Of a DNA stretch of 64,000 bases, positions 1 to 64,000 are shown one piece after another. Below the pieces are notes generated by a model that saw only the letters and a program-made list of their open reading frames with translations, did not search any database and was not told where the DNA came from. Numbering within the stretch: position 1 is the stretch's first letter; the number at the start of each line of letters is the position of its first letter. This stretch comes from Escherichia phage W22: sequence record PV159336; one strand, 5' to 3'. A program made the translations under genes and the position numbers.

Positions 1-18
1 GTCGTTCTAAAAAATAAC

Positions 19-47
19 TTGCAATAAGTCTGTTTTTGATGTATACT
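19..47 (+). promoter_or_regulatory. sigma70-like promoter candidate upstream of first structural gene
   Basis: -35 TTGCAA (19-24), 17-nt spacer, -10 TATACT (42-47), followed by AAGGAG RBS and ATG at 62. Confidence 0.3.
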
Positions 48-61
48 AAAAAGGAGATACA

Positions 62-478
62 ATGCTATTAGACCAATTTACTCTCCTTGATCTTACAACG
101 TATCAGGGTCGTAAAAGAACCTATGTTCAAGATCCTGATTCGCCAATTTCCAATATGGGTAATACAGTAGCATACGAAGACTTTACAATAGAGGCTGCAA
201 GTTTGCAACCAATATCAGGTAGAACACTTCAAGCACTGCCAGAAGGATACAGATCTAAGGCACAATATAGCTTCTGGACAAAAACAGAAATCAGAGGCAT
301 TCAGCAAGGATCAGATCAATTATCTGACCAAATACTAATAGATGGACAATGGTTTTCCATTTATTCTTTGAAAGACTGGACAAGAACATCTTTCTTAATA
401 CACACACATTGTGTTGCTATTCTAGATGACCAGAATAACACCTATTCTTATTCTGAGGAGGGTGGTAATTTTGGCTAA
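62..478 (+). CDS. hypothetical virion/tail-associated protein
   Basis: 138-aa ORF with strong RBS (AAAGGAG), immediately upstream of tail sheath operon; no recognisable motif. Confidence 0.4.
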   Translation: MLLDQFTLLDLTTYQGRKRTYVQDPDSPISNMGNTVAYEDFTIEAASLQPISGRTLQALPEGYRSKAQYSFWTKTEIRGIQQGSDQLSDQILIDGQWFSIYSLKDWTRTSFLIHTHCVAILDDQNNTYSYSEEGGNFG

Positions 479-1127
479 TATCTACGAACAAATTGAATTG
501 TATGAAAATACGATATTATTAAATGTCGCTAAGTTCTTACAAAGACTCGTGGGGCTTCCGGTTTATGTTATGGATAAGCCATTTGTTAAACCAACAACCC
601 CATATCTGACATTACGTATTGTATCATCTGATGATTCAGGTGGTTGGTCACAAAAATATTCTTTTAGTGAAGATGCGTTTTCATATCTAATGGACAATAA
701 GTATGAAATAGAACTTATGGCTTTTAGAGGAAGACCAATGACACTTTTAAGTTATGTTCTTGCGGCACTTCGTGGTGCAGATGAATTAAAATACCAGTAT
801 CTTTATTCCAAAGGTATTAGCTTTCTATCTGCAACAAATGTTGCACAAGCTAACACTGTTCTGGATGGAGATAAAACTGAACAAAGAGCGAGAATATTTC
901 TTACATTCAATACTACGATGGTTATTGAGGATTTAGTAACTACCGAAATTGAAGCAATTAATATGAACATTCATTCGTTCAGAGATGATTACGATGATCC
1001 TACTCCAATAGATCTTCCTTTGGACAAGATTTACATTGTTGCTCACAGAAGTAAAACTTATTACTTTACGACGACTGATGATGGATCATTAATTAAGTAT
1101 ATCCCAACGGATAATTCATTGGAATAA
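426..1127 (+). CDS. hypothetical structural protein (possible tail completion/neck)
   Basis: 233-aa ORF overlapping previous gene, same strand, position before sheath gene. Confidence 0.4.
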   Translation: MTRITPILILRRVVILANIYEQIELYENTILLNVAKFLQRLVGLPVYVMDKPFVKPTTPYLTLRIVSSDDSGGWSQKYSFSEDAFSYLMDNKYEIELMAFRGRPMTLLSYVLAALRGADELKYQYLYSKGISFLSATNVAQANTVLDGDKTEQRARIFLTFNTTMVIEDLVTTEIEAINMNIHSFRDDYDDPTPIDLPLDKIYIVAHRSKTYYFTTTDDGSLIKYIPTDNSLE

Positions 1128-1147
1128 AGTTTCTAACAGGAGCATAA

Positions 1148-2554
1148 ATGGCAACTTTTCGTGATAAGGTAGTTTCCGTAACCCTTACCTACGGTGCTAC
1201 TTCAATTAGTGAAACACAGTTTGATATCCCTCTAATTCTTACAGGGCATAATGTTACTGGCAATCTTGTAGATTATTTCACTTCTTCAGACGCACTTCTG
1301 CAAGCAGGTTTTGGCACTGCCGATCCAGCTTATAAAATGGCAAAACTACTATTTGACGGTCTGTTCGCACCAGAACAAGTTATCGTCGGTAAGCGTGATG
1401 TTTCTAAAACAACTCTAACTCCAGTAGTTGAATATAGTGCAACTTACGTTATCACTATTAAAGCAAATTCAAAAAGCAAGGACTTCAAGTTTGTTGCCGA
1501 TGATACTGCAACTGCTCAAGAGATTGTTGTTGGTTTAACAGAAATGATCAACGCAGACATGGTGTATAAAGAATTCTTCACTGTGTCAAACGATGGTAGT
1601 GTTATCACTGTAACCCCAGTTGCAGGTAAATACGCTACTATGGATAGTTCAGGATTCACAACTAAAGTAGAATATGCAAATGATATCTTAGAAGATATTG
1701 CTAAAATTGCAGATTATGAAAACAGTTGGTTCTGGTTACTATCTGATTCTCACGCAGAACAAGATATTATCGATCTAGCAGGTTATGTAGAAGAGCACGA
1801 TAAAGTGTATTTCTTCTCTACCTCGCAACCAGGTGTTCTAACTAAAGAAGAAGATAACATTCTAGAACGCTTAGGTGATATGGGCTACAATAACACTTGT
1901 ATGGCATTGTGGATGACTAACGCTGATACAGTGTTCCCAGAGGCTGCTGTAGTTGGTTCTATCTGCTCTGCAACACCAGGTACTACTACCCTGCATGGTA
2001 AAACCCTTGTTGGTATCGAGATTGAAAAACTTGGTCAGACAGCAGAAAACTTTATCGTTCAACAGAATGGTAATATTTACCGTAAAGAACACGGTGTTCT
2101 GTTCTACCGTGATGGTTTCATGGTTAGTGGTTTCTATGTTGACTATGTGGTACACGCTCTGTGGTTCAAAGCTCGTGTAGAAGAATCTCTGTTCGCTCTA
2201 TTTAAACAGCAATCTATGCTTGGTAGTGGTGTTAGAGCAACTTCTGCTGGTCTTGCTTTGATTCGTCAGGCTGTTACTGCAAACCCAATCCAAGTAGGTA
2301 TTAACAATGGTTCTATTGCCAATGAGGTAGTAACTTCAGAGGAAACAGGACTTCTGGTAAGCCTTAAACCTACTATCTATATCCCATCTCGTGCAGATAT
2401 GACTGATGCTCAAATCAATGCACGTTTGGTTGATGGTATGGTTATTGAATACGTATATGCTGGATTCTTCCACTATGTTAAAGTGCAGGTAAACGTTCTG
2501 ACGAACCGCACTGCAAATAGCCAGAATTCCAATAGCTCTACTGTATCTTCATAA
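1148..2554 (+). CDS. tail sheath protein (contractile tail)
   Basis: 468-aa protein directly upstream of tube gene; N-terminal region resembles sheath proteins; gene order sheath-tube-chaperone-tape measure. Confidence 0.6.
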   Translation: MATFRDKVVSVTLTYGATSISETQFDIPLILTGHNVTGNLVDYFTSSDALLQAGFGTADPAYKMAKLLFDGLFAPEQVIVGKRDVSKTTLTPVVEYSATYVITIKANSKSKDFKFVADDTATAQEIVVGLTEMINADMVYKEFFTVSNDGSVITVTPVAGKYATMDSSGFTTKVEYANDILEDIAKIADYENSWFWLLSDSHAEQDIIDLAGYVEEHDKVYFFSTSQPGVLTKEEDNILERLGDMGYNNTCMALWMTNADTVFPEAAVVGSICSATPGTTTLHGKTLVGIEIEKLGQTAENFIVQQNGNIYRKEHGVLFYRDGFMVSGFYVDYVVHALWFKARVEESLFALFKQQSMLGSGVRATSAGLALIRQAVTANPIQVGINNGSIANEVVTSEETGLLVSLKPTIYIPSRADMTDAQINARLVDGMVIEYVYAGFFHYVKVQVNVLTNRTANSQNSNSSTVSS

Positions 2555-2562
2555 TTAAAAGC

Positions 2563-2583
2563 AGCGGGGGAAACCCCGCTTAT
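2563..2583 (+). terminator. rho-independent terminator-like hairpin after sheath gene
   Basis: AGCGGGG-GAAA-CCCCGCT stem-loop immediately after stop codon. Confidence 0.45.
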
Positions 2584-2612
2584 ATGAAAAGTAGTATAAA
2601 AGGAGATCCACT

Positions 2613-3092
2613 TTGGATAAAATGCTTACTGGCGTAATGGCCTATGATCCTTCTCAAGTAATCCTGTCTTTGGGTGGTTGGGAACCTTGGGGTTTCGCCG
2701 CAGATACCAAAATTGTTATTAACAAAACTAACGATATCATCAACCCATATTCAGGTACTGATGGTGACGTTTCCTTGGCGCTTAGTCGTAACCGTTTAGG
2801 TACGCTAACAATGTCACTGCAACGTACTTCTCCAGCAAACGAAGTTCTTGCTGCTTATGCACAAACGATGTATTCTACTCGTCAAGTAGCATTTAGCGTA
2901 TATCTGGAAGACCCTCGCGGATATTATATCAGCACAATTGGTTGGATTCAAAGCCAACCGGACGATACTATTGGTGAAACTATTCAAGAAAACCAATGGG
3001 TAATTGGTCTTAAAGATGCAAGCCTACTTCGTTCTACTGTAGGTGTTGGTGTTAACGCACTTAACTCTATTAGTGCTCTAACTATTCAGTAA
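2613..3092 (+). CDS. tail tube protein
   Basis: 159-aa ORF after sheath; probable TTG start 7 nt after AAGGAG; size and position typical of tube protein. Confidence 0.55.
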   Translation: MDKMLTGVMAYDPSQVILSLGGWEPWGFAADTKIVINKTNDIINPYSGTDGDVSLALSRNRLGTLTMSLQRTSPANEVLAAYAQTMYSTRQVAFSVYLEDPRGYYISTIGWIQSQPDDTIGETIQENQWVIGLKDASLLRSTVGVGVNALNSISALTIQ

Positions 3093-3094
3093 TA

Positions 3095-3121
3095 AAAAGG
3101 GCAGAAATGCCCTTTATTTTT
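3095..3121 (+). terminator. rho-independent terminator after tube gene
   Basis: AAGGGCA-GAAA-TGCCCTT hairpin followed by TATTTTT. Confidence 0.5.
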
Positions 3122-3135
3122 AAAGAGAGGAAATA

Positions 3136-3618
3136 ATGGAACAACAAAAAGATAATACTATTGCAAAATTTGCTCGTCCAGAAGTAATGGTTGAAATTGA
3201 TCTGGATGAAGGACGCAGTGTAAAATTTAGAGTTCTCAAGTGGAGTCCAACTAAAGTTTTTGAAAGGATTCCAGAACTAGGTAGTGTACTGGCTGTTCCT
3301 ATGACAATGTATAATACTGCTCTTATGTCAGCAGACGAAGATCTAGAAGCTCGTATTGCTATGGCACTGATCCAATTATTCAGTGGTCTGGAAGAAAAAA
3401 ACTTAGCCGCATTCTTACGTAAAATTTTAGATGAAGTTTACACAGAAGCAGGACACAGTGTTTCCGATAATTTTGATGAATTGTTTTTTGCTCACCCAGA
3501 ATTAGTTGTTGACTTAGCTGCAAAAGTTCTTGAGGTGAACTATGCCCCTTTTTTCAAACGAGGTTTCGGAAAACTGTTGACCCAATTTCAAGGAATAGAG
3601 ACTCTAGCGAAGAGTTAA
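3136..3618 (+). CDS. tail assembly chaperone (gpG-like)
   Basis: 160-aa acidic protein immediately upstream of tape measure gene; followed by overlapping -1 frame ORF. Confidence 0.45.
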   Translation: MEQQKDNTIAKFARPEVMVEIDLDEGRSVKFRVLKWSPTKVFERIPELGSVLAVPMTMYNTALMSADEDLEARIAMALIQLFSGLEEKNLAAFLRKILDEVYTEAGHSVSDNFDELFFAHPELVVDLAAKVLEVNYAPFFKRGFGKLLTQFQGIETLAKS

Positions 3619-3893
3619 GTCCGGCAATTAAATCAGCAATTGAAATTGCCTCACAAACCCTTAGCTTGACATGGTATGAAGTAATTCTTTGTAAGGTAAT
3701 TAAGAATACCTCCGAAACCTTGTCCTCGTTAGATAATTATGGTGTAGATTATCTACTTAAAATTTATGAATATTTAACATTTGAAGACTATGTACAAGAT
3801 CTTCACGTTAAAGATGCGGATATTAAACGTGGTCAACAGAGAACAATAAGAGAACTGGATACGGCTATGAAAAAATTAATTCCAGATTCATAA
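3534..3893 (+). CDS. frameshift extension of tail assembly chaperone (gpGT-like), -1 frame
   Basis: Open -1 frame overlapping last 85 nt of chaperone ORF and running to 3893; ORF track reports only a TTG-initiated 75-aa piece (3666..3893). Confidence 0.35.
   Translation, partial: GELCPFFQTRFRKTVDPISRNRDSSEELSPAIKSAIEIASQTLSLTWYEVILCKVIKNTSETLSSLDNYGVDYLLKIYEYLTFEDYVQDLHVKDADIKRGQQRTIRELDTAMKKLIPDS
3549..3555 (+). other. candidate -1 programmed ribosomal frameshift slippery heptamer T_TTT_TTC
   Basis: Run of six T then C in zero frame of chaperone ORF (codons CCT TTT TTC); the -1 frame is open from 3534 to 3893. Confidence 0.35.
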
Positions 3894-3912
3894 GTAATAC
3901 GGAGGATTACCC

Positions 3913-5892
3913 TTGTTAGAAATTAACACTTCCAAGATTAAGAATACAGTAACGTTTACTGTAGATAAAGACAGTTTAAAAAATACTAAAGACGCAATTA
4001 AAAACCTTAAAACTTTTACAGAATCTATTGAACCATCTTTAAATATGACTAAAATGCGTCGTCAATTTAAAAGTATGGAAGAGTATGCTAAAAGAATAAG
4101 GCAGCAAATGTCAGGTCTTGGCGGCGGTAATCCTCCACCAATCCCACCAACCGGAGGTTCAAGAGGTGGTGGAAAAGGAGGAAGTGGTAGAGGTGGTTCT
4201 GGATCTTCTGGAGGACGTAAAACACCAGAGGAAAGAGCCGCAGAAGCCGCCGCTAAACGTGCAGCACTTGCTAATATGAAGCAAGACGATTTTAGTTTTA
4301 AAGCTATGCCTTTTACAAAAGCAGACAGCAGAATTCTAGAAAAATCTAAAAAGATTGTAGAAGAAACTGTTGAACTTTATCGTAAAGGTGTAATCACTAG
4401 CCAACAAATGAATAATACTTTGGCTAGACAGTTAGAAGAACTACGAAGATCTCATAGAGAGAAGAATGCACAACTTCTTGATGAAGAGAGAGCTAGACGT
4501 AGAATTGCCCGTCTGCAAGAAGCAGAAGATAAAAGAAGACAGCGTATCCGAGAAAGAGAAAGAAAGGATTTCGAACGTCAGCAAAGAAGAGAGAAAGAAG
4601 CAAGACAACGAGATAGACAACGTAAGCTATCTGGTGTAGGTAATGCTGCTATTGCTCTTAACCCTGCTATGTTTGGTGCTGCTCTTTTAGGTGCTGGTTT
4701 ATATCAAGGTATAAGCAAAATAGCTGAAAATATTACAGCGGCGGCAGAACGTATTAATATGGTTAGTAAAGGTGGTCAGAACGTACAGGTAAACCCTAAC
4801 GCAATTTTAACAATGCGTACTTGGGGTGAAATGAACGGTGTAGACTCTGCCAGCATTATTAAAGCCATTGACAATATTAAAGACGTTCGTGAACGTTTAG
4901 GTAATACTGTACTCCACTCTGAATTTGATGAAAAATCAGGTAAATGGAAAGGTGGAGACAGTGGTATTAATGAAATCATGAACCAATTTGGTTGGTCGAA
5001 AGAAGATGTTGCTAAATTCCAGAACAGACCTCTAGACTTTGTTCAAGCACTTGTTAATGAAGGTCAAAAAAGAGGAATGAACTCCGCGCAAATTGGTCGT
5101 TTGATGGAAAACCTTGGTGATGACTTAATGCACTACCAACGTATGTTTTTGGATAACGGTAAAGAGTATATGAAAGTCTTGGATATGTTAAAAAATTCAG
5201 GAGCAACTCTTAACGATGAAAACATCAAAGCAGCACAAGATTTTGTTAAACTAAGAGCAGAAATTAGTGCAGCAGGAGAAGGTTTTACCAATAACTTACT
5301 TGTAGGTTTTATGGATGGTTTAAAATCTGCACCAGATTTTGCAGAAAATATGAAAACTTTCCAAGAAGCTGCTCGTGGTCTTGGTGAAATGTCTGGTAGT
5401 ATTGTAAGTAGCCTTGCAAAAATTGCAAAATATTTCCTTGATTTTTCCAATAAGGTTGGGCCAAAAAACAATACTAAAGAAGCTGTAAGAGATTATTATA
5501 ATGGTACGCAGTATGGGTACGATGCACAGGTTGGTGGTAATCCTTGGGCTTATTGGCCTATTGGAAGAGATCAACATAAACCTGAAAATCAACCTTTAGG
5601 TGACTTTGATAGTAGTTTCTTAACTAGCGCCTTAAATCCAAGTGCTTCTAGTATTGGTTACAACAGACCTGATTTAACAGCATCTATGCTAACACCACGC
5701 CAAGGTGTTCCAGTACCGTTAAGTCTAGAGAATACGGTTGTTATCCCAGACAACGCATTCCAGATTAATGTTATTCCAGATGGTTATGGTTTTAGTAATT
5801 ATCTAGATGCGACAATGAATACCAGTTTTAGTAACTTCTCACAAGGTTTAACTCTTCAGTTAAGCAGTGGACAATCTTCTACTGGTGGTTAA
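3913..5892 (+). CDS. tail tape measure protein
   Basis: 659 aa; Gly-rich segment (GGGNPPPIPPTGGSRGGGKGGSGRGGSGSSGG), long Arg/Glu-rich coiled coil, position after chaperone pair; TTG start 6 nt after GGAGGA. Confidence 0.7.
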   Translation: MLEINTSKIKNTVTFTVDKDSLKNTKDAIKNLKTFTESIEPSLNMTKMRRQFKSMEEYAKRIRQQMSGLGGGNPPPIPPTGGSRGGGKGGSGRGGSGSSGGRKTPEERAAEAAAKRAALANMKQDDFSFKAMPFTKADSRILEKSKKIVEETVELYRKGVITSQQMNNTLARQLEELRRSHREKNAQLLDEERARRRIARLQEAEDKRRQRIRERERKDFERQQRREKEARQRDRQRKLSGVGNAAIALNPAMFGAALLGAGLYQGISKIAENITAAAERINMVSKGGQNVQVNPNAILTMRTWGEMNGVDSASIIKAIDNIKDVRERLGNTVLHSEFDEKSGKWKGGDSGINEIMNQFGWSKEDVAKFQNRPLDFVQALVNEGQKRGMNSAQIGRLMENLGDDLMHYQRMFLDNGKEYMKVLDMLKNSGATLNDENIKAAQDFVKLRAEISAAGEGFTNNLLVGFMDGLKSAPDFAENMKTFQEAARGLGEMSGSIVSSLAKIAKYFLDFSNKVGPKNNTKEAVRDYYNGTQYGYDAQVGGNPWAYWPIGRDQHKPENQPLGDFDSSFLTSALNPSASSIGYNRPDLTASMLTPRQGVPVPLSLENTVVIPDNAFQINVIPDGYGFSNYLDATMNTSFSNFSQGLTLQLSSGQSSTGG

Positions 5893-5897
5893 TGCAT

Positions 5898-5928
5898 AAA
5901 GCCTCGCTTCGGCGGGGCTTTTTATTTG
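5898..5928 (+). terminator. rho-independent terminator after tape measure gene
   Basis: AAGCCTCGC-TTCG-GCGGGGCTT hairpin followed by TTTATTTG. Confidence 0.55.
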
Positions 5929-5930
5929 TC

Positions 5931-5960
5931 TTGACAAAGAGTTGTTTTTCGTGATAAAAT
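5931..5960 (+). promoter_or_regulatory. sigma70-like promoter with extended -10
   Basis: -35 TTGACA (5931-5936), 18-nt spacer, TG at 5952-5953, -10 TAAAAT (5955-5960); same TGTGATAAAATGA string recurs at 17404. Confidence 0.4.
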
Positions 5961-6007
5961 GAGTGATAAGGGAGAATGTTTCTTATCACATTAAGAGGTA
6001 AAATTAT

Positions 6008-6718
6008 ATGGCAGCAAACACTCCAGAACAACACGTTCAAGCGGTTTATAAAGCGGAACAAGATATAAATTCTACAAAAAACACAAATAACTCTGCCTCT
6101 ACTGTGAAAGGGGAGAATGGTTTTTGTATTTTAGCAAGTGTTTACAATAGTGCAAGTGATCAATATATTCAAAACTACCAGGCTATAGTTTTTGATGCTG
6201 TGCCAAATATCGGTGTAAAACGCCAAGCAGATGTTACTAGCTATCCTGTAGAAAATGGTGCTAATGTATCGGATCACGTTCAAGTTAAAAATAATACTTT
6301 CTCTTTATCAGGAATGATTACAGAGACACCTGTAAGATTGATGCGAGATATGCTATATAGTGCTGGTGTTAACGGTACTCGTATCAGTCAAGCAATTACT
6401 TATTTAGATAAAATATTTGATGAAAGACAGCCTATCATTTTAATAACAGAACATAAGGTGTATGAGAATGTTATTTTGAAAGGCATATCATATGAATATC
6501 AAACAGAATATGCAATGCAATTTGACTTGGAATTTGAACAAGTAAGATTAGTTTCCTACGGGGAAACAAATGCTATTGCACTTAAGACAAAACCAAATAA
6601 GAATACAGGTGTTAAAAACAAGAAAGGTACTAGTCCAGATGCTGATTTGGATGCAAGAACAGGGAAAGCAACTGGTACAGAACATCTTAGTGATCACAGT
6701 GCAGATGGTAAAAAATAA
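6008..6718 (+). CDS. hypothetical tail/baseplate protein
   Basis: 236-aa ORF, first gene after tape measure terminator/promoter. Confidence 0.35.
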   Translation: MAANTPEQHVQAVYKAEQDINSTKNTNNSASTVKGENGFCILASVYNSASDQYIQNYQAIVFDAVPNIGVKRQADVTSYPVENGANVSDHVQVKNNTFSLSGMITETPVRLMRDMLYSAGVNGTRISQAITYLDKIFDERQPIILITEHKVYENVILKGISYEYQTEYAMQFDLEFEQVRLVSYGETNAIALKTKPNKNTGVKNKKGTSPDADLDARTGKATGTEHLSDHSADGKK

Positions 6719-6729
6719 GGAGAAAATTT

Positions 6730-7149
6730 TTGGCTATTTCATCTTATTCAAAGATCAGTAGAAGCACATCTAATAGTGGCTACAATGCAGTATTTATTGA
6801 TCGAAATTTAGGTTATTATTCTTGGTACTTACCTACAGAACAGTACCCAGACCAAACATATACGGTAACTCTCGATGGAGTAGATTATGATATACGTTTG
6901 AGATGGAATACAAGAGATCAAGCGTGGCAAATGCAATTAGGATTATCAGGAGACAATCCTAGTGTAACTTTTAAAGTAACTAATGGTTTAGATCTTCTAG
7001 AACCATATAAGTATATAGAATCTGTACCGGATGGTCAACTCTATTTGGTAGATACTGTTAAAATAAACGGTAGACCTAATTACTATGACACAGGTGTAGA
7101 TAAAAGATTTGCTTTGGTTTATATCGACGCTCTTCCATATCAAGCATGA
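6730..7149 (+). CDS. hypothetical tail/baseplate protein
   Basis: 139-aa ORF; TTG start 7 nt after AAGGAG. Confidence 0.35.
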   Translation: MAISSYSKISRSTSNSGYNAVFIDRNLGYYSWYLPTEQYPDQTYTVTLDGVDYDIRLRWNTRDQAWQMQLGLSGDNPSVTFKVTNGLDLLEPYKYIESVPDGQLYLVDTVKINGRPNYYDTGVDKRFALVYIDALPYQA

Positions 7150-7165
7150 TAAAAGGAGTTTTTAA

Positions 7166-8176
7166 ATGGCAGAAGAAAGAAATTACACAAAAGCTCCTGC
7201 ACCAAATCTAAACAGAGCATACAAACTGTTAATAGGTACAGCTACTAATACTAAAGAAAAAAGGACAAAAAATTCCTCTTTCAAATCTACAGTAGACTTA
7301 GATACTAAACTAGGGGATGCTAAAAAATCAACCCCTAATTTGTATGTTATTACGGAGCACCAAATATCTTTCACAATAAGAAAAGATAATAATAAAGATC
7401 CTAATCAAGCCGAGATAACTATTTATAACCTAAGTGATGATACTGTTAATTATATTAACAAAGGTATTCGTAACAACTTGGCTGTTGCTTTGGCAGTAGG
7501 TTATGAAGGTCAAGAGTTAATTATGATCTTTAAGGGAACGGTGCAGTGGGTGAGTGATACCTTTAACAATACAGACAGACGTACAGTGTTACATTGTCTG
7601 GATGGTGGTATTAACATCTCCGAAGCAAGGACAAGCAGAAGTTATCCGAAAGGTACAAAAGTAAGTAAGGTTGTTAAAGATTTAGTTAAAGATTTAGGTA
7701 CTACAGAAGGTAATATTCACGTAGATACAGAGAAAACTTTATCATCTGCAACAGCTATGTGTGGGAACACATCACATTACTTAGAAAGTATCTGTAAAGG
7801 TATTGATCATAATGTGTCAATACAAGACGGATCTGTTTACGTGACACCAAGATCACAAATGTCTAGTGCAAGATGTGCATATATTAGCGCAGAAACAGGT
7901 TTAATTGGTAGTCCAGAACCTTTCCACAATGATATTAAACCGACACAAAAAGTAACCAAATCTTCTAAGAAAGCTAAAAAGCCTACAGATGGTGTTAAGT
8001 TCAGATGTGAGATGAACGGTGCTATTTTACCAGAAAAAACTGTTTGGCTCAAGAGCCATAACTACGATGGTGGTTTTAAGGTGGTGTCTGTTGTTCATAC
8101 AGGCGATAGGGAAGGTAAAGACTGGACAACTGAAGTAGAGTCTGTATCTGTATCTGCAATTATTAAGAAGGGCTAG
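7166..8176 (+). CDS. putative baseplate hub/tail protein
   Basis: 336 aa, position between tape measure and spike gene; assignment by synteny only. Confidence 0.3.
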   Translation: MAEERNYTKAPAPNLNRAYKLLIGTATNTKEKRTKNSSFKSTVDLDTKLGDAKKSTPNLYVITEHQISFTIRKDNNKDPNQAEITIYNLSDDTVNYINKGIRNNLAVALAVGYEGQELIMIFKGTVQWVSDTFNNTDRRTVLHCLDGGINISEARTSRSYPKGTKVSKVVKDLVKDLGTTEGNIHVDTEKTLSSATAMCGNTSHYLESICKGIDHNVSIQDGSVYVTPRSQMSSARCAYISAETGLIGSPEPFHNDIKPTQKVTKSSKKAKKPTDGVKFRCEMNGAILPEKTVWLKSHNYDGGFKVVSVVHTGDREGKDWTTEVESVSVSAIIKKG

Positions 8177-8178
8177 AA

Positions 8179-8916
8179 ATGGATGCTTTAAATTTTGTAA
8201 CAGCAATCCGTGGATTAATCAACGAGCAAGTTGCGGAAGTACATACATCTTTACCTGTAAGGGTAATTGGTGTAGATTATGGATCTAAGACAGTAACTTT
8301 AGAATCTATCGTAAAGAATACCAGATCTACTGAAGATGAAATAGATTACCCAACATTCCACGATGTTCCTTTTATGGTAAATGGTGGTGGTACAGGTAGA
8401 ATTTCATTTCCAATTAAAGCAGGAGATATTGGTGTTGTTGTCTTTTCAGAAAGAGATCCGTCGAATGCTTTCCAGACAGACGGAGATACAGCCAGTAGCG
8501 GAACATTAATTCAACCTTGTGGTTTGTATCCAGCCTGTTTTATTCCTAAGATAGCAACAGCTACGGATTCTTCTGAAGAAGTAGATTCTGAAAAAGTTGT
8601 TATCTCAAATAATAAGCAAACTTACGCTTCGTTTGATCCTAACGGTAATATATCTGTGTACAACACACAAGGTATGAAAATAGATATGACACCAGACAGT
8701 ATCGTTCTTACTGATGCAGGAGGAGGAAAACTTACACTGCAAGGTGGGACTATGACATATAAAGGTGGTACTGTAAATTTAAACGGTTTAACAATCACAC
8801 CTGACGGTCGTATGAAAGATAGTGGTGGCATTGGTTTACACACACATACACACCCTGTACGCGGTGTTGAAACTGGTGGTAGCACTGTTACTTCCGACAA
8901 ACCAAATGGAGGTTAA
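8179..8916 (+). CDS. baseplate central spike protein (gpV/gp5-like)
   Basis: 245 aa; N-terminal region resembles gpV-type spikes, Gly-rich beta-rich C-terminus ending in His-rich tip (HTHTHP). Confidence 0.5.
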   Translation: MDALNFVTAIRGLINEQVAEVHTSLPVRVIGVDYGSKTVTLESIVKNTRSTEDEIDYPTFHDVPFMVNGGGTGRISFPIKAGDIGVVVFSERDPSNAFQTDGDTASSGTLIQPCGLYPACFIPKIATATDSSEEVDSEKVVISNNKQTYASFDPNGNISVYNTQGMKIDMTPDSIVLTDAGGGKLTLQGGTMTYKGGTVNLNGLTITPDGRMKDSGGIGLHTHTHPVRGVETGGSTVTSDKPNGG

Positions 8917-8919
8917 CAG

Positions 8920-9555
8920 ATGGGAATACCATTTGATTTAAAACTTGATGGTTCTAACGATTTAGTAATGGTGGATGGTGATTTAACACTAACCACAACT
9001 AAAAGTGAAATTGCAGCACAGACGCTTGGAATAACACTTAGAACTTTCCGTGGAGAATGGTTCCTCAATTCTAATTTTGGGGTTCCATATCTGCAAGAGA
9101 TTATTGGTGTTGCCAAGAAGAAAGAGATTGTTGATCGCATTTTCTTATCAACTATCGCAAGTAATGTTTATATAGATAATATTAATTCCTACACATCCTC
9201 TTATGATAGAGATGATAGGTATTACTCAATGAACGTTACTGTTACAGTTGGTGAACAAGTTGTTAGTGCGCTGTTCAGTACACAGCCGTCTGAAGAATAT
9301 ATCTATCCAGAAGCTGGTGATGATAATGCAGCAATCACTTGTGAAGCATTTGAAATTGTTGAATCTGCAAATAGACTCTATCGCTTTATTAACATTGTTG
9401 GTCTTCCTAGAAATACTTATTCTACTTGGTGGAATGAGTGGTCTAACGAGGCATTGATTGAAAAATACCTTGTTAACGAAGCCAATAAAGGTCTTGCAAC
9501 CAATTACAACTATGCTATAACAGCAACAATGGGAGCTACAAACAATAATGGCTGA
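8920..9555 (+). CDS. baseplate protein, GPW/gp25-like
   Basis: Motif TLRTFRGEWFLNSNFGVPY resembles GPW/gp25 family core (GER...P.FG); follows spike gene. Confidence 0.45.
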   Translation: MGIPFDLKLDGSNDLVMVDGDLTLTTTKSEIAAQTLGITLRTFRGEWFLNSNFGVPYLQEIIGVAKKKEIVDRIFLSTIASNVYIDNINSYTSSYDRDDRYYSMNVTVTVGEQVVSALFSTQPSEEYIYPEAGDDNAAITCEAFEIVESANRLYRFINIVGLPRNTYSTWWNEWSNEALIEKYLVNEANKGLATNYNYAITATMGATNNNG

Positions 9556-10021
9556 TTTAACTACAATCAAGGTGTCTGATCTACCTGTAACAACATCTGT
9601 TTCAGACACAGATTATTTTGTAACAGATCAATCGGGCATCACTAAGAAAACATCATTACGTGTTCTTCTTGCGGGTGCTGGTGTTACACGAAATCGTCTT
9701 TCTGCAAGGGGTACTGTTACAAACACCCTAGCTTTAGATATTAGTACGGCAGAGTATTTCTCTGCCACTTTATCTAGTCCAACTTGCAGTATTTCATTTA
9801 GTAATGTTCCAGTTACAACTAACATTGTTCAAAACTTTACTCTATCCCTACGTCAAGGAAGTGGAGCAAATAAAGTAACGTGGCCTCAATCTGTTAAATG
9901 GAGTTTTGGTCGCGCTCCTGTTTTGAGTTATAAACAGGGAGCTACAGATATTTTTGAATTTGTTAGTTATGATAATGGAGCTACCTGGATAGGTAGTTTA
10001 GTGATGGCAGGAGTGATTTAA
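9548..10021 (+). CDS. tail fiber-related protein with conserved N-terminal anchor motif
   Basis: N-terminus (TTIKVSDLPVTTSVSDTDYFVTDQSGITKKTS) parallels N-terminus of the EEP fiber at 15074. Confidence 0.4.
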   Translation: MADLTTIKVSDLPVTTSVSDTDYFVTDQSGITKKTSLRVLLAGAGVTRNRLSARGTVTNTLALDISTAEYFSATLSSPTCSISFSNVPVTTNIVQNFTLSLRQGSGANKVTWPQSVKWSFGRAPVLSYKQGATDIFEFVSYDNGATWIGSLVMAGVI

Positions 10022-12897
10022 TGTCAAGAATTAAGCACAGAATTGACAATGTTTTTCAACTGATCGATGGACATATTCAGTTCTTAGATCGTAATACAGG
10101 TTTAACTGTAGATCCTACAGTGCAACACTATGTATTAAACCCACAAAACGTTCTAGCTAATAACAGACACTTTATAAACTGGACTGCTCAAGAAGGGCAA
10201 CCAAACGGGGATGCTACAACAGAAGGTCAATCCGTGCTTATTCTTGGTTGCGCTTATGCATACCTAGCTTCCGGCGATACAAAGTATTTAGACTCTGCTA
10301 AAAAATATTGGCAAGCCTATATAGATTACTTCTTTGGTGGTCAGCCTATTCCAGATCCGCCAGCAAAATATCGCCCTAACTGGATTATTAACGGTAAAGA
10401 ACCACGTCTTGCGCACTATCCTCTTACAGATGATGGCTACCCTACACACGGAGGTTTTAAGGGTAGCTTAATGACGTGGACTAACGGTAGAACAGTTATT
10501 CCTCATGGTGCTCCACATTGGGGAGAATACCTTGACAAAGCATGGTTTGCTTTTAATGGTAATCTAGGATGGAACTCTGTAAACGCTACAGTATATGCTG
10601 TTAATGCAGATGGAACAACAGATTGGTCTAAGAATGGAGATCAATGGGATGTTGATTGGATCATTGATCGTCTAGGACGTAAAGTTGATTGGGATGGAAA
10701 TATCTTAGAAGAAGGTTTTCCAACATCTCAATACGGAACAGTTCAACTAAAAAATACTTCTGTAAACGGTACATATAAATTTAACTACGCGACTTGTAAC
10801 CCTGTTGAACACGGTGGTTATTTAATGGAGCGTAACACTATGTGGCATAACAGACCAGTTAACGTTCCGGTAGAAATGGGCTTTCAGGATAATGCGTCAG
10901 ATGCCGAAACTTGGTGGTGTGATGCTAATTACCTGATGTACCAAATTACAGGAGAAAGAAAATATTGGCTATGCTGGCAGTCTTCACTGTTAGTGTGTCA
11001 AGATTACTCAAACATTGATATGTTTGATAAATTCTTCCGTAAATCTACATATGCAACTATTCCGTTTACAGATGGCATCTCTTACGATTATTCGTATCCA
11101 TCTACAGCAATACCTAAATATTCAAGAGATACTTTAGGTTATATTGTTATTAGACAAGATGTTGCTGCTCAAACAACATTAGAACAGCAAGCCATTTGGT
11201 TTAAAGTGGATCAGAACTCTAAGTTACGAGTTCAGTTTCAAGGTGTAGATGACGCAGGACATGGTATTCTTTTCCGTCCAGAGTTGGAACTAAGTAAGAC
11301 CAAAGATGAAAATAACACAGTAACTTACCGTTGTGGCTTACCACTGGGTACAGCTAGTATGACAAGCATGGATATTCCATTATCCAGCTTTATGAGAAGC
11401 ACCCCTCCGAATGGTGGAACATATATTATCGCAGATCCGCGAATTATTGTTGACTGGGGTGGCAATACTGTGGTACAATTTAAGTATGTAACAGGTATTG
11501 CTGGAACTAATAATGACCAGATTGTTACTGCATCAATGGATACGGATGGTGGTATTACTGTTGGTTTTTGGTTAACTCCTACATCAAAAGCTAATGTTAA
11601 GTCTATTACATATAGAACATATGAAGATGACTTTAACATGACTATCACGGATGCTCAAGGTTGGAGATGGTGGGCTATGCTTCCTAAAACGCAAGGGGCA
11701 TGGAGTACGAAGACTTTATCAGCTTCTGATTTTAAGTTAAGTGCTTACCAGCCTAATCATCCAGAAACAGATCCTAAACCTTCAGCAATAAATCTTACTG
11801 CGGTAGACCAGGTAAATTTAGTTCTCGATACGGCTCCTGTCAATGGTTTAACAGGAACAATAGATTTCTATTGTATTAACGATGTACCTGAAAGATATTC
11901 GTCATCTTCTGGTGATGATTATACCATGTACTTCCGTATCACTGTACAGGCTTCAAGTCCTCATACTGCTAAATTAGGTGATTGTACTATTATTGACTAT
12001 AAGTTAAATAGTCTTAATTACACACCAGGAATAATTCCATTCTCTAATATCAGTGACCCAAACACTGCATTGTATGATGGCTGGCGTGGTATTCCATACC
12101 CAGGATACCAATACCCTTCCTTATACTGTTTTGCAGGTAGAGATATTGATTGGACGCGTTTAAATAACAGTATCAATTTCTTGTATGATGCTCAAATGTG
12201 GTTTTATAACACGTTTGATCCTGTGATGCCTGGGCCTATGGCACAAGCATATGTGTGGGATCGTTGGGATGCAAGAAAATACGGTGAACCTAATACGTTT
12301 ACAATGAAACACTGGAATGAAAAAGCGTGGGATGGTTATGAAGCTCGTGCATTCTACTGTGCTTGTCATGCTGTATACGAACTTGTACAAAGAGGAGAAA
12401 CACCTCCTGAAAAACTAGTAACTGTTTGTAAAAATTGGATCAACTACCTTAAATGGTTCCAAGACAATAATGATGGAAGAACACCAACTATCTTTAACCC
12501 AGATGGTACAGTTCTTGCACCTATAGATGACTTTACTAGTCATATGTCTGCACTGTTTATGGCGGGTTGTTCAATCATGGGCTTGGCAGGTTATGATTCA
12601 CAAATTCCAAACATTGGTATTGTAGCAGACAGATGTTTTGATCTGATTCAGCAAAACTATATTGTGCTTTCCCCTAACCATCCGATGAATGGTTCCTGGA
12701 GTGTTGCACCACGCCCAGATTCAGATAACGGAATGTTCTTTGGTTTCCATGCTGGAGAACTATTACGTGGTTTTGGTTTATATGCCTTGTATCGTAAACT
12801 AAACCCTCAAAACGCTTTACCAATTTTGGATAATAGTAACATACCAACACTAACTGTTCTAACTATGAATGATATTAGTGTTGATGTAACCAAATAA
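10021..12897 (+). CDS. large tail fiber/baseplate-associated protein (possible carbohydrate-active domain)
   Basis: 958 aa, Trp/Tyr-rich; N-terminal segment (GCAYAYLASGDTKYLDSAKKYW) loosely resembles (alpha/alpha)6-barrel glycosidase/lyase motifs. Confidence 0.4.
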   Translation: MSRIKHRIDNVFQLIDGHIQFLDRNTGLTVDPTVQHYVLNPQNVLANNRHFINWTAQEGQPNGDATTEGQSVLILGCAYAYLASGDTKYLDSAKKYWQAYIDYFFGGQPIPDPPAKYRPNWIINGKEPRLAHYPLTDDGYPTHGGFKGSLMTWTNGRTVIPHGAPHWGEYLDKAWFAFNGNLGWNSVNATVYAVNADGTTDWSKNGDQWDVDWIIDRLGRKVDWDGNILEEGFPTSQYGTVQLKNTSVNGTYKFNYATCNPVEHGGYLMERNTMWHNRPVNVPVEMGFQDNASDAETWWCDANYLMYQITGERKYWLCWQSSLLVCQDYSNIDMFDKFFRKSTYATIPFTDGISYDYSYPSTAIPKYSRDTLGYIVIRQDVAAQTTLEQQAIWFKVDQNSKLRVQFQGVDDAGHGILFRPELELSKTKDENNTVTYRCGLPLGTASMTSMDIPLSSFMRSTPPNGGTYIIADPRIIVDWGGNTVVQFKYVTGIAGTNNDQIVTASMDTDGGITVGFWLTPTSKANVKSITYRTYEDDFNMTITDAQGWRWWAMLPKTQGAWSTKTLSASDFKLSAYQPNHPETDPKPSAINLTAVDQVNLVLDTAPVNGLTGTIDFYCINDVPERYSSSSGDDYTMYFRITVQASSPHTAKLGDCTIIDYKLNSLNYTPGIIPFSNISDPNTALYDGWRGIPYPGYQYPSLYCFAGRDIDWTRLNNSINFLYDAQMWFYNTFDPVMPGPMAQAYVWDRWDARKYGEPNTFTMKHWNEKAWDGYEARAFYCACHAVYELVQRGETPPEKLVTVCKNWINYLKWFQDNNDGRTPTIFNPDGTVLAPIDDFTSHMSALFMAGCSIMGLAGYDSQIPNIGIVADRCFDLIQQNYIVLSPNHPMNGSWSVAPRPDSDNGMFFGFHAGELLRGFGLYALYRKLNPQNALPILDNSNIPTLTVLTMNDISVDVTK

Positions 12898-12905
12898 GGA
12901 AAATA

Positions 12906-15065
12906 ATGAAACAGGCTATTTTTACTGTAACTCGAAATACGAGAGTAAATGCCAGTTCATTCAGCTATAAGACCGTCGATGGAACGGCGGTCGCTGGTAG
13001 AGATTATGTAGCTAAACAGGGAACAGTAACGTTCCCTTCTGATGCAGATTCTGCTACTGTAGTGGTTGATGTATATGAACGTCCGGCAAACTCTTTAGAT
13101 CTTTATTTTACTCTTGAGATTACTAGCATAAGTCAAAATAACATGATGATCAACGAAGAAATTCGTTGTGTTATTACGACTGATCAATCGAATACAACCC
13201 CGCTAACTTGGCCTGTTGTGAAGTCTAGAATGTTTGATCCTAAGTTTTGGACAATAGATTCTCAAGCAACAGAAAGTTGTTCTATTATCTCTAATGGTGA
13301 TTCTTTCACAGCAAGAATGGTTAATAGGACAGTGGCTGGTCTTGCTGGGATTATTTGGTCAACTTACGATAAATATGATCACAAAGGATTAGGCTACCAA
13401 GAACATTCTGACTTAAGTAAAGAGAAACTTTGGTTTAAAATGGAACTTAGTCAAGGTGTTCCTGGATTAAAAGAAGAAAAATTAATACCATCCTTAACAG
13501 TGACACTGAAGGATGAAACAGTTCATTATGTATCTCTAAACTTTTATGCAGAAGAAGTTTCAGAGGATGGTAAAACAGCAACAATCAAACTAGATTTCTC
13601 AAATTTAAAATCTGGGCCAGAAAATGATATTGTTGTTGACACTACACAGATAGATAATATGTTCTTCTCCTTGATCTCAACGAGGTATCAAGAAATTGAA
13701 GATATTATTCCTGTAGACAATGAGGATCTTTCCTTTAAGTTTACCATACTGGAGCCTGATACTGGTTACAGTATGATGAATATGGGTAATTTAAATGTTC
13801 CAGCACACACCATAAGAATGTGTACATCTTATGATGATATGTATAACCTGACCCCAGAGCGAGTTATTTCTAACACCTACAGATTAGGTTATAGGGATAT
13901 GATTAACCACTATAATGGTATGTCACACTATTATCAGTTTAGTTGGGATGCTGGTTCTAATAAATGGGCTTTGAATAGAACAGAATATTTAAACCCAGCA
14001 ACAGAAGCATGGTTTGATAATTTCCACGCTAATGCAAAAGCTATGGGCTACACAGTAATGAATTCCTTAAGTTTTGAACTTATGAGTACAGTGTGTCCTG
14101 TAGAATGGGTACAACATACTTGGAATGATAATCTTGCTGCTACAGGTTATGAGCCACCAAGTTATGTTTTATCTCCTTCAATTGATGAAGGGATGAATTA
14201 TTTACAAGGTGTAATAAATAAGATAGCTTCTATATCCGCTGCTAATGATCTTCCGGTTATTATTCAGGTTGGTGAACCGTGGTGGTGGTATAACACAGCT
14301 ACCAATCTACCGTGTATTTATGATTATACAACCAAAGTTGCATTTAATAATGAAACTGGATTGTATGCACAAGATGTTGGTACAGTTAAAAATTATAAAA
14401 CTGGTACACCATATGATGAATATTATGCATTCCTATCTAAAACATTAGGACTGCGTGTTGCTAAATTTGCAACAGATACCAGATTAGCATATCCTGGAGC
14501 TAAAGTTACATTGTTACCATTTGTGCCATCCATTTTGGGTAACGGTATGATGGAATTTGTTAACTTCCCTAAAGATTATTATATCCCAGAAAACTTTGAC
14601 TTTTATTGTTCAGAATGTTATGATTGGTTGTTGGAAGGTAAGATGGAAAGATCTTTCGACGCTATCACAATACCTAATGAGCAACTAGGTTTTAGTTATG
14701 ATAAGATACATTATCTTGCAGGGTTTGTTCCAGATGCAACTCTAGCACCATTATATGGCTTTGATCCTGAATCAGACTACAGAACATATTTGTGGAAAAT
14801 GATTATAGGTAATATTGTATTGAATGACCAGAAGTTTGTTGGTTTATATCAATACATATGGGCTTATCCACAAATAATGCATGATTCAATAACTGTTCTT
14901 AATTCAAAATCCCAAGTTTTTTATATGGGTAATGTGCCTTTGAATTGCTATTTGCAAGATATCACTCTTAAACAGGTAAATGTTACGATTGCTACTATAA
15001 GCGGAATTACATTAGCCACTAAATCTGGAGAAGATTTAGTAACAACACAAAAATTTTATATATAG
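12906..15065 (+). CDS. large tail-associated protein with N-terminal Calx-beta-like domain
   Basis: 719 aa; N-terminal VDGTAVAGRDYVAKQGTVTFPSDADSATVVVDV...LYFTLEI fits Calx-beta pattern (G.A..G.DY...G.l.F). Confidence 0.4.
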   Translation: MKQAIFTVTRNTRVNASSFSYKTVDGTAVAGRDYVAKQGTVTFPSDADSATVVVDVYERPANSLDLYFTLEITSISQNNMMINEEIRCVITTDQSNTTPLTWPVVKSRMFDPKFWTIDSQATESCSIISNGDSFTARMVNRTVAGLAGIIWSTYDKYDHKGLGYQEHSDLSKEKLWFKMELSQGVPGLKEEKLIPSLTVTLKDETVHYVSLNFYAEEVSEDGKTATIKLDFSNLKSGPENDIVVDTTQIDNMFFSLISTRYQEIEDIIPVDNEDLSFKFTILEPDTGYSMMNMGNLNVPAHTIRMCTSYDDMYNLTPERVISNTYRLGYRDMINHYNGMSHYYQFSWDAGSNKWALNRTEYLNPATEAWFDNFHANAKAMGYTVMNSLSFELMSTVCPVEWVQHTWNDNLAATGYEPPSYVLSPSIDEGMNYLQGVINKIASISAANDLPVIIQVGEPWWWYNTATNLPCIYDYTTKVAFNNETGLYAQDVGTVKNYKTGTPYDEYYAFLSKTLGLRVAKFATDTRLAYPGAKVTLLPFVPSILGNGMMEFVNFPKDYYIPENFDFYCSECYDWLLEGKMERSFDAITIPNEQLGFSYDKIHYLAGFVPDATLAPLYGFDPESDYRTYLWKMIIGNIVLNDQKFVGLYQYIWAYPQIMHDSITVLNSKSQVFYMGNVPLNCYLQDITLKQVNVTIATISGITLATKSGEDLVTTQKFYI

Positions 15066-15073
15066 GAGTAAAA

Positions 15074-15988
15074 ATGTCAACTACAATTACTAATTTACCC
15101 GAAACATCAAAAGTTAATGGTTCAGATTACCTGGTTTTAGATCAATCTGATAAAACTGTTAAAAGCACAGTTTCCAACTTTCTTACTGACACTGGGGTGG
15201 TTAAAGATTACACTCGTCCTAATATCCGTCAGTTGATCCGCGACCGTGAGGAAGCATTGATCGGAAACAAGGTTCGCTTTGTAACATGGAACACTCAAGG
15301 ATATAACAGTGTGTACAAGTATTATGGAAAAGACTTCGCTAACCAACAACGTGTAACAGACTTGACAGAGTGGTTCCTTCGCATAGGGGCTGATTTTGTG
15401 GGATCACAAGAAGTCTGGTCTGTGCCAGATCAACCGGATAGATTCTTCGCACAATATCCGTATATTTCTGCTTTCCAGTCTATCTCTCTTTGGGAATCAT
15501 CGCTAGGACGCCGCTACGGAAACCTGGCAGTAGCTACACGCGCTTTGAACAACAGTACGTTTAAGATTTATGACTCTCAGCCTATCCCTGGTGACACCGA
15601 TAAGGAACTCCGTTCATATATCCGAACGGAAATGACGGTAGCAGGAACGACCATCGCAATCTACGTCACACACTTGTCTCTTAATCAGACACGCATAAAT
15701 GAAGAGATTGCCGAGTTGGGGCTGGCAATGCAGAACGACACAGCGACGCACATCGTTGTCATGGGGGACTGGAACACTAACACTGATACTGACTTCGCGC
15801 CGTTCACCGATCATGGATTCACTATGGTGAACAGGTTCGGTGAATTTAACACCAACAACGTTGGCAATACCTGGTATCTCGACCGAATTTTCTACAAAGG
15901 TTTCTCGGCTGAAGATGATCGCGGGGTCTTTGATACTCCTGTGTCACTTGGCGACCACAAGGCTCTCTATGTAGATCTGGTAATTTAA
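15074..15988 (+). CDS. tail fiber protein with endonuclease/exonuclease/phosphatase (EEP) domain
   Basis: Tail-fiber N-terminal anchor motif, then EEP-type motifs RFVTWNTQG, VVMGDWNT and C-terminal GDHKALYVDL. Confidence 0.6.
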   Translation: MSTTITNLPETSKVNGSDYLVLDQSDKTVKSTVSNFLTDTGVVKDYTRPNIRQLIRDREEALIGNKVRFVTWNTQGYNSVYKYYGKDFANQQRVTDLTEWFLRIGADFVGSQEVWSVPDQPDRFFAQYPYISAFQSISLWESSLGRRYGNLAVATRALNNSTFKIYDSQPIPGDTDKELRSYIRTEMTVAGTTIAIYVTHLSLNQTRINEEIAELGLAMQNDTATHIVVMGDWNTNTDTDFAPFTDHGFTMVNRFGEFNTNNVGNTWYLDRIFYKGFSAEDDRGVFDTPVSLGDHKALYVDLVI

Positions 15989-16000
15989 GGGGAAAGGAAA

Positions 16001-17308
16001 ATGAATTTACATACAATTGACGCAAACATACTTGACATGCAGGGGCTGCCTTTGGATCTCCGCATCAACAAGATGCTGTCAGACATCAACCGCCTGTATC
16101 AACGAGGGCAGGTTATACTGCTTACTAAGTTTGCTGATTTAGGTCTTGCTGACACCGAAGCTACAATGGCAAATGTGTTCGCTCGTATGCCTAATAACAC
16201 CATCTTTATGACTGAAGTTTACCGTGGTGTTCACACCAATTTCGACATGCCGACACTAATCAACGGTGCGAGATTATCTGGACGGTTGATTGTCTATGGT
16301 TCGTCCGAGTCAAGTAACAAATTGACTGCATACTTTCAGCAAGAAACAGGTTTGTGGACACGCCACCTGAACAAAGGTGCTGCCACAAATTATACCGATA
16401 CGGGATGGCATAAGATTGAAGTTCATGGTTTGCAAGAGGATCTAACCACAAGCTCTGTGACTAATCTTGAAAACAAGCTGTCAAACCTAAAAACGCCAGG
16501 CATCTATTACATAGCTGGTAGCATAATGTCACAATTCACAGACGTGCCCACAACAGGTTCAGGAGCATCACTGTGTGAAGTGACCTATATTCACCATCTG
16601 GCTGACACAATACAGACTTTGCGTACCAACGGGGTTGCTCAGACCGGGTGGCGTAGACAAATTTCTAACAATGGAACTGTTGGGGAATGGAAACAGGAGT
16701 TTGTTAGTGGCTCTCCTATGAATAGTTCGTCTACTATAAGTTTCGCCGGGGGAACTGTTTCTGGGACATTAACTACAAGGACGCTCCAACCTGAAAAAAC
16801 AGCAACCCACAACATCGGTTATGCTTCTGCTGCATACAATCAAGCGTATTTTCAGAATGCGCCCACAGTTGTTTCTGATGTGAATTATAAACTATTCATA
16901 GACGATATTCCTGACGATGTTTTGGATGCGTGGAGCACGGTTAACTACTATCAGTGGAAAATGAAAACTGCTGTTGCGGAGAAAGGTGAGGAAAAAGCGC
17001 GCCTTCATGTAGGTGTCCTTGCACAAGAAATCAAAGAGAAGTTTGAAGCTGCTGGTTTGGATGCAACCAAGTATGGCATTCTTATCTATGATTGTTGGGA
17101 AGCTGTTGAGGCTGTTGAATATAAACCTGCTGTATACGATCCAGATACTAACGAATTAATCTCTGAAGAAGTTCAGGCTGTTGAAGGACGTGAAGCAGGT
17201 GAGATCTGGATGGTGCGAATGGAAGAGTGTCTTGCTTTAGAAGCGGCACTGATGCGCCGGACTACAAAACGACTGGAAGATCGCATGGCTGCTCTGGAAG
17301 GCAAGTAA
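16001..17308 (+). CDS. tail fiber protein with C-terminal intramolecular chaperone (S74-like) domain
   Basis: 435 aa; C-terminal ARLHVGVLAQEIKEKFEAAGLD...YGIL segment resembles autoproteolytic chaperone domain of endosialidase-type fibers. Confidence 0.5.
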   Translation: MNLHTIDANILDMQGLPLDLRINKMLSDINRLYQRGQVILLTKFADLGLADTEATMANVFARMPNNTIFMTEVYRGVHTNFDMPTLINGARLSGRLIVYGSSESSNKLTAYFQQETGLWTRHLNKGAATNYTDTGWHKIEVHGLQEDLTTSSVTNLENKLSNLKTPGIYYIAGSIMSQFTDVPTTGSGASLCEVTYIHHLADTIQTLRTNGVAQTGWRRQISNNGTVGEWKQEFVSGSPMNSSSTISFAGGTVSGTLTTRTLQPEKTATHNIGYASAAYNQAYFQNAPTVVSDVNYKLFIDDIPDDVLDAWSTVNYYQWKMKTAVAEKGEEKARLHVGVLAQEIKEKFEAAGLDATKYGILIYDCWEAVEAVEYKPAVYDPDTNELISEEVQAVEGREAGEIWMVRMEECLALEAALMRRTTKRLEDRMAALEGK

Positions 17309-17311
17309 ATA

Positions 17312-17331
17312 AAGCCCCGCTTCGGCGGGGA
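17312..17331 (+). terminator. terminator-like hairpin after fiber gene
   Basis: CCCCGC-TTCG-GCGGGG perfect hairpin; weak T-tract on + strand. Confidence 0.4.
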
Positions 17332-17403
17332 ATTATAAAGGTACTATCATGGTCTTCATTACGATTCACACAAACTATGTCCTGCAAGCGCATGTCATCG
17401 CCA

Positions 17404-17414
17404 TGTGATAAAAT
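17404..17414 (+). promoter_or_regulatory. extended -10 promoter-like element (TGTGATAAAAT)
   Basis: TG-n-TAAAAT identical to the element at 5950-5960; lies in 230-bp intergenic region before baseplate J operon. Confidence 0.3.
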
Positions 17415-17539
17415 GATGAAAACATATCGTAGCAGGGTTAATCTTGTCTTTAGTTACTATCGTACTAACTCAAAATGTTGTCACTACCACTGCAAACCCC
17501 TCCAAAGAGGGGCTTACTTAGAAAAACAAAGAGGTTGTT

Positions 17540-17689
17540 ATGAACGAAATGTTCTCCCAAGGCGGTATTGCCCCAGGTACTACTGCCATTAGTCTTAGTG
17601 CTGCTGTACTTGTGCATTCAGCGGGTTCTGTAGACCTTGGGGAATTAGCTGTATATCGTGATTTAAAAAGTAATGAGAACGCACTATGA
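17540..17689 (+). CDS. small hypothetical protein (49 aa), not in ORF track
   Basis: ATG at 17540 preceded by AAAGAGG; stop TGA overlaps ATG of next gene (ATGA coupling). Confidence 0.3.
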   Translation: MNEMFSQGGIAPGTTAISLSAAVLVHSAGSVDLGELAVYRDLKSNENAL

Positions 17690-17931
17690 GAAAATTTTTA
17701 ATAGGTATGTTCTGTACATATCCTGATAATAAAGTCAGTTCTACTAAAGTTTGGAATGCTATTGGTATGATTGTTATGTCCAGTATGTTTATTTATTTGG
17801 GAATTGATAAAGAAATTCCTGAATGGATGGGCTGGGCTTTTGTTTTTATGATCACACCATCTAGACTAATGAAGAATTTAATAGATTTACGTTGGGGCAG
17901 ATCACCTGCCCCTGATAAGGAGGATAACTAA
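17686..17931 (+). CDS. small membrane protein
   Basis: 81 aa with hydrophobic segments (IGMIVMSSMFIYLGI, WMGWAFVFMI); coupled to downstream baseplate gene. Confidence 0.4.
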   Translation: MRKFLIGMFCTYPDNKVSSTKVWNAIGMIVMSSMFIYLGIDKEIPEWMGWAFVFMITPSRLMKNLIDLRWGRSPAPDKEDN

Positions 17932-19418
17932 TGGCAGATTATGGTTTAACAGATGCTGGTTTTGTCATTCCAACATTTGATGATATTCTAAATAATTATA
18001 TGACAGCATTGAAAAACACTTTCGGTGCAGATACAGCTACATCTGAAGATACTGTCTTTGGTCAACTGTTTCGTATTATTGCATATACAGATTACACCCT
18101 TTGGGAAGGTATGCAAGGTGTTTACAATACCCAAACCTTAGATGGTGCAGAAGGTATTTACCTTGATGAAATCTTCTCTAAAAGAGGTTTTTATCGTAAA
18201 GCTGCTTCTGCTGGTAGTGGTTATGCTTATGTTAAATCTAACAATAAGGCAGCTTGGACTTATGAACTAAGCACAGATGTTTATTTTAATGCCGATAACG
18301 ATTTGACATATTATGTCAGTGCACCAACAATGTTGAATGCTAAGATTGGAGCATATACCATTTCTAAAGCAAACGCAACAGCTTCTGGTGAAACTTCTAT
18401 TACTTTCTACATTCAAAGTGCTATTGATGGTGGTCTTAACAGTAAAACACTAAGTCCTAGCAATACAAACTTTATTGTAGATCTCACGAATTTCATTAAA
18501 GCTAACGTATCAACAACAGATCGTGCTTTAGTATGGAATGATGCTAGTAATGTTTACATGGGTTATAATCCAGAAGATAATGTTAACCCAATAGGTCTAG
18601 TAACACCAGTGAAATTTTATGCATCCATTGCAATTGGTACAAAATGGAGTGAAATTCCAGTTACGTGTTCAGACGTTGGTTATAATCCAGTAGGTACAGA
18701 AAGTATTACAGGTATTTCTTCAACGTTTACAGGCTTTTTAGATACAGGTAACTTCTATCCGTTCTCTCCAGGTACAGATGTTGAAACAGATGCAGAATTC
18801 CGTTCTCGTTTCAATGATAATATGGATGAAGCTAATGCTGCTACTCGTGCTGCTATTGTTAAAGCTCTATTACTGACAGATGGTGTGACAAAGGTTAAGA
18901 TTTATGATAACCCTACACTACACGATCAGGAACATGCTCCAGCTATGACATTCCAGACTATTGTGTATGGTGGTACAGCAGAAGAAGTTGCACAGGTTAT
19001 TTATAATACTAAGCCTATTAACACCTTAACTTATGGTACGACAGCAATTACTATCATAACAGAAGATGGTGGTCAAGAAGTAATTCGTTTTTCTCCTGGT
19101 GATAATGCGGAATACTCACTTAAACTGGTATATCAAACTGGCAATGGTAGTGTGTTAAGTACAACAGAAAGGGAAAATATTGTTTCTGCTCTTGCAAACT
19201 TACAGGCTTACTTTGAATTAGGCTCAACAGTAACTAACGATCAGATAAAAGGTGTAATTTATTCTGCACTTGCGTTCGGACGCTTGACTTCTCTCCGTGT
19301 TTATGTTAAACTTAATACTGAGGATGACAGTAAATATAATGAGGGAGATATTACTCCAGCGTACAATGTTGTACCATCCTTTGACCTTGATAATATTTCC
19401 TACGAGTACGGAGTCTAA
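17931..19418 (+). CDS. baseplate J-like protein (gpJ/gp6 family)
   Basis: 495 aa; N-terminal region (GFVIPTFDDILNNYMTALKNTFGAD...LDGAEGIYLDEIFSKRG) resembles baseplate J family. Confidence 0.5.
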   Translation: MADYGLTDAGFVIPTFDDILNNYMTALKNTFGADTATSEDTVFGQLFRIIAYTDYTLWEGMQGVYNTQTLDGAEGIYLDEIFSKRGFYRKAASAGSGYAYVKSNNKAAWTYELSTDVYFNADNDLTYYVSAPTMLNAKIGAYTISKANATASGETSITFYIQSAIDGGLNSKTLSPSNTNFIVDLTNFIKANVSTTDRALVWNDASNVYMGYNPEDNVNPIGLVTPVKFYASIAIGTKWSEIPVTCSDVGYNPVGTESITGISSTFTGFLDTGNFYPFSPGTDVETDAEFRSRFNDNMDEANAATRAAIVKALLLTDGVTKVKIYDNPTLHDQEHAPAMTFQTIVYGGTAEEVAQVIYNTKPINTLTYGTTAITIITEDGGQEVIRFSPGDNAEYSLKLVYQTGNGSVLSTTERENIVSALANLQAYFELGSTVTNDQIKGVIYSALAFGRLTSLRVYVKLNTEDDSKYNEGDITPAYNVVPSFDLDNISYEYGV

Positions 19419-19420
19419 AA

Positions 19421-20050
19421 ATGGCAGTGAGTGTTGACCATGTGACAACGTGGGATAGTATCAATGAAGATGTTAAAGACCTACTGATTGAAGATTTTAA
19501 ATCTTCTCCGAACATTGTCAAACTACTCTATATCATTTCTAGCGAAAAACAAAAGATAGATCAGGCAATGATCTATCTTGCCAAACACCGCTTAATCTCT
19601 ACTGCAACTGGTAAGTATTTAGATCTTATTGGTGAAGAGATGGGGATGGAAAGAAATGGTGCTACGGATGAAGAGTATCGTACAATATTAAAAATCAGGG
19701 CTTATCGTGTTGCGTCTTCTGGTACGCGAGATGATATCATTGATATGTTCGCTCGTTTTACAGGAACAGAAAAAGAAACGATTAATACATACGTTGGATT
19801 AAATAAAACATTCGACGTATTCTTTTATAATTTGTGTCTACAATCCGATCAGGCAGTAGCACAGTTACTTAACGTTTTCCCGATCCTAAGTAGTTATCGC
19901 TTAGGTGCGAAAGCGGGTGCAGCCTTTGGTTTCACTTCCTACTATGCCACAAAGCCACCTCATGGTATAGGTGGTTTAGGTTCTCTTTACACAGAGGCTG
20001 AAGGAGATGATACAGGGCGAATGACTATGCTGATAGCTCAAATAGAATAA
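19421..20050 (+). CDS. putative baseplate/tail protein (gpI-like position)
   Basis: 209 aa ORF directly after J-like gene; synteny only. Confidence 0.3.
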   Translation: MAVSVDHVTTWDSINEDVKDLLIEDFKSSPNIVKLLYIISSEKQKIDQAMIYLAKHRLISTATGKYLDLIGEEMGMERNGATDEEYRTILKIRAYRVASSGTRDDIIDMFARFTGTEKETINTYVGLNKTFDVFFYNLCLQSDQAVAQLLNVFPILSSYRLGAKAGAAFGFTSYYATKPPHGIGGLGSLYTEAEGDDTGRMTMLIAQIE

Positions 20051-20063
20051 GGAGTTACCCTTA

Positions 20064-21044
20064 ATGGCAAAGCCACAATACTACCCTGACTGGGCGACAC
20101 AAACAGTAACCCTCCCAGGAACGGGAAACACAAACAAGATTAGACCAAAAGAAACCATCCGTAATGTTGGTATGGACTTTGGTCAGATTATGACTTGTGA
20201 AGAAATGAACTGGATCTTAAACAATATTGGGTCTTGGATTCGCTATATGCAAGATGAATTCTTCCCAACATTGCCTACTACATATCTTCCTATAGTCGGT
20301 ACTAAAATTACAATGGCAGGTGATGCTACAGGTGAAGTTACATGGAATGGTAATGCTGCTGTAACATTATCTATTCAAGTCGTAGATAACAGCCATAATC
20401 ACTTATCAGCTAACATTACAGACGCAACATCAAACCAAGTTGTAGGGAATGTCCTTGTTAAACGTGATAATGGTGGTGCTATCTATGCAGGTGATATTTA
20501 CACTTGTGGTACAGGTGCTACAGATCCTGCAACATTATTTTTTAGAAACTATAATGGACAAACAGTAGGCAATATGTCTTCTGAACCAGGTGCAGGTGGT
20601 CAACTCTATATTTATAGAATAAATCCATCTACTGGAGGAACATCTTGTGGAGTTCGTTTGTATGATGCAGGTTATGTTTTAATAGACAACCCTCGCTCTA
20701 ATTCTGGTCAAGATACTGGCAATGGTAATGCTCTTGTAAGATTAGATTATCTTAACTCAAGACTAAACTCATTGCAAAGCACACTGCAAAATAACATTAA
20801 CAACGTTAATAGTAACTTGCAAGGCCAAATTAATAACATTAACAATAGAGTTTCTTCTGTTGTGTCTTCTATCCGTCTAGGTACACGTATTAAAGCTGGT
20901 GTATCTGAATCTCCTTTCTATGCTGGTCACGTGATCACAGGCTGGGGTTTTGGTGATAAGAAAGAACTTCGTGGTGCTTGGTATTGGTCTGCTCCGCTAC
21001 AATATTACATTAATGGTAGGTGGATAACAGTAACCAACGTTTAG
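20064..21044 (+). CDS. tail fiber protein
   Basis: 326 aa, Gly/Asn-rich with NINNVNSNLQGQINNINNR coiled segment; followed by putative assembly chaperone. Confidence 0.45.
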   Translation: MAKPQYYPDWATQTVTLPGTGNTNKIRPKETIRNVGMDFGQIMTCEEMNWILNNIGSWIRYMQDEFFPTLPTTYLPIVGTKITMAGDATGEVTWNGNAAVTLSIQVVDNSHNHLSANITDATSNQVVGNVLVKRDNGGAIYAGDIYTCGTGATDPATLFFRNYNGQTVGNMSSEPGAGGQLYIYRINPSTGGTSCGVRLYDAGYVLIDNPRSNSGQDTGNGNALVRLDYLNSRLNSLQSTLQNNINNVNSNLQGQINNINNRVSSVVSSIRLGTRIKAGVSESPFYAGHVITGWGFGDKKELRGAWYWSAPLQYYINGRWITVTNV

Positions 21045-21056
21045 TAAGGAGAACAC

Positions 21057-21608
21057 ATGAAAAAAGATGTTATTTACACTGGCTTTGAACTATATCAACC
21101 AGAATTGACAGAAGAAAATGTCATGTATCTTTCAATAGGTGCTGGTTTTCTTAAAGATAAAGATGGTAATGATTGGTACGAAATTCAGAAATATTTATCC
21201 AAAAATTACCCTGATGCCTATTTCTTAACTCTAGATCACAACAATGTAGTTGTTGCAGTTACGAAAGATGTTTCTACATATTTTCCTGCTGGTCTTACTG
21301 TTCTTGTAACGTATAATGTTCCAGATAAAATAGAAGAAGAAAGCAATCTAGGATCGTGGAAATATGATAATGGTAAGTTTATTTCTTATAATGGGTTTGC
21401 AATAGAAGATGCCAACCTTAAAATGGAAAAAGAATTAACTTGGGCCACAAATCAAATATCTGCAATGCAAGATTTAGAGGAATTACAAGGTTTATCTGAA
21501 GAACAAAAAGATTGGTTAGGAAAAGTTAAACTATATCGTGCAACACTGATTCAAATTAACGTTGAAGATGCACCTAATATAACTTGGCCTACAAGACCTA
21601 AGAAATAG
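21057..21608 (+). CDS. putative tail fiber assembly chaperone
   Basis: 183 aa acidic protein immediately after fiber gene; synteny only. Confidence 0.3.
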   Translation: MKKDVIYTGFELYQPELTEENVMYLSIGAGFLKDKDGNDWYEIQKYLSKNYPDAYFLTLDHNNVVVAVTKDVSTYFPAGLTVLVTYNVPDKIEEESNLGSWKYDNGKFISYNGFAIEDANLKMEKELTWATNQISAMQDLEELQGLSEEQKDWLGKVKLYRATLIQINVEDAPNITWPTRPKK

Positions 21609-21617
21609 GGGTAATGT

Positions 21618-21959
21618 ATGGAGCTAACAGAAGTATGGGATATCGCTAAAGAGGCGATTATCCCTCTTATTGGTGTAATCTGGGTGGTCTTCAAACAGAA
21701 GATAGATGATATGGCAAGTGATTTGGATAAAATGGAAGACAAATACCGTGAACTAGAAAAGAAGTTGGTGTTTGTTGAATCCACTTATGCTACCAAAGCA
21801 GAACTTGCTCAAATGCTTAACCAGATCAACTCTACATTAATGGCAAATAATACTGCCTTAGAACAGAAGATTGAAAAAATAATGGATTTAAAAAATGCTC
21901 CTGTTCAATTAATGCTAGAGGAGATTACGAAGCGCACACAAAGTAAGGACAAAAATTAA
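21618..21959 (+). CDS. hypothetical coiled-coil protein
   Basis: 113 aa, N-terminal hydrophobic helix then coiled coil. Confidence 0.35.
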   Translation: MELTEVWDIAKEAIIPLIGVIWVVFKQKIDDMASDLDKMEDKYRELEKKLVFVESTYATKAELAQMLNQINSTLMANNTALEQKIEKIMDLKNAPVQLMLEEITKRTQSKDKN

Positions 21960-24373
21960 TGGCGAATTTTCCAACATATCCTGCTACGACACTAGAACAA
22001 GGTGTTGATCTGGTTATATTCTCGTCTAACCAGATGCATGATGTTATTAACGGGGATGCTACAGCAACTGTAGAAACCGAAACAGGTTTAATACCTACAC
22101 TGCGTAAAGCACTTGTTGATAACTTCTTCTTTAAGAGTCCTGTTGCTTGGTCAGCAGGATCAACTGAAACTGTATTTAACCAGTTACGTTATTTTGAAAA
22201 CGGTATCTTGAGTGGGTACTACTATGCCCCATCTGCCACTACTGCGAACCCTGTACCTATGCAGGGTACACCTGTAGGAGACAGTAACTGGACTCTGTAC
22301 GCTCTTAAAACTGAACAGTTAGCTTCAGATGTGTATCCTTGGTATTTTAAAGGTGCTACAGGATATGAAACAGAAATCAGTCCTCCTTATATCTTTGATA
22401 ATGCTATTGTCACCATTAACGGTGTAATTCAGATTCAAGGTGAAGCATTTACTATCAAAGATAGTAAAATTATTCTGGCAGAACCATTAGGTTTAGATCC
22501 GTCTACTGGGCTACCTAACAAATTGTTTGCTTTTATTGGTAAAACAACAGCCTCTACTTCTTACGTAGAGAAAAACCTTTTGTCATCTACCACTGGTGCA
22601 GCAATGGTTGGTCTTCCATCTGGAGGCAACCTGTTACAAGCTCAATACTTTGTAACGCCTGAACAGTTTGGTGCAATTGGTGATGGAGTTACCGATGATA
22701 CTCAAGCAATTTTAAAAACCATTACTTTCGCTAACACGAATAACATTCAAGTACGTGCAGATAAGAATTATAGATTCACAAGCTCAATTGCTATGTCTGG
22801 TATTCGTTGGTATGGTGGTACATTCACTGGTAACGGTGGAACAATGATTTCTACTGTGTCCTGTTGGATTGAAAACGTTCGCTTTGAAAAATGTTATGTT
22901 AAGATGTTAGGTGGGGATTGCCGATTCTATCGTAATATCTTCTCCAACGCAACATCTACAGCAGCATTCTTAATGCAAGCGATGACAAGTGAAGGTACGT
23001 TGGACTTCAGTTACAACGAAATGTATGGTTGTAAATATGCGATCCTGCAACAAGGTACTGGAGAAGTAATGACCTATGGGCGTTACTCTAACAACTACAT
23101 TCACGATATCAAAGGTGATGCTATTGAACTTAACGTAGTTCAAAAACACTACACTGAAGGTTTGATCATCGAGAATAACCACATTGCTAACGTAGATGCT
23201 TCTGGACAAGGGGCAAACTGGGGTATTGGTATTGGTGTAGCAGGTAGTGGCCCATATGGTGTTGATGCTCCTGATTCACAATATGTACGTAACTTCAGTA
23301 TCGTTGGGAATAGGGTTTACAATTGCCGTCAATGTTTACACGTTGAAATGGGTAAAAACTTTACGATACGTGATAATGAAGTTTATCCTAACACAGCAGT
23401 TTCAACAGGTACAGGTTTAACTACTTGTGGTGTTGCATTATACGGATGCCAAGACTTTGAAGTTGATGGTTTAACTGGTTATCTGCTTAATGATCCGTCT
23501 GTTTCAACACGCATGGTCTTTATTGACTGGGGTGTTAACAGTGGAAGATATGCGGGGCCACCAATTAACTTTACAATTAAGAATTTGGATATTCCAGAAT
23601 CTTCAATTGAAATTGCAACGGCTGGATCAGATGCCTGGGAAAACTCTACAATTGTTAGTAACATCAATTGTAATGTTTTTAAATGGCGTGGACTACCATC
23701 TAGCTCTACCTTTAATAATATTCGTTGCCGTAGTATTGACTTTATTGGTCAACACGGAAGCGGAGAAGGAAGTGGTGGCGGTTTCTATACTCGCAGCCAA
23801 TTCACTTATATGAAGTGGGTAGGATGTACAGCACTTAGCGGAGATGAAACAACAGTTTCTTTTGCTAAAATCTACACGGATCGTTGCGATCAGGTTGGAA
23901 ATAACTTTGGTGTTCCAACTGCTGTTGATGGTACAGGTCATCGTGGGCCAGTCTTAACCACTATTTCTGAACAATATTTTACAGATTATGATGAATTCCC
24001 AGGTGGGCGTGACTTCCCTACTGGAACAGTTATTCATTGTGCAAGCGGTAAAAAACACGTTGTTACAGTAGGTGGTGCTTTCTTTAGTAATAATGAGAAA
24101 ATAAAAGCAACTGTTACAGGTCAAACCTATCTACAGTCTAATGCTTTAAACTGGGCTAGTAATGGCTACGCTAAAGCGGCAGGTACTAAGATTGTTATTC
24201 CAGGTGCAGGAGCAAATGGTGGCGATCTTGTGACAACTATAGCACGTGCTACGTATGTGACAAATAGTTTGTACACAATAGATATTGCAGATCCAATTGT
24301 AACACCTACAGCAGAGAATACACAAATTAAAGCTCTGAACCCTGTTACTTTTGTTACTGTCAATAATGCTTAA
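21959..24373 (+). CDS. tailspike with pectate-lyase-like right-handed beta-helix (putative polysaccharide depolymerase)
   Basis: 804 aa; motif VTPEQFGAIGDGVTDDTQAIL characteristic of pectate_lyase_3-type tailspikes. Confidence 0.6.
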   Translation: MANFPTYPATTLEQGVDLVIFSSNQMHDVINGDATATVETETGLIPTLRKALVDNFFFKSPVAWSAGSTETVFNQLRYFENGILSGYYYAPSATTANPVPMQGTPVGDSNWTLYALKTEQLASDVYPWYFKGATGYETEISPPYIFDNAIVTINGVIQIQGEAFTIKDSKIILAEPLGLDPSTGLPNKLFAFIGKTTASTSYVEKNLLSSTTGAAMVGLPSGGNLLQAQYFVTPEQFGAIGDGVTDDTQAILKTITFANTNNIQVRADKNYRFTSSIAMSGIRWYGGTFTGNGGTMISTVSCWIENVRFEKCYVKMLGGDCRFYRNIFSNATSTAAFLMQAMTSEGTLDFSYNEMYGCKYAILQQGTGEVMTYGRYSNNYIHDIKGDAIELNVVQKHYTEGLIIENNHIANVDASGQGANWGIGIGVAGSGPYGVDAPDSQYVRNFSIVGNRVYNCRQCLHVEMGKNFTIRDNEVYPNTAVSTGTGLTTCGVALYGCQDFEVDGLTGYLLNDPSVSTRMVFIDWGVNSGRYAGPPINFTIKNLDIPESSIEIATAGSDAWENSTIVSNINCNVFKWRGLPSSSTFNNIRCRSIDFIGQHGSGEGSGGGFYTRSQFTYMKWVGCTALSGDETTVSFAKIYTDRCDQVGNNFGVPTAVDGTGHRGPVLTTISEQYFTDYDEFPGGRDFPTGTVIHCASGKKHVVTVGGAFFSNNEKIKATVTGQTYLQSNALNWASNGYAKAAGTKIVIPGAGANGGDLVTTIARATYVTNSLYTIDIADPIVTPTAENTQIKALNPVTFVTVNNA

Positions 24374-24376
24374 TTA

Positions 24377-24399
24377 AAAGGGGCGAAAGCCCCTTTATA
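24377..24399 (+). terminator. rho-independent terminator
   Basis: AAAGGGGC-GAAA-GCCCCTTT hairpin after stop. Confidence 0.5.
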
Positions 24400-24413
24400 A
24401 AAGGAGTAGTAAA

Positions 24414-26375
24414 GTGATTTTAACACGTCCAAATAGTGCCATTGCAGACATGGTAGAGTCTCGCTATAGAAAGCGTAGAAGTTTTGCAAGTGGTTTTACC
24501 TTAAGAGATGCTCGTGAAGCATTGCTCTTTGAAGCTGACGGTAACTACTATCAGTGGAAAGGCTCTCTACCTAAAGTTGTACCTGCTAACTCTACTCCTA
24601 CATCTACTGGAGGGATTTCAGATACAGCTTGGAAAAATGTGGGTAATGCAGATGACATTGCTCAAATAGAATCAGAATTAGATGCTATTGAAGCTGAAAT
24701 TGAAGATCTTAGAGAATCCATCCCAGAAGCTGGTAAATCAGCTTACCAGATTGCCGTAGACAATGGTTTCCAAGGTACTGAGACACAGTGGTTGGCTTCT
24801 TTAAAAGGTGATCCAGGTGCTCCATTAAAGCTATTAGGGACACTATCTAATACCAACCAATTACCTACAAGTGGAAACAATGCAGGGGATGCATGGATTG
24901 TAGGCGAGAATATGTATGCTTGGGATGGTACTGCTTGGAGAAAAGTAAACTCACAGGGGCCAGAAGGTAAATCTGCTTATGAAGTATGGCTTGCAGCAGG
25001 AAATGAAGGTACAGAACTAGATTATCTTGCTTCAATTAAAGGTGATAAAGGGGAGCCTGGCCCAGAGGGGCCACAAGGTGTGCCAGGTAATAATGCTAAT
25101 GGTTTTGATTACCAAGGCGCAGCTAATTCCGTTTCAGATCTTCCTTCTGCATCTCATGGAAACACATCTCAAGCATGGAGTGTTGGTACATATCTATACG
25201 TGTCAAACGGTGTAGAATGGATCAATATGGGTGCTATAGTGGGGCCAAAAGGAGATAAAGGCGACAAAGGTGATAAGGGTAACACTGGTGATTCAGCTTA
25301 TCAAGTCTGGTTAAATGCTGGTAACGTTGGTACTATTGATGAATATATTGCCTCTCTGAAAGGAGAAAAAGGTGATAAGGGAGACAAGGGTGATCAAGGT
25401 GCACAGGGTATACAAGGCTTGACGGGGCCAACTGGTGCAGGGTTGACCATTATTGACATTCTTACTAGCACTTCTGAACTACCACAAACTGGAGAAGAGG
25501 GTGATGGTTATCTAATCAATAATGAACTTTGGGTCTGGTTGCAAGGAGCCACAGAGTGGACAAATGTTGGTCGTTTAGCTGGTACTCCAATCACTGCAAA
25601 AGGACACGTTGCGTCTGCAAGTGCACTTCCTCCTACAGCTAATTACGGTGATGCTTATCTGACGGAAGATACAGGTCATCTTTACATTTACACCTATGAT
25701 GAACAAACTCAAACTGCTGAATATGTAGATATGGGTAGTTTGAAAGGTGATAAGGGTGAAAAAGGTGACGCTGGTACTAACGGTACAGACGGTGCAACTT
25801 GGATTGTTAAAACAACAGATCCAATCTCTAGTGATGGTAAACAAGGTGATTATGCCTTTAATATCTCCACTGGCGAGGTGTTCTTAAAAACATCTGCAAC
25901 TGTCTGGACTTCTCAAGGTACACTACCTAGTATCACAGATGCACCTAGTGATGGTAAGACTTATGCTCGTAAAGATGGGGCATGGGAAGAACTCACTAAT
26001 TCTGTAGATGGTCAAGATATAGTTCCAACAAAAGTAACAACTAATTTTATAGAGGTTACAGCATATACCAACAATTCTGTTACAGGCGACTGGACACCTC
26101 CAGGAACACATAACATGAATGTGTTGAATCTTACTGGTAACTCTACTATAAAAGCATGGCCTGGTGTCGAAGATAGCACAAAACCTAAACCATTCTCTGC
26201 AATAGTTTATCTTATCCAAGATGCCACTGGAGGTCATACTGTTACTTTAGATCCATCTTACAAAGTAATTGGTTCTAGTGATATTAATACAGATCCTAAC
26301 GGAGTAACAATACTACAACTAACATATTGTGGTGTTGGCGATTACGTGGATGCTATTGTTGCTAAACGCACATAA
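24414..26375 (+). CDS. tail fiber protein with collagen-like triple-helix repeats
   Basis: 653 aa, GTG start after AAAGGAG; Gly-X-Y runs (GPKGDKGDKGDKGNTGD; KGEKGDKGDKGDQGAQGIQGLTGPTGAG) and three copies of a ~25-aa motif SAYq.w...G.eGT...YLASlKGd. Confidence 0.6.
   Translation: MILTRPNSAIADMVESRYRKRRSFASGFTLRDAREALLFEADGNYYQWKGSLPKVVPANSTPTSTGGISDTAWKNVGNADDIAQIESELDAIEAEIEDLRESIPEAGKSAYQIAVDNGFQGTETQWLASLKGDPGAPLKLLGTLSNTNQLPTSGNNAGDAWIVGENMYAWDGTAWRKVNSQGPEGKSAYEVWLAAGNEGTELDYLASIKGDKGEPGPEGPQGVPGNNANGFDYQGAANSVSDLPSASHGNTSQAWSVGTYLYVSNGVEWINMGAIVGPKGDKGDKGDKGNTGDSAYQVWLNAGNVGTIDEYIASLKGEKGDKGDKGDQGAQGIQGLTGPTGAGLTIIDILTSTSELPQTGEEGDGYLINNELWVWLQGATEWTNVGRLAGTPITAKGHVASASALPPTANYGDAYLTEDTGHLYIYTYDEQTQTAEYVDMGSLKGDKGEKGDAGTNGTDGATWIVKTTDPISSDGKQGDYAFNISTGEVFLKTSATVWTSQGTLPSITDAPSDGKTYARKDGAWEELTNSVDGQDIVPTKVTTNFIEVTAYTNNSVTGDWTPPGTHNMNVLNLTGNSTIKAWPGVEDSTKPKPFSAIVYLIQDATGGHTVTLDPSYKVIGSSDINTDPNGVTILQLTYCGVGDYVDAIVAKRT
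25038..25439 (+). repeat. collagen-like Gly-X-Y triplet repeats (interrupted) inside tail fiber CDS
   Basis: Repeated GGTGATAAAGG/GGAGAAAAAGG codon units encoding G-D-K/G-E-K triplets. Confidence 0.55.
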
Positions 26376-26377
26376 TC

Positions 26378-26404
26378 AAAGCCCCTTCGGGGGCTTATTA
26401 TTTA
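26378..26404 (+). terminator. rho-independent terminator
   Basis: AAAGCCCC-TTCG-GGGGCTT hairpin followed by ATTATTT. Confidence 0.5.
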
Positions 26405-26414
26405 AGGAGATTAA

Positions 26415-29234
26415 ATGTATCCTATTCCTTTATTTATGTCAACAACATCAGCTTCAGTAGTAACAGCTACATCTATAACCACTTCCTCTATTGGTATTGC
26501 AATAGTTGGTAGTAAAAAGCAACTGACATACACAGTTTCACCGGAAGATGGTGCGTTATTTGATATAGCTTTTTCATCTTCAGATAATACCAAAATGGTT
26601 ATAGATAATAACGGTATGATGGAGTTTGTTGCTGAAGGCGGTTTTGATGCAATAATGACAGCTAAAAATAATTTAGGTGCTGTCTTAACTGATCAGTCTG
26701 GTGGCTATGCTTCAGAATTAAGTGTGTACACTGAAAGTCTGTCTGCTATGGATGCAGGAACTACTCAACAATTGGTTGCTACAATCAGTCCAGAAGGTGC
26801 TAAAGACCTTCCAGACATGGTAATTACGTACACCACAACAGATCCAGAAGTAGCTACTGTAAGCCCTACAGGATTAATAACTGCTCTTAAAGATGGCAGT
26901 TGCCGTATAGGTTGCACTGCAACTTATCAAGGAACAGTGGTGGCCTCTGATAGTTCTTATTTAGGTGTTAATGCTGTTCCTGTTATTTCTAATGTAACAG
27001 CCGTGGCAAACAGCTATGGAGACATTCGTGTTGCTTGGGATGTAGCTGATCCGCTAGATGGTGATACTTATACTGTAGAAGTATTAGATTTAAGTAATAA
27101 CAGTGTCCAGTGGACTACAACAACCACGAATACTTACGCCTACTTTGATATCTCTGACTCTATTCCTCTTTATGGGTTTGCTCCAACATACCTTAAAATT
27201 AGCGTTAAGAGCACCAAAGCAGCAGCCGTTATCTTTAATAACTCAATAGCTACAGATGATTCATTCATTAAAGAAGTTATTGTCTTTGCTGGACAAGATA
27301 ACGTAAATGCACACTTTACAGAACTATCTGGTGCAAATAAAGCAGCAATGAGTAGCACAACAGCCCGTAATGCATATGCTACGCAACGTGGTTTAGCAAA
27401 TGCTGAAGTTCTCCCGTTAAATACAGCTTCTGGATCATCAGCAGCAGATAAATATGCAGATGATAAAGCCGGAACAGGTACACCAGACAACTACTGGTAT
27501 GATCTGGATAACACAGCAGATGGGCCATGCTTAACTAACTTTATCACTAAAGTCACACCTTATGCAAGTAAGGTTAAAGCAATTATTTGGGGACAAGGTG
27601 AAAATGATGCTGTATCAGCATCTTCGACTGTTGCAGGAAGATACAGTAACACTACACGTTACCATGATGCTACGATAGCTATCTTTGATAAGATGCGTAC
27701 AATAGTTCCTGCTTCTCAAGCAAAAATTGTTTGGCAGATCCTAGGACGTTCTTATCTGTATGGTGTAGAAGTTAATGGTGTGGATTGGCAGAAATACAGA
27801 AATGTACAAAGAACCATCTCTACAGCACGTGACGATGTTATCATTGGTTCTTGGGTAGATGGTGCTGAACGTTACAGTGGTTATGTTTATGAAGAAGGTA
27901 TTGATGGTCGTATCCATTATATTTCTTCTGTATACCAGACAGCAGCTACAAAACTTGCTAAATCAGCAGCAGACGGTACAGACCTAACATCAACGTCACC
28001 TGTTTGGGTTGATATGGCTGTTCCAACTGGAGCAACAGCTACTTCCCAACCTAATCAAGATACAATCTTAGCATGGGATGCTCAAGGTTATAGTAAACAC
28101 TACTTCCGTAATATTAACGTCTTAACAGCATCTGTATTAACTGAACAAACGCTTAATACGAACAGTTATACGTTTACCTATGCAGATCAAGTAGAACAAT
28201 ATGGTTTTGCAGCAGGTACTACGATATTTGATGTTGCATATTATGACGAAGCAAATGATGTGTTATCTCCTTTAGTACGTTTTAATGTTAGCGTTACAGC
28301 AGGAAAAGTAGAAGATAAACCTGTCGTGATGGACTATGATTTGACGCAAGAAACTCTCCCATCAGATGTTAAGGTTAATGGTGGAAACTCTTTTGCTCGT
28401 GCTTCTGGAGATACACTTGTAGCCACTAACACCTTGGTTGCTCCGTTGGAGTATGTTGGCACTACCCCTGTAGGTAGACGTGTAACAGCTAACACAGCTA
28501 CACAAATTTTTGTCAACAACGCCTTAACAAGCGCAAGCCCGTGGGTAAAGACCAACTTAACTGTTGCAGCTTCATCTGATAAATCTCCGGCTGGAACTAC
28601 TGCTAATGTATTCAAATTAACTCCGACTACAACCTCTGGTAGTCATATCTTAACTGCAACATATACTAACGCGTACAACATATCTGCCGGACGTAACTGG
28701 TCTGCCTCTGTTTTCTTGAAAGCGAACGGGATTACTAAGGCCAAACTAAGATTAAAAGCAGGGACTGAAGTTAATGAAGGTACTTTTGATTTAGCAGCAG
28801 GTACATTCACAGGAAGTGAAGCTAATATTATATCTATGGGCAACGGTTGGTATCGTGCTATTCTGCATAAAACAGGGATAGCCAAACAGTCCTCCATAAG
28901 TTTTGAAATAATTGCCTTGGATGCTACTGGTGCGGAGATTTTCGCTGGGGATGGTACTAGTAACCTTGCAGTTTGGTTGCCACAGCTTGAAGGTGCTTCT
29001 ACAGGAGAAACATCAAAAGCTGGATCGCCTTATGTCTGCACATATCCTGGAAATTTAGGAGGAGTATCCTTCACTATACCAAGGAACGGACATACTGGTG
29101 TGGATGTTTACTATTCCAACGGAGACGTTGTTCGTGACGTATTCTCTGGTACGGCATCTACTTGGACAATAAACTACTCCAGCTTGTACGATTGGGGATC
29201 AGTCTTTATTACAGGTTTGAAATATTACGACTAA
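26415..29234 (+). CDS. tail fiber protein with SGNH/GDSL-type esterase-like domain
   Basis: 939 aa; blocks FAGQDNVNAHF (GxSN-like block I), IIWGQGENDA (GxND block III), DGRIHY (DxxH block V); flanked by beta-rich regions. Confidence 0.5.
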   Translation: MYPIPLFMSTTSASVVTATSITTSSIGIAIVGSKKQLTYTVSPEDGALFDIAFSSSDNTKMVIDNNGMMEFVAEGGFDAIMTAKNNLGAVLTDQSGGYASELSVYTESLSAMDAGTTQQLVATISPEGAKDLPDMVITYTTTDPEVATVSPTGLITALKDGSCRIGCTATYQGTVVASDSSYLGVNAVPVISNVTAVANSYGDIRVAWDVADPLDGDTYTVEVLDLSNNSVQWTTTTTNTYAYFDISDSIPLYGFAPTYLKISVKSTKAAAVIFNNSIATDDSFIKEVIVFAGQDNVNAHFTELSGANKAAMSSTTARNAYATQRGLANAEVLPLNTASGSSAADKYADDKAGTGTPDNYWYDLDNTADGPCLTNFITKVTPYASKVKAIIWGQGENDAVSASSTVAGRYSNTTRYHDATIAIFDKMRTIVPASQAKIVWQILGRSYLYGVEVNGVDWQKYRNVQRTISTARDDVIIGSWVDGAERYSGYVYEEGIDGRIHYISSVYQTAATKLAKSAADGTDLTSTSPVWVDMAVPTGATATSQPNQDTILAWDAQGYSKHYFRNINVLTASVLTEQTLNTNSYTFTYADQVEQYGFAAGTTIFDVAYYDEANDVLSPLVRFNVSVTAGKVEDKPVVMDYDLTQETLPSDVKVNGGNSFARASGDTLVATNTLVAPLEYVGTTPVGRRVTANTATQIFVNNALTSASPWVKTNLTVAASSDKSPAGTTANVFKLTPTTTSGSHILTATYTNAYNISAGRNWSASVFLKANGITKAKLRLKAGTEVNEGTFDLAAGTFTGSEANIISMGNGWYRAILHKTGIAKQSSISFEIIALDATGAEIFAGDGTSNLAVWLPQLEGASTGETSKAGSPYVCTYPGNLGGVSFTIPRNGHTGVDVYYSNGDVVRDVFSGTASTWTINYSSLYDWGSVFITGLKYYD

Positions 29235-29237
29235 TAA

Positions 29238-29266
29238 AAAAGGAGCCATTAGGCTCCTTTTCTTTT
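29238..29266. terminator. bidirectional terminator between convergent late (+) and early (-) modules
   Basis: AAAAAGGAGCC-ATTA-GGCTCCTTTTCTTTT hairpin with A-run upstream and T-run downstream. Confidence 0.6.
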
Positions 29267-29269
29267 ATC

Positions 29270-29701
29270 TTAATCAGTGAAAATTACGCTCACATCTTCT
29301 TTAGAGAAGAGTTTATGATCTTCGCCTTTTGTCTCAAGAGTTTCATACAGGTTAAGAAGTTCTGAAACATCTTTCTCTACCAGTTTCTTCAATGTTGCAA
29401 TTTTCTGTTTGCGACTCTTAATACGTTCAGCTACAACCTTACGTTGGTATCCAGCAGTACGATAACCTGAGAAAGTTACACCAGTAAGACTTGCAGTTAC
29501 AGGATCGTAGTGACGTTCAATCTGAAATTTATTAAAAGGTACAGCGTCATCACGAATAATCTTACCGCCATTACTTACTTGACGAAGACCAGTAACTTGT
29601 TCCAGTCGTGCCATAGAAATCTTTGGAGACAGACCAGAGTCCAAATTCATACCGTTGTTAATCAGTGCTTTCAGGGTGATTTTGCTGTTCATTGTACTCA
29701 T
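29270..29701 (-). CDS. hypothetical protein linked to DNA methyltransferase
   Basis: 143 aa; own strong RBS (GGAGGA) embedded in 3' end of MTase gene, 44-nt overlap. Confidence 0.45.
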   Translation of the reverse strand: MSTMNSKITLKALINNGMNLDSGLSPKISMARLEQVTGLRQVSNGGKIIRDDAVPFNKFQIERHYDPVTASLTGVTFSGYRTAGYQRKVVAERIKSRKQKIATLKKLVEKDVSELLNLYETLETKGEDHKLFSKEDVSVIFTD

Positions 29702-30389
29702 TTAGTCGTTCCTCCGCTTGCTTAAAAATATTTACATCGGCTTCACAGCCTAAGTATTCTCTACCTGTTAAAAGTGCCGCAACTTGTGTTGTTGCACTTC
29801 CAGAGAAGAAGTCTAAGACTACATCTCCTTCGTTGGTATGTATATTAATAAGGTCACAAAACAAAGTCAAGTGTTTTTGTGTTGGATGAAAACGATCTGC
29901 TCCTTGATAGATAGGATACTCAAACACACCCTTATGGTAGGAAGCATTGAAGGTTGGCTTCGAACCTTTAACACAAACAATAGCCATCTCTTTAGCGTTA
30001 CTAAGGTAGTTAACACCACTGTTGATGGGTACAGGGTTTGTTTTAATCCATTCAATAGTACGGAACATACGAAAACCAAGCGGTTCAAGGATTTCACGTA
30101 GCTCCTGGATCTTCCAGATATCATACCAAACTATGCAAGTACCACCTTTTCTAAGCACCCTATAGGCTTCTTTGAATACTTCTTTAAAGTAAGGAATATC
30201 TACAACGTCCCAGTCACCAAAGTTGTAAGATACACGGAATCTATCCGTATCTTTTCCAGTAGGCTCTCCAGATTGAAAATTTGTGTCACGAGAAATAGCA
30301 TATGGTGGGTCAGTAAGAATCAAATCTACACTATTGCTTTCGAGGGTTTGCAGGTAGTTTAATGCAGTGTTGTTTACAAATTCGCTCAT
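29658..30389 (-). CDS. DNA methyltransferase (beta-class N6-adenine/N4-cytosine, DPPY type)
   Basis: Catalytic motif LILTDPPYA near N-terminus and AdoMet-binding motif FFSGSATT near C-terminus (order IV then I = beta class). Confidence 0.75.
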   Translation of the reverse strand: MSEFVNNTALNYLQTLESNSVDLILTDPPYAISRDTNFQSGEPTGKDTDRFRVSYNFGDWDVVDIPYFKEVFKEAYRVLRKGGTCIVWYDIWKIQELREILEPLGFRMFRTIEWIKTNPVPINSGVNYLSNAKEMAIVCVKGSKPTFNASYHKGVFEYPIYQGADRFHPTQKHLTLFCDLINIHTNEGDVVLDFFSGSATTQVAALLTGREYLGCEADVNIFKQAEERLNEYNEQQNHPESTD

Positions 30390-30405
30390 TATATCTCCTT
30401 CAAAG

Positions 30406-30430
30406 AAAAGGAGCCGTTAGGCTCCTTATA
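30406..30430 (-). terminator. rho-independent terminator after ssDNA-binding protein gene
   Basis: AAAAGGAGCC-GTTA-GGCTCCTT; near-identical stem to hairpin at 29241-29258. Confidence 0.5.
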
Positions 30431-30449
30431 TTCACACAATATTTAACTA

Positions 30450-31397
30450 TTAGAAACAGTGCAGGAAGTTTCGACCATATTGCAAACCAATAGGAGCAAA
30501 CGGGATATCATCATCGAAATCTTGAACAACAGGTTCTGGTTCTTTCGGTGCTGGCTCTTTCTTCTCTACTTTTTTAGTTTCTTTCTTAACATCTTGTACT
30601 GGAGTAGACATTCCACGGATAGCAGCAGCTACTTTATCAGACAAAGCAAGAACTTCACGAGCAGCTTCAATAATCTCTTCTGCCGTTACAGTTTTACCTG
30701 TATGATCACGACAAGCGTTAAGAATTGCGTGTCCAACTGAAGCACCAAGATCATAGTCAGTCACATCAACACCACGATCTTTAGCAATTTCAGCTTTCAG
30801 AGTAACAGTTGCAGATTGTACCACACCAGCCAAATCGAAAGCATCACCTTTCACACCAGCACGTAGAAGCTCCAGAGCGCCGTTTACAGCGTGTCCTGTT
30901 TCAATCCCTACGGTATCACGTTTTTTGTAGTTAGGCTTGTTACCGTCATTATTAGATGGCTTATTTCCACCTTTTGAAGAGGATTGCGCTTGCTGAACAC
31001 CTTCTGTTGAAAGAATAGTGATTTTACCTTTAGAGGAGTTGTAGTATGTTTTACCATTCCATTCGGAAGGTTTAACATCCATAGTTAGTTCTACGCCTTT
31101 TTCGATAGTAACCCACTTATCACCATCTTTAACTTGCAGGTTTTCATGTTCTGGGTGCAGTTTAACTTCACCTAGGCTAACCCAAACACCTTTATCATCA
31201 GCACCAGCACCTTTCTCTTTAATAAGCAGAGATGCTTTGTGAGTTGATTCAATTTTCTTATCTGGCTGACCTGCAACCTTAATATAAGAGACTTTCATTT
31301 CATCAAACTTATCTAGCTTGACATATTCGACAATACCTTCAGCCCAGAATGCTTCTTTTTTAGTACGACGGTCGATTTCAGAATTAATTACTGGCAT
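30450..31397 (-). CDS. putative ssDNA-binding protein with SSB-like acidic DDDIPF motif
   Basis: 315 aa; beta-rich N-terminal domain, helical middle domain, C-terminal FDDDIPF followed by 15 extra residues (APIGLQYGRNFLHCF). Confidence 0.4.
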   Translation of the reverse strand: MPVINSEIDRRTKKEAFWAEGIVEYVKLDKFDEMKVSYIKVAGQPDKKIESTHKASLLIKEKGAGADDKGVWVSLGEVKLHPEHENLQVKDGDKWVTIEKGVELTMDVKPSEWNGKTYYNSSKGKITILSTEGVQQAQSSSKGGNKPSNNDGNKPNYKKRDTVGIETGHAVNGALELLRAGVKGDAFDLAGVVQSATVTLKAEIAKDRGVDVTDYDLGASVGHAILNACRDHTGKTVTAEEIIEAAREVLALSDKVAAAIRGMSTPVQDVKKETKKVEKKEPAPKEPEPVVQDFDDDIPFAPIGLQYGRNFLHCF

Positions 31398-31413
31398 AAA
31401 TTCTCCTCTATAA

Positions 31414-31812
31414 TTACATTACTTTAACACAAAACTCTCGTAAAAGAGTAGCGTCAGTTTCTTCCAACAGGTATTTACCAAGACCAATACCAAATCCTAT
31501 TTCACCACTTTCAAAATGGAGAATTTGTATCTTTTCTCCACCAAGGTTAATTACTTTTGCTTTTCCAGGATTGTCCAAAACATCTCGTATTGTGTCCTGT
31601 AGTAGCATTAGTTCACGTTTTGTGATAGTGGTTTCAGATATCTCTTTGTCTTCTACCCGCACTGTTAAACGGTTGTATCCACCAAAGAGACATAGTATTT
31701 GAATAAAAAAGGTATTATCTTGAGGTTCAACATCTTTTTTAGTTAGTTCAAGACGATTAGTTTCTCTACTGTAGAACGTCTCGACTAAGATTTTAGAACG
31801 ATTGTCTGTCAT
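31414..31812 (-). CDS. hypothetical protein
   Basis: 132-aa ORF on same strand in replication module. Confidence 0.4.
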   Translation of the reverse strand: MTDNRSKILVETFYSRETNRLELTKKDVEPQDNTFFIQILCLFGGYNRLTVRVEDKEISETTITKRELMLLQDTIRDVLDNPGKAKVINLGGEKIQILHFESGEIGFGIGLGKYLLEETDATLLREFCVKVM

Positions 31813-31855
31813 TCAAGTCCTCATAATAACACATAATTGTAAGGTTTGTCAACAC

Positions 31856-32470
31856 TTAAATCTTAAATTCTTCGTTGTTAAATGAATCCAGTGTACGTAC
31901 TTCTGGTTCTTTGGGAATGAAAACGTCTTTTACAAAGCGGAACATAGGGAAACGTTCTGCCATTTTACGGACGTGTGCTTCTTTACCTGTGTATCGGTGA
32001 TTAATAGTGCAAATATTAGTTTTCAATGCAAATTCAAAATCTGGATGATATACATAATTTTGACCATCCCAGTAACACAGGCAAATAGCTACGTCAAAGT
32101 TCCATACGATTTCACTGCGTACACCTTCTTCCATGATCATAAAGTTAAACTTAAGGTCTTTATAGTATGCTTCAAATACCCATTTCAAATGTGGTAGTTC
32201 GGCATAAGTGTGTTCTGTTTGCTTAGTAAGTTGTTTAACATTACGTGCACCAACACCCAACATCAAAAATTTCTCTACTAGCACGAGTGTATTGTGGTTA
32301 GGCATACGCAAGTAAATGTCAATGTTTTGTGCAGGTTTCTCTAATCGCCAATCACGTACAGCGCCGCCAGCTACAATTGCAAACGGATCTACCAGTTGGC
32401 ACATACGTAATACTTCTAAAGCGCGTACTTTTTGATCTTCAATATTCATATTTTCTCCTATCGTGTCCAC
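31856..32470 (-). CDS. minimal nucleotidyltransferase (CCA-adding/poly(A) polymerase head-domain-like)
   Basis: Motif FAIVAGGAVRDWRLEKPAQNIDIYL matches GGxVRD...DxD of class II tRNA nucleotidyltransferase head domain; only 204 aa. Confidence 0.4.
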   Translation of the reverse strand: MDTIGENMNIEDQKVRALEVLRMCQLVDPFAIVAGGAVRDWRLEKPAQNIDIYLRMPNHNTLVLVEKFLMLGVGARNVKQLTKQTEHTYAELPHLKWVFEAYYKDLKFNFMIMEEGVRSEIVWNFDVAICLCYWDGQNYVYHPDFEFALKTNICTINHRYTGKEAHVRKMAERFPMFRFVKDVFIPKEPEVRTLDSFNNEEFKI

Positions 32471-33054
32471 TCTTTATGTTGTTCTACATGCTCAAGCATT
32501 TCATTATACAGTGCTTTAAGATGTGGAACAACTCTTTCATCTTCAGTTTCAAAGAATTTTGTAAGCTGTTCTGCTTTAGCTTTCAACCAGCAAAGATGCG
32601 CTTCAATTTCAGTATTAAAACGCCCCAGCGTTTTCATGCGACCGTCTACTTTTATATTGGCTTTGTATTTATTACGATCTTTTTCGTAACTACAGCCTAC
32701 CATAGTTCCATGAGATCTTTTACTTACTCTATAAGCTAAGAACTTATTAAGATCTCCTGTTACTAAAAGACAGGTATCGGGAGAGTAAACCCTCCCTCCT
32801 ATAATATCTTTATCAAGTTCTAAGTTTTCCCAGTTTTCCCAAGTTTGCAACCAGGAGTAGAAATTTGAGAACAGTTTCCATTCTTCACAAACCGTCACCC
32901 CCTTATAACAAGGATCACGTTCTTGTTGGCAAGGGGAGTAACACCTCCCCAACATAGCCATCCATTTCATATAATGCGGCGTTAGTTTCTTACTACCAGG
33001 TAGTGTACTCTCGCCTTCCAAATCATTAATACCTTCACCATATACGGTAAGCAT
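32458..33054 (-). CDS. AP2-domain / HNH-type homing endonuclease-like protein
   Basis: N-terminal Cys-rich region (YKGVTVCEEWKLFSNFYSW) and AP2-like segment (KYKANIKVDGRMKTLGRFNTEIEAHLCWLKA). Confidence 0.45.
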   Translation of the reverse strand: MLTVYGEGINDLEGESTLPGSKKLTPHYMKWMAMLGRCYSPCQQERDPCYKGVTVCEEWKLFSNFYSWLQTWENWENLELDKDIIGGRVYSPDTCLLVTGDLNKFLAYRVSKRSHGTMVGCSYEKDRNKYKANIKVDGRMKTLGRFNTEIEAHLCWLKAKAEQLTKFFETEDERVVPHLKALYNEMLEHVEQHKEWTR

Positions 33055-33081
33055 AAAAACTCCTTTAAAATCAAAGAGATG

Positions 33082-35661
33082 TCAGTGACAAGTTGACCAT
33101 GAACTACCAACATCGTAACCAGCAGTGAGAGGTACATTAAGATTGTAATACTCACCAGCTTTATTAACAGCGATAGATGCTAATTCTCCAGCACGACTGT
33201 AGGCTGTAAACCAACCACCTTTCGGAGATTCATGTACGTTAGCCCAAATCTTGCCAGTACGTTTCTCTTCCTCTTCTTTCCAGGCGTTAACTTTATCCAA
33301 ACATTCTTTATCAATTTTCTTTTGTTCTTCTGGATCATCAACTTGAGTCCAACCTAAAGATTCTTTAGAGAACCATTTAAAATGCACCAGATCACGAGTT
33401 ACTTCAAGCTGTGCTTCATCGTGATATGCAATCATTTGTTGAACGAATGACTTATTTTTCCAGTCATCAACAAAAAAGTCAACAGCTAATCCTTCTTCTT
33501 CGATAAGATCATCGTAGATAACCATTGCTCTTTTTGCACAAATAACACCACCACTCTGGAACAGAGAGTTAAGTATTGCGTGTGCAGATCGTGTAGGTAC
33601 TTTCCTACCATCAATACCAAGAATGTATTTCTTACCTGTTTTAACCCAAAAATCATGCAGACGTTCTTTAAGAAGAGCAAGAGGCTTTGCAGCTTCCCAG
33701 AAAGCATCGTATACAAGCTGTCCTGTATACATATCACTACCAATAGTTTTTGCTACTTTTGCAGCTTGAGCACCATAAGTAATGCCATACTTAACAGATT
33801 TAGCAGGGCTTCGTTCAAACTTGCGACCAATAGTGTCAGAAATACGTCGAGCCATCATTGTATGAACATCATTAGGTTTTTCCAACAATAGAGCATTACA
33901 ATATTCGTGTGGTTCCTGCTCGTACCGCCAACAGTAGTGTGATTCTATTTTTGCCTCAAGAGAATCAAAATCATAACCAATTTGGAAGTATTTTGGAACT
34001 TCTACACCAAATAAGTTACGCATTTCATATCCGTACAGAGATGTTACACGTGGGATATTTGCTACTAGCCTATGCTTCATACGAGACGTAGCTGCATCAC
34101 ACGTTGCAGCAGGAGTTGGTATACGACCATCAGCCCTTACTGCCGCCAGATAACCTTTATCGTAATCCTCTTCATCTTCTTCCCAATCAGCGCCACCACC
34201 TAGAATAGAGTTTCTACGATGTTTATACGTAAGATACTGCACAATCTGCGTAGCATAAGGAAACTTTTCACCTAGTGCTTCCAAGTTAGGACAAATATCC
34301 TTCTCTTGCCCTTTTGTAAAGGAAGGGTTAGTAAGCACTTTAACACCACGACCTTTAGCTTTAGCAATACGATCTCTTAGTTTCCATTCCAAAGTTTCTG
34401 GTGTGCACTCCAGATGATCACATCTGTCCTGGCAGAAATTAGATGCTAATGTTTGATCAACATAGTCACGAATAGCCTTCTCCATTTGTGCTTCATCTTT
34501 CTTAATCTTAGTGCCAGATTTAAGAGTGATATCTTTATCTTTATATTCAGATGGACTCCAACCTAAACCAACTAACCAATTTTTAATATGTGTAGTGTCG
34601 TCTAAAGTAGCAGGTACTGTAGGATCACAAATAGGTTCTTCTGCTGGAATAGGTAGTTTAAACTCTTTACCTAATGCAAATAACCACCAACCATCTTCTT
34701 TTTGTACAAGTTCACCAGAATGTTTCTCTGCAAACTTTATCATGTTACTTGAAGGTTCACCATTCTTTTTAAACTGTAGTTTAGGTGGAATGAATGATTT
34801 CAAATAACCTTTAGTAGCAGGTTTAGGAGGTAGCACAGGTTCTGCCTCTAAACGACATGCTTCCATTCGAGCATCCAGATCACGAATATTATCTTCTGCT
34901 TGTTTCATATTGAAAGCAAAGCCACGGTGCTCTTGACGTGTAATAATATCAGCTACACGTTGTTCTAAGTTAAATGGTTCAGACCACTTGTTATAATCAC
35001 CCCACTCTTCCATCAAATAACGGAACACTGCGGTGTTAGCTTTGTTATCGTAAATACAGTAATACAGCATATCTGCTGCAAATGTTCTAAATCTTTCAGT
35101 TTCAGGAATGTTTTTTCTAAAATCAATTTTAACATCCCCTCCAGCTTTCTTAGATAACTCTGCCAGACTATGACCACCGAAGCGATCAGGGTTTAGTGTC
35201 TTACTTAAGATCATAGTATCACAAATTTCAATGTTACTATTACCCCAAGTATTGTACTTAATACTGTAGTTGAGTTTAAAAAATAATTTAATTGCCAGTA
35301 AGTCGAAGTTAATGATGTTGTGTCCAACTACTTTGGTAATTTTATAGTTTGAATTACCTTTAAATTTACCTGTTCCATTTACAAAATCAGGAAAATCTTT
35401 AAGAGGGAAATGGGTATATTCTAAATGCTCATATTCCTCCAGTCGGTATTCATACTTTCCGTCAGTCTCAATATACGGACGACCATCGAAAAGATATTTA
35501 TCACCATCATGGAAAGCAATAATCTCTCCAGTATCATGACTTTCGCACACAATACAGTGCATTGCAAAACTATCTTTTAAACGATATGGACTTGCCAAGT
35601 AATCTACACTTTCGTCATTAAGCAAGTTGTTACTTTCAATGTCGAAAGTAAAAGCTCCCAT
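33082..35661 (-). CDS. DNA polymerase, family A (T7-like) with 3'-5' exonuclease
   Basis: 859 aa; N-terminal Exo I motif FDIES, motif B KSVKYGITYGAQ, motif C AYHDEAQ. Confidence 0.8.
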   Translation of the reverse strand: MGAFTFDIESNNLLNDESVDYLASPYRLKDSFAMHCIVCESHDTGEIIAFHDGDKYLFDGRPYIETDGKYEYRLEEYEHLEYTHFPLKDFPDFVNGTGKFKGNSNYKITKVVGHNIINFDLLAIKLFFKLNYSIKYNTWGNSNIEICDTMILSKTLNPDRFGGHSLAELSKKAGGDVKIDFRKNIPETERFRTFAADMLYYCIYDNKANTAVFRYLMEEWGDYNKWSEPFNLEQRVADIITRQEHRGFAFNMKQAEDNIRDLDARMEACRLEAEPVLPPKPATKGYLKSFIPPKLQFKKNGEPSSNMIKFAEKHSGELVQKEDGWWLFALGKEFKLPIPAEEPICDPTVPATLDDTTHIKNWLVGLGWSPSEYKDKDITLKSGTKIKKDEAQMEKAIRDYVDQTLASNFCQDRCDHLECTPETLEWKLRDRIAKAKGRGVKVLTNPSFTKGQEKDICPNLEALGEKFPYATQIVQYLTYKHRRNSILGGGADWEEDEEDYDKGYLAAVRADGRIPTPAATCDAATSRMKHRLVANIPRVTSLYGYEMRNLFGVEVPKYFQIGYDFDSLEAKIESHYCWRYEQEPHEYCNALLLEKPNDVHTMMARRISDTIGRKFERSPAKSVKYGITYGAQAAKVAKTIGSDMYTGQLVYDAFWEAAKPLALLKERLHDFWVKTGKKYILGIDGRKVPTRSAHAILNSLFQSGGVICAKRAMVIYDDLIEEEGLAVDFFVDDWKNKSFVQQMIAYHDEAQLEVTRDLVHFKWFSKESLGWTQVDDPEEQKKIDKECLDKVNAWKEEEEKRTGKIWANVHESPKGGWFTAYSRAGELASIAVNKAGEYYNLNVPLTAGYDVGSSWSTCH

Positions 35662-35726
35662 TCTCCCTCCTTAAAATATTTCTAAAGTCTTAATTTGTTA
35701 ATACTGTACCATAAATTAATTGTTTT

Positions 35727-35750
35727 GTAAAGGGGCTTTCGCCCCTTCTT
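35727..35750 (-). terminator. terminator-like hairpin upstream of DNA polymerase gene
   Basis: AAGGGGC-TTTC-GCCCCTT hairpin between convergently adjacent same-strand genes. Confidence 0.4.
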
Positions 35751-35751
35751 G

Positions 35752-36147
35752 TTATTTATTGTCAGCACTTAATTGTACTTTAATAAGGCAATTAGGGACA
35801 CCATTGGTATTTCTCAAGCCTACACGTTCAATTTTAACTGTCCCTGTTAAGCCACTAAAAGTGGAAACAATGTTATTAATGTTTTCATCCTTACTAGCTA
35901 TATCAAGAACAACCTTATCACTAACATTTTTCAGCATACGATCTACAAGCTCTCCCACAAAACCACTGGTAGTTTGAATGAGAAGGTATAGGCAACCATC
36001 CTCAAACCACAAATGTTCACCATAAGCATAACCGTATGGTTCTAACTCCGATCCATCTTGAAATTTAAACTTAGCAACAGTTTTCGTATAATCATACCCT
36101 AACGCAGAAGGGGATACCCCATAAAGGATATTTTCGTTGTCTTTCAT
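35752..36147 (-). CDS. hypothetical protein
   Basis: ORF track gives 35752..36276; ATG at 36147 with GGAG RBS right after primase stop is the more likely start (131 aa). Confidence 0.4.
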   Translation of the reverse strand: MKDNENILYGVSPSALGYDYTKTVAKFKFQDGSELEPYGYAYGEHLWFEDGCLYLLIQTTSGFVGELVDRMLKNVSDKVVLDIASKDENINNIVSTFSGLTGTVKIERVGLRNTNGVPNCLIKVQLSADNK

Positions 36148-36157
36148 ATTTCTCTCC

Positions 36158-37930
36158 TTAATAAGAACCATCAGGAATATTCTCTGGGTTACTTGTGTAT
36201 TGATCGTAATCGTGAAGTGTAGCTGTTTTAATCTCATAGAAGAAACTACCTGCTGCACCAGTTTCTGAGAACTCACGGTTCTTTAGAATGTAGCAATATG
36301 TGCGGTTACGTTCCATAGGATCTTCAGCTTGTTTATCACGCTCCAGCGCAATTGTGATACCAGCACCTTTAGCAAGGAAGCTACTACCCATTGCATCATC
36401 TTCTACAATATGTTCATTACTATTGTTAGAAGACTTTTTAACGTGTGAAATTACAACAATGGTAATTGCGTACTCTTTCATAATGCGTTTGAGCCACGTC
36501 GCAAGTTCCTCTTGTTGTGACACGTCCATACCAGAAAGCAAGTCAGAATAAGGGTCGATAACAAGAATGGTTACTCCGAAATAAATAATCATTTCCAGAA
36601 CCTTCTCTTTAATCACATCTACGTTAGCTCCACGATCATCACAAACATAGAAACGTGGTGTTCCATCTTCTCGTTCGTAAAAATCACGAATCTTTTCTTC
36701 ATTATCTTTTAAAATCTTTTCCTTCTCTTCTTTTGTTTTACGGTGAAGAGGGATGTGCAAGAATGAAGACAGTAAGTTACGAGAATACTTCTTATACGTT
36801 GCCTCCAAAGATAAAATACCAAGAGTATGTTCTGGGTGTGCAAGAATAATGTGCTTCGTAATCTCGTTAACCAACAGTGTTTTACCGATACTTGTTTTTG
36901 CAAGTATAACAGTAATTTCTTCTTCTACCAAGCCTCCACCTAACATATTAGAAGCAACACGCATGAATGGAGGAAGGGTGATCATTTTAGCTTCCAGGCA
37001 TTCCAAGGCTGCTTCATACAGTACGTTAGAAGCATAAACACCAGCAGGTGTGTACAGTTTAGCTTTGAAAAAGCGATCAAGAAAGTGATCAATTTTTCCT
37101 TCTACTAGTGCCTGGTTAGGATCTTTAACATCCGTTAGTTCCATCACGTAAACTTTATTACGTGGTAAGATTTTAACACATTTCTCAACTGCTGCACGTC
37201 CAGCTTCATCATTATCCATACACAGAACAATCTTTTTAAATTGATCTAAGAATTTATAACGATGTTGAAGCTGCTTATGCAGAGATGTTTCGCCACAAGT
37301 ACCAGATACTACAGCAGGAACAGGATATTTACCGCCCTTGTTATAATCTTTTAGCATCTGTGTTGCAGCCAGCATATCGTGTTCACCACCAACAATTAGA
37401 ATAGTACCGCTGTGGTTACGATATTTAAACTCACCAAAAAGATCACAATCCTTTCCTGTTTCACCAATAGGATGCGAAAAATCTTTTGGATCGATACGTT
37501 GTTTATACCCAGCAATATTGTAATCTTTAGTTGTAGGGTATAATGTTGAAATTACTTCGCCAGTAGCTTCATCGTACATATAGCGTACACCGAAAGGTTT
37601 AGAGATATCTTCACGAATACCGCGATAACCTTTTGGATTAGTTCCAGTGCTGGCTTTTAGTTTATCATGTACTTCTGGATTAAACTCACTACCCAAGATA
37701 TCCTCCTCTTCAATTTCTTCGCCGTGTGCATTTAACCATTTTTGATCAGGGATAGTAAAGCCACAAGAAAAACAATGTGCGCCTCGATGGTCTTCATCGG
37801 CATCTAAGCCATATACCATCAAATTGTTTTGTGATCGATCACGCCCTCCTTTCATACAACGAGGACACCCAGTATGTCCTTCTTGACTTAGATCAATGTT
37901 ATACCCATATTTATTTACAACATAAGACAC
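36158..37930 (-). CDS. bifunctional DNA primase-helicase (T7 gp4-like)
   Basis: 590 aa; N-terminal zinc ribbon (CPRC...CFSCGF), TOPRIM-like acidic motif (LCMDNDEAG), C-terminal P-loop (AKTSIGKT). Confidence 0.8.
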   Translation of the reverse strand: MSYVVNKYGYNIDLSQEGHTGCPRCMKGGRDRSQNNLMVYGLDADEDHRGAHCFSCGFTIPDQKWLNAHGEEIEEEDILGSEFNPEVHDKLKASTGTNPKGYRGIREDISKPFGVRYMYDEATGEVISTLYPTTKDYNIAGYKQRIDPKDFSHPIGETGKDCDLFGEFKYRNHSGTILIVGGEHDMLAATQMLKDYNKGGKYPVPAVVSGTCGETSLHKQLQHRYKFLDQFKKIVLCMDNDEAGRAAVEKCVKILPRNKVYVMELTDVKDPNQALVEGKIDHFLDRFFKAKLYTPAGVYASNVLYEAALECLEAKMITLPPFMRVASNMLGGGLVEEEITVILAKTSIGKTLLVNEITKHIILAHPEHTLGILSLEATYKKYSRNLLSSFLHIPLHRKTKEEKEKILKDNEEKIRDFYEREDGTPRFYVCDDRGANVDVIKEKVLEMIIYFGVTILVIDPYSDLLSGMDVSQQEELATWLKRIMKEYAITIVVISHVKKSSNNSNEHIVEDDAMGSSFLAKGAGITIALERDKQAEDPMERNRTYCYILKNREFSETGAAGSFFYEIKTATLHDYDQYTSNPENIPDGSY

Positions 37931-37942
37931 ATGATTCTCCTA

Positions 37943-38212
37943 CTAAAATGATTCGTTTGTCTCCATAATATATTGCATTTCCAAATCTTCCATATGTTTC
38001 TTAAATTGGTAAACAATTTCCGATGGGGAAATATCTATATCAAAAAGTTCTTTTGTACCAGAATAAAACCTAATACCGTCAACAATAAGTCCACCATAAT
38101 AATCCCAATCACTTTCTCGTGAGAAAGGATTAGGTTCTTCATAATAGTAATCTACTTCAACAATAATAGGTTCTTTATTATCTTGTTTATACTCAAAATC
38201 AAAAGTGTTCAT
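37943..38212 (-). CDS. hypothetical protein
   Basis: 89-aa acidic ORF coupled upstream of glycosyltransferase gene. Confidence 0.35.
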   Translation of the reverse strand: MNTFDFEYKQDNKEPIIVEVDYYYEEPNPFSRESDWDYYGGLIVDGIRFYSGTKELFDIDISPSEIVYQFKKHMEDLEMQYIMETNESF

Positions 38213-39156
38213 TATAAATCCTCGATAAGCAGTCTGCGGGTTTCATTTAAATCATCAATATTGTAGTTATCTCTTACATATTTAGCAAGAGCCAATCCTT
38301 TCTCAATACAAACATCAGGAGATTCGATTAAGTATTCTACAATATCTTTCCACTCTTTAACTGAATCAGCAAAGAAGATTAGATCTTTAAATTCTTCAGT
38401 ATAGTAGTTCTCTCGTGGAGAACAAACGAGTGGCAAACCTTTAGCACCAGCCTCAAGAATTTTTAAATTACTTTTGGCATTATTAAAATGATTATTTACT
38501 AATGGAGCTATGGAGATTTGATGACCATCGTATGCTTCCATATAACACTCATAAGGACGAATACCTTCATAAACACAATCTGGTTGAATCTCTTCTTTAA
38601 TTTGCAACCATTGAGCACTACTTAACTCTTCGTGATCTCTACGAAATCCACATAAAGTTAAATCTTTACCAAAAGCAGGAAGAATTGCTAAATCATGTTT
38701 ATGTGTTTCACTTCCCGCCCAAACCAGTGGGCTTTTAGAATAACGATCTTTAGTAAGAACAAACTGCCCTTCATCAAAAGGTAGTCCGTTAGGCACAATA
38801 TGTACATTATCATTGTATTGGCTTAATTCAACCTTTAATGCTGGAGTTGTTGTAGTTACAAGATCGCTTCTTTCAAGGAACCATTTTAGGTCATCTCGGA
38901 TTTGACTTTCAAATAATCCTTCCAGCATATGCCCTTCAGGAATAATTAAAGAATCATCCAGATCCATTACCAATTTAAACCCAAGTTGTTTAAGAGCCAG
39001 GAAACCTGGCTTTCCACGAGTTGGTACTCCATTGAATACAAAAATATTATGCTTAGGATTAATAGTCAGTTTGCGTTTATATGGCAAAATGATTCTATGA
39101 AAATCACATACACTATACCTTTCATGTCCACGTGTGTCAAGAATAATATTAGGCAT
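38212..39156 (-). CDS. glycosyltransferase, GT-B fold (GT4-like), paralog 1
   Basis: C-terminal KILEAGAKGLPLVCSP resembles GT4 donor-binding motif; clear paralog of adjacent gene. Confidence 0.5.
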   Translation of the reverse strand: MPNIILDTRGHERYSVCDFHRIILPYKRKLTINPKHNIFVFNGVPTRGKPGFLALKQLGFKLVMDLDDSLIIPEGHMLEGLFESQIRDDLKWFLERSDLVTTTTPALKVELSQYNDNVHIVPNGLPFDEGQFVLTKDRYSKSPLVWAGSETHKHDLAILPAFGKDLTLCGFRRDHEELSSAQWLQIKEEIQPDCVYEGIRPYECYMEAYDGHQISIAPLVNNHFNNAKSNLKILEAGAKGLPLVCSPRENYYTEEFKDLIFFADSVKEWKDIVEYLIESPDVCIEKGLALAKYVRDNYNIDDLNETRRLLIEDL

Positions 39157-39167
39157 ATGGCTCCTTG

Positions 39168-40181
39168 TTAAAGACTTTCAATAACTTGACGACGCAGTTC
39201 ATTGGCATCTGCAAGATTATAATTAAGACGAACGTGTTCTGCAAGCATCATACCACGATCTTCTGTGTATCTAGGGTTCCTCATTAGCTTGACAACTTCA
39301 TAATGCCAAGATGCTTTAGAGTCTGCATAAATAACAGCCTTTGCATCTACCGGATTGAAGTACGGCAGCACAGGAGAACAGATAATAGGAAGACCCTTTG
39401 CACCTGCTTCCAAAATCTTCAAATTGCTTTTACAGTTGTTGAAGTCATTATCTACCAGAGGAGCAATTGCAATACTGTGACCGTCATACACAGACATATA
39501 CTCACCTAAATTTTTAATAGCTGGTTTATACTGTGCATTTGGAATTTTACGTTTTACTTTAACCCACTCCGCAGTAGTTAGATACTGACTATTATTTCCA
39601 ACAGGTGCAGAAGGATACACTTCATACCCTGCAATTGTCAATAGCGTATCATCAAATGTGTTAGCTACAAGAGATAAATCAGGTTCATGGCTTGCTCCTC
39701 CAGCCCAAACGATAGGCGTGTCAGAATAACGGTCTTTTGTCAAAGTAAATTGACCTTCATCGTAAGGTAGTGCGTTTCTAATAACGACAACATTACGATT
39801 TAAATGACGAATTTTGTAAGCTAGGTATTCTGTTGTTACAGTAACAACATCTGCTAACTTAACCATCTCTACAATAGTCTTTGAGTGATTAGTAAATACG
39901 CCAGCCATATAATGTTCAGGATTAAGCGAATAAAAGTCATCTAAATCAACAATAATCTTAACACCTTGTGCCTTCAGGCGTTTAACTTCGTCTGATCCAC
40001 GAGAATACACTCTATTAAAAACTAAAACGTCTTTCTTAGGCTTAAACGTATTTCCCGCAAATGGCATTACAATACGATGGTAATCACAACCACTGCCTAA
40101 CTTATTATCACACTTAAGTACAGGAGTATTAGGATTTACCATATTTTTGAGCCTCCTCATAAGAGATAAAAGTTTTACCAT
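39168..40181 (-). CDS. glycosyltransferase, GT-B fold (GT4-like), paralog 2
   Basis: Shares blocks with 38212..39156 (LTKDRYS..P.VWAG, YDGH.I.IAPLV.N.FNN.KSNLKILEAGAKGLP); tandem duplication. Confidence 0.5.
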   Translation of the reverse strand: MVKLLSLMRRLKNMVNPNTPVLKCDNKLGSGCDYHRIVMPFAGNTFKPKKDVLVFNRVYSRGSDEVKRLKAQGVKIIVDLDDFYSLNPEHYMAGVFTNHSKTIVEMVKLADVVTVTTEYLAYKIRHLNRNVVVIRNALPYDEGQFTLTKDRYSDTPIVWAGGASHEPDLSLVANTFDDTLLTIAGYEVYPSAPVGNNSQYLTTAEWVKVKRKIPNAQYKPAIKNLGEYMSVYDGHSIAIAPLVDNDFNNCKSNLKILEAGAKGLPIICSPVLPYFNPVDAKAVIYADSKASWHYEVVKLMRNPRYTEDRGMMLAEHVRLNYNLADANELRRQVIESL

Positions 40182-40815
40182 TGCGAAGATCCTCCAGTGA
40201 TTGTTTATATTGTTCCCAGTTTACACCAATCCCCTGTTCTTTCTCTTCTTTTGACAGATTCGCAAAAGGTAAAGGGTTGTCTCCAAACACATCATCAGGA
40301 TGGATAAACGCCATAATTCGAATAGGACATGGTACGCCCTGAATACCTCGGTTCAAACCTGCTAGTGGAACGCGCTGAATCCACTCTGCATCTTCATATC
40401 CATAACCGTGGGTGTATGAGCGGAAATAGCCAGCTTTCTCAATAACTGCACGGGAATACATACCAAACTGGCACATACCTAGTTCCCAAATAACCACTTC
40501 ACCTTCAATACCTTTTACTTTATCTTTAAAGTATTCAGGCATACCAAAGAAATCCCAGCCATTTTCCTTAGCTTGTTTTACAAAATATGTTTCCCAACCT
40601 GGCACAACCGGATAGCAATCATCATCAAAAATAAACCAGTAATCATACCCTTCATCATAAAACTTTTTCATCAGTTCATTACGAGCATATGCAACACCTT
40701 TTCGTTCCCGATCATACTGTACAACAAAAGTAGCATTAGGATCAGTCACAAGATAATCTTTAAGAGGACGCTTACCTACAGTAATAACACCAACACCAAT
40801 TTTTGTATTTTCCAA
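40129..40815 (-). CDS. glycosyltransferase, GT-A fold (DXD motif)
   Basis: 228 aa; YDYWFIFDDDCYP (DXD) and downstream GYGYEDAEW motif. Confidence 0.5.
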   Translation of the reverse strand: MENTKIGVGVITVGKRPLKDYLVTDPNATFVVQYDRERKGVAYARNELMKKFYDEGYDYWFIFDDDCYPVVPGWETYFVKQAKENGWDFFGMPEYFKDKVKGIEGEVVIWELGMCQFGMYSRAVIEKAGYFRSYTHGYGYEDAEWIQRVPLAGLNRGIQGVPCPIRIMAFIHPDDVFGDNPLPFANLSKEEKEQGIGVNWEQYKQSLEDLRNGKTFISYEEAQKYGKS

Positions 40816-40824
40816 AATAACTCC

Positions 40825-41388
40825 TTAAATAATTTTATTCATGTCTTGACAATGTAAAAGGTGTGAAACAGCTTTTCTAGGATCATCATTACCTAAACGG
40901 TATGTGTGAAATAAATATAACCCACGTAGTAAACCTAGCCTTTTATTGTTAGCGTGTAATGCTTTAGAGAAAATTATATCAAACTGTATTGATCTTTCCT
41001 CAAAAGGGATTTCATTCCACAAACTCTTACGAAAGAGAAGAAAGAATCCTGCTAAGATAGCATCTGTAGGTACTTCCTCTATTGAGTTTCCCCATTCTAG
41101 ATGTGCTCTTTTTGCAATCTCAATGTGGTGTAATATATTTGGATCTTCACTTCTTTCATTATTAAATAATTGATATGTTGATCCCAGTCTATTACAAGAT
41201 GCACCAAGAACATCAAAATCAGGATTTGAACGGACTATTGATTCCAACCAAGCAGGTTGTTCTGGAAGAAGAAACATTGTATCAATGTCTCTTAGGCAAA
41301 TCCAACTATCTTCTGGTAAGACACTTATTGTGTCATTGATACCTTTTCCAATATCTCCAGAAAGATAGGGAGTTATGTGAAATATCAT
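40825..41388 (-). CDS. possible GT-A-like glycosyltransferase / hypothetical
   Basis: 187 aa; ICLRDIDTMF could be a DXD-type motif; weak. Confidence 0.3.
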   Translation of the reverse strand: MIFHITPYLSGDIGKGINDTISVLPEDSWICLRDIDTMFLLPEQPAWLESIVRSNPDFDVLGASCNRLGSTYQLFNNERSEDPNILHHIEIAKRAHLEWGNSIEEVPTDAILAGFFLLFRKSLWNEIPFEERSIQFDIIFSKALHANNKRLGLLRGLYLFHTYRLGNDDPRKAVSHLLHCQDMNKII

Positions 41389-41445
41389 ACTCCCTCCGTA
41401 TTATTACTTTAGCATTTTTAGACTAAAAAGTCCAAATGGTTTTAC

Positions 41446-41640
41446 CTATTGATTACGTTTTGCGAGTTCCATTTGGATAGCTAAACTGTGATCTCGTGCT
41501 TCCATATACTCTTTATATGTTTCATTAAGATGATCACGACAAACATCACGCAGTTTAATCAGTTTATCTGTAGGGATACCACTAAGATCATCCCAAGACT
41601 TTACAACTTCACCAGTATCATTGATCCCAATGGTTTTCAT
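41446..41640 (-). CDS. hypothetical small protein
   Basis: 64-aa ORF. Confidence 0.3.
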   Translation of the reverse strand: MKTIGINDTGEVVKSWDDLSGIPTDKLIKLRDVCRDHLNETYKEYMEARDHSLAIQMELAKRNQ

Positions 41641-41848
41641 CTACAACCTCCTTAATTGCTACAGCACAGTTTTTGCAGATACACTGCCCTTTACCTTTAG
41701 AAATCTGGATGTAAGGTTCATTTTCATTTTCGCCCTTACGTGAGTCATATATTACAGAATTGAAGCACACAACGCAAATATTTTTTAAGATTGTATACTT
41801 ATCAACTTTCTTTTTTGTTTTAAAGTTAACTTCAATAACATCAGCCAT
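41618..41848 (-). CDS. small zinc-ribbon protein
   Basis: CVVCFNS...CICKNC (two CxxC pairs); start moved to internal Met adjoining upstream stop. Confidence 0.35.
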   Translation of the reverse strand: MADVIEVNFKTKKKVDKYTILKNICVVCFNSVIYDSRKGENENEPYIQISKGKGQCICKNCAVAIKEVVDENHWDQ

Positions 41849-42126
41849 CAGTGTAACACTCCCAGTATGTTGTTTTGTGACATAACCATAGAACATTCAA
41901 CATTATCGTGACTACGTGAAAAACGTTCCCAAACATCTTCATCGACTCGTAAAGCTATACAAGGATAGACGTTATCATTGATCATTTCAATTGAATAAAC
42001 ATCCACATTGTCTTCGTCCTCGATGAACATCATTGCAAACTGTTCTAAATGTTTCCTAATGTAATGTACATCCTCTTCTGTAAGACCAATAACAAGATAA
42101 CTTGCAACGATAACGCCATCTTTCAT
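41848..42126 (-). CDS. hypothetical small protein
   Basis: 92-aa ORF coupled to neighbours. Confidence 0.3.
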   Translation of the reverse strand: MKDGVIVASYLVIGLTEEDVHYIRKHLEQFAMMFIEDEDNVDVYSIEMINDNVYPCIALRVDEDVWERFSRSHDNVECSMVMSQNNILGVLH

Positions 42127-42136
42127 CTATATCTCC

Positions 42137-42646
42137 TTAGCGATAGAATTGATGTTCTTTGTAGCGGTACACCAGAACCATATCTTTTTCCCAGTGTGCT
42201 CTTATTGTAGATTTTTTAAAGTATAATGCTCCTTTTGTAATATCTAATGCAATTCGTAATTCTGGAAAATGGTTATCGAGATAAAGTAGACGTTCTGCTA
42301 TAGCTTTAGCGTCTTTCCACTTATCGTGTTCCATAACGTTGAATGTCTTCGTGTAAGAGAATTGTCCTTTCTGAAACAAAACTTCTTTTATAGTATCAGG
42401 GAAATATGAATCTCTAGCCCTATTCAATACTACATTACCAACAGCAGACATACCGCGCTTTCCTTGATTACGACTTTCTGCATAGATTGCACAAGCTAAT
42501 AGATTTTCTTTACTATCACGCTTTGTACACTTGTGAACTACTTTAGCAGTTTTTACGTTTGCAGCTTCGGCTTGCGCCACAACAGGTGTAAATGTAAAAG
42601 CAGTTAAGGATAGTAACGCAATTGCGACAAAGGTTTTTATTGACAA
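42137..42646 (-). CDS. secreted cell wall hydrolase (SleB/Hydrolase_2-like), candidate endolysin
   Basis: N-terminal signal peptide (FVAIALLSLTAFTFTPVVAQA) and motif AIYAESRNQ...AVGNVVLNR typical of SleB-like hydrolases. Confidence 0.55.
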   Translation of the reverse strand: MSIKTFVAIALLSLTAFTFTPVVAQAEAANVKTAKVVHKCTKRDSKENLLACAIYAESRNQGKRGMSAVGNVVLNRARDSYFPDTIKEVLFQKGQFSYTKTFNVMEHDKWKDAKAIAERLLYLDNHFPELRIALDITKGALYFKKSTIRAHWEKDMVLVYRYKEHQFYR

Positions 42647-42705
42647 ACTTGCCTCCTATTTTGTTAAACGAACTTTTATTGTAACACAGAAGAGGCTATT
42701 TTGCA

Positions 42706-42730
42706 AGTGGAGGGGGACTATCCCCCTCTT
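42706..42730 (-). terminator. GC-rich hairpin (terminator-like, weak T-tract)
   Basis: GGAGGGGGA-CTA-TCCCCCTCT stem-loop downstream of 42739 gene. Confidence 0.3.
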
Positions 42731-42738
42731 ACACTCTG

Positions 42739-43341
42739 TTAGATATTGTAAACCTTTGTATGAGTTACTACACCATCTTCTACAAAATCAATACGTTCTT
42801 GATCCGTGACTAGTGCAGACAACACTTTAAATTTAATTTTTACACGTTCAAAAGCTGGTTGACCATCTTTAAGATAATTATGTTCGGTTGTCACTGTCTT
42901 GTTTACAAAATCAACTTTCGCTTTACCGTTTTCGCGTAGGTGGAATGTTTTTCCTGCTTTGTACACAATTTCAACATTACCTTCGAGAGTAATTCCTTCA
43001 AAAAGTTCACCCTCTTCTTCATTTTCTTCACTTTTGAACAGACGACGAAACTCTTCCATATCAAGATAAACAACATCTTCAGAAGAACTATCAGTAAGAT
43101 ATGTCTTACCCTCCATCAACCCGAAATATTGCCAGATTGCCGAATAAACATCACTAGATGATCCAAGGGTTTCTCTGAGTTTAGTTCCACGGATTACTTC
43201 ATAAACTTCAAAATTGAAACCAGACTGCAAAGCATCAAACAGCACATCACTAACTTCTAAAGCATAATCTTCATCGCTGTCAATATCTACAAGAAAATTG
43301 CCGCTACGAATAAGTTTTTGACCTTCTAAAGTAATACCCAT
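42739..43341 (-). CDS. hypothetical acidic protein
   Basis: 200-aa ORF between terminator hairpins. Confidence 0.4.
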   Translation of the reverse strand: MGITLEGQKLIRSGNFLVDIDSDEDYALEVSDVLFDALQSGFNFEVYEVIRGTKLRETLGSSSDVYSAIWQYFGLMEGKTYLTDSSSEDVVYLDMEEFRRLFKSEENEEEGELFEGITLEGNVEIVYKAGKTFHLRENGKAKVDFVNKTVTTEHNYLKDGQPAFERVKIKFKVLSALVTDQERIDFVEDGVVTHTKVYNI

Positions 43342-43366
43342 TGTTTTCTCCTCTTTTATTTCAAAT

Positions 43367-43390
43367 ATGCGCCCCGAAGGGCGCTATGAT
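43367..43390 (-). terminator. rho-independent terminator after TerD-like gene
   Basis: GCGCCC-CGAA-GGGCGC hairpin followed by T-rich tract on - strand. Confidence 0.45.
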
Positions 43391-43405
43391 TTATTACTTG
43401 ACGTC

Positions 43406-44002
43406 TTACTCGAACCAATCGTCGCCAGCGCCAAACGCTTTAACTACATCGTAAATGTCAAGCCCAGCTTTACCTACACCATATGCTTTCAGTTTCCATT
43501 CGCTATCTTCTCGCACCAGGGAGGCAACGTGGCAAATGGTGTTACCTGCAAGTTCTGGAGCCAAGAAGTCAAAGTCCAGCAGTTCAACATTACGTTCATC
43601 ATCGAAGATTTTAAGGAAACCTTCGGTAGCGTGACCAAGGCGTTTCTTACCCGTTTCGTCATCAATAGTAATTACGAATGCAATTTCCTGTGCTTCAGCA
43701 GAGATATTATCCAGTGTAACATCAATCTGCTCCATCTGTCCTACACCATCACGAACATCTTCACCTGCAAAAGTAGAACGTTCAGGATCAAATTTCTGCG
43801 CGTAGCACACCAGGTGACGAGGAGACAACAGTTCCGGCAGACCAGATGCATTGTGTCGGCAAATCAGAGCACTAACATCCAGATCCAGTTTTTCGTTAGA
43901 TTTCCAAGAGAATTCCAGACGAATGCGTTTCAGTGCTGGTGCGATCTTTTTCAGAGAAACTTTTTCGCTAGAACCTTTTTTCAGGGAAATTTTCTGAGTC
44001 AT
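43406..44002 (-). CDS. terD: TerD-domain protein (tellurite-resistance TerD/TerZ/TerE family)
   Basis: 198 aa; MTQKISLKKGSSEKVSLKK..., LDLDVSALI, IAFVITIDDE, EWKLKAYGVGKAGL track the TerD domain along its whole length (compared with E. coli TerD from memory). Confidence 0.85.
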   Translation of the reverse strand: MTQKISLKKGSSEKVSLKKIAPALKRIRLEFSWKSNEKLDLDVSALICRHNASGLPELLSPRHLVCYAQKFDPERSTFAGEDVRDGVGQMEQIDVTLDNISAEAQEIAFVITIDDETGKKRLGHATEGFLKIFDDERNVELLDFDFLAPELAGNTICHVASLVREDSEWKLKAYGVGKAGLDIYDVVKAFGAGDDWFE

Positions 44003-44074
44003 AATTTATTATCTCCTTTGTTGTTAATTTACGTTGTCTATTTTACTAATCTTTTCTACAAAGTCAAGCGTTTT

Positions 44075-44869
44075 TTACGCTTTTGCTCCGAATTTTTTAA
44101 CCCACTCACCAAACTCTTCGGATAACAGTTTATCGTAAAGTTCTTCATCAGACAAGGACAAATCTGCAATACCGATAAAATCAACATTATCGTACTCTTT
44201 TGCCAAGTCTTTCAGGAATTTAAAGTTTGCATTACCTACACCAACCATAAACCAGTAAACAGGCGTATTGCGGTGTTTGTTCAGTAAGCTACGTACTGCT
44301 GAAGTATCCATGTTTTCCCCGTCAGTTTGGAAGAAAATCATTGCAGGAGTACGATCAACTTGTGCATCAGTATCTACAACCTGTTCTACAACAGTACGTG
44401 TTACTTCTACAAGTTCTTTTTTACCAGTTAGTTTAGCAAGGAAACCCTTAGCCGGGACTTCTTCATACTCAACGACTTCACGTGTAATATTTTTCATAGG
44501 TACACTACCGAAGTATGTATCATAGATCTCTTGCATTACTGGAGCATAAGCAGTACCACCGTTGATGCAAACATTAGACATGCAAGAGCCGACATAATCA
44601 TCATACACATCAGCCGTTGCAGGAGGCAGTTCAAAAGAAGAACTATTGAAAGCCCACATGTCAATCTGTGCATTATCATCAAACTTCATACCAAACGGCA
44701 GCAGTTTACCTACAAAATCACTAACAGTGCCATCACGATACAGCTCACACATACTACCCGAAATATCTAAGGCGCTACCGACACGAAGAACAACATCGTT
44801 AATCTTTTTCTTACGCAGAGATACAGTAAGAGTTTCTTGACGTTTTTTAAGACTGATTTTATTGGACAT
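44075..44869 (-). CDS. von Willebrand factor A domain protein (TerY/TerF-C-like)
   Basis: MIDAS motif DISGSM, then GGTAY and FFQTDGENMD; N-terminus ISLKKRQETLTVSLRKK echoes TerD first strand. Confidence 0.65.
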   Translation of the reverse strand: MSNKISLKKRQETLTVSLRKKKINDVVLRVGSALDISGSMCELYRDGTVSDFVGKLLPFGMKFDDNAQIDMWAFNSSSFELPPATADVYDDYVGSCMSNVCINGGTAYAPVMQEIYDTYFGSVPMKNITREVVEYEEVPAKGFLAKLTGKKELVEVTRTVVEQVVDTDAQVDRTPAMIFFQTDGENMDTSAVRSLLNKHRNTPVYWFMVGVGNANFKFLKDLAKEYDNVDFIGIADLSLSDEELYDKLLSEEFGEWVKKFGAKA

Positions 44870-44870
44870 A

Positions 44871-45140
44871 TTATTTCTCCTTTCTGAGTGTAATGTTAGT
44901 AACTTCTAAATCCACTTCTACCACTTCTGTATCATATAAAATACAGTTAAGTTGACCTCTTTGTGAACCGTTCAGACACATTGCTTGGTTTGTATTAACT
45001 TTAATAAACACTAAGTTTCTGAACGTATCTAAACCAGAATCTTGATACGCAACATAATATACGAATGTATCACCTGCGTCAAGTTCTCCAAAACATTTAG
45101 GTTCATCTGATTTATCGTCTTTGATATTAAATTTAAGCAC
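44871..45140 (-). CDS. hypothetical protein
   Basis: 89-aa ORF coupled to vWA gene. Confidence 0.35.
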   Translation of the reverse strand: MLKFNIKDDKSDEPKCFGELDAGDTFVYYVAYQDSGLDTFRNLVFIKVNTNQAMCLNGSQRGQLNCILYDTEVVEVDLEVTNITLRKEK

Positions 45141-45696
45141 TGTCTTCTCCTTTACCTGCCATCCAGCCTAAATAGAAAGCCTCTCTGGTGATCTTTTGCA
45201 ACTCGTTTAAAGAGATAGTTACAACTAAATCATCTTCAATTTCTAGCTTTGAGTCTTCTTCTGTCTCAATGCAAGTATTATGCACTTTGTGGTAAGGATT
45301 GTCAACACGTTTAAATTTATTATTTTCAGTGCTGAAGAAGCAATCTGGATCTTCTTCTCCATCACCCCAACCCTGGTTAGGGTCTTCTTCAGATCTTTCT
45401 GTTGGGATCTCACCTGTAAAGTGCTCTTCTAATACCATAGCGATACCATCTCCAAGATCGGAAGAGAACATCAAATTACAAACTTCTTCCCAAGGCATAG
45501 ACCACTTAAATCTTTTACGATTGCCATGTTTATCTTCTTCGTTAGAGAAAACACTACCATAGCTATCATAATTGCCATACATCTCTTCAACAACTTTACC
45601 ACCTTTCAAAAGAAATAGGTAGCAAGGAGAACCATCGAAAGAGGTAGAAAGAGCAGCATTACCAGACTCTTTGCACAAGAAACTAAAACACCCCAT
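45133..45696 (-). CDS. hypothetical acidic protein
   Basis: 187-aa ORF, Cys-containing, very acidic. Confidence 0.35.
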   Translation of the reverse strand: MGCFSFLCKESGNAALSTSFDGSPCYLFLLKGGKVVEEMYGNYDSYGSVFSNEEDKHGNRKRFKWSMPWEEVCNLMFSSDLGDGIAMVLEEHFTGEIPTERSEEDPNQGWGDGEEDPDCFFSTENNKFKRVDNPYHKVHNTCIETEEDSKLEIEDDLVVTISLNELQKITREAFYLGWMAGKGEDSA

Positions 45697-45896
45697 TATA
45701 CACCAGCCTTAAGATCAATTAAAGCCAAAGTTGTTTCAGAATGTGTTTGCTCGTCTACAGGTGCAGTCATATGATAATACAAAAAGTCTTCGGCATCATA
45801 CCAATCTGACTCTTGACCTTGTTTCCAACCATCAATGAAAGCATCTTCCATAATGGTTTGTAATTCTTCACGAGTTAAGTGAATATCTTTATTCAT
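45696..45896 (-). CDS. hypothetical small protein
   Basis: 66-aa ORF, start/stop coupled to neighbours. Confidence 0.3.
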   Translation of the reverse strand: MNKDIHLTREELQTIMEDAFIDGWKQGQESDWYDAEDFLYYHMTAPVDEQTHSETTLALIDLKAGV

Positions 45897-46129
45897 TACA
45901 CATTCTCCTCTTTTACCAATTCCATCGTTGAACTATCAAAACCATCTTTAGAAGAATAGGTATAGACAGAACGTAGTTCTCGCAGGACAGTAAATACATT
46001 AGGATCATCTAACCAAGCATCCTGGAGGAGAACATAACGATCTTCATTGTCGTACTGGACAGCGATCATAGAACCAGACAGTTTGTAAATTTTAATATTC
46101 ATAATATATTGCTCCTTAAAGTAGACCAC
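45896..46129 (-). CDS. hypothetical small protein
   Basis: 77-aa ORF overlapping upstream gene end. Confidence 0.3.
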   Translation of the reverse strand: MVYFKEQYIMNIKIYKLSGSMIAVQYDNEDRYVLLQDAWLDDPNVFTVLRELRSVYTYSSKDGFDSSTMELVKEENV

Positions 46130-47219
46130 GTTTAACAGTTTGAATCATACCATCTTCAAGAGATTGCACTTCTTGAATATAATCAATACGAGCAGCACGG
46201 GCTTCAGTGTTGATTCGGTTAGTTTCTTCCAACATTTTAACTAAGTTTTCTTGATCGCGACGTAATGTTTCAATATCCAATACTTGACGATTAGCAAGTT
46301 GCGTAGCTTCAATTTGGTTTTGTGAAGCCAGATCACTACCCATTGCAATAGCAGCATTAAATTCATTCAGTACATTGTTCTGTGTATCGGCTGCTTTCTT
46401 CTGGCGTAGACTTTCAATATACATAGAAAAGTTTGCAGAGTAAGCAGGGATAACATTATTCACAATGTTACGTGCTGATCGCATCAAACTTGCAGATACT
46501 TTCTGCATACTTTGTACACGTGGCCCCATCTGAACACACAGTAAACGCAAGGCTTTCAGGTCTGCAATACGAATTTCAAGCAGATCCATAGTATCACGAG
46601 TACGTTGACGCTCTTCTACTTCATTTTCAGGTAGTGTATTAAGGCGAACTTCTTCTTTTTCATAAGTAGCTGTTAGAAGCTCTATATCCCTGTTTAAGCT
46701 AAGAGCATATTTTGCAATAGCCTCTTCTAAACGTTGCAGATATCGTAAAGAATCTTCTTCTTTTTTCAAGTCTGTTTGGAGTGTCTTTACCAAACCTTCA
46801 ATACGATTATTGATGGTGTCAAATTCACCAAACAAATCTTCTTTCATACCTAATACTTTCTTAACTAGTTTACCTAAGCCTTTAGATTGTTTAATAGAGT
46901 TAGGATCAAGTTGCTTTGCTTGCTTAATAAGTGCAGTTAAACGTTCACTCATTTCATCTCCCTGAGATGAACGCTGGTGTTTAAGCACTTCAGCATTAAG
47001 GTTACGAAGAGTAAGTCCTGCATCAGCACCAACTTGTTCAATCTCTTCACGAGACATTGGAGGCAGCATTTGTACAGGTCGTGCAACAGCAGGGGCATAT
47101 ACAGGGCTTGCATCCATAGCACTTGGAGCAAACAAAGACTTACTTTTTTCTGTTGTTGCCGTGAATACACTCATTTCAGACGGTTTGCTTTTTACGGCAC
47201 TGATAAAAGGACTGGACAT
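46116..47219 (-). CDS. TelA-like (toxic anion resistance) coiled-coil protein, tentative
   Basis: 367 aa, predominantly helical/coiled-coil; call rests largely on size, composition and neighbourhood with TerD/TerC/vWA. Confidence 0.4.
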   Translation of the reverse strand: MSSPFISAVKSKPSEMSVFTATTEKSKSLFAPSAMDASPVYAPAVARPVQMLPPMSREEIEQVGADAGLTLRNLNAEVLKHQRSSQGDEMSERLTALIKQAKQLDPNSIKQSKGLGKLVKKVLGMKEDLFGEFDTINNRIEGLVKTLQTDLKKEEDSLRYLQRLEEAIAKYALSLNRDIELLTATYEKEEVRLNTLPENEVEERQRTRDTMDLLEIRIADLKALRLLCVQMGPRVQSMQKVSASLMRSARNIVNNVIPAYSANFSMYIESLRQKKAADTQNNVLNEFNAAIAMGSDLASQNQIEATQLANRQVLDIETLRRDQENLVKMLEETNRINTEARAARIDYIQEVQSLEDGMIQTVKRGLL

Positions 47220-47287
47220 TCAATTTCCTCCATATTCTTTAGTAGATGGTGATACCTCTGTACCACCATCATAACACAAATTAAGTA

Positions 47288-48139
47288 TTAAACAAACATA
47301 TCTAAATAATTTGTAGTAATAAATGCTCCATCTGCTTCCAGATTAACATAACCAGTAGCATTAGTGGTTAAGAAATCCAGATCGAAGGATTCTTTAACAC
47401 CCCGTACCTCAACACGAGAGATATCGAATACAGGTAGTGTAACAGCCTCTTCGTGCAATACCGTACCTTTGTAGGTTGCCTTAATGATAAACTTGATATT
47501 ACCCGTTCCCGCATCATACAAAACACTTTCAAACCCTTTGAGAGTATACTTATCACCAGAAGTGAAGTGCAAAGTGGCTTTGTTTACAGTACGTTTTTTA
47601 CGAGGAGTTCCTTTCACACGTTTATGATCACTACGTTTTTTGTATTTAGGAGTGAATACAAACGATACACTCTCAAGAAAGGTATCAACATCAAGGATTT
47701 CAATATCCTCTGTTGCAGCAAATTTTGAAGTCGTTGCATCAAAATGCTTTCCCCTGCGATCATACATAAAGATATCAAACCGATCTTCTACATCAAACAA
47801 ATTATGTATCTTAATTTCAGAATGCTTGCACATTGCAGCAACCTTAAACTCTTCAAAACGTGGGTGTTCTACAAGCTCTTCAAGTTTTACACCAAAGACA
47901 GTATATTGTTTCGAAGTTTTTTCTGGCGTTGGCATTACAGAAGCATAATCACCGATTGCGCTTTTAAAGCAAAATTGTTCTTGACCTGTATTTTTACCAA
48001 CGAATTTACAGTATTCGTCATCGTGCATACTTTCTTTGGTAGTACCAACAAACTCAAAACCATCTTTATTCTTCTCAAGAATTTCTTGATTAAAGATCCA
48101 ACCTTCCAGGCGATACACTTTACCAACTTCTAGTTTCAT
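47288..48139 (-). CDS. hypothetical protein
   Basis: 283-aa ORF with Lys/Arg-rich linker (KYKKRSDHKRVKGTPRKKRTVNK). Confidence 0.4.
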   Translation of the reverse strand: MKLEVGKVYRLEGWIFNQEILEKNKDGFEFVGTTKESMHDDEYCKFVGKNTGQEQFCFKSAIGDYASVMPTPEKTSKQYTVFGVKLEELVEHPRFEEFKVAAMCKHSEIKIHNLFDVEDRFDIFMYDRRGKHFDATTSKFAATEDIEILDVDTFLESVSFVFTPKYKKRSDHKRVKGTPRKKRTVNKATLHFTSGDKYTLKGFESVLYDAGTGNIKFIIKATYKGTVLHEEAVTLPVFDISRVEVRGVKESFDLDFLTTNATGYVNLEADGAFITTNYLDMFV

Positions 48140-48174
48140 CTGTTTCTCCTTCTTATTTAATCTGTATTAAATTA

Positions 48175-48780
48175 TTAACGACGACGTGAGCTACTAAAAC
48201 TACGTTTCGACGAAGAATAACTTTTCGAAGACTTACTATAAGAGCTAATAGGGCTTGAGTAAGACTTACGAGCAGAGTAATTACTATTCACTTTTGTTGT
48301 TGATGGGCGTGAATACGTTTGTACACTTTGCTGCTTAATTGTGTTTTGTTTAGTGGTTGTATATGTATTCCCTTGTTTATCATAAAAACTATGCTTTTGT
48401 GTTGTATATGCTTTACTGTTAGTTGTAGGAGCAGCGTTGTTATTAATAATTGTTGTATTGCTACCGCCATCTCTATAACCACCACCGCCACTATTACCAC
48501 TCAACATATGACCAAGAAGCATACCTGTAGCAAACTCACCTACACCAGAAGAACCACTGCCGCCTCCTTGCACAACAACTGTTGAAGGTTGTGCAGGTGC
48601 TGCTTGAACAACTTGAGGTGCAGGTTGATTTACATATTGTTCATCTACCATCTGATTTGGTGTTTGTTGGTAACGTTGGTTTTGTACATTTTCAGAATCA
48701 TCACAACCTACCAGCAATGCACTGCCTAAAACAACTGCAACAATAAAAGATTTAATGTTTTTCATTTGTAACCCTCTCAT
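48175..48780 (-). CDS. putative lipoprotein with low-complexity Q/P- and S-rich regions
   Basis: Signal peptide plus lipobox-like LLVGC; Gly-rich centre; S/K-rich C-terminus ending RRR. Confidence 0.45.
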   Translation of the reverse strand: MRGLQMKNIKSFIVAVVLGSALLVGCDDSENVQNQRYQQTPNQMVDEQYVNQPAPQVVQAAPAQPSTVVVQGGGSGSSGVGEFATGMLLGHMLSGNSGGGGYRDGGSNTTIINNNAAPTTNSKAYTTQKHSFYDKQGNTYTTTKQNTIKQQSVQTYSRPSTTKVNSNYSARKSYSSPISSYSKSSKSYSSSKRSFSSSRRR

Positions 48781-48958
48781 TTAAAGTCTCAACACAATTT
48801 TTAAAATCTCTAGAGAAACAATACATCTGTTCTCCGTTCCTGTTGATAGTAATTGTATGGTTATCAATATATGTTGTCAATATAAAAATCAAACAAAATA
48901 GCCCTAAAGCAAAACAAATATTTTCAAACAGAATCCAAAGAACACGTAAAACCACCAT
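48752..48958 (-). CDS. small membrane protein
   Basis: 68 aa with one long hydrophobic segment (VLWILFENICFALGLFCLIFILTTYI). Confidence 0.3.
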   Translation of the reverse strand: MVVLRVLWILFENICFALGLFCLIFILTTYIDNHTITINRNGEQMYCFSRDFKNCVETLNERVTNEKH

Positions 48959-48972
48959 CAGATCACCTCAAC

Positions 48973-48993
48973 AAAGCCCCCGAAGGGGCTTAA
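48973..48993 (-). terminator. rho-independent terminator after TerC gene
   Basis: AAAGCCCC-CGAA-GGGGCTT hairpin; T-rich on - strand. Confidence 0.5.
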
Positions 48994-48997
48994 TGAA

Positions 48998-49975
48998 TTA
49001 AGCAACAGCCTGGTCTTCTTTTTCAGGGAAGATTAAACTTGCAATAACACCCAGCCCCAGAGTACCTAACACAATATACATACTGATCGTCGGATCAATG
49101 TGTGCTGGCAGGAAACTCACTTTTGCGTGCAGAGTTTCTGCAAACGGGTGATACATCAGTTTTACACCCACAAATACCAGGACTACGATAACTGCTTTCT
49201 CCAGATGAACCAAATATTTCAGTGCAACACTAAGGACAAAGAACAGAGCACGTAGACCTAAAATTGCACACAGCATTGAAGAAAATACAAGCAGAGGTTC
49301 TTGTGTCACTGCAATTACTGCTGGAACAGAGTCTACTGCAAAGATTACGTCAACCATTTCCATTACAAACACACAAACCAATGCAGGAGTTGCTACACGA
49401 ACACCATTTTTGATTGTGAAGAACTTCTCACCATCCATCTGATCAGATACAGGGAACAGCTTACGAACAATGCGAGTAGCCCAGTGTTTAGAGTAATCAA
49501 CTTCTGCGTCATTATCTCCAGCGAATACCATTTTAGCTGCACAGAAAAGGATGACCGCACCGAAGAAGATATTAACATACCAGCCCAAACTCAACAAGTA
49601 AGTACCTACTGCTACAAACACACCTCGGAAGACAATCGCACCTGCAATACCCCAAAGTAGAATCTTGTGTTGCAAGTGTGTACTTTTAATACCAAAACTT
49701 GCGAATACTGCCACAAATACTACTAAGTTATCTACAGAAAGAGATTTCTCCAACACATACCCACTCAAGAACAAGCTCGCAAAATCAGCACCGTGTTGGA
49801 AGTATACAAAACCATAGTAGGCTAATGATACCCCAATCCAGAAAATTGACCAGCCAATTGCAGATTTAAATGAAATTTCTTTGTTTTCCCTGTGTCCAAA
49901 GAAATCAATACAAATCGACAAGACTAAAATACCCACTAAAACAACCACATCAATAATTGGGAAACCCAGTTGCAT
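48998..49975 (-). CDS. terC: TerC-family integral membrane protein
   Basis: 325 aa, multiple TM helices; signature motifs LEKSLSVDN and second-repeat FAVDSVPA characteristic of TerC family. Confidence 0.8.
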   Translation of the reverse strand: MQLGFPIIDVVVLVGILVLSICIDFFGHRENKEISFKSAIGWSIFWIGVSLAYYGFVYFQHGADFASLFLSGYVLEKSLSVDNLVVFVAVFASFGIKSTHLQHKILLWGIAGAIVFRGVFVAVGTYLLSLGWYVNIFFGAVILFCAAKMVFAGDNDAEVDYSKHWATRIVRKLFPVSDQMDGEKFFTIKNGVRVATPALVCVFVMEMVDVIFAVDSVPAVIAVTQEPLLVFSSMLCAILGLRALFFVLSVALKYLVHLEKAVIVVLVFVGVKLMYHPFAETLHAKVSFLPAHIDPTISMYIVLGTLGLGVIASLIFPEKEDQAVA

Positions 49976-49992
49976 TCTTTTCTCCTCTTTAA

Positions 49993-50012
49993 TGCGGAGG
50001 ACAATCCTCCGC
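49993..50012 (-). other. GC-rich hairpin upstream of TerC start
   Basis: GCGGAGGA-CAAT-CCTCCGC stem-loop between 50053 gene and TerC RBS; no T-tract. Confidence 0.3.
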
Positions 50013-50052
50013 TCTATGTCGTATACTATAAACTGTTTTTAAAGAAAGTCAA

Positions 50053-50301
50053 CTAGTTCAGTTCTGTAATTTTAAGTTTATCTTCTTTGTTAATGATAGG
50101 GAAAGCTACAGCATCACCTACATCATCAATAAAGCAAACAGCAAGACCACCTTCCACTTTGCTAACCTGGCCATTAAAGGCGTGATACGGGGCAGGAACA
50201 ATATCTCCATCTTCAAGGAGAATAGCCTCATAAACCTTACCAACAGTACAATCACGAGTGTTTATAAATTTTTCAAGCACTTCAACATTTACTTTACGCA
50301 T
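50053..50301 (-). CDS. hypothetical small protein
   Basis: 82-aa ORF. Confidence 0.35.
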   Translation of the reverse strand: MRKVNVEVLEKFINTRDCTVGKVYEAILLEDGDIVPAPYHAFNGQVSKVEGGLAVCFIDDVGDAVAFPIINKEDKLKITELN

Positions 50302-50315
50302 ATAAAAATCCTCTC

Positions 50316-50522
50316 TTATTTGTTAGATTGAAAGATACCACGAAGTACCGCAAGAATGAACGTCACACAGACTACACTCCAAAACGTTACAGGAACATGA
50401 TGCCAGTCTAAACCGATAATGTCAATCATATAGTTGTATGCTAAAAGCAGTAGCCAACTAGGGATTAACACAATCAAGAATACAACAATAAAACAACCTA
50501 ATACTGCTAAAACACCTGCCAT
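50316..50522 (-). CDS. small membrane protein
   Basis: 68 aa, two hydrophobic helices. Confidence 0.35.
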   Translation of the reverse strand: MAGVLAVLGCFIVVFLIVLIPSWLLLLAYNYMIDIIGLDWHHVPVTFWSVVCVTFILAVLRGIFQSNK

Positions 50523-50531
50523 ACTTTCTCC

Positions 50532-51248
50532 TTATTTCAGTTTGTAAACAATTACATTTAAACCTTTGTTTACTAGAGTTTCTTCGATCATAAGTTTTAC
50601 AATATTCCAAGAACCTCCAGCCAAACCACAACCAAGCATTGGTAAACCTACAATTTTACCGCCTGAAGATACAACATCGTCTCCCATACTATCTAACGCA
50701 TTGTAGATAGCTTCATAATTCAGGTCACGCTTACCTTCCTCACGACGACTATAACCATATTGTCCATATAAATTATAAATTGTCAAATTGTTTTCTGTAT
50801 ACTTAGTAAACGTACCTAATTTTTTATAATCACCACGTTTAGTGGCACAATCTGCTTTAAACGCACCAGGCCACTTGCTTTTAATTTTTGGTGCAATACC
50901 ACTACCCATAGTGCAAAAACAGTTACAGCAGTGTGCTATAGCGTCTATATCGCCTCTCTCGGCTGCTGCTAAAAGATCACCGTATACCTCAATGATACCT
51001 GCTGGATAACTTGTTACAATTTCATCTTCCCAGTACATTTGCTCTACACCACCGATCAGTGCAAAGTTTTGTGTAATGCGATCATCAATATAATTAAGAC
51101 CTGAAACATACACAGCATATTCATCCTGTGCTGTAATGCCTTGTACACGAATTCTTAAGACACCATCTTTATCTGTTGCTACACGCCCAAAATCTTTTTC
51201 TGTAATATTGGTGATAGGATCTCCGAAAGTCGTCACTTTATTAGACAT
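50532..51248 (-). CDS. macro domain protein (ADP-ribose binding/processing)
   Basis: DAIAHCCNCFCTMGSGIAPKI and VGLPMLGCGLAGGSW resemble macro-domain blocks; start taken at internal ATG 51248 overlapping PRTase stop. Confidence 0.5.
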   Translation of the reverse strand: MSNKVTTFGDPITNITEKDFGRVATDKDGVLRIRVQGITAQDEYAVYVSGLNYIDDRITQNFALIGGVEQMYWEDEIVTSYPAGIIEVYGDLLAAAERGDIDAIAHCCNCFCTMGSGIAPKIKSKWPGAFKADCATKRGDYKKLGTFTKYTENNLTIYNLYGQYGYSRREEGKRDLNYEAIYNALDSMGDDVVSSGGKIVGLPMLGCGLAGGSWNIVKLMIEETLVNKGLNVIVYKLK

Positions 51249-52098
51249 AATAATCCCCTTTAACATTAGATTTGTTGATAATGTTGCTTTCAAAAAATTG
51301 ACGCAGGAAATCAAAGTTCTCTTTGTATTTTTCAATATTATTGTAACCTTCTGCAAGGCAACCAAAGAACAGTTGTTCTACATAATACAAAGGAAGTTGT
51401 GAAAGTGCAATTTTAAAATCAACTTCGCTTTGACTCATTAGATACTTAATAGGACGAACCAAACATTTAGCATCAGTTTCTTGCTTAATCATTTTAATAA
51501 AAGCTGCCAGGTTATTGATATAGTTGAAGTTAAGTGCAGCTTCGGTGTTGGCTTCTGTACCTTCATACTTTGCAAAGTACAGGAAAAACGTATCGTTTTC
51601 AACACCTTCTTTGTCTAAAATTTCAATAAGTTTTTCTTCGTGTGTTCCTGTAATATTAACATCATCAATGAAAATCAGAGTTTTATTACCCCAGAAATCA
51701 CGATTGATAGAGAAAGTGTCACCATCGATCAAAGCCTTACGATCTTCTTTGCTAAGAAATCCATAATCATTGATATAACTCACTTTACGATGAACGATAT
51801 CCCACTCTACTGCTTTACCTCCTTTGATAGAGATTAGGTAGTTGAGGTGATCTACAAAATGTTCAGATAACACTGTAGCTGCATTTTTCACATAGTTATA
51901 TGGAGATGGAATAACAACAAAACTTTCATTTACTAGTCGTTCTTCATATTTAGAAAAGAAACTTTCAGCCAGAATGCGTCCCATTCTTTTTGCTGCCTGG
52001 TTACTACCAAACTTTAGTTTGGAATAATCTGCAATGTTAAATTTTGCTTCCTTCAGGTTAGTAAAAGTATTAGCAAAATGTTGAATTTGATTACGCAT
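51241..52098 (-). CDS. phosphoribosyltransferase (type I PRTase fold) domain protein
   Basis: PRPP-binding motif TLIFIDDVNITGTHEE (hydrophobic-DD-hydrophobic-x-TG); 285 aa with uncharacterised C-terminal half. Confidence 0.55.
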   Translation of the reverse strand: MRNQIQHFANTFTNLKEAKFNIADYSKLKFGSNQAAKRMGRILAESFFSKYEERLVNESFVVIPSPYNYVKNAATVLSEHFVDHLNYLISIKGGKAVEWDIVHRKVSYINDYGFLSKEDRKALIDGDTFSINRDFWGNKTLIFIDDVNITGTHEEKLIEILDKEGVENDTFFLYFAKYEGTEANTEAALNFNYINNLAAFIKMIKQETDAKCLVRPIKYLMSQSEVDFKIALSQLPLYYVEQLFFGCLAEGYNNIEKYKENFDFLRQFFESNIINKSNVKGDYYV

Positions 52099-52747
52099 TA
52101 ATAAGTTCCTCTTTTTTAAGTTTAGCCAACAAGTCTTCTGGATTAATAATATGACAGAACTTCATCCCTATGTCAACAGCTTTTCCATCATAAATCAAAC
52201 TATCTCCAACGTGTAAAATCTCCTCTGGTGCGAGATCAAACGTTACCATTTCATCAAAAGAGAGTTTAAAAAACCTAGGATCTGGTTTACACAAGCAAAA
52301 CTCATCAGAAAAATGCATAAAGTCAAATGGTAATTTTGTTAAGCCAGAATATACAGCTAAGAAACTACCTGGTACAAAATTAGTATTGCTCTTAATACTC
52401 AAAGAATAGATTGAACTTAGCTCTTCCAACTTCTTGCAAAGCTCAGGGTTCAATATTGGAGGATGTTTTATAAACATTGCTAAACAGTCTCTTTTTAACC
52501 CATCTACTTTATCAAGATCAATGTTCAAACGAGTAGAAAGTGTTTCCCAAGCATTCCTAGACGTTCCACAAATGCCTTTTTCTGCTTTTAAATCCAGGAG
52601 AGTTTTTACCTCTTTATATACAGTAGCTGCTTCTGCCTCAGAACAAGAGGCATACTCGGCAATAACCTTGTTGCGTTCTTCTGCATACAAAGGATTAGCA
52701 GTAATAAGAGTATTCCATACATCAAAAGAAATATGCTTAACAGTCAT
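52091..52747 (-). CDS. HAD-superfamily hydrolase
   Basis: Motif I HISFDVWNTLI (DxxxT(L), dehalogenase-like variant) and motif IV HVGDSLIYD; start set at ATG 52747 with GGAGGA RBS. Confidence 0.55.
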   Translation of the reverse strand: MTVKHISFDVWNTLITANPLYAEERNKVIAEYASCSEAEAATVYKEVKTLLDLKAEKGICGTSRNAWETLSTRLNIDLDKVDGLKRDCLAMFIKHPPILNPELCKKLEELSSIYSLSIKSNTNFVPGSFLAVYSGLTKLPFDFMHFSDEFCLCKPDPRFFKLSFDEMVTFDLAPEEILHVGDSLIYDGKAVDIGMKFCHIINPEDLLAKLKKEELINA

Positions 52748-52749
52748 TT

Positions 52750-52905
52750 TTAATCCTCCGTCCAAAAGAATATCATCTGCTTAATTTTATTGATCTCTTG
52801 ATGTAGTAACTTTCCAGCATGTGATTGATCTTTAATATTGATAGCAAGAATTTCAAGCTCCGTTAGTTTTTCTTGGATAGCTTTATATTCATCATCTGTA
52901 AGCAT
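52750..52905 (-). CDS. small hypothetical protein (51 aa), not in ORF track
   Basis: ATG at 52905 to TAA at 52750-52752; stop abuts HAD RBS; coiled-coil-like sequence. Confidence 0.25.
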   Translation of the reverse strand: MLTDDEYKAIQEKLTELEILAINIKDQSHAGKLLHQEINKIKQMIFFWTED

Positions 52906-52916
52906 TTTCTTCCCCT

Positions 52917-53120
52917 TTAGAATGGTAATCTTTGTATGTCACTTATCCCCACACCCAGAAGTCTAGCAATATCCTTATCTAAAAGCAACTCTTTTTGTTC
53001 TAAAATGTTAATCAAATCTCCTAATACTTCTTTAATGTCACGATCATTTTTAGCAACGTGACCACCTGCGGTATCAACTTTATCTTTAAAAACAAAATAA
53101 TGATCCATAATACCCTCCAT
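52917..53120 (-). CDS. hypothetical small protein
   Basis: 67-aa ORF preceded by terminator and RBS. Confidence 0.35.
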   Translation of the reverse strand: MEGIMDHYFVFKDKVDTAGGHVAKNDRDIKEVLGDLINILEQKELLLDKDIARLLGVGISDIQRLPF

Positions 53121-53126
53121 ATAAAT

Positions 53127-53150
53127 AAAGGAGGCTTTCGCCTCCTTTTA
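53127..53150 (-). terminator. rho-independent terminator after AAA ATPase gene
   Basis: AAAGGAGGC-TTTC-GCCTCCTTT hairpin then TTTATTTAT on - strand. Confidence 0.5.
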
Positions 53151-53154
53151 TCAC

Positions 53155-54315
53155 TTAGTAAGAACGACCACCAAACACATACTCTGTGTAGTTTTTACGT
53201 TCTTTGTTTTTAATAACAACTTCAATGTTGTTACCTTTATCATCGGTGAACATAAAGTGATAACCGTCACCACCCATTGTACGAATGTGTTTTTCATCAT
53301 ACGTTAGCAAGATACGGTCTACACCCCAGTAGTAGTCACCTTCTTCATCTTTATCTTCTACGGTAACAATCCCTTCCATTTCAGGAAGATGCTCTTCTCC
53401 TGACTTATGATCTACAGCTACAACATAACGATTACCGCTAAACAAACCTTGTGCTGTCATACCGTCAATATCGGTATCTGACGAAACATCTGCTGTACGA
53501 TCTACACCGTTAACTTTCAGAAGTTTAACTTCTTTTGCAGCATAGCGGTGTTCAGTAATACTGATACCCATTAATGCAAGTGCATCAGAGAATTTGTCAT
53601 TAGGATAACGGTTAAGTTCTTCTACTAATGACTGAACAATATCAAAGTTCAAATCCACGGAGAGATTATAAAGCGTTTCAAAATCTGGTAAGAAGGCTTT
53701 GTTCTCCAGATTTTTAGCCAGATAATCATCCATAGTAGCTTTAGGTAGTTTCTTATAACTAAAACTGTAGAAAATACGGCTAGGACGATTACGCAAAAAT
53801 TCTGATACATAACCATCATTTTTAGTCAATACAAACAGCTTGTCATAACCACCAACACCATCCAGCAGGGTAAGCAAACCGTCTTGTGCATCTTTTTCAG
53901 CATACAGTTTATCAAATTCATCGATCATAATCATCACAGGTTGTGTGATTTTAGACATAAAATTGATAAAGCCTTCACCATTAAAAGCACTACCGATAGA
54001 AATAGTAGGAATACCCATTTCACGAAGAGCAGAAGACAGCATTTTAGCTTGCAAAGTTTTACCGCTACCTTTCGTACCCTCAAGGAGAACACCTGTGTTT
54101 TTACCTTTGCGGCTAAGGAACGTCTTGATAATACGTTCTGATTTATCATCAGTATCACCGTATGTTACTGAAGGGACTTCCATATCGTTTTTAGGATACA
54201 GGAAGAACTCGCCACTTTGAGTAACACCTACACCAAAAGTTCCTGCTGGAATTTCTTCAATATCTGTACCAGACTTCTGACGCAGGAAGATTTGATTGCC
54301 GAATACTGTAAACAT
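53155..54315 (-). CDS. AAA+-type ATPase
   Basis: Walker A GTKGSGKT and Walker B VMIMIDEFD; 386 aa. Confidence 0.6.
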   Translation of the reverse strand: MFTVFGNQIFLRQKSGTDIEEIPAGTFGVGVTQSGEFFLYPKNDMEVPSVTYGDTDDKSERIIKTFLSRKGKNTGVLLEGTKGSGKTLQAKMLSSALREMGIPTISIGSAFNGEGFINFMSKITQPVMIMIDEFDKLYAEKDAQDGLLTLLDGVGGYDKLFVLTKNDGYVSEFLRNRPSRIFYSFSYKKLPKATMDDYLAKNLENKAFLPDFETLYNLSVDLNFDIVQSLVEELNRYPNDKFSDALALMGISITEHRYAAKEVKLLKVNGVDRTADVSSDTDIDGMTAQGLFSGNRYVVAVDHKSGEEHLPEMEGIVTVEDKDEEGDYYWGVDRILLTYDEKHIRTMGGDGYHFMFTDDKGNNIEVVIKNKERKNYTEYVFGGRSY

Positions 54316-54335
54316 AGTTTTCTCCTCTATTTAAT

Positions 54336-54806
54336 TTAGTCAGATTCCCAAATGTTGTCTTTCTTAACCCACATTCGTTGATTATCTGAACCTCTATAAC
54401 GTTTCGTTGTTGGTTGATTCATATCATACTTACCATCTATCACTATGTCAACCAGTTTTTTAATTTTCTCTGGAATTTCTTCAAAAAGATATCCTGTATA
54501 TAAGACAATATCTTTTTTGTTTCCAAAACAATCTCTTACCTTCTCAAGAACATACTCTACAGTGTCAATGTTCTCTTTGTCAAGAGGTTCACCACCTAAA
54601 ACTGTTAATCCTTTAATGAAAGGTCGAGATAAATCTTCCAAGATAAGATCTAATGTTTCAGCAGTGAACTCTTGTCCGTAATTATACGACCAGGCTTTCT
54701 GGTTAAAGCAGCCACGGCAACCGTGGCTACAACCGCTCACCCACAAAGAGCATCTTACACCGTCACCGTTGAGCATGTCAACAGGTTCATATCCGGCGTA
54801 ATTCAA
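54336..54806 (-). CDS. nrdG: anaerobic ribonucleotide reductase activating protein (radical SAM)
   Basis: CSHGCRGC (CxxxCxxC) near N-terminus; 156 aa; overlaps NrdD stop. Confidence 0.8.
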   Translation of the reverse strand: MNYAGYEPVDMLNGDGVRCSLWVSGCSHGCRGCFNQKAWSYNYGQEFTAETLDLILEDLSRPFIKGLTVLGGEPLDKENIDTVEYVLEKVRDCFGNKKDIVLYTGYLFEEIPEKIKKLVDIVIDGKYDMNQPTTKRYRGSDNQRMWVKKDNIWESD

Positions 54807-56602
54807 AAATGTTTCTCCCTTTCTAGTACCTCTTGCATTTTACCTTTGTTATAAGGGCGAGAGTTAGGGGCAGAAAGGTATCCTGACACTCTTCTGATCA
54901 CAGATATGGATTCTTCTTCATGATTACCACAACTTGGACACTCGAAGCCTTTAGCTGTTGCCTTAAATTCACCATGAAAACCACATTTGAAACACTGATC
55001 TACAGGTTGGTTCACGCCAAAATAAGGAATTTTATTGTAGGCATAATCTACAAGAGTTTCCAGTGCTTGCAAGTTATTTTTAAGGTTTGGTGTTTCTACA
55101 TAACCTATGTTCCCACCATTACTAATTTGTGCAAAACCTTCCTCATAATCCCACTTTTGGAACGGGGTAGTGTGCATCCATACAGGTTGATGGAAAGAGT
55201 TTGTCAAGTAGTCACGATCAATAGAGCCAGGATAGCGATCATTTAACGCTTTGGCAAATTTATAGCACAAGGATTCTGCTGGTGTTCCATACAAACTAAA
55301 AGCTAAACCAGAACGTTCTTTAAATGTGCAACAGATATCCTTCATATATTGAAGGATGTTTTTACCCATTGCTTTTGGATTGGTGTTATTTGGGTATAAA
55401 ATCTCCATAGCTTCTGCTAAACCTACATAACCGATACTAATAGAGGCATAACCACCTTCAAATAGTTTACCAATCTCTTCATTAGCTTCTAGTCGAGCTA
55501 AAGCACCTTCCATAAACAATGTAGGGTTTTGAGATGCTTTGGTATGTCTAATACGGTTAACACGTAGCATATGTGCCTTATACGCCATCTCCATATGTTG
55601 TTCCAACAGTTCAGTAAATAAGATGCCCTTTTCACGGGACTCTGCTGCAATGATAGGTAAGTTTAAAGAAACTACGCCTAAGTTGAAACGACCATCATAT
55701 TTTTCACCTTGCTCTGTTGCATAGTATGACAAGAAACTACGGCAACCCATGCTTGTGACGCGACCATCTGAAGATCCTGTAACTTCTTTGTTTAAAGGTA
55801 CAGAGATAAAATCAGGATAAATGCGTTCAGCACAACACTCCATTGCCAGTTGCTTCAAATCATAGTTTGGATCGCCAGCTTTCATGTTAACACCATCTTC
55901 CAAGAAGAAGATAACTTTAGGAAACACAGGAGTTACCCTATCTTTTCCTAATCCTTGTTTGTGCACCATTAGGTAGTTTTTAGTGATCATTCTACCAAAA
56001 GCAGAGGTATCCAAACCTAAACTAATTGTTATAAAAGGTGACTGACCATTTACACTCATTAGAGTGTTCACCTGGTAGATTAAAGTTTGCATTGCATCAT
56101 AGACCTGTTTATCTACCATACGCATAGCAATATCATAATCGCCAACATCGGCATATATTTTATTAAAACTTGCTTTAACGTATTGACTAAGCCCAGTATC
56201 AACATGTGCACAAGTTTGTCCACCATATTGGCTAGAGGCTACTGCTTGAATAATTTGAGTTAGGACAGTAGTCGCTACACCGATAGATTTTGGTTTTTCA
56301 ATATGTGCATTACCAATACGGAAACCGTTCTCAAGCATATCTTGGTAATTTACCAGGCAACAATTAGTTAAAGGTGAGAGTAAATAATCTAAATCGTGAA
56401 TGTGACCATACCCACTTTTATGCCATTCTGCTAAATCTTCAGGTAAAATATGGGTCATTGCCATGTGCTTGCTTAGGATACCTGCTAGTAAATCTCGGTG
56501 AGTATTAACAATCATTGCAGGTTTGTTTGCATTTTCACGAGTAAATTCTTCGGATGTTTGTTCGAGGAATCCGATTACATCCTCATATAGTTTTTGGGTC
56601 AT
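54803..56602 (-). CDS. nrdD: anaerobic ribonucleoside-triphosphate reductase (class III)
   Basis: 599 aa; C-terminal Zn ribbon CFKCGFHGE...CPSCG and glycyl-radical motif RVSGYL. Confidence 0.85.
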   Translation of the reverse strand: MTQKLYEDVIGFLEQTSEEFTRENANKPAMIVNTHRDLLAGILSKHMAMTHILPEDLAEWHKSGYGHIHDLDYLLSPLTNCCLVNYQDMLENGFRIGNAHIEKPKSIGVATTVLTQIIQAVASSQYGGQTCAHVDTGLSQYVKASFNKIYADVGDYDIAMRMVDKQVYDAMQTLIYQVNTLMSVNGQSPFITISLGLDTSAFGRMITKNYLMVHKQGLGKDRVTPVFPKVIFFLEDGVNMKAGDPNYDLKQLAMECCAERIYPDFISVPLNKEVTGSSDGRVTSMGCRSFLSYYATEQGEKYDGRFNLGVVSLNLPIIAAESREKGILFTELLEQHMEMAYKAHMLRVNRIRHTKASQNPTLFMEGALARLEANEEIGKLFEGGYASISIGYVGLAEAMEILYPNNTNPKAMGKNILQYMKDICCTFKERSGLAFSLYGTPAESLCYKFAKALNDRYPGSIDRDYLTNSFHQPVWMHTTPFQKWDYEEGFAQISNGGNIGYVETPNLKNNLQALETLVDYAYNKIPYFGVNQPVDQCFKCGFHGEFKATAKGFECPSCGNHEEESISVIRRVSGYLSAPNSRPYNKGKMQEVLEREKHF

Positions 56603-56620
56603 TAATCCTCCGTGGAAAAT

Positions 56621-56645
56621 AAAAGCCAGCTTAATGCTGGCTTTA
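56621..56645 (-). terminator. rho-independent terminator upstream of nrdD
   Basis: AAAGCCAGC-TTAAT-GCTGGCTTT hairpin then TTTTATTTT on - strand, followed by GGAGGA RBS. Confidence 0.5.
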
Positions 56646-56691
56646 GGGTGGATCTTTATTTTAAATCTTTTTCGTAAGATTGTCCTTGATC

Positions 56692-57642
56692 TTAGTCAAG
56701 GTTTTTGGTAATACGTGTACAACCGTCAGAAGTCAAACCGTCAACTTGAGTTTCCCAAGTGCCATGAATATTTCGGAACAATGTTGTTACACCTTTTGGT
56801 TCATTAATAATGATTGCCATAACAAGTTTAGGATCGATAACAGACATAATCTTTTCCTCAATACCCTCTGTAATAACATTATTGCGCACAATATTAATTG
56901 CATCTTCTTGTACAGTAAGAGCACTTACGTTCTTAAGAGTATATACCTGCTGTGTAGTGTAAATGATACGAACATAACTTACAGAACGAGTAGGCACAGG
57001 TTTACGCGGTCGGCGAAAACGTGATTTTGGTGAAGATTCAGTCTTACTTTCATGTTTTGAATAATACTCCTCAAACAGTTTAGTAAATGTTTTTACATCA
57101 ACTACAAACCGATCTTTCCGGTATGGAGAATTCTTATGTGCACCATTAATACCACTGTTTTCATCGAAGAAAGTAATGTTTTCTTCAGTTGAATACATTA
57201 GATAATGATCTGCATTTTTCCAATGTGGTTGTGGACAACGAGAATTACAAACGGAAAGCAGATAATTAATATTTTCTTCCGTGGCCTCAGTATCCAGGAA
57301 ACACGTATTATGCACAGTCAGTTGTACTTTTTCAGCCATATCTTTTTCTTTATCCTCTTTAGCAAGATATTCAGTACGAATAATCTCCAGAAAACCTTCA
57401 GGTGTTACTTCCATAAATGTATATTCAGGATGAAGTTCCATATATTCAAATCCACAACCATCTAATTGCTGTAGAAAGTTAGGGTAGAAGAACAAATCAT
57501 TAACACTGTGAATCAGATCATTGATTTCTGCTTCAGTTGTGTAACCAAAACTCTTGTGAATTGCTTCGTTAAGAACATGCAGGATACCCATCTCTTCTGC
57601 TGCTTTTTTAACTTCCAGTTTATTAGCGTAAAATGCAATCAT
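56692..57642 (-). CDS. hypothetical protein
   Basis: 316-aa ORF, no recognisable motif. Confidence 0.4.
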   Translation of the reverse strand: MIAFYANKLEVKKAAEEMGILHVLNEAIHKSFGYTTEAEINDLIHSVNDLFFYPNFLQQLDGCGFEYMELHPEYTFMEVTPEGFLEIIRTEYLAKEDKEKDMAEKVQLTVHNTCFLDTEATEENINYLLSVCNSRCPQPHWKNADHYLMYSTEENITFFDENSGINGAHKNSPYRKDRFVVDVKTFTKLFEEYYSKHESKTESSPKSRFRRPRKPVPTRSVSYVRIIYTTQQVYTLKNVSALTVQEDAINIVRNNVITEGIEEKIMSVIDPKLVMAIIINEPKGVTTLFRNIHGTWETQVDGLTSDGCTRITKNLD

Positions 57643-57659
57643 TATGTTTTCCTTCTAAA

Positions 57660-58094
57660 TTAGTTTAAAATTTCTTTTGCAATGGTAGAAGCAAGTTTTC
57701 CATCGTATTGATTCGGATACTCTGCTTTAAGGTGTTTCATCATATCTGGCATTTTCTTGCCTGTCAAGGCAAATTCTTCAGCAATAGCTCGAAGATCATC
57801 TTCAGATAGCATTTCTGGCAAATATTTTTCCAGAGTGGTGATATCACGCATAGCTCGCTCACATTTGCTAATGGAGGCATTAACTTTCTTAAGCGAGTCT
57901 AGTTCCTCTTTAGCGTGTGCAATACCAATCTTAACAATGTTAATCATAATATCGTCTTCTGATTTGTTTAGATTTGCCTTTTGAGTACGAGCAAGGTCAA
58001 ACTCACCAATAATATTAGTTAACAAAGCAAAAGCACCCTTATCGGTTGTACGTGCTAAGATACGATCTGCTTTCATTTGTGTCACAATAGACAT
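57660..58094 (-). CDS. GatB/YqeY-domain protein
   Basis: 144 aa; helical; central LEKYLPEMLSEDDL and overall pattern resemble YqeY/GatB C-terminal domain. Confidence 0.45.
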   Translation of the reverse strand: MSIVTQMKADRILARTTDKGAFALLTNIIGEFDLARTQKANLNKSEDDIMINIVKIGIAHAKEELDSLKKVNASISKCERAMRDITTLEKYLPEMLSEDDLRAIAEEFALTGKKMPDMMKHLKAEYPNQYDGKLASTIAKEILN

Positions 58095-58106
58095 TCTATT
58101 CTCCTC

Positions 58107-58679
58107 TTATTTGCTAATGCTTTGAATGTTATTTACAACACGGTTTATTGCCAGTGAAGCCCTAGGCTCCGCAATACCTGTTGCATAGATATAAGGATGA
58201 CCTTTTGGAGACTCCCTCATACCGAATGAACCTAATTCTAAACCATATTCATCCTCTACGTCAACCCCAATATTAGTGGGTACTAAATATGTTTTAACTC
58301 CATAATAAGTAGAGAAGAAACAGCGCATAGCGTTAGCATACTCTTCAATTGTAGCATCAGGGTAGAACTCAATCAACTCCAATTTCAAGAAAATATTAAA
58401 ATGGGTATCATCTAAATTTTCTTCTGTACGGTAACATGGCGTTAGTGCCATATACGGATTACCTGCTGCAAATTCAAAACCATCCTTCTCCATTTGCAGG
58501 AAAGATTGTTCTGCACTAGCTACATAGTATTTACCGTTAGGATGCCCTAATGGGCGATCCTCTTTATTTTCTGGTAGTGTGTACGCCAGTATATCAGCAT
58601 CCACGAGATATGGAACTTCCAACATTTGTGCAAACCGACCATAGTAATCAATAGCTTGAGCTATTACTGCAACATTCAT
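58107..58679 (-). CDS. class II aminoacyl-tRNA synthetase-like minimal catalytic domain, tentative
   Basis: Motif-2-like CYRTEENLDDTHFNIFLKLELIEFY and motif-3-like ATGIAEPRA; only 190 aa. Confidence 0.3.
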   Translation of the reverse strand: MNVAVIAQAIDYYGRFAQMLEVPYLVDADILAYTLPENKEDRPLGHPNGKYYVASAEQSFLQMEKDGFEFAAGNPYMALTPCYRTEENLDDTHFNIFLKLELIEFYPDATIEEYANAMRCFFSTYYGVKTYLVPTNIGVDVEDEYGLELGSFGMRESPKGHPYIYATGIAEPRASLAINRVVNNIQSISK

Positions 58680-58927
58680 GATCGACCTCCATTGCGGAAT
58701 GCACGTTTAGTAATGTTTGACATAGTGATCAAATCTTGAAGCGTCATATCAGGAAAATGCTGTTCAAGAACACCTTCAACAGCGCCTACAATATCTGATA
58801 ACTCAATAAGTTGCATCAGCTTGCAATCTTGATCAATAGCATCTTGAAGTTCATAAAGCTCTTCTTGAATCTTAGCAACAGAACCATATTCCTCTTTGCT
58901 AATCTCCTTCAAATGATACCCTGCCAC
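58676..58927 (-). CDS. MazG-like nucleotide pyrophosphohydrolase, tentative
   Basis: 83 aa all-alpha; EELYELQDAI...LIELSDIVGAVEGVLEQ resembles MazG/HisE-type NTP-PPase helix pair. Confidence 0.35.
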   Translation of the reverse strand: MAGYHLKEISKEEYGSVAKIQEELYELQDAIDQDCKLMQLIELSDIVGAVEGVLEQHFPDMTLQDLITMSNITKRAFRNGGRS

Positions 58928-58937
58928 TTTAACCCCC

Positions 58938-61712
58938 TTAGTTTACCAGTTTATTTATGTCTGGTAAAAGATTTATTTCACCTAAGAAATCACCTTCACC
59001 TTCCTCTAGCCAACTCTCATATGCTTGTGCATGATTATAGTTACCATCAAAAGAATCTGCAACAAATTTTTCTACAGTTTTTCGAGATGTGCCAGCGCCA
59101 AATACACCAAGTTTAATACCATTGATCGGTAAAGTAGGGCTTGTTGGTACTTTCTCTGTTGCAACACGGTTGATATCTATAATCTCCTGTACGGTTGTAT
59201 TCCATTGTAAGCATTTAACACAACGGGTGTGCGCTACATACAGTAGGTTTCGCTCTGCCTCTTCTAGTCCTACCCATTCACCAGTCTTTTTATCATAGTT
59301 GGAAGGAAAATCATTAGCAACAATAACCTGATCCCACTCCAAACCTTTAGACTTATGTGCTGTAGTCAGTGTGACTTTTGCTGTAGGAGAATTTCTATGC
59401 GTTCTAAGTGTATGTGCTATAGTGTTTGCCTTACCAGAAACTACAATGTTTAACAAGCGTTTAGCATCTGGATCAGCCTCTGCACACTCAACAAATTCAT
59501 TCCAGTCTGCGTAAGGTAATACAGTTTCATGTTTTACTTTCTCAATATCTCCTCTCCGAAGAGCATTAACACTATCTACCATAGAGATAAAATCCCTGGT
59601 ATCTACGTTAATAATAATTTCTTCCCCATCTGCAATACGATCCATTGCCTCCATAAGCAAGGTTAAATTCTTGCGAAAGATGATAGTGTAAGGTTTTGTA
59701 TAGTCTACAACATCTGATTTGTAGCTACCTACTACAGTATCAAAGCCTTTACCAACCAAAGGATGACGCAAAGGTTCTTTATCACTTAAAATCATATTCG
59801 CAATGTTTGCCACTTTGGGGCCAAAACGGAAGCAAGCAGTTAATGGAAGCTCTGCCCCATACTTAGCTGTTTCAATCATCATATTAGAGCTACCTCTAAA
59901 TTGATAAATGCAGTTATGGCTAAGAATTTCATTGCCAAAGAAGTTAGCAGTATCCTCTACTTCAATATCATAATAGATACCATCACTATCTACAATGTCC
60001 ACAATTTCTTCTGCCGTTACAGTATCACCATCTTTTACTAACACAGACATGCCTTTAAACAAACCCGCTGCCGGAATTAAATTATATTTGGCAGTGTTCA
60101 CAGAGGACATGCATTCTTTTAAAGATGCAAACGGAACTATTTCAAGGATCTTTTGTGCAAAACTCAATGCTTCACGATAAGAATTGAAATATTTACGTAC
60201 ACGGTAACGACCTTCCAATTTAGCAACACTTACGCTTACACCTGCTTCAATGAGTGAGGCATAGATTGGCATTTCACTTTCTGTCCACTCAAAGCTAACT
60301 TGTGTTCCTTTACAACCTTGTGCTCGCAAAGTCACTGTTAACATTTTTCTTGCATCTACTGTACAATTGATGCTGTGCCAATGTGGATAAGCAAAATGAT
60401 AATCTTTATCCTCTAAAAGTTTAAAACCATTTTGTCCGAATTGTTCAAAGATATTGTTGATCCTTTCTTGATTAATACCGCGTGAACTTGCCTCAAATAC
60501 ACAAGTAGGAATGCCATATTGTAAACTGTATGCCATTTCTTTTTCCATAGCAGCTTCACGGTTTTCAACAATATCCAACACCCACAACTTCTGTGCTTTT
60601 TCAGAACGTGTACGTTGCCCCAGTTTAGAAAAACCTTCTTTATCATCGAATTTGTTAGTGATCCCTACTCGGAAACCTAAATCTTTTCTCCACATTAGGT
60701 ATACCACCATCTGATCATCTTTCAGAACATAAGGTGAAGCCCAAATACGATGGTTATGTGTCATATCTAAAGTCTTACCTTTAGCAGTAATAATATTCCT
60801 ACCTTTTGTACGTGTAGATAAAGTTTTATTTGTTACTTTTCTAAATGTAACTTTACCGTTAGAATAAGACTCTACCTTATCACCGATTTGCAGGTCTTTC
60901 ATTGTAACCTGACCATTTTCGGTATTAAGTACCGTGTTTTCTGACACACATTGGAATTCATCACCAACTACCACAATTTGTTTGGCAGATTTAGCATTCC
61001 GCAGAATAGACAAGAATGCAGGGTTAACATCCTGGAATTCATCCCCAAAAATAATGTCATAACCAAGATCAGCACCAGACAATTCAAACAATTTTACATA
61101 GGTGTCATGCGTCATCAAAGTATCTGTGTTAGGGTCAATGCGCTCTCGCCACAATTGTTTTGCATACTTAACTACTTCTGTAATTAGTTTGTGTTCGTTA
61201 ATACCTTTTCTTTTAATATCTGCAAGATGTACACTAGGAAAATGTTTACGGCTGATAAAAGGATCATCCGAAAATTCAAACTTACCTACGGTTTGCTTGA
61301 TCATTAAACCAATCATAGCACGAGTTAAAAGTGTTTTCCCTCGTTTATCAATAAGATTATTAATCTTAAATTTCTTTGCTATCTCACTACCTGTACCTGC
61401 AACGTTAACATACTGTCCTTCTGGTCGTGACAGTTTTGCACGTAAACGATGATCCAGGAATTGATAGCAAATGGAATGCAATGTACGGCATTCTACATTT
61501 GGTGGCATCTTACGCCGTGCTTCTTCTGCCATGCTTTTATTGAAAGCTAAGTAAAGAATGCGATCTTCTGTACTGTTAGCCAGCAAATAAAGTGTTGACG
61601 TTTTTCCTGATCCAGATTTAGCTTGGATAGTTAAAAACCGATGATCTGGAAAAGCCTCCTTAATAGCTGTTTGCTCTTCTGTTGGAGTAAAACTCAACTC
61701 TTTCTTAGCCAT
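58938..61712 (-). CDS. UvrD/PcrA/Rep-like SF1 DNA helicase, intein-containing
   Basis: Walker A AKSGSGKT, motif II FGDEFQD, split motif III VVGDEFQ / CIYQFRGSS, motif VI TAHKSKGLEWDQV; start moved to ATG 61712. Confidence 0.75.
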   Translation of the reverse strand: MAKKELSFTPTEEQTAIKEAFPDHRFLTIQAKSGSGKTSTLYLLANSTEDRILYLAFNKSMAEEARRKMPPNVECRTLHSICYQFLDHRLRAKLSRPEGQYVNVAGTGSEIAKKFKINNLIDKRGKTLLTRAMIGLMIKQTVGKFEFSDDPFISRKHFPSVHLADIKRKGINEHKLITEVVKYAKQLWRERIDPNTDTLMTHDTYVKLFELSGADLGYDIIFGDEFQDVNPAFLSILRNAKSAKQIVVVGDEFQCVSENTVLNTENGQVTMKDLQIGDKVESYSNGKVTFRKVTNKTLSTRTKGRNIITAKGKTLDMTHNHRIWASPYVLKDDQMVVYLMWRKDLGFRVGITNKFDDKEGFSKLGQRTRSEKAQKLWVLDIVENREAAMEKEMAYSLQYGIPTCVFEASSRGINQERINNIFEQFGQNGFKLLEDKDYHFAYPHWHSINCTVDARKMLTVTLRAQGCKGTQVSFEWTESEMPIYASLIEAGVSVSVAKLEGRYRVRKYFNSYREALSFAQKILEIVPFASLKECMSSVNTAKYNLIPAAGLFKGMSVLVKDGDTVTAEEIVDIVDSDGIYYDIEVEDTANFFGNEILSHNCIYQFRGSSNMMIETAKYGAELPLTACFRFGPKVANIANMILSDKEPLRHPLVGKGFDTVVGSYKSDVVDYTKPYTIIFRKNLTLLMEAMDRIADGEEIIINVDTRDFISMVDSVNALRRGDIEKVKHETVLPYADWNEFVECAEADPDAKRLLNIVVSGKANTIAHTLRTHRNSPTAKVTLTTAHKSKGLEWDQVIVANDFPSNYDKKTGEWVGLEEAERNLLYVAHTRCVKCLQWNTTVQEIIDINRVATEKVPTSPTLPINGIKLGVFGAGTSRKTVEKFVADSFDGNYNHAQAYESWLEEGEGDFLGEINLLPDINKLVN
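59913..60950 (-). mobile_element. intein (346 aa) inserted in helicase motif III
   Basis: Starts Cys (CVSENTVLNTENG), block B TLDMTHNH, C-terminal YYDIEVEDTANFFGNEILSHN followed by extein Cys. Confidence 0.55.
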
Positions 61713-61713
61713 T

Positions 61714-62190
61714 TCAACCTCTCTTAATTTGTTTAACAAGCATAGGAACAAAATCTCGTTTTAAAATTTGTTCAATAATATGATCAGGTAGCTGTTGGAA
61801 ATTATAATTAAACGCTACTGTTTCACCTTTAGGTGTTTCTACCCGCACATATAACATGTTGCGAAGTTTATCCACTTGTGCTGTATATTCTAAACCACGT
61901 AATTGATGCATTGCAAACATCAAATCATCAGTTTCAGTTTGGAATCTATCCCTTGTCTGCATCAAGGATAAGGCAAAAGGTAGATTTTCCCTAAGAGCCA
62001 CCTTCTTAGGCACTAGTGAAGGGAAATACTCCCCAATAACTTCCTGTGTAAGCTGAATACACTCTTTTTCAAGCTGGTTTTGTTCCTTGAGTTCACAAAC
62101 ACTTTTTTGTAAAGTGTTAACCTCTTTTTGCAAAGCTGCTAGTTGAGCACTTAACTTTCTTTTTTGATTACGACCGAAACGTTTAGACAT
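61714..62190 (-). CDS. hypothetical coiled-coil protein
   Basis: 158-aa ORF; stop overlaps helicase start. Confidence 0.4.
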   Translation of the reverse strand: MSKRFGRNQKRKLSAQLAALQKEVNTLQKSVCELKEQNQLEKECIQLTQEVIGEYFPSLVPKKVALRENLPFALSLMQTRDRFQTETDDLMFAMHQLRGLEYTAQVDKLRNMLYVRVETPKGETVAFNYNFQQLPDHIIEQILKRDFVPMLVKQIKRG

Positions 62191-62198
62191 ATTTCCCC

Positions 62199-62714
62199 CT
62201 AGTAAAACCCCTTAACAATTTGTATTAACTCGGCACAACGGTTGACCAACTTTTCATCGTACAATACACGTTGTGGCATATGTTGTATAATATACTCCAT
62301 TTGCTCATGCCATGTCCACTTTTCTTTTTTGTCTGGGATAACATCACTAGCACGAGAATTATCTTTTAATGTTTGTATAATCCAATTACTTGGAAAGTGC
62401 TCTCCACCTTTCTTAAATGGTTTATAGTGGCCTAGAGTGAATTGAGAATCCCCTGTTAGAGCACCCAATTTATTTAGATGGATAATCAAACTACGAAACA
62501 CATAATATTCATAGATGTTATCCACCGTATAGCAAGCATAATATTTCAAGATACCCTTATCTCGCGGATACTTACCAACATCCAGATTACACCAGTTGAC
62601 ATTTTCTGGATCATAGTGGTGTTCCTTAAGCCATATTTCTCTTTCATCAAAGTCTGGATATATTACCGCCCTACTTACAGAGTCAACAAGTGGAGATTGA
62701 GCATCAAAAAACAT
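62199..62714 (-). CDS. hypothetical protein
   Basis: 171-aa ORF. Confidence 0.4.
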   Translation of the reverse strand: MFFDAQSPLVDSVSRAVIYPDFDEREIWLKEHHYDPENVNWCNLDVGKYPRDKGILKYYACYTVDNIYEYYVFRSLIIHLNKLGALTGDSQFTLGHYKPFKKGGEHFPSNWIIQTLKDNSRASDVIPDKKEKWTWHEQMEYIIQHMPQRVLYDEKLVNRCAELIQIVKGFY

Positions 62715-62736
62715 TATATTTTTCCTTATTGGTTTA

Positions 62737-63102
62737 TTAAACGTTTTCTAAATCTTTTAAGGCATTACCCAACGTTAGAACAATAACATCGTTTGCTGCC
62801 TCTTCCCCATTGATATTGGTGAAATTTGGTGTGACAAAAGTAACCATATAAAACTCGTCCACCTGGAAGACAGCAATAACACCGTCCATCTTAACATCTT
62901 GACGAAAGGAAAAACCAATCATCTTCTCTTGCAAAGGCATATCCCCTTCCTTCATTACTGCCAGGGAGTTTTCAGGAATGTTATATTTATCTGCTCCGAT
63001 GTAGATGTACGTAATGTTATCTTTATCGTGATGATACAGGGTTGCTTTTTCCATATCTAAACCTGACAGATCAAATACGTTAATTTCTTGTGTAGTCTTC
63101 AT
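62737..63102 (-). CDS. hypothetical protein
   Basis: ORF track 62737..63177; ATG at 63102 with GGAGGA RBS preferred. Confidence 0.35.
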   Translation of the reverse strand: MKTTQEINVFDLSGLDMEKATLYHHDKDNITYIYIGADKYNIPENSLAVMKEGDMPLQEKMIGFSFRQDVKMDGVIAVFQVDEFYMVTFVTPNFTNINGEEAANDVIVLTLGNALKDLENV

Positions 63103-63466
63103 AAATATCCTCCCAAATCCAATAATCATCTGTGTAAGTAGGATGCCTTTTATCCCACTCTGTTCTAGCCCAAGCAACCGCTGCTACCAATACATCACCA
63201 TGACAAGGTTGAGGTGAGCAGAAGCAAACTAAGTCTTTCCCTTCTAATTCTAACAAATCCTCAAGAGTGATTTTACCACAACGAATTTGTTCCCACAACC
63301 ACTCTTTATATCTTTGTATAGTTGATCCTCGTGGTTCATCATCCTTTAACTTAAAAGGATTTGCAAACTTTGAGGCTTTTAACCCCATATGAGGCATAGC
63401 TCTGCCAATGTACACTGCACCTTCAGGTATTACTTTACCTAAATGGTAGAAATTTAATACTTTCAT
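63080..63466 (-). CDS. DUF4326-like protein
   Basis: Motif KDLVCFCSPQPCHGDVL resembles DUF4326 core (C.C.P..CHgdvL); ATG 63466 coupled to upstream stop. Confidence 0.4.
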   Translation of the reverse strand: MKVLNFYHLGKVIPEGAVYIGRAMPHMGLKASKFANPFKLKDDEPRGSTIQRYKEWLWEQIRCGKITLEDLLELEGKDLVCFCSPQPCHGDVLVAAVAWARTEWDKRHPTYTDDYWIWEDIYEDYTRN

Positions 63467-63467
63467 A

Positions 63468-63818
63468 TTAACCCAAACACATCTGTGCAATCAAGCCCTG
63501 TATAAATTTATTAGCTTCTTTACTGTCGTAATCAGTTTCTTCTGGATATCCATCTTCATCGTACACAACTGTACCTTCAATATACCCTGCCTCAATTAAG
63601 GCACGGATCATATCAAATTGCCAGCATGAGTTACCAAATGGACGTTTACCATTAAAACACTCTTCTTCTCTCCATAACGTAGAGAGTAGTTGTCGGAAAT
63701 ATTCCCGTACAGTGACAGTACCAAGATCTGAATCCTCAAACATAACATCCAGGGCATCAGGATTGCTTTTCTCTACATAAGGAATATATTTAACACCATT
63801 AATAGTTACATCAAGCAT
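63468..63818 (-). CDS. hypothetical protein
   Basis: 116-aa ORF with AAGGAG RBS. Confidence 0.4.
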   Translation of the reverse strand: MLDVTINGVKYIPYVEKSNPDALDVMFEDSDLGTVTVREYFRQLLSTLWREEECFNGKRPFGNSCWQFDMIRALIEAGYIEGTVVYDEDGYPEETDYDSKEANKFIQGLIAQMCLG

Positions 63819-64000
63819 TTATTTCTCCTTATCATCATATTCTAGGAACATATCTGCACGATATGCTTTACGCTCTTCAAACTTAGCAGGATCTACAACA
63901 ATAAGCAATACAAGGTTAACATCTAAATACTTCTTAACAAATAGAAATAAATCTTTTCCACAGTTAAAACCTACACCAGTATAGGCATCCCCATATTGAT
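63819..64000 (-). CDS. hypothetical protein, 3' portion only (gene begins beyond window end)
   Basis: Open frame ending TAA at 63819-63821 overlapping next start (TAAATG); C-terminal ...AYTGVGFNCGKDLFLFVKKYL... Confidence 0.3.
   Translation of the reverse strand, partial: QYGDAYTGVGFNCGKDLFLFVKKYLDVNLVLLIVVDPAKFEERKAYRADMFLEYDDKEK

What the first reader, a model, noticed from the sequence alone, without database searches (positions are those of the whole stretch)
57660..58679. Adjacent GatB/YqeY-like protein and truncated class II aaRS-like core: possible tRNA-directed or amino-acid-ligating function
58107..58679 carries a class II synthetase motif-2-like element (YRTEE...THFNIF...LELIEFY) in only 190 aa, and the next gene encodes a YqeY/GatB-type helical domain, which in established knowledge is appended to tRNA-handling enzymes. 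Together with the minimal nucleotidyltransferase at 31856..32470 this hints at a phage tRNA repair or modification capacity, or an amino-acid ligase acting on a non-tRNA substrate. Assignments rest on short motifs only.
Basis: inference. Interest (0 to 1): 0.55.

Follow-up and report, generated by a model that had tools for sequence, protein, structure and literature searches.

The report
Mini synthetase paired with pyrophosphatase
The pair belongs to a large, uncharacterised enzyme family found in big phages, giant-virus-like contigs and ultra-small bacteria and archaea.

Summary
Both ORFs exist, on the minus strand. 57660..58094 is a real YqeY-family protein: Pfam is above its cut-off and PDB 1ng6 matches at E=1e-4.

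The YqeY adjacency is confined to Justusliebigvirus and a few Klebsiella relatives. The conserved partner is the 83-aa ORF at 58676..58927, which overlaps the synthetase-like gene by 4 nt. It is HisE/MazG-like, lies on the same strand in 81 of 84 loci, has a matching distribution in cultured phages, and is fused to the core in 65 proteins, in both orders.

The family has about 1,600 clusters at 50% identity. In CPR and DPANN genomes the fused gene abuts a small radical-SAM gene in 6 of 9 genomes and lies near canonical SerRS in 3 of 9. In phages it often sits in tRNA arrays, near RNA-repair genes or near nucleotide-metabolism genes.

I found no paper on it. Best reading: a two-component, adenylate-forming amino-acid ligase that acts on a nucleotide-type acceptor. 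The acceptor is unknown.

The parts
58676..58927 (-). 83-aa HisE/MazG-like (all-alpha NTP pyrophosphohydrolase) protein, here called p83. It is the conserved partner of the mini-synthetase. It has a GTG start, and its stop overlaps the ATG of the next gene by 4 nt.
58107..58679 (-). 190-aa minimal class II aminoacyl-tRNA-synthetase-like catalytic core, derived from SerRS. It has no tRNA-binding arm and no anticodon-binding domain.
57660..58094 (-). 144-aa YqeY (GatB_YqeY) protein. It is a lineage-specific insertion downstream of the core, probably co-transcribed with it. An SD sequence (GAGGAG) lies in the 12-nt spacer.
   Evidence: It matches Pfam PF09424 at 30.3 bits against a 27-bit cut-off, phrog_1460 at E=1.5e-36 and PDB 1ng6 YqeY at E=1e-4. 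It is absent at this position in phAPEC8. It is next to the core only in L001, L005 and L006. The spacer sequence is shown.

Best explanation
Proposal. The functional unit is the translationally coupled pair 58676..58927 (HisE/MazG-like p83) plus 58107..58679 (mini class II core). It is not the core plus YqeY.

The core is a SerRS-derived, probably dimeric, catalytically competent enzyme. It binds ATP and one conserved small alpha-amino acid (serine-like, identity unproven) and forms an aminoacyl-adenylate. It has no anticodon-binding domain or tRNA-binding arm, and its motif-2 loop is cut down. It therefore cannot select a tRNA the canonical way. It would pass the activated amino acid to an acceptor presented or processed by its partner.

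The partner is a pyrophosphohydrolase of the kind that converts a nucleoside-5'-triphosphate-type substrate to the monophosphate plus PPi. I therefore propose that the pair makes or processes an amino-acid/nucleotide conjugate. The acceptor would be either a free nucleotide or the terminal nucleotide of a tRNA or other RNA.

In this phage genus a YqeY protein, a known tRNA-binding module, was added directly downstream and may recruit tRNA in trans.

What is shown: the fold, the motifs, the invariance of catalytic residues, the coupling and fusion of the two genes, their distribution and their neighbourhoods. What is inferred: catalysis, the amino acid, the acceptor and the role of YqeY.
For: Core identity and catalytic residues.
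- hhalign maps the family-invariant residues onto SerRS residues that are identical in all three SerRS sequences used. These are S55/E57 on the T-x-E loop, C82/R84/E86 on motif 2, H93/F97/K99/E101 on HQF-K-E, D140, E148/S151 on the E-x-S-x-S segment (SerRS E350/S353), and T167/R173 on motif 3.
- Most of these positions are identical in 310-311 of 311 relatives. H93 (289 of 311) and D140 (308 of 310) are nearly so, and position 86 is E or D in 302 of 311. A non-catalytic scaffold would not be expected to preserve them.

Partnership with p83.
- p83 is on the same strand in 81 of 84 loci. It is directly upstream in 53 (most often a 4-nt overlap) and directly downstream in about 12.
- Among the proteins held, 63 are core-p83 fusions and 2 are p83-core fusions.
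- Record counts per host genus in cultured phages are almost identical: 262 records for p83 and 272 for the core.

p83 as a HisE/MazG-type enzyme.

Nucleotide or RNA-end context.
- tRNA genes lie within 6 kb in 18 of about 77 phage loci. In about 8 of them the pair is embedded in a tRNA array, less than 0.7 kb from a tRNA.
- RlaP is present in 13 of 84 loci and a CCA-adding enzyme in 5 of 84.
- RNA ligase, PTH2, Thg1 and an exoribonuclease occur among immediate neighbours, as do RNR, ThyA and DHFR.
- Canonical SerRS lies 0.9-5 kb away in 3 of 9 CPR/DPANN genomes.
- A radical-SAM gene most like the NTP-using MoaA and viperin abuts the fused gene in 6 of 9.
Against: - No biochemistry exists for any member.
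- The motif-2 loop is about 8 residues shorter than in SerRS and lacks the second loop arginine. By my own residue count, the position matching the SerRS serine-hydroxyl-binding Thr is W or Y. So serine specificity, and even efficient ATP use, are uncertain.
- The neighbourhoods are heterogeneous. No third gene is conserved across phages.
- The tRNA-proximity enrichment has no proper null, because whole contigs were not available.
- Nothing shows physical contact between the two proteins apart from the fusions.
Confidence: 0.45

Rival explanations
1. Free-nucleotide pathway module. p83 converts a normal or modified (d)NTP to the monophosphate, as MazZ does for PurZ or T4 gp56 does for dCMP hydroxymethylase. 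The class II core, acting like asparagine synthetase A, then adenylates a carboxylate and ligates it to, or on, that nucleotide. In CPR and DPANN genomes a radical-SAM enzyme supplies the modified NTP. No RNA is involved.
For: - To my knowledge, the characterised HisE/MazG/dUTPase-type enzymes act on free nucleotides.
- The core lies directly upstream of NrdD/NrdG in Stephanstirmvirinae.
- In Acinetobacter T4-like phages it lies between the genes annotated nrdC.10/nrdC.11 and gp49/NrdH/gp55.
- RNR, ThyA and DHFR occur among immediate neighbours.
- In cellular genomes the adjacent radical-SAM gene is most like MoaA or viperin. nrdR is divergent upstream in 3 CPR genomes. An AAA_28 gene (by my reading, a nucleoside-kinase-like family) sits directly upstream in L095. 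ThyA, DHFR, uridine kinase and NDK lie nearby in L087.
Against: - No canonical NrdR box was found in the nrdR-rSAM intergenic regions.
- From memory, phi92-like phages are not known to carry hypermodified DNA.
- This reading does not explain the embedding in tRNA arrays or the SerRS linkage.
Confidence: 0.25
2. The mini core and the adjacent YqeY together form a split, anticodon-independent tRNA aminoacylating or repairing enzyme, with YqeY supplying the missing tRNA-binding domain.
For: - YqeY domains increase tRNA affinity when appended to GlnRS, and they form the tRNA-binding tail of GatB (PMC1865053 and PMC2811023, listed).
- The two genes are 12 nt apart with their own SD sequence and no terminator between them.
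- The tRNA-related context of the family in other phages is consistent with a tRNA target.
Against: - The adjacency exists only in Justusliebigvirus and a few Klebsiella relatives.
- 81 of 84 loci, including phAPEC8, lack YqeY near the core.
- YqeY occurs in many phages that lack the core, such as Vibrio, Sinorhizobium and T5-like phages. In Caulobacter phage CcrBL9 it lies 44 kb from the core.
- So YqeY cannot be required for the family's function.
Confidence: 0.12
3. Protein-modifying ligase of the EpmA/EpmB type. The class II core transfers an amino acid onto a lysine of a protein. The amino acid may first be rearranged by the radical-SAM partner in cellular genomes. The target could be a translation factor such as EF-P or aIF5A, or p83 itself.
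For: - The precedent is EpmA (PoxA/GenX), a truncated class II paralogue that works with the radical-SAM enzyme EpmB. This rests on my own knowledge.
- A radical-SAM gene is adjacent in 6 of 9 cellular genomes.
- aIF5A lies 2.4 kb upstream in L089.
- p83 is a small protein that is always adjacent or fused, as carrier and acceptor domains often are.
Against: - Phages carry the pair without the radical-SAM gene.
- The conserved residues of p83 are those of an NTP-PPase active site, and its invariant Lys sits in the family's K-x-x-E-E motif.
- The Ser in its E-L-S-D motif is not invariant, so it is not a phosphopantetheine carrier.
- The radical-SAM protein (228-256 aa) matches the EpmB model only weakly (E=0.0016). 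It matches MoaA and viperin better.
Confidence: 0.07
4. Non-catalytic role. The core is a regulatory or decoy subunit, like HisZ or pol gamma B, or a nucleotide or tRNA sponge used against host defence.
For: - HisE acts on PR-ATP, the product of the HisG-HisZ enzyme, which gives a class II-like plus HisE-like precedent (my own knowledge).
Against: - The residues aligned to ATP-, Mg- and amino-acid-binding positions of SerRS, together with the metal motif of p83, are essentially invariant across 311 and 44 sequences respectively. From memory, HisZ and pol gamma B have lost these residues.
- No HisG homologue was seen in any neighbourhood examined.
Confidence: 0.05

Closest known systems
Bacterial-type seryl-tRNA synthetase (class IIa), catalytic domain
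   Different: The core is 190 aa, against about 420-450 aa for SerRS. It has no N-terminal coiled-coil tRNA arm. Its motif-2 loop is about 8 residues shorter, and most surface loops are trimmed. The position I match to the serine-OH-binding Thr is W or Y. It is obligately paired or fused with a HisE-like protein. A profile of the family does not pull in canonical synthetases from 1.84 billion proteins: 1,595 hits, and the best 150 listed are all 167-274 aa.
Amino acid:[carrier protein] ligases (Bll0957/Atu2573; SerRS-like, tRNA-independent)
   Different: Those enzymes are about 300 aa and, as I recall, of the methanogen zinc-dependent SerRS type. Their neighbour is a phosphopantetheinylated carrier protein. 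Here the neighbour has a HisE/MazG fold and motif and no invariant Ser.
EpmA (PoxA/GenX) with EpmB
   Different: EpmA derives from LysRS (class IIb) and is about 325 aa. It has no NTP-PPase partner. The radical-SAM protein here matches the EpmB (lysine aminomutase-type) model only weakly.
HisZ / HisE of histidine biosynthesis
   Different: HisZ is HisRS-derived, has lost catalysis and needs HisG. Here the catalytic residues are invariant and no HisG is nearby.
MazZ-PurZ (Z-genome phages) and T4 gp56-gp42
   Same: These follow the same logic: a small all-alpha NTP pyrophosphohydrolase supplies a nucleoside monophosphate to an adjacent ligase or modifying enzyme. This is from my own knowledge.
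   Different: Their partner enzymes are of unrelated folds. No DNA modification is known or shown here.
YqeY / GatB C-terminal domain
   Same: The 144-aa ORF is a member: Pfam is above the cut-off and 1ng6 matches at E=1e-4.
   Different: It is free-standing and phage-encoded, and its adjacency to the core is specific to one genus.

Membership tests
Class II aaRS catalytic-core superfamily | Antiparallel beta-sheet core fold | tested here: met
Class II aaRS catalytic-core superfamily | Motif 1 (helix-strand with invariant Pro), motif 2 (fRxE...F.K.E) and motif 3 (GxGxxxxR) | tested here: met
   P23 is present in 293 of 311 relatives. R84, F97, K99 and E101 are present in 311 of 311. T167 and R173 are present in 310 of 310. 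They align to the SerRS motifs.
Canonical seryl-tRNA synthetase | N-terminal coiled-coil arm that binds the tRNA(Ser) variable arm | tested here: not met
   The protein starts at the catalytic domain. hhalign covers SerRS columns 182-406 only. The best family members listed are 167-274 aa long.
Canonical seryl-tRNA synthetase | Full-length motif-2 loop and the serine-hydroxyl-binding Thr before motif 3 | tested here: not met
   There is an 8-residue deletion in the loop. The position I map to that Thr is W in 172 and Y in 115 of 310. The mapping rests on my own residue count, so treat it as approximate.
Canonical seryl-tRNA synthetase | Charges tRNA(Ser) | not testable with these tools
   This needs an aminoacylation assay.
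Amino acid:[carrier protein] ligase | Adjacent phosphopantetheine carrier protein with an invariant Ser | tested here: not met
   The adjacent protein has a HisE/MazG-like fold. The Ser of its E-L-S-D motif is replaced by C or A in several members.
HisZ | Loss of catalytic residues and association with HisG | tested here: not met
   The catalytic residues are invariant. No HisG was seen in the neighbourhoods examined.
EpmA/EpmB system | LysRS-type core plus a lysine-2,3-aminomutase-type radical-SAM partner | tested here: not met
All-alpha NTP pyrophosphohydrolase (MazG/HisE) superfamily - 83-aa partner | EExxE...ExxD metal-binding motif on a helical bundle | tested here: met
All-alpha NTP pyrophosphohydrolase (MazG/HisE) superfamily - 83-aa partner | Pfam PRA-PH or MazG model above the curated cut-off | tested here: not met
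   The window protein scores 15 bits against a 21.3-bit cut-off. 37 of 44 members hit PRA-PH, all below threshold, best E=2.9e-4.
YqeY / GatB_YqeY | Pfam PF09424 above the curated cut-off, and similarity to a solved YqeY | tested here: met
   It scores 30.3 bits against 27. PDB 1ng6 matches at E=1e-4 and 8xjg at E=0.01.

The most novel reading that the evidence does not exclude
The pair, which is a single fused protein in CPR bacteria, DPANN archaea and giant-virus-like contigs, is an unrecognised ancient two-domain enzyme. Its roughly 180-aa natural minimal class II synthetase would activate an amino acid and transfer it, without anticodon recognition, to a nucleotide or an RNA 3' end handled by the HisE-like domain. 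In cellular lineages it would work together with a new radical-SAM enzyme. That would make it a new aminoacyl-nucleotide or RNA-end chemistry, and the closest natural counterpart of the engineered class II 'urzymes'.
Probability: 0.2. Interest if true: 0.85.

Novelty: new variant of a known kind. Interest (0 to 1): 0.6.

Why it matters
Truncated synthetase paralogues such as EpmA, HisZ, AsnA, the aa:carrier-protein ligases and GluQRS have repeatedly turned out to carry unexpected chemistry.

This family is large, about 1,600 clusters at 50% identity. It has no Pfam or NCBIfam model. In GenBank it is labelled inconsistently as 'seryl-' or 'histidyl-tRNA synthetase'. It occurs in many well-studied phages, including phi92, phAPEC8, the BASEL collection, Acinetobacter T4-like phages and Caulobacter phiCbK-like phages.

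At about 180 aa with all three motifs, it sets a natural lower size limit for a class II active site. That bears on models of how synthetases originated.

Its strict coupling to a HisE/MazG-type pyrophosphohydrolase, and to a radical-SAM enzyme in genome-reduced CPR and DPANN organisms, points to a pathway nobody has described. That pathway is easy to test, because the phages and the host are standard laboratory strains.

For annotation, the current product names should not be propagated.

Tried and rejected
- Single-sequence searches of the core against PDB found only a chance FGF hit. Against NCBIfam there was nothing. Against Pfam, class II models reached only E=0.13. Only profiles and structure gave signal.
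- p83 as a carrier protein was rejected. It has a HisE-like motif and fold, and its Ser is not invariant.
- YqeY as a conserved partner was rejected.
- I asked whether the phAPEC8 462-aa gene after the core is a fusion of YqeY with the 316-aa ORF. It is not. It is homologous to the 316-aa ORF only.
- The window nucleotidyltransferase at 31856..32470 is not an RlaP homologue (no hit at E<=10).
- The cellular-type radical-SAM gene is not general in phage loci. Only weak hits were found, in L016 and in the L058 group.
- Membership of the cellular operon in the NrdR regulon was not supported. The canonical NrdR-box consensus, with up to 3 mismatches, is absent from the nrdR-rSAM intergenic regions of L094 and L099. 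This is inconclusive, because CPR boxes may differ.
- No third gene is conserved across phage loci by all-against-all clustering or by a Pfam scan of 150 immediate neighbours.
- No second paralogue of either gene was found in the window.
- No tRNA genes were found in the window.
- Seven literature searches found nothing on this family.
- The afdb50 fold library was unavailable.
The complex or a natural fusion could therefore not be modelled, and model coordinates cannot be inspected here.

Full report
**Origin and layout**

The window is a phi92-like E. coli myovirus of the genus Justusliebigvirus, subfamily Stephanstirmvirinae. The region 56600..59000 is 99.8% identical to Serratia phage KKP_3264 and 98.8% identical to BASEL phage Bas62.

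All genes here are on the minus strand, in this order:
- an intein-containing UvrD helicase, 61751..58938
- an 83-aa ORF, 58927..58676
- the 190-aa ORF, 58679..58107
- the 144-aa ORF, 58094..57660
- a 316-aa ORF, 57642..56692
- a strong terminator-like hairpin
- NrdD and NrdG

The 83-aa and 190-aa ORFs overlap by 4 nt. The 190-aa and 144-aa ORFs are 12 nt apart, with a GAGGAG Shine-Dalgarno sequence between them.

The 144-aa ORF passes the Pfam YqeY gathering cut-off (30.3 bits against 27). It also matches B. subtilis YqeY, PDB 1ng6, at E=1e-4.

The 190-aa ORF is invisible to single-sequence searches. Three other tests identify it:
- A 35-member profile hits SerRS at E=5e-5, then AspRS and PylRS.
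- hhalign against three SerRS sequences gives 93.6% probability over the whole catalytic domain.

All three class II motifs are present. The residues that align with the SerRS ATP, Mg and amino-acid ligands are S55, E57, R84, F97, K99, E101, E148, S151, T167 and R173. They are identical in 310-311 of 311 relatives.

The protein therefore consists of a class II active-site domain and nothing else. It has no tRNA arm and no anticodon-binding domain. Its motif-2 loop is about 8 residues shorter than in SerRS.

**The conserved partner is not YqeY**

In a Vibrio phage relative there is no YqeY next to the core. Instead, an 84-aa gene 54% identical to the window's 83-aa ORF sits directly upstream with a 1-nt overlap.

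I collected 80 viral loci with a family profile. I added four loci fetched earlier, called ORFs and searched them iteratively. The results for the 83-aa family (p83) were:
- It is on the same strand as the core in 81 of 84 loci.
- It is directly upstream in 53 loci, with a 4-nt overlap as the commonest arrangement.
- It is directly downstream in about 12 loci.
- It is fused to the C-terminus of the core in 6 loci.
- YqeY is present in only 3 of the 84 loci, all close relatives of the window.

A database search with one fused protein returned 414 relatives.

In cultured phages the two genes have nearly identical distributions: 272 records for the core and 262 for p83, with matching counts per host genus. 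YqeY has a different distribution, with 151 records that include Vibrio, Sinorhizobium and T5-like phages.

In phAPEC8 the core is 77% identical to the window's. There it is followed directly by a homologue of the window's 316-aa ORF, with no YqeY. YqeY is therefore a genus-level insertion.

**What p83 is**

Its alignment shows invariant K19, E22, E23, E26, E42 and D45. This is the EExxE...ExxD motif of all-alpha NTP pyrophosphohydrolases. Y4, H5, T73, F77, G80 and R82 are also invariant.

- 37 of 44 members hit Pfam PRA-PH (HisE), all below threshold.
- A profile search of PDB weakly finds a MazG-like protein and HisE.
- Some GenBank annotators have already called it 'MazG-like' or 'phosphoribosyl-ATP pyrophosphatase'.

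The invariant N- and C-terminal residues lie in lower-confidence regions of the model outside the three helices, most clearly at the C-terminus. In the fusions only about 13 residues separate the motif-3 arginine from the G-Y-H motif. It is an inference that these tails approach the class II active site.

**Size and spread of the family**

A profile search of 1.84 billion representative proteins found 1,595 clusters at E<=1e-3 and 1,073 at E<=1e-30. The best 150 listed are all 167-274 aa. The search did not bleed into canonical synthetases.

Hosts include:
- many 140-580 kb phage contigs
- giant-virus-like contigs, namely P0111, P0180 and a GVMAG
- genomes of CPR bacteria (Woesebacteria, WWE3, Saccharibacteria)
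- genomes of DPANN archaea (Woesearchaeota, Nanoarchaeota), mostly as the fused form

**Context**

Across phages no third gene is conserved. Two themes recur.

The first theme is tRNA and RNA ends:
- tRNA genes lie within 6 kb in 18 of about 77 loci. In about 8 of them the pair is embedded in a tRNA array.
- RlaP nucleotidyltransferases occur in 13 of 84 loci and CCA-adding enzymes in 5 of 84.
- RNA ligase, PTH2, Thg1, an exoribonuclease and dual-specificity phosphatases occur among immediate neighbours.

The second theme is nucleotide metabolism:
- NrdD and NrdG lie downstream in Stephanstirmvirinae.
- In Acinetobacter T4-like phages the pair lies between genes annotated nrdC.10/nrdC.11 and gp49/NrdH/gp55.
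- RNR, ThyA and DHFR occur among immediate neighbours elsewhere.

In 9 distinct CPR and DPANN genomes:
- The fused gene abuts or overlaps a 225-256-aa radical-SAM gene in 6. The radical-SAM gene can be on either side. Its sub-threshold matches are led by MoaA and a tungsten-cofactor maturase, and include viperin and NrdG.
- nrdR is divergently adjacent in all 3 CPR genomes that have the radical-SAM gene.
- Canonical SerRS lies 0.9-5 kb away in 3. By a rough estimate about 0.1 would be expected by chance.
- An AAA_28 gene (by my reading, a nucleoside-kinase-like family) precedes the operon in L095.

Canonical NrdR boxes were not found. The tRNA-proximity enrichment is uncontrolled, because whole contigs were not available.

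**Interpretation**

The near-invariance of the residues aligned to SerRS catalytic positions argues that the core still forms an acyl-adenylate from ATP and one conserved alpha-amino acid. Position 163, which I map to the serine-binding Thr of SerRS, is W or Y. Serine is therefore only a guess.

The obligatory coupling, and the repeated fusion in both orders, with an apparently active HisE/MazG-type enzyme argue that the two active sites handle the same or successive substrates. The characterised members of that superfamily that I know of act on nucleoside-5'-triphosphate-type compounds.

I therefore commit to a two-component amino-acid/nucleotide ligase. Its acceptor would be a nucleotide, either free or the terminal nucleotide of a tRNA or other RNA (confidence 0.45).

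The rivals, in order of confidence, are:
- a purely small-molecule nucleotide pathway of the MazZ-PurZ kind (0.25)
- an EpmA/EpmB-like protein modifier (0.07)
- a non-catalytic HisZ-like or decoy role (0.05)

In this phage genus YqeY may add tRNA binding in trans, but the family as a whole does not need it.

**Comparison with what is known, and novelty**

The core works like, and descends from, SerRS. It fails the membership tests for canonical SerRS, aa:carrier-protein ligases, HisZ and EpmA.

The genes are already present in public records under inconsistent putative names. PHROGs calls the family 'histidyl tRNA synthetase', and GenBank records call it 'putative seryl-tRNA synthetase'. Seven full-text searches found no study of the family or of its coupling to a HisE-like protein. 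That library does not cover subscription journals.

I rate it a new variant of a known kind, the non-canonical synthetase paralogues. Interest is 0.6. The size of the family, its minimal architecture, the strict two-gene or fused organisation and the radical-SAM link in CPR and DPANN are surprising and easy to test. The function itself remains inferred.

Noticed in passing
window 58938..61751 (-): The UvrD/Rep-family helicase is interrupted by an intein. Pfam Intein_splicing and Hint hits cover residues about 267-613. Bas62 annotates it as an intein-containing precursor.
   Followed up: partly
window 56692..57642 (-): A 316-aa ORF lies between YqeY and NrdD. PHROGs (phrog_15930) labels it 'ribonucleotide reductase', but it has no significant Pfam match (best E=0.13) and no NCBIfam match. 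A 462-aa homologue, 45% identical in the C-terminal part, overlaps the end of the mini-synthetase gene in phAPEC8. It may be a lineage-specific member of the same operon. A strong terminator-like hairpin follows at 56644..56622.
   Followed up: partly
window 50532..52765 (-): Three overlapping genes form a cluster. Bas62 annotates them as a macrodomain protein, a phosphoribosyltransferase (phrog_13415, function unknown) and a HAD-like hydrolase. The combination suggests ADP-ribose or NAD metabolism, possibly a counter-defence function.
   Followed up: no
It is not related to the RlaP nucleotidyltransferases that recur next to the module in other phages. An HNH endonuclease gene abuts it.
   Followed up: partly
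phage records MG065639, MG065645, MG065656, MG065689: Four records named 'Campylobacter phage' with host C. jejuni are 98.9% identical to E. coli Justusliebigvirus phages over this region. They are probably mislabelled or contaminant genomes.
   Followed up: no
phAPEC8 protein K7QJG2 (BFVD hit): A 190-aa phAPEC8 protein with only 19% identity matches the mini-synthetase model at TM 0.73 and E=1e-10. It appears distinct from the annotated 185-aa phAPEC8 homologue (77% identical to the window core). It may be a second, divergent class II-like protein in that phage. The window has no second paralogue by HMM search.
   Followed up: partly
L056 10956..11030; L059 4111..4503: One phage contig carries a tRNA with a CUA (amber-reading) anticodon, which ARAGORN calls tRNA-Pyl. 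Another carries a tmRNA gene. Both lie within a few kb of the module.
   Followed up: no
L085/L094, L099, and the contig carrying P0123: In three CPR bacteria nrdR is divergently adjacent to the radical-SAM plus fused-gene operon. The intergenic DNA has AT-rich palindromes such as CTATATATAG, but nothing matches the canonical NrdR box with up to 3 mismatches.
   Followed up: partly
L092 4357..4980 (Acinetobacter phage AM101 orf118): In T4-like Acinetobacter phages the p83 homologue is 207 aa. The HisE-like part occupies residues 1-80 and is followed by a C-terminal extension of about 125 aa of unknown nature.
   Followed up: no
window 1..64000: Cumulative GC skew rises until about 27-28 kb and then falls. 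This matches a switch from plus-strand to minus-strand genes near that point.
   Followed up: no
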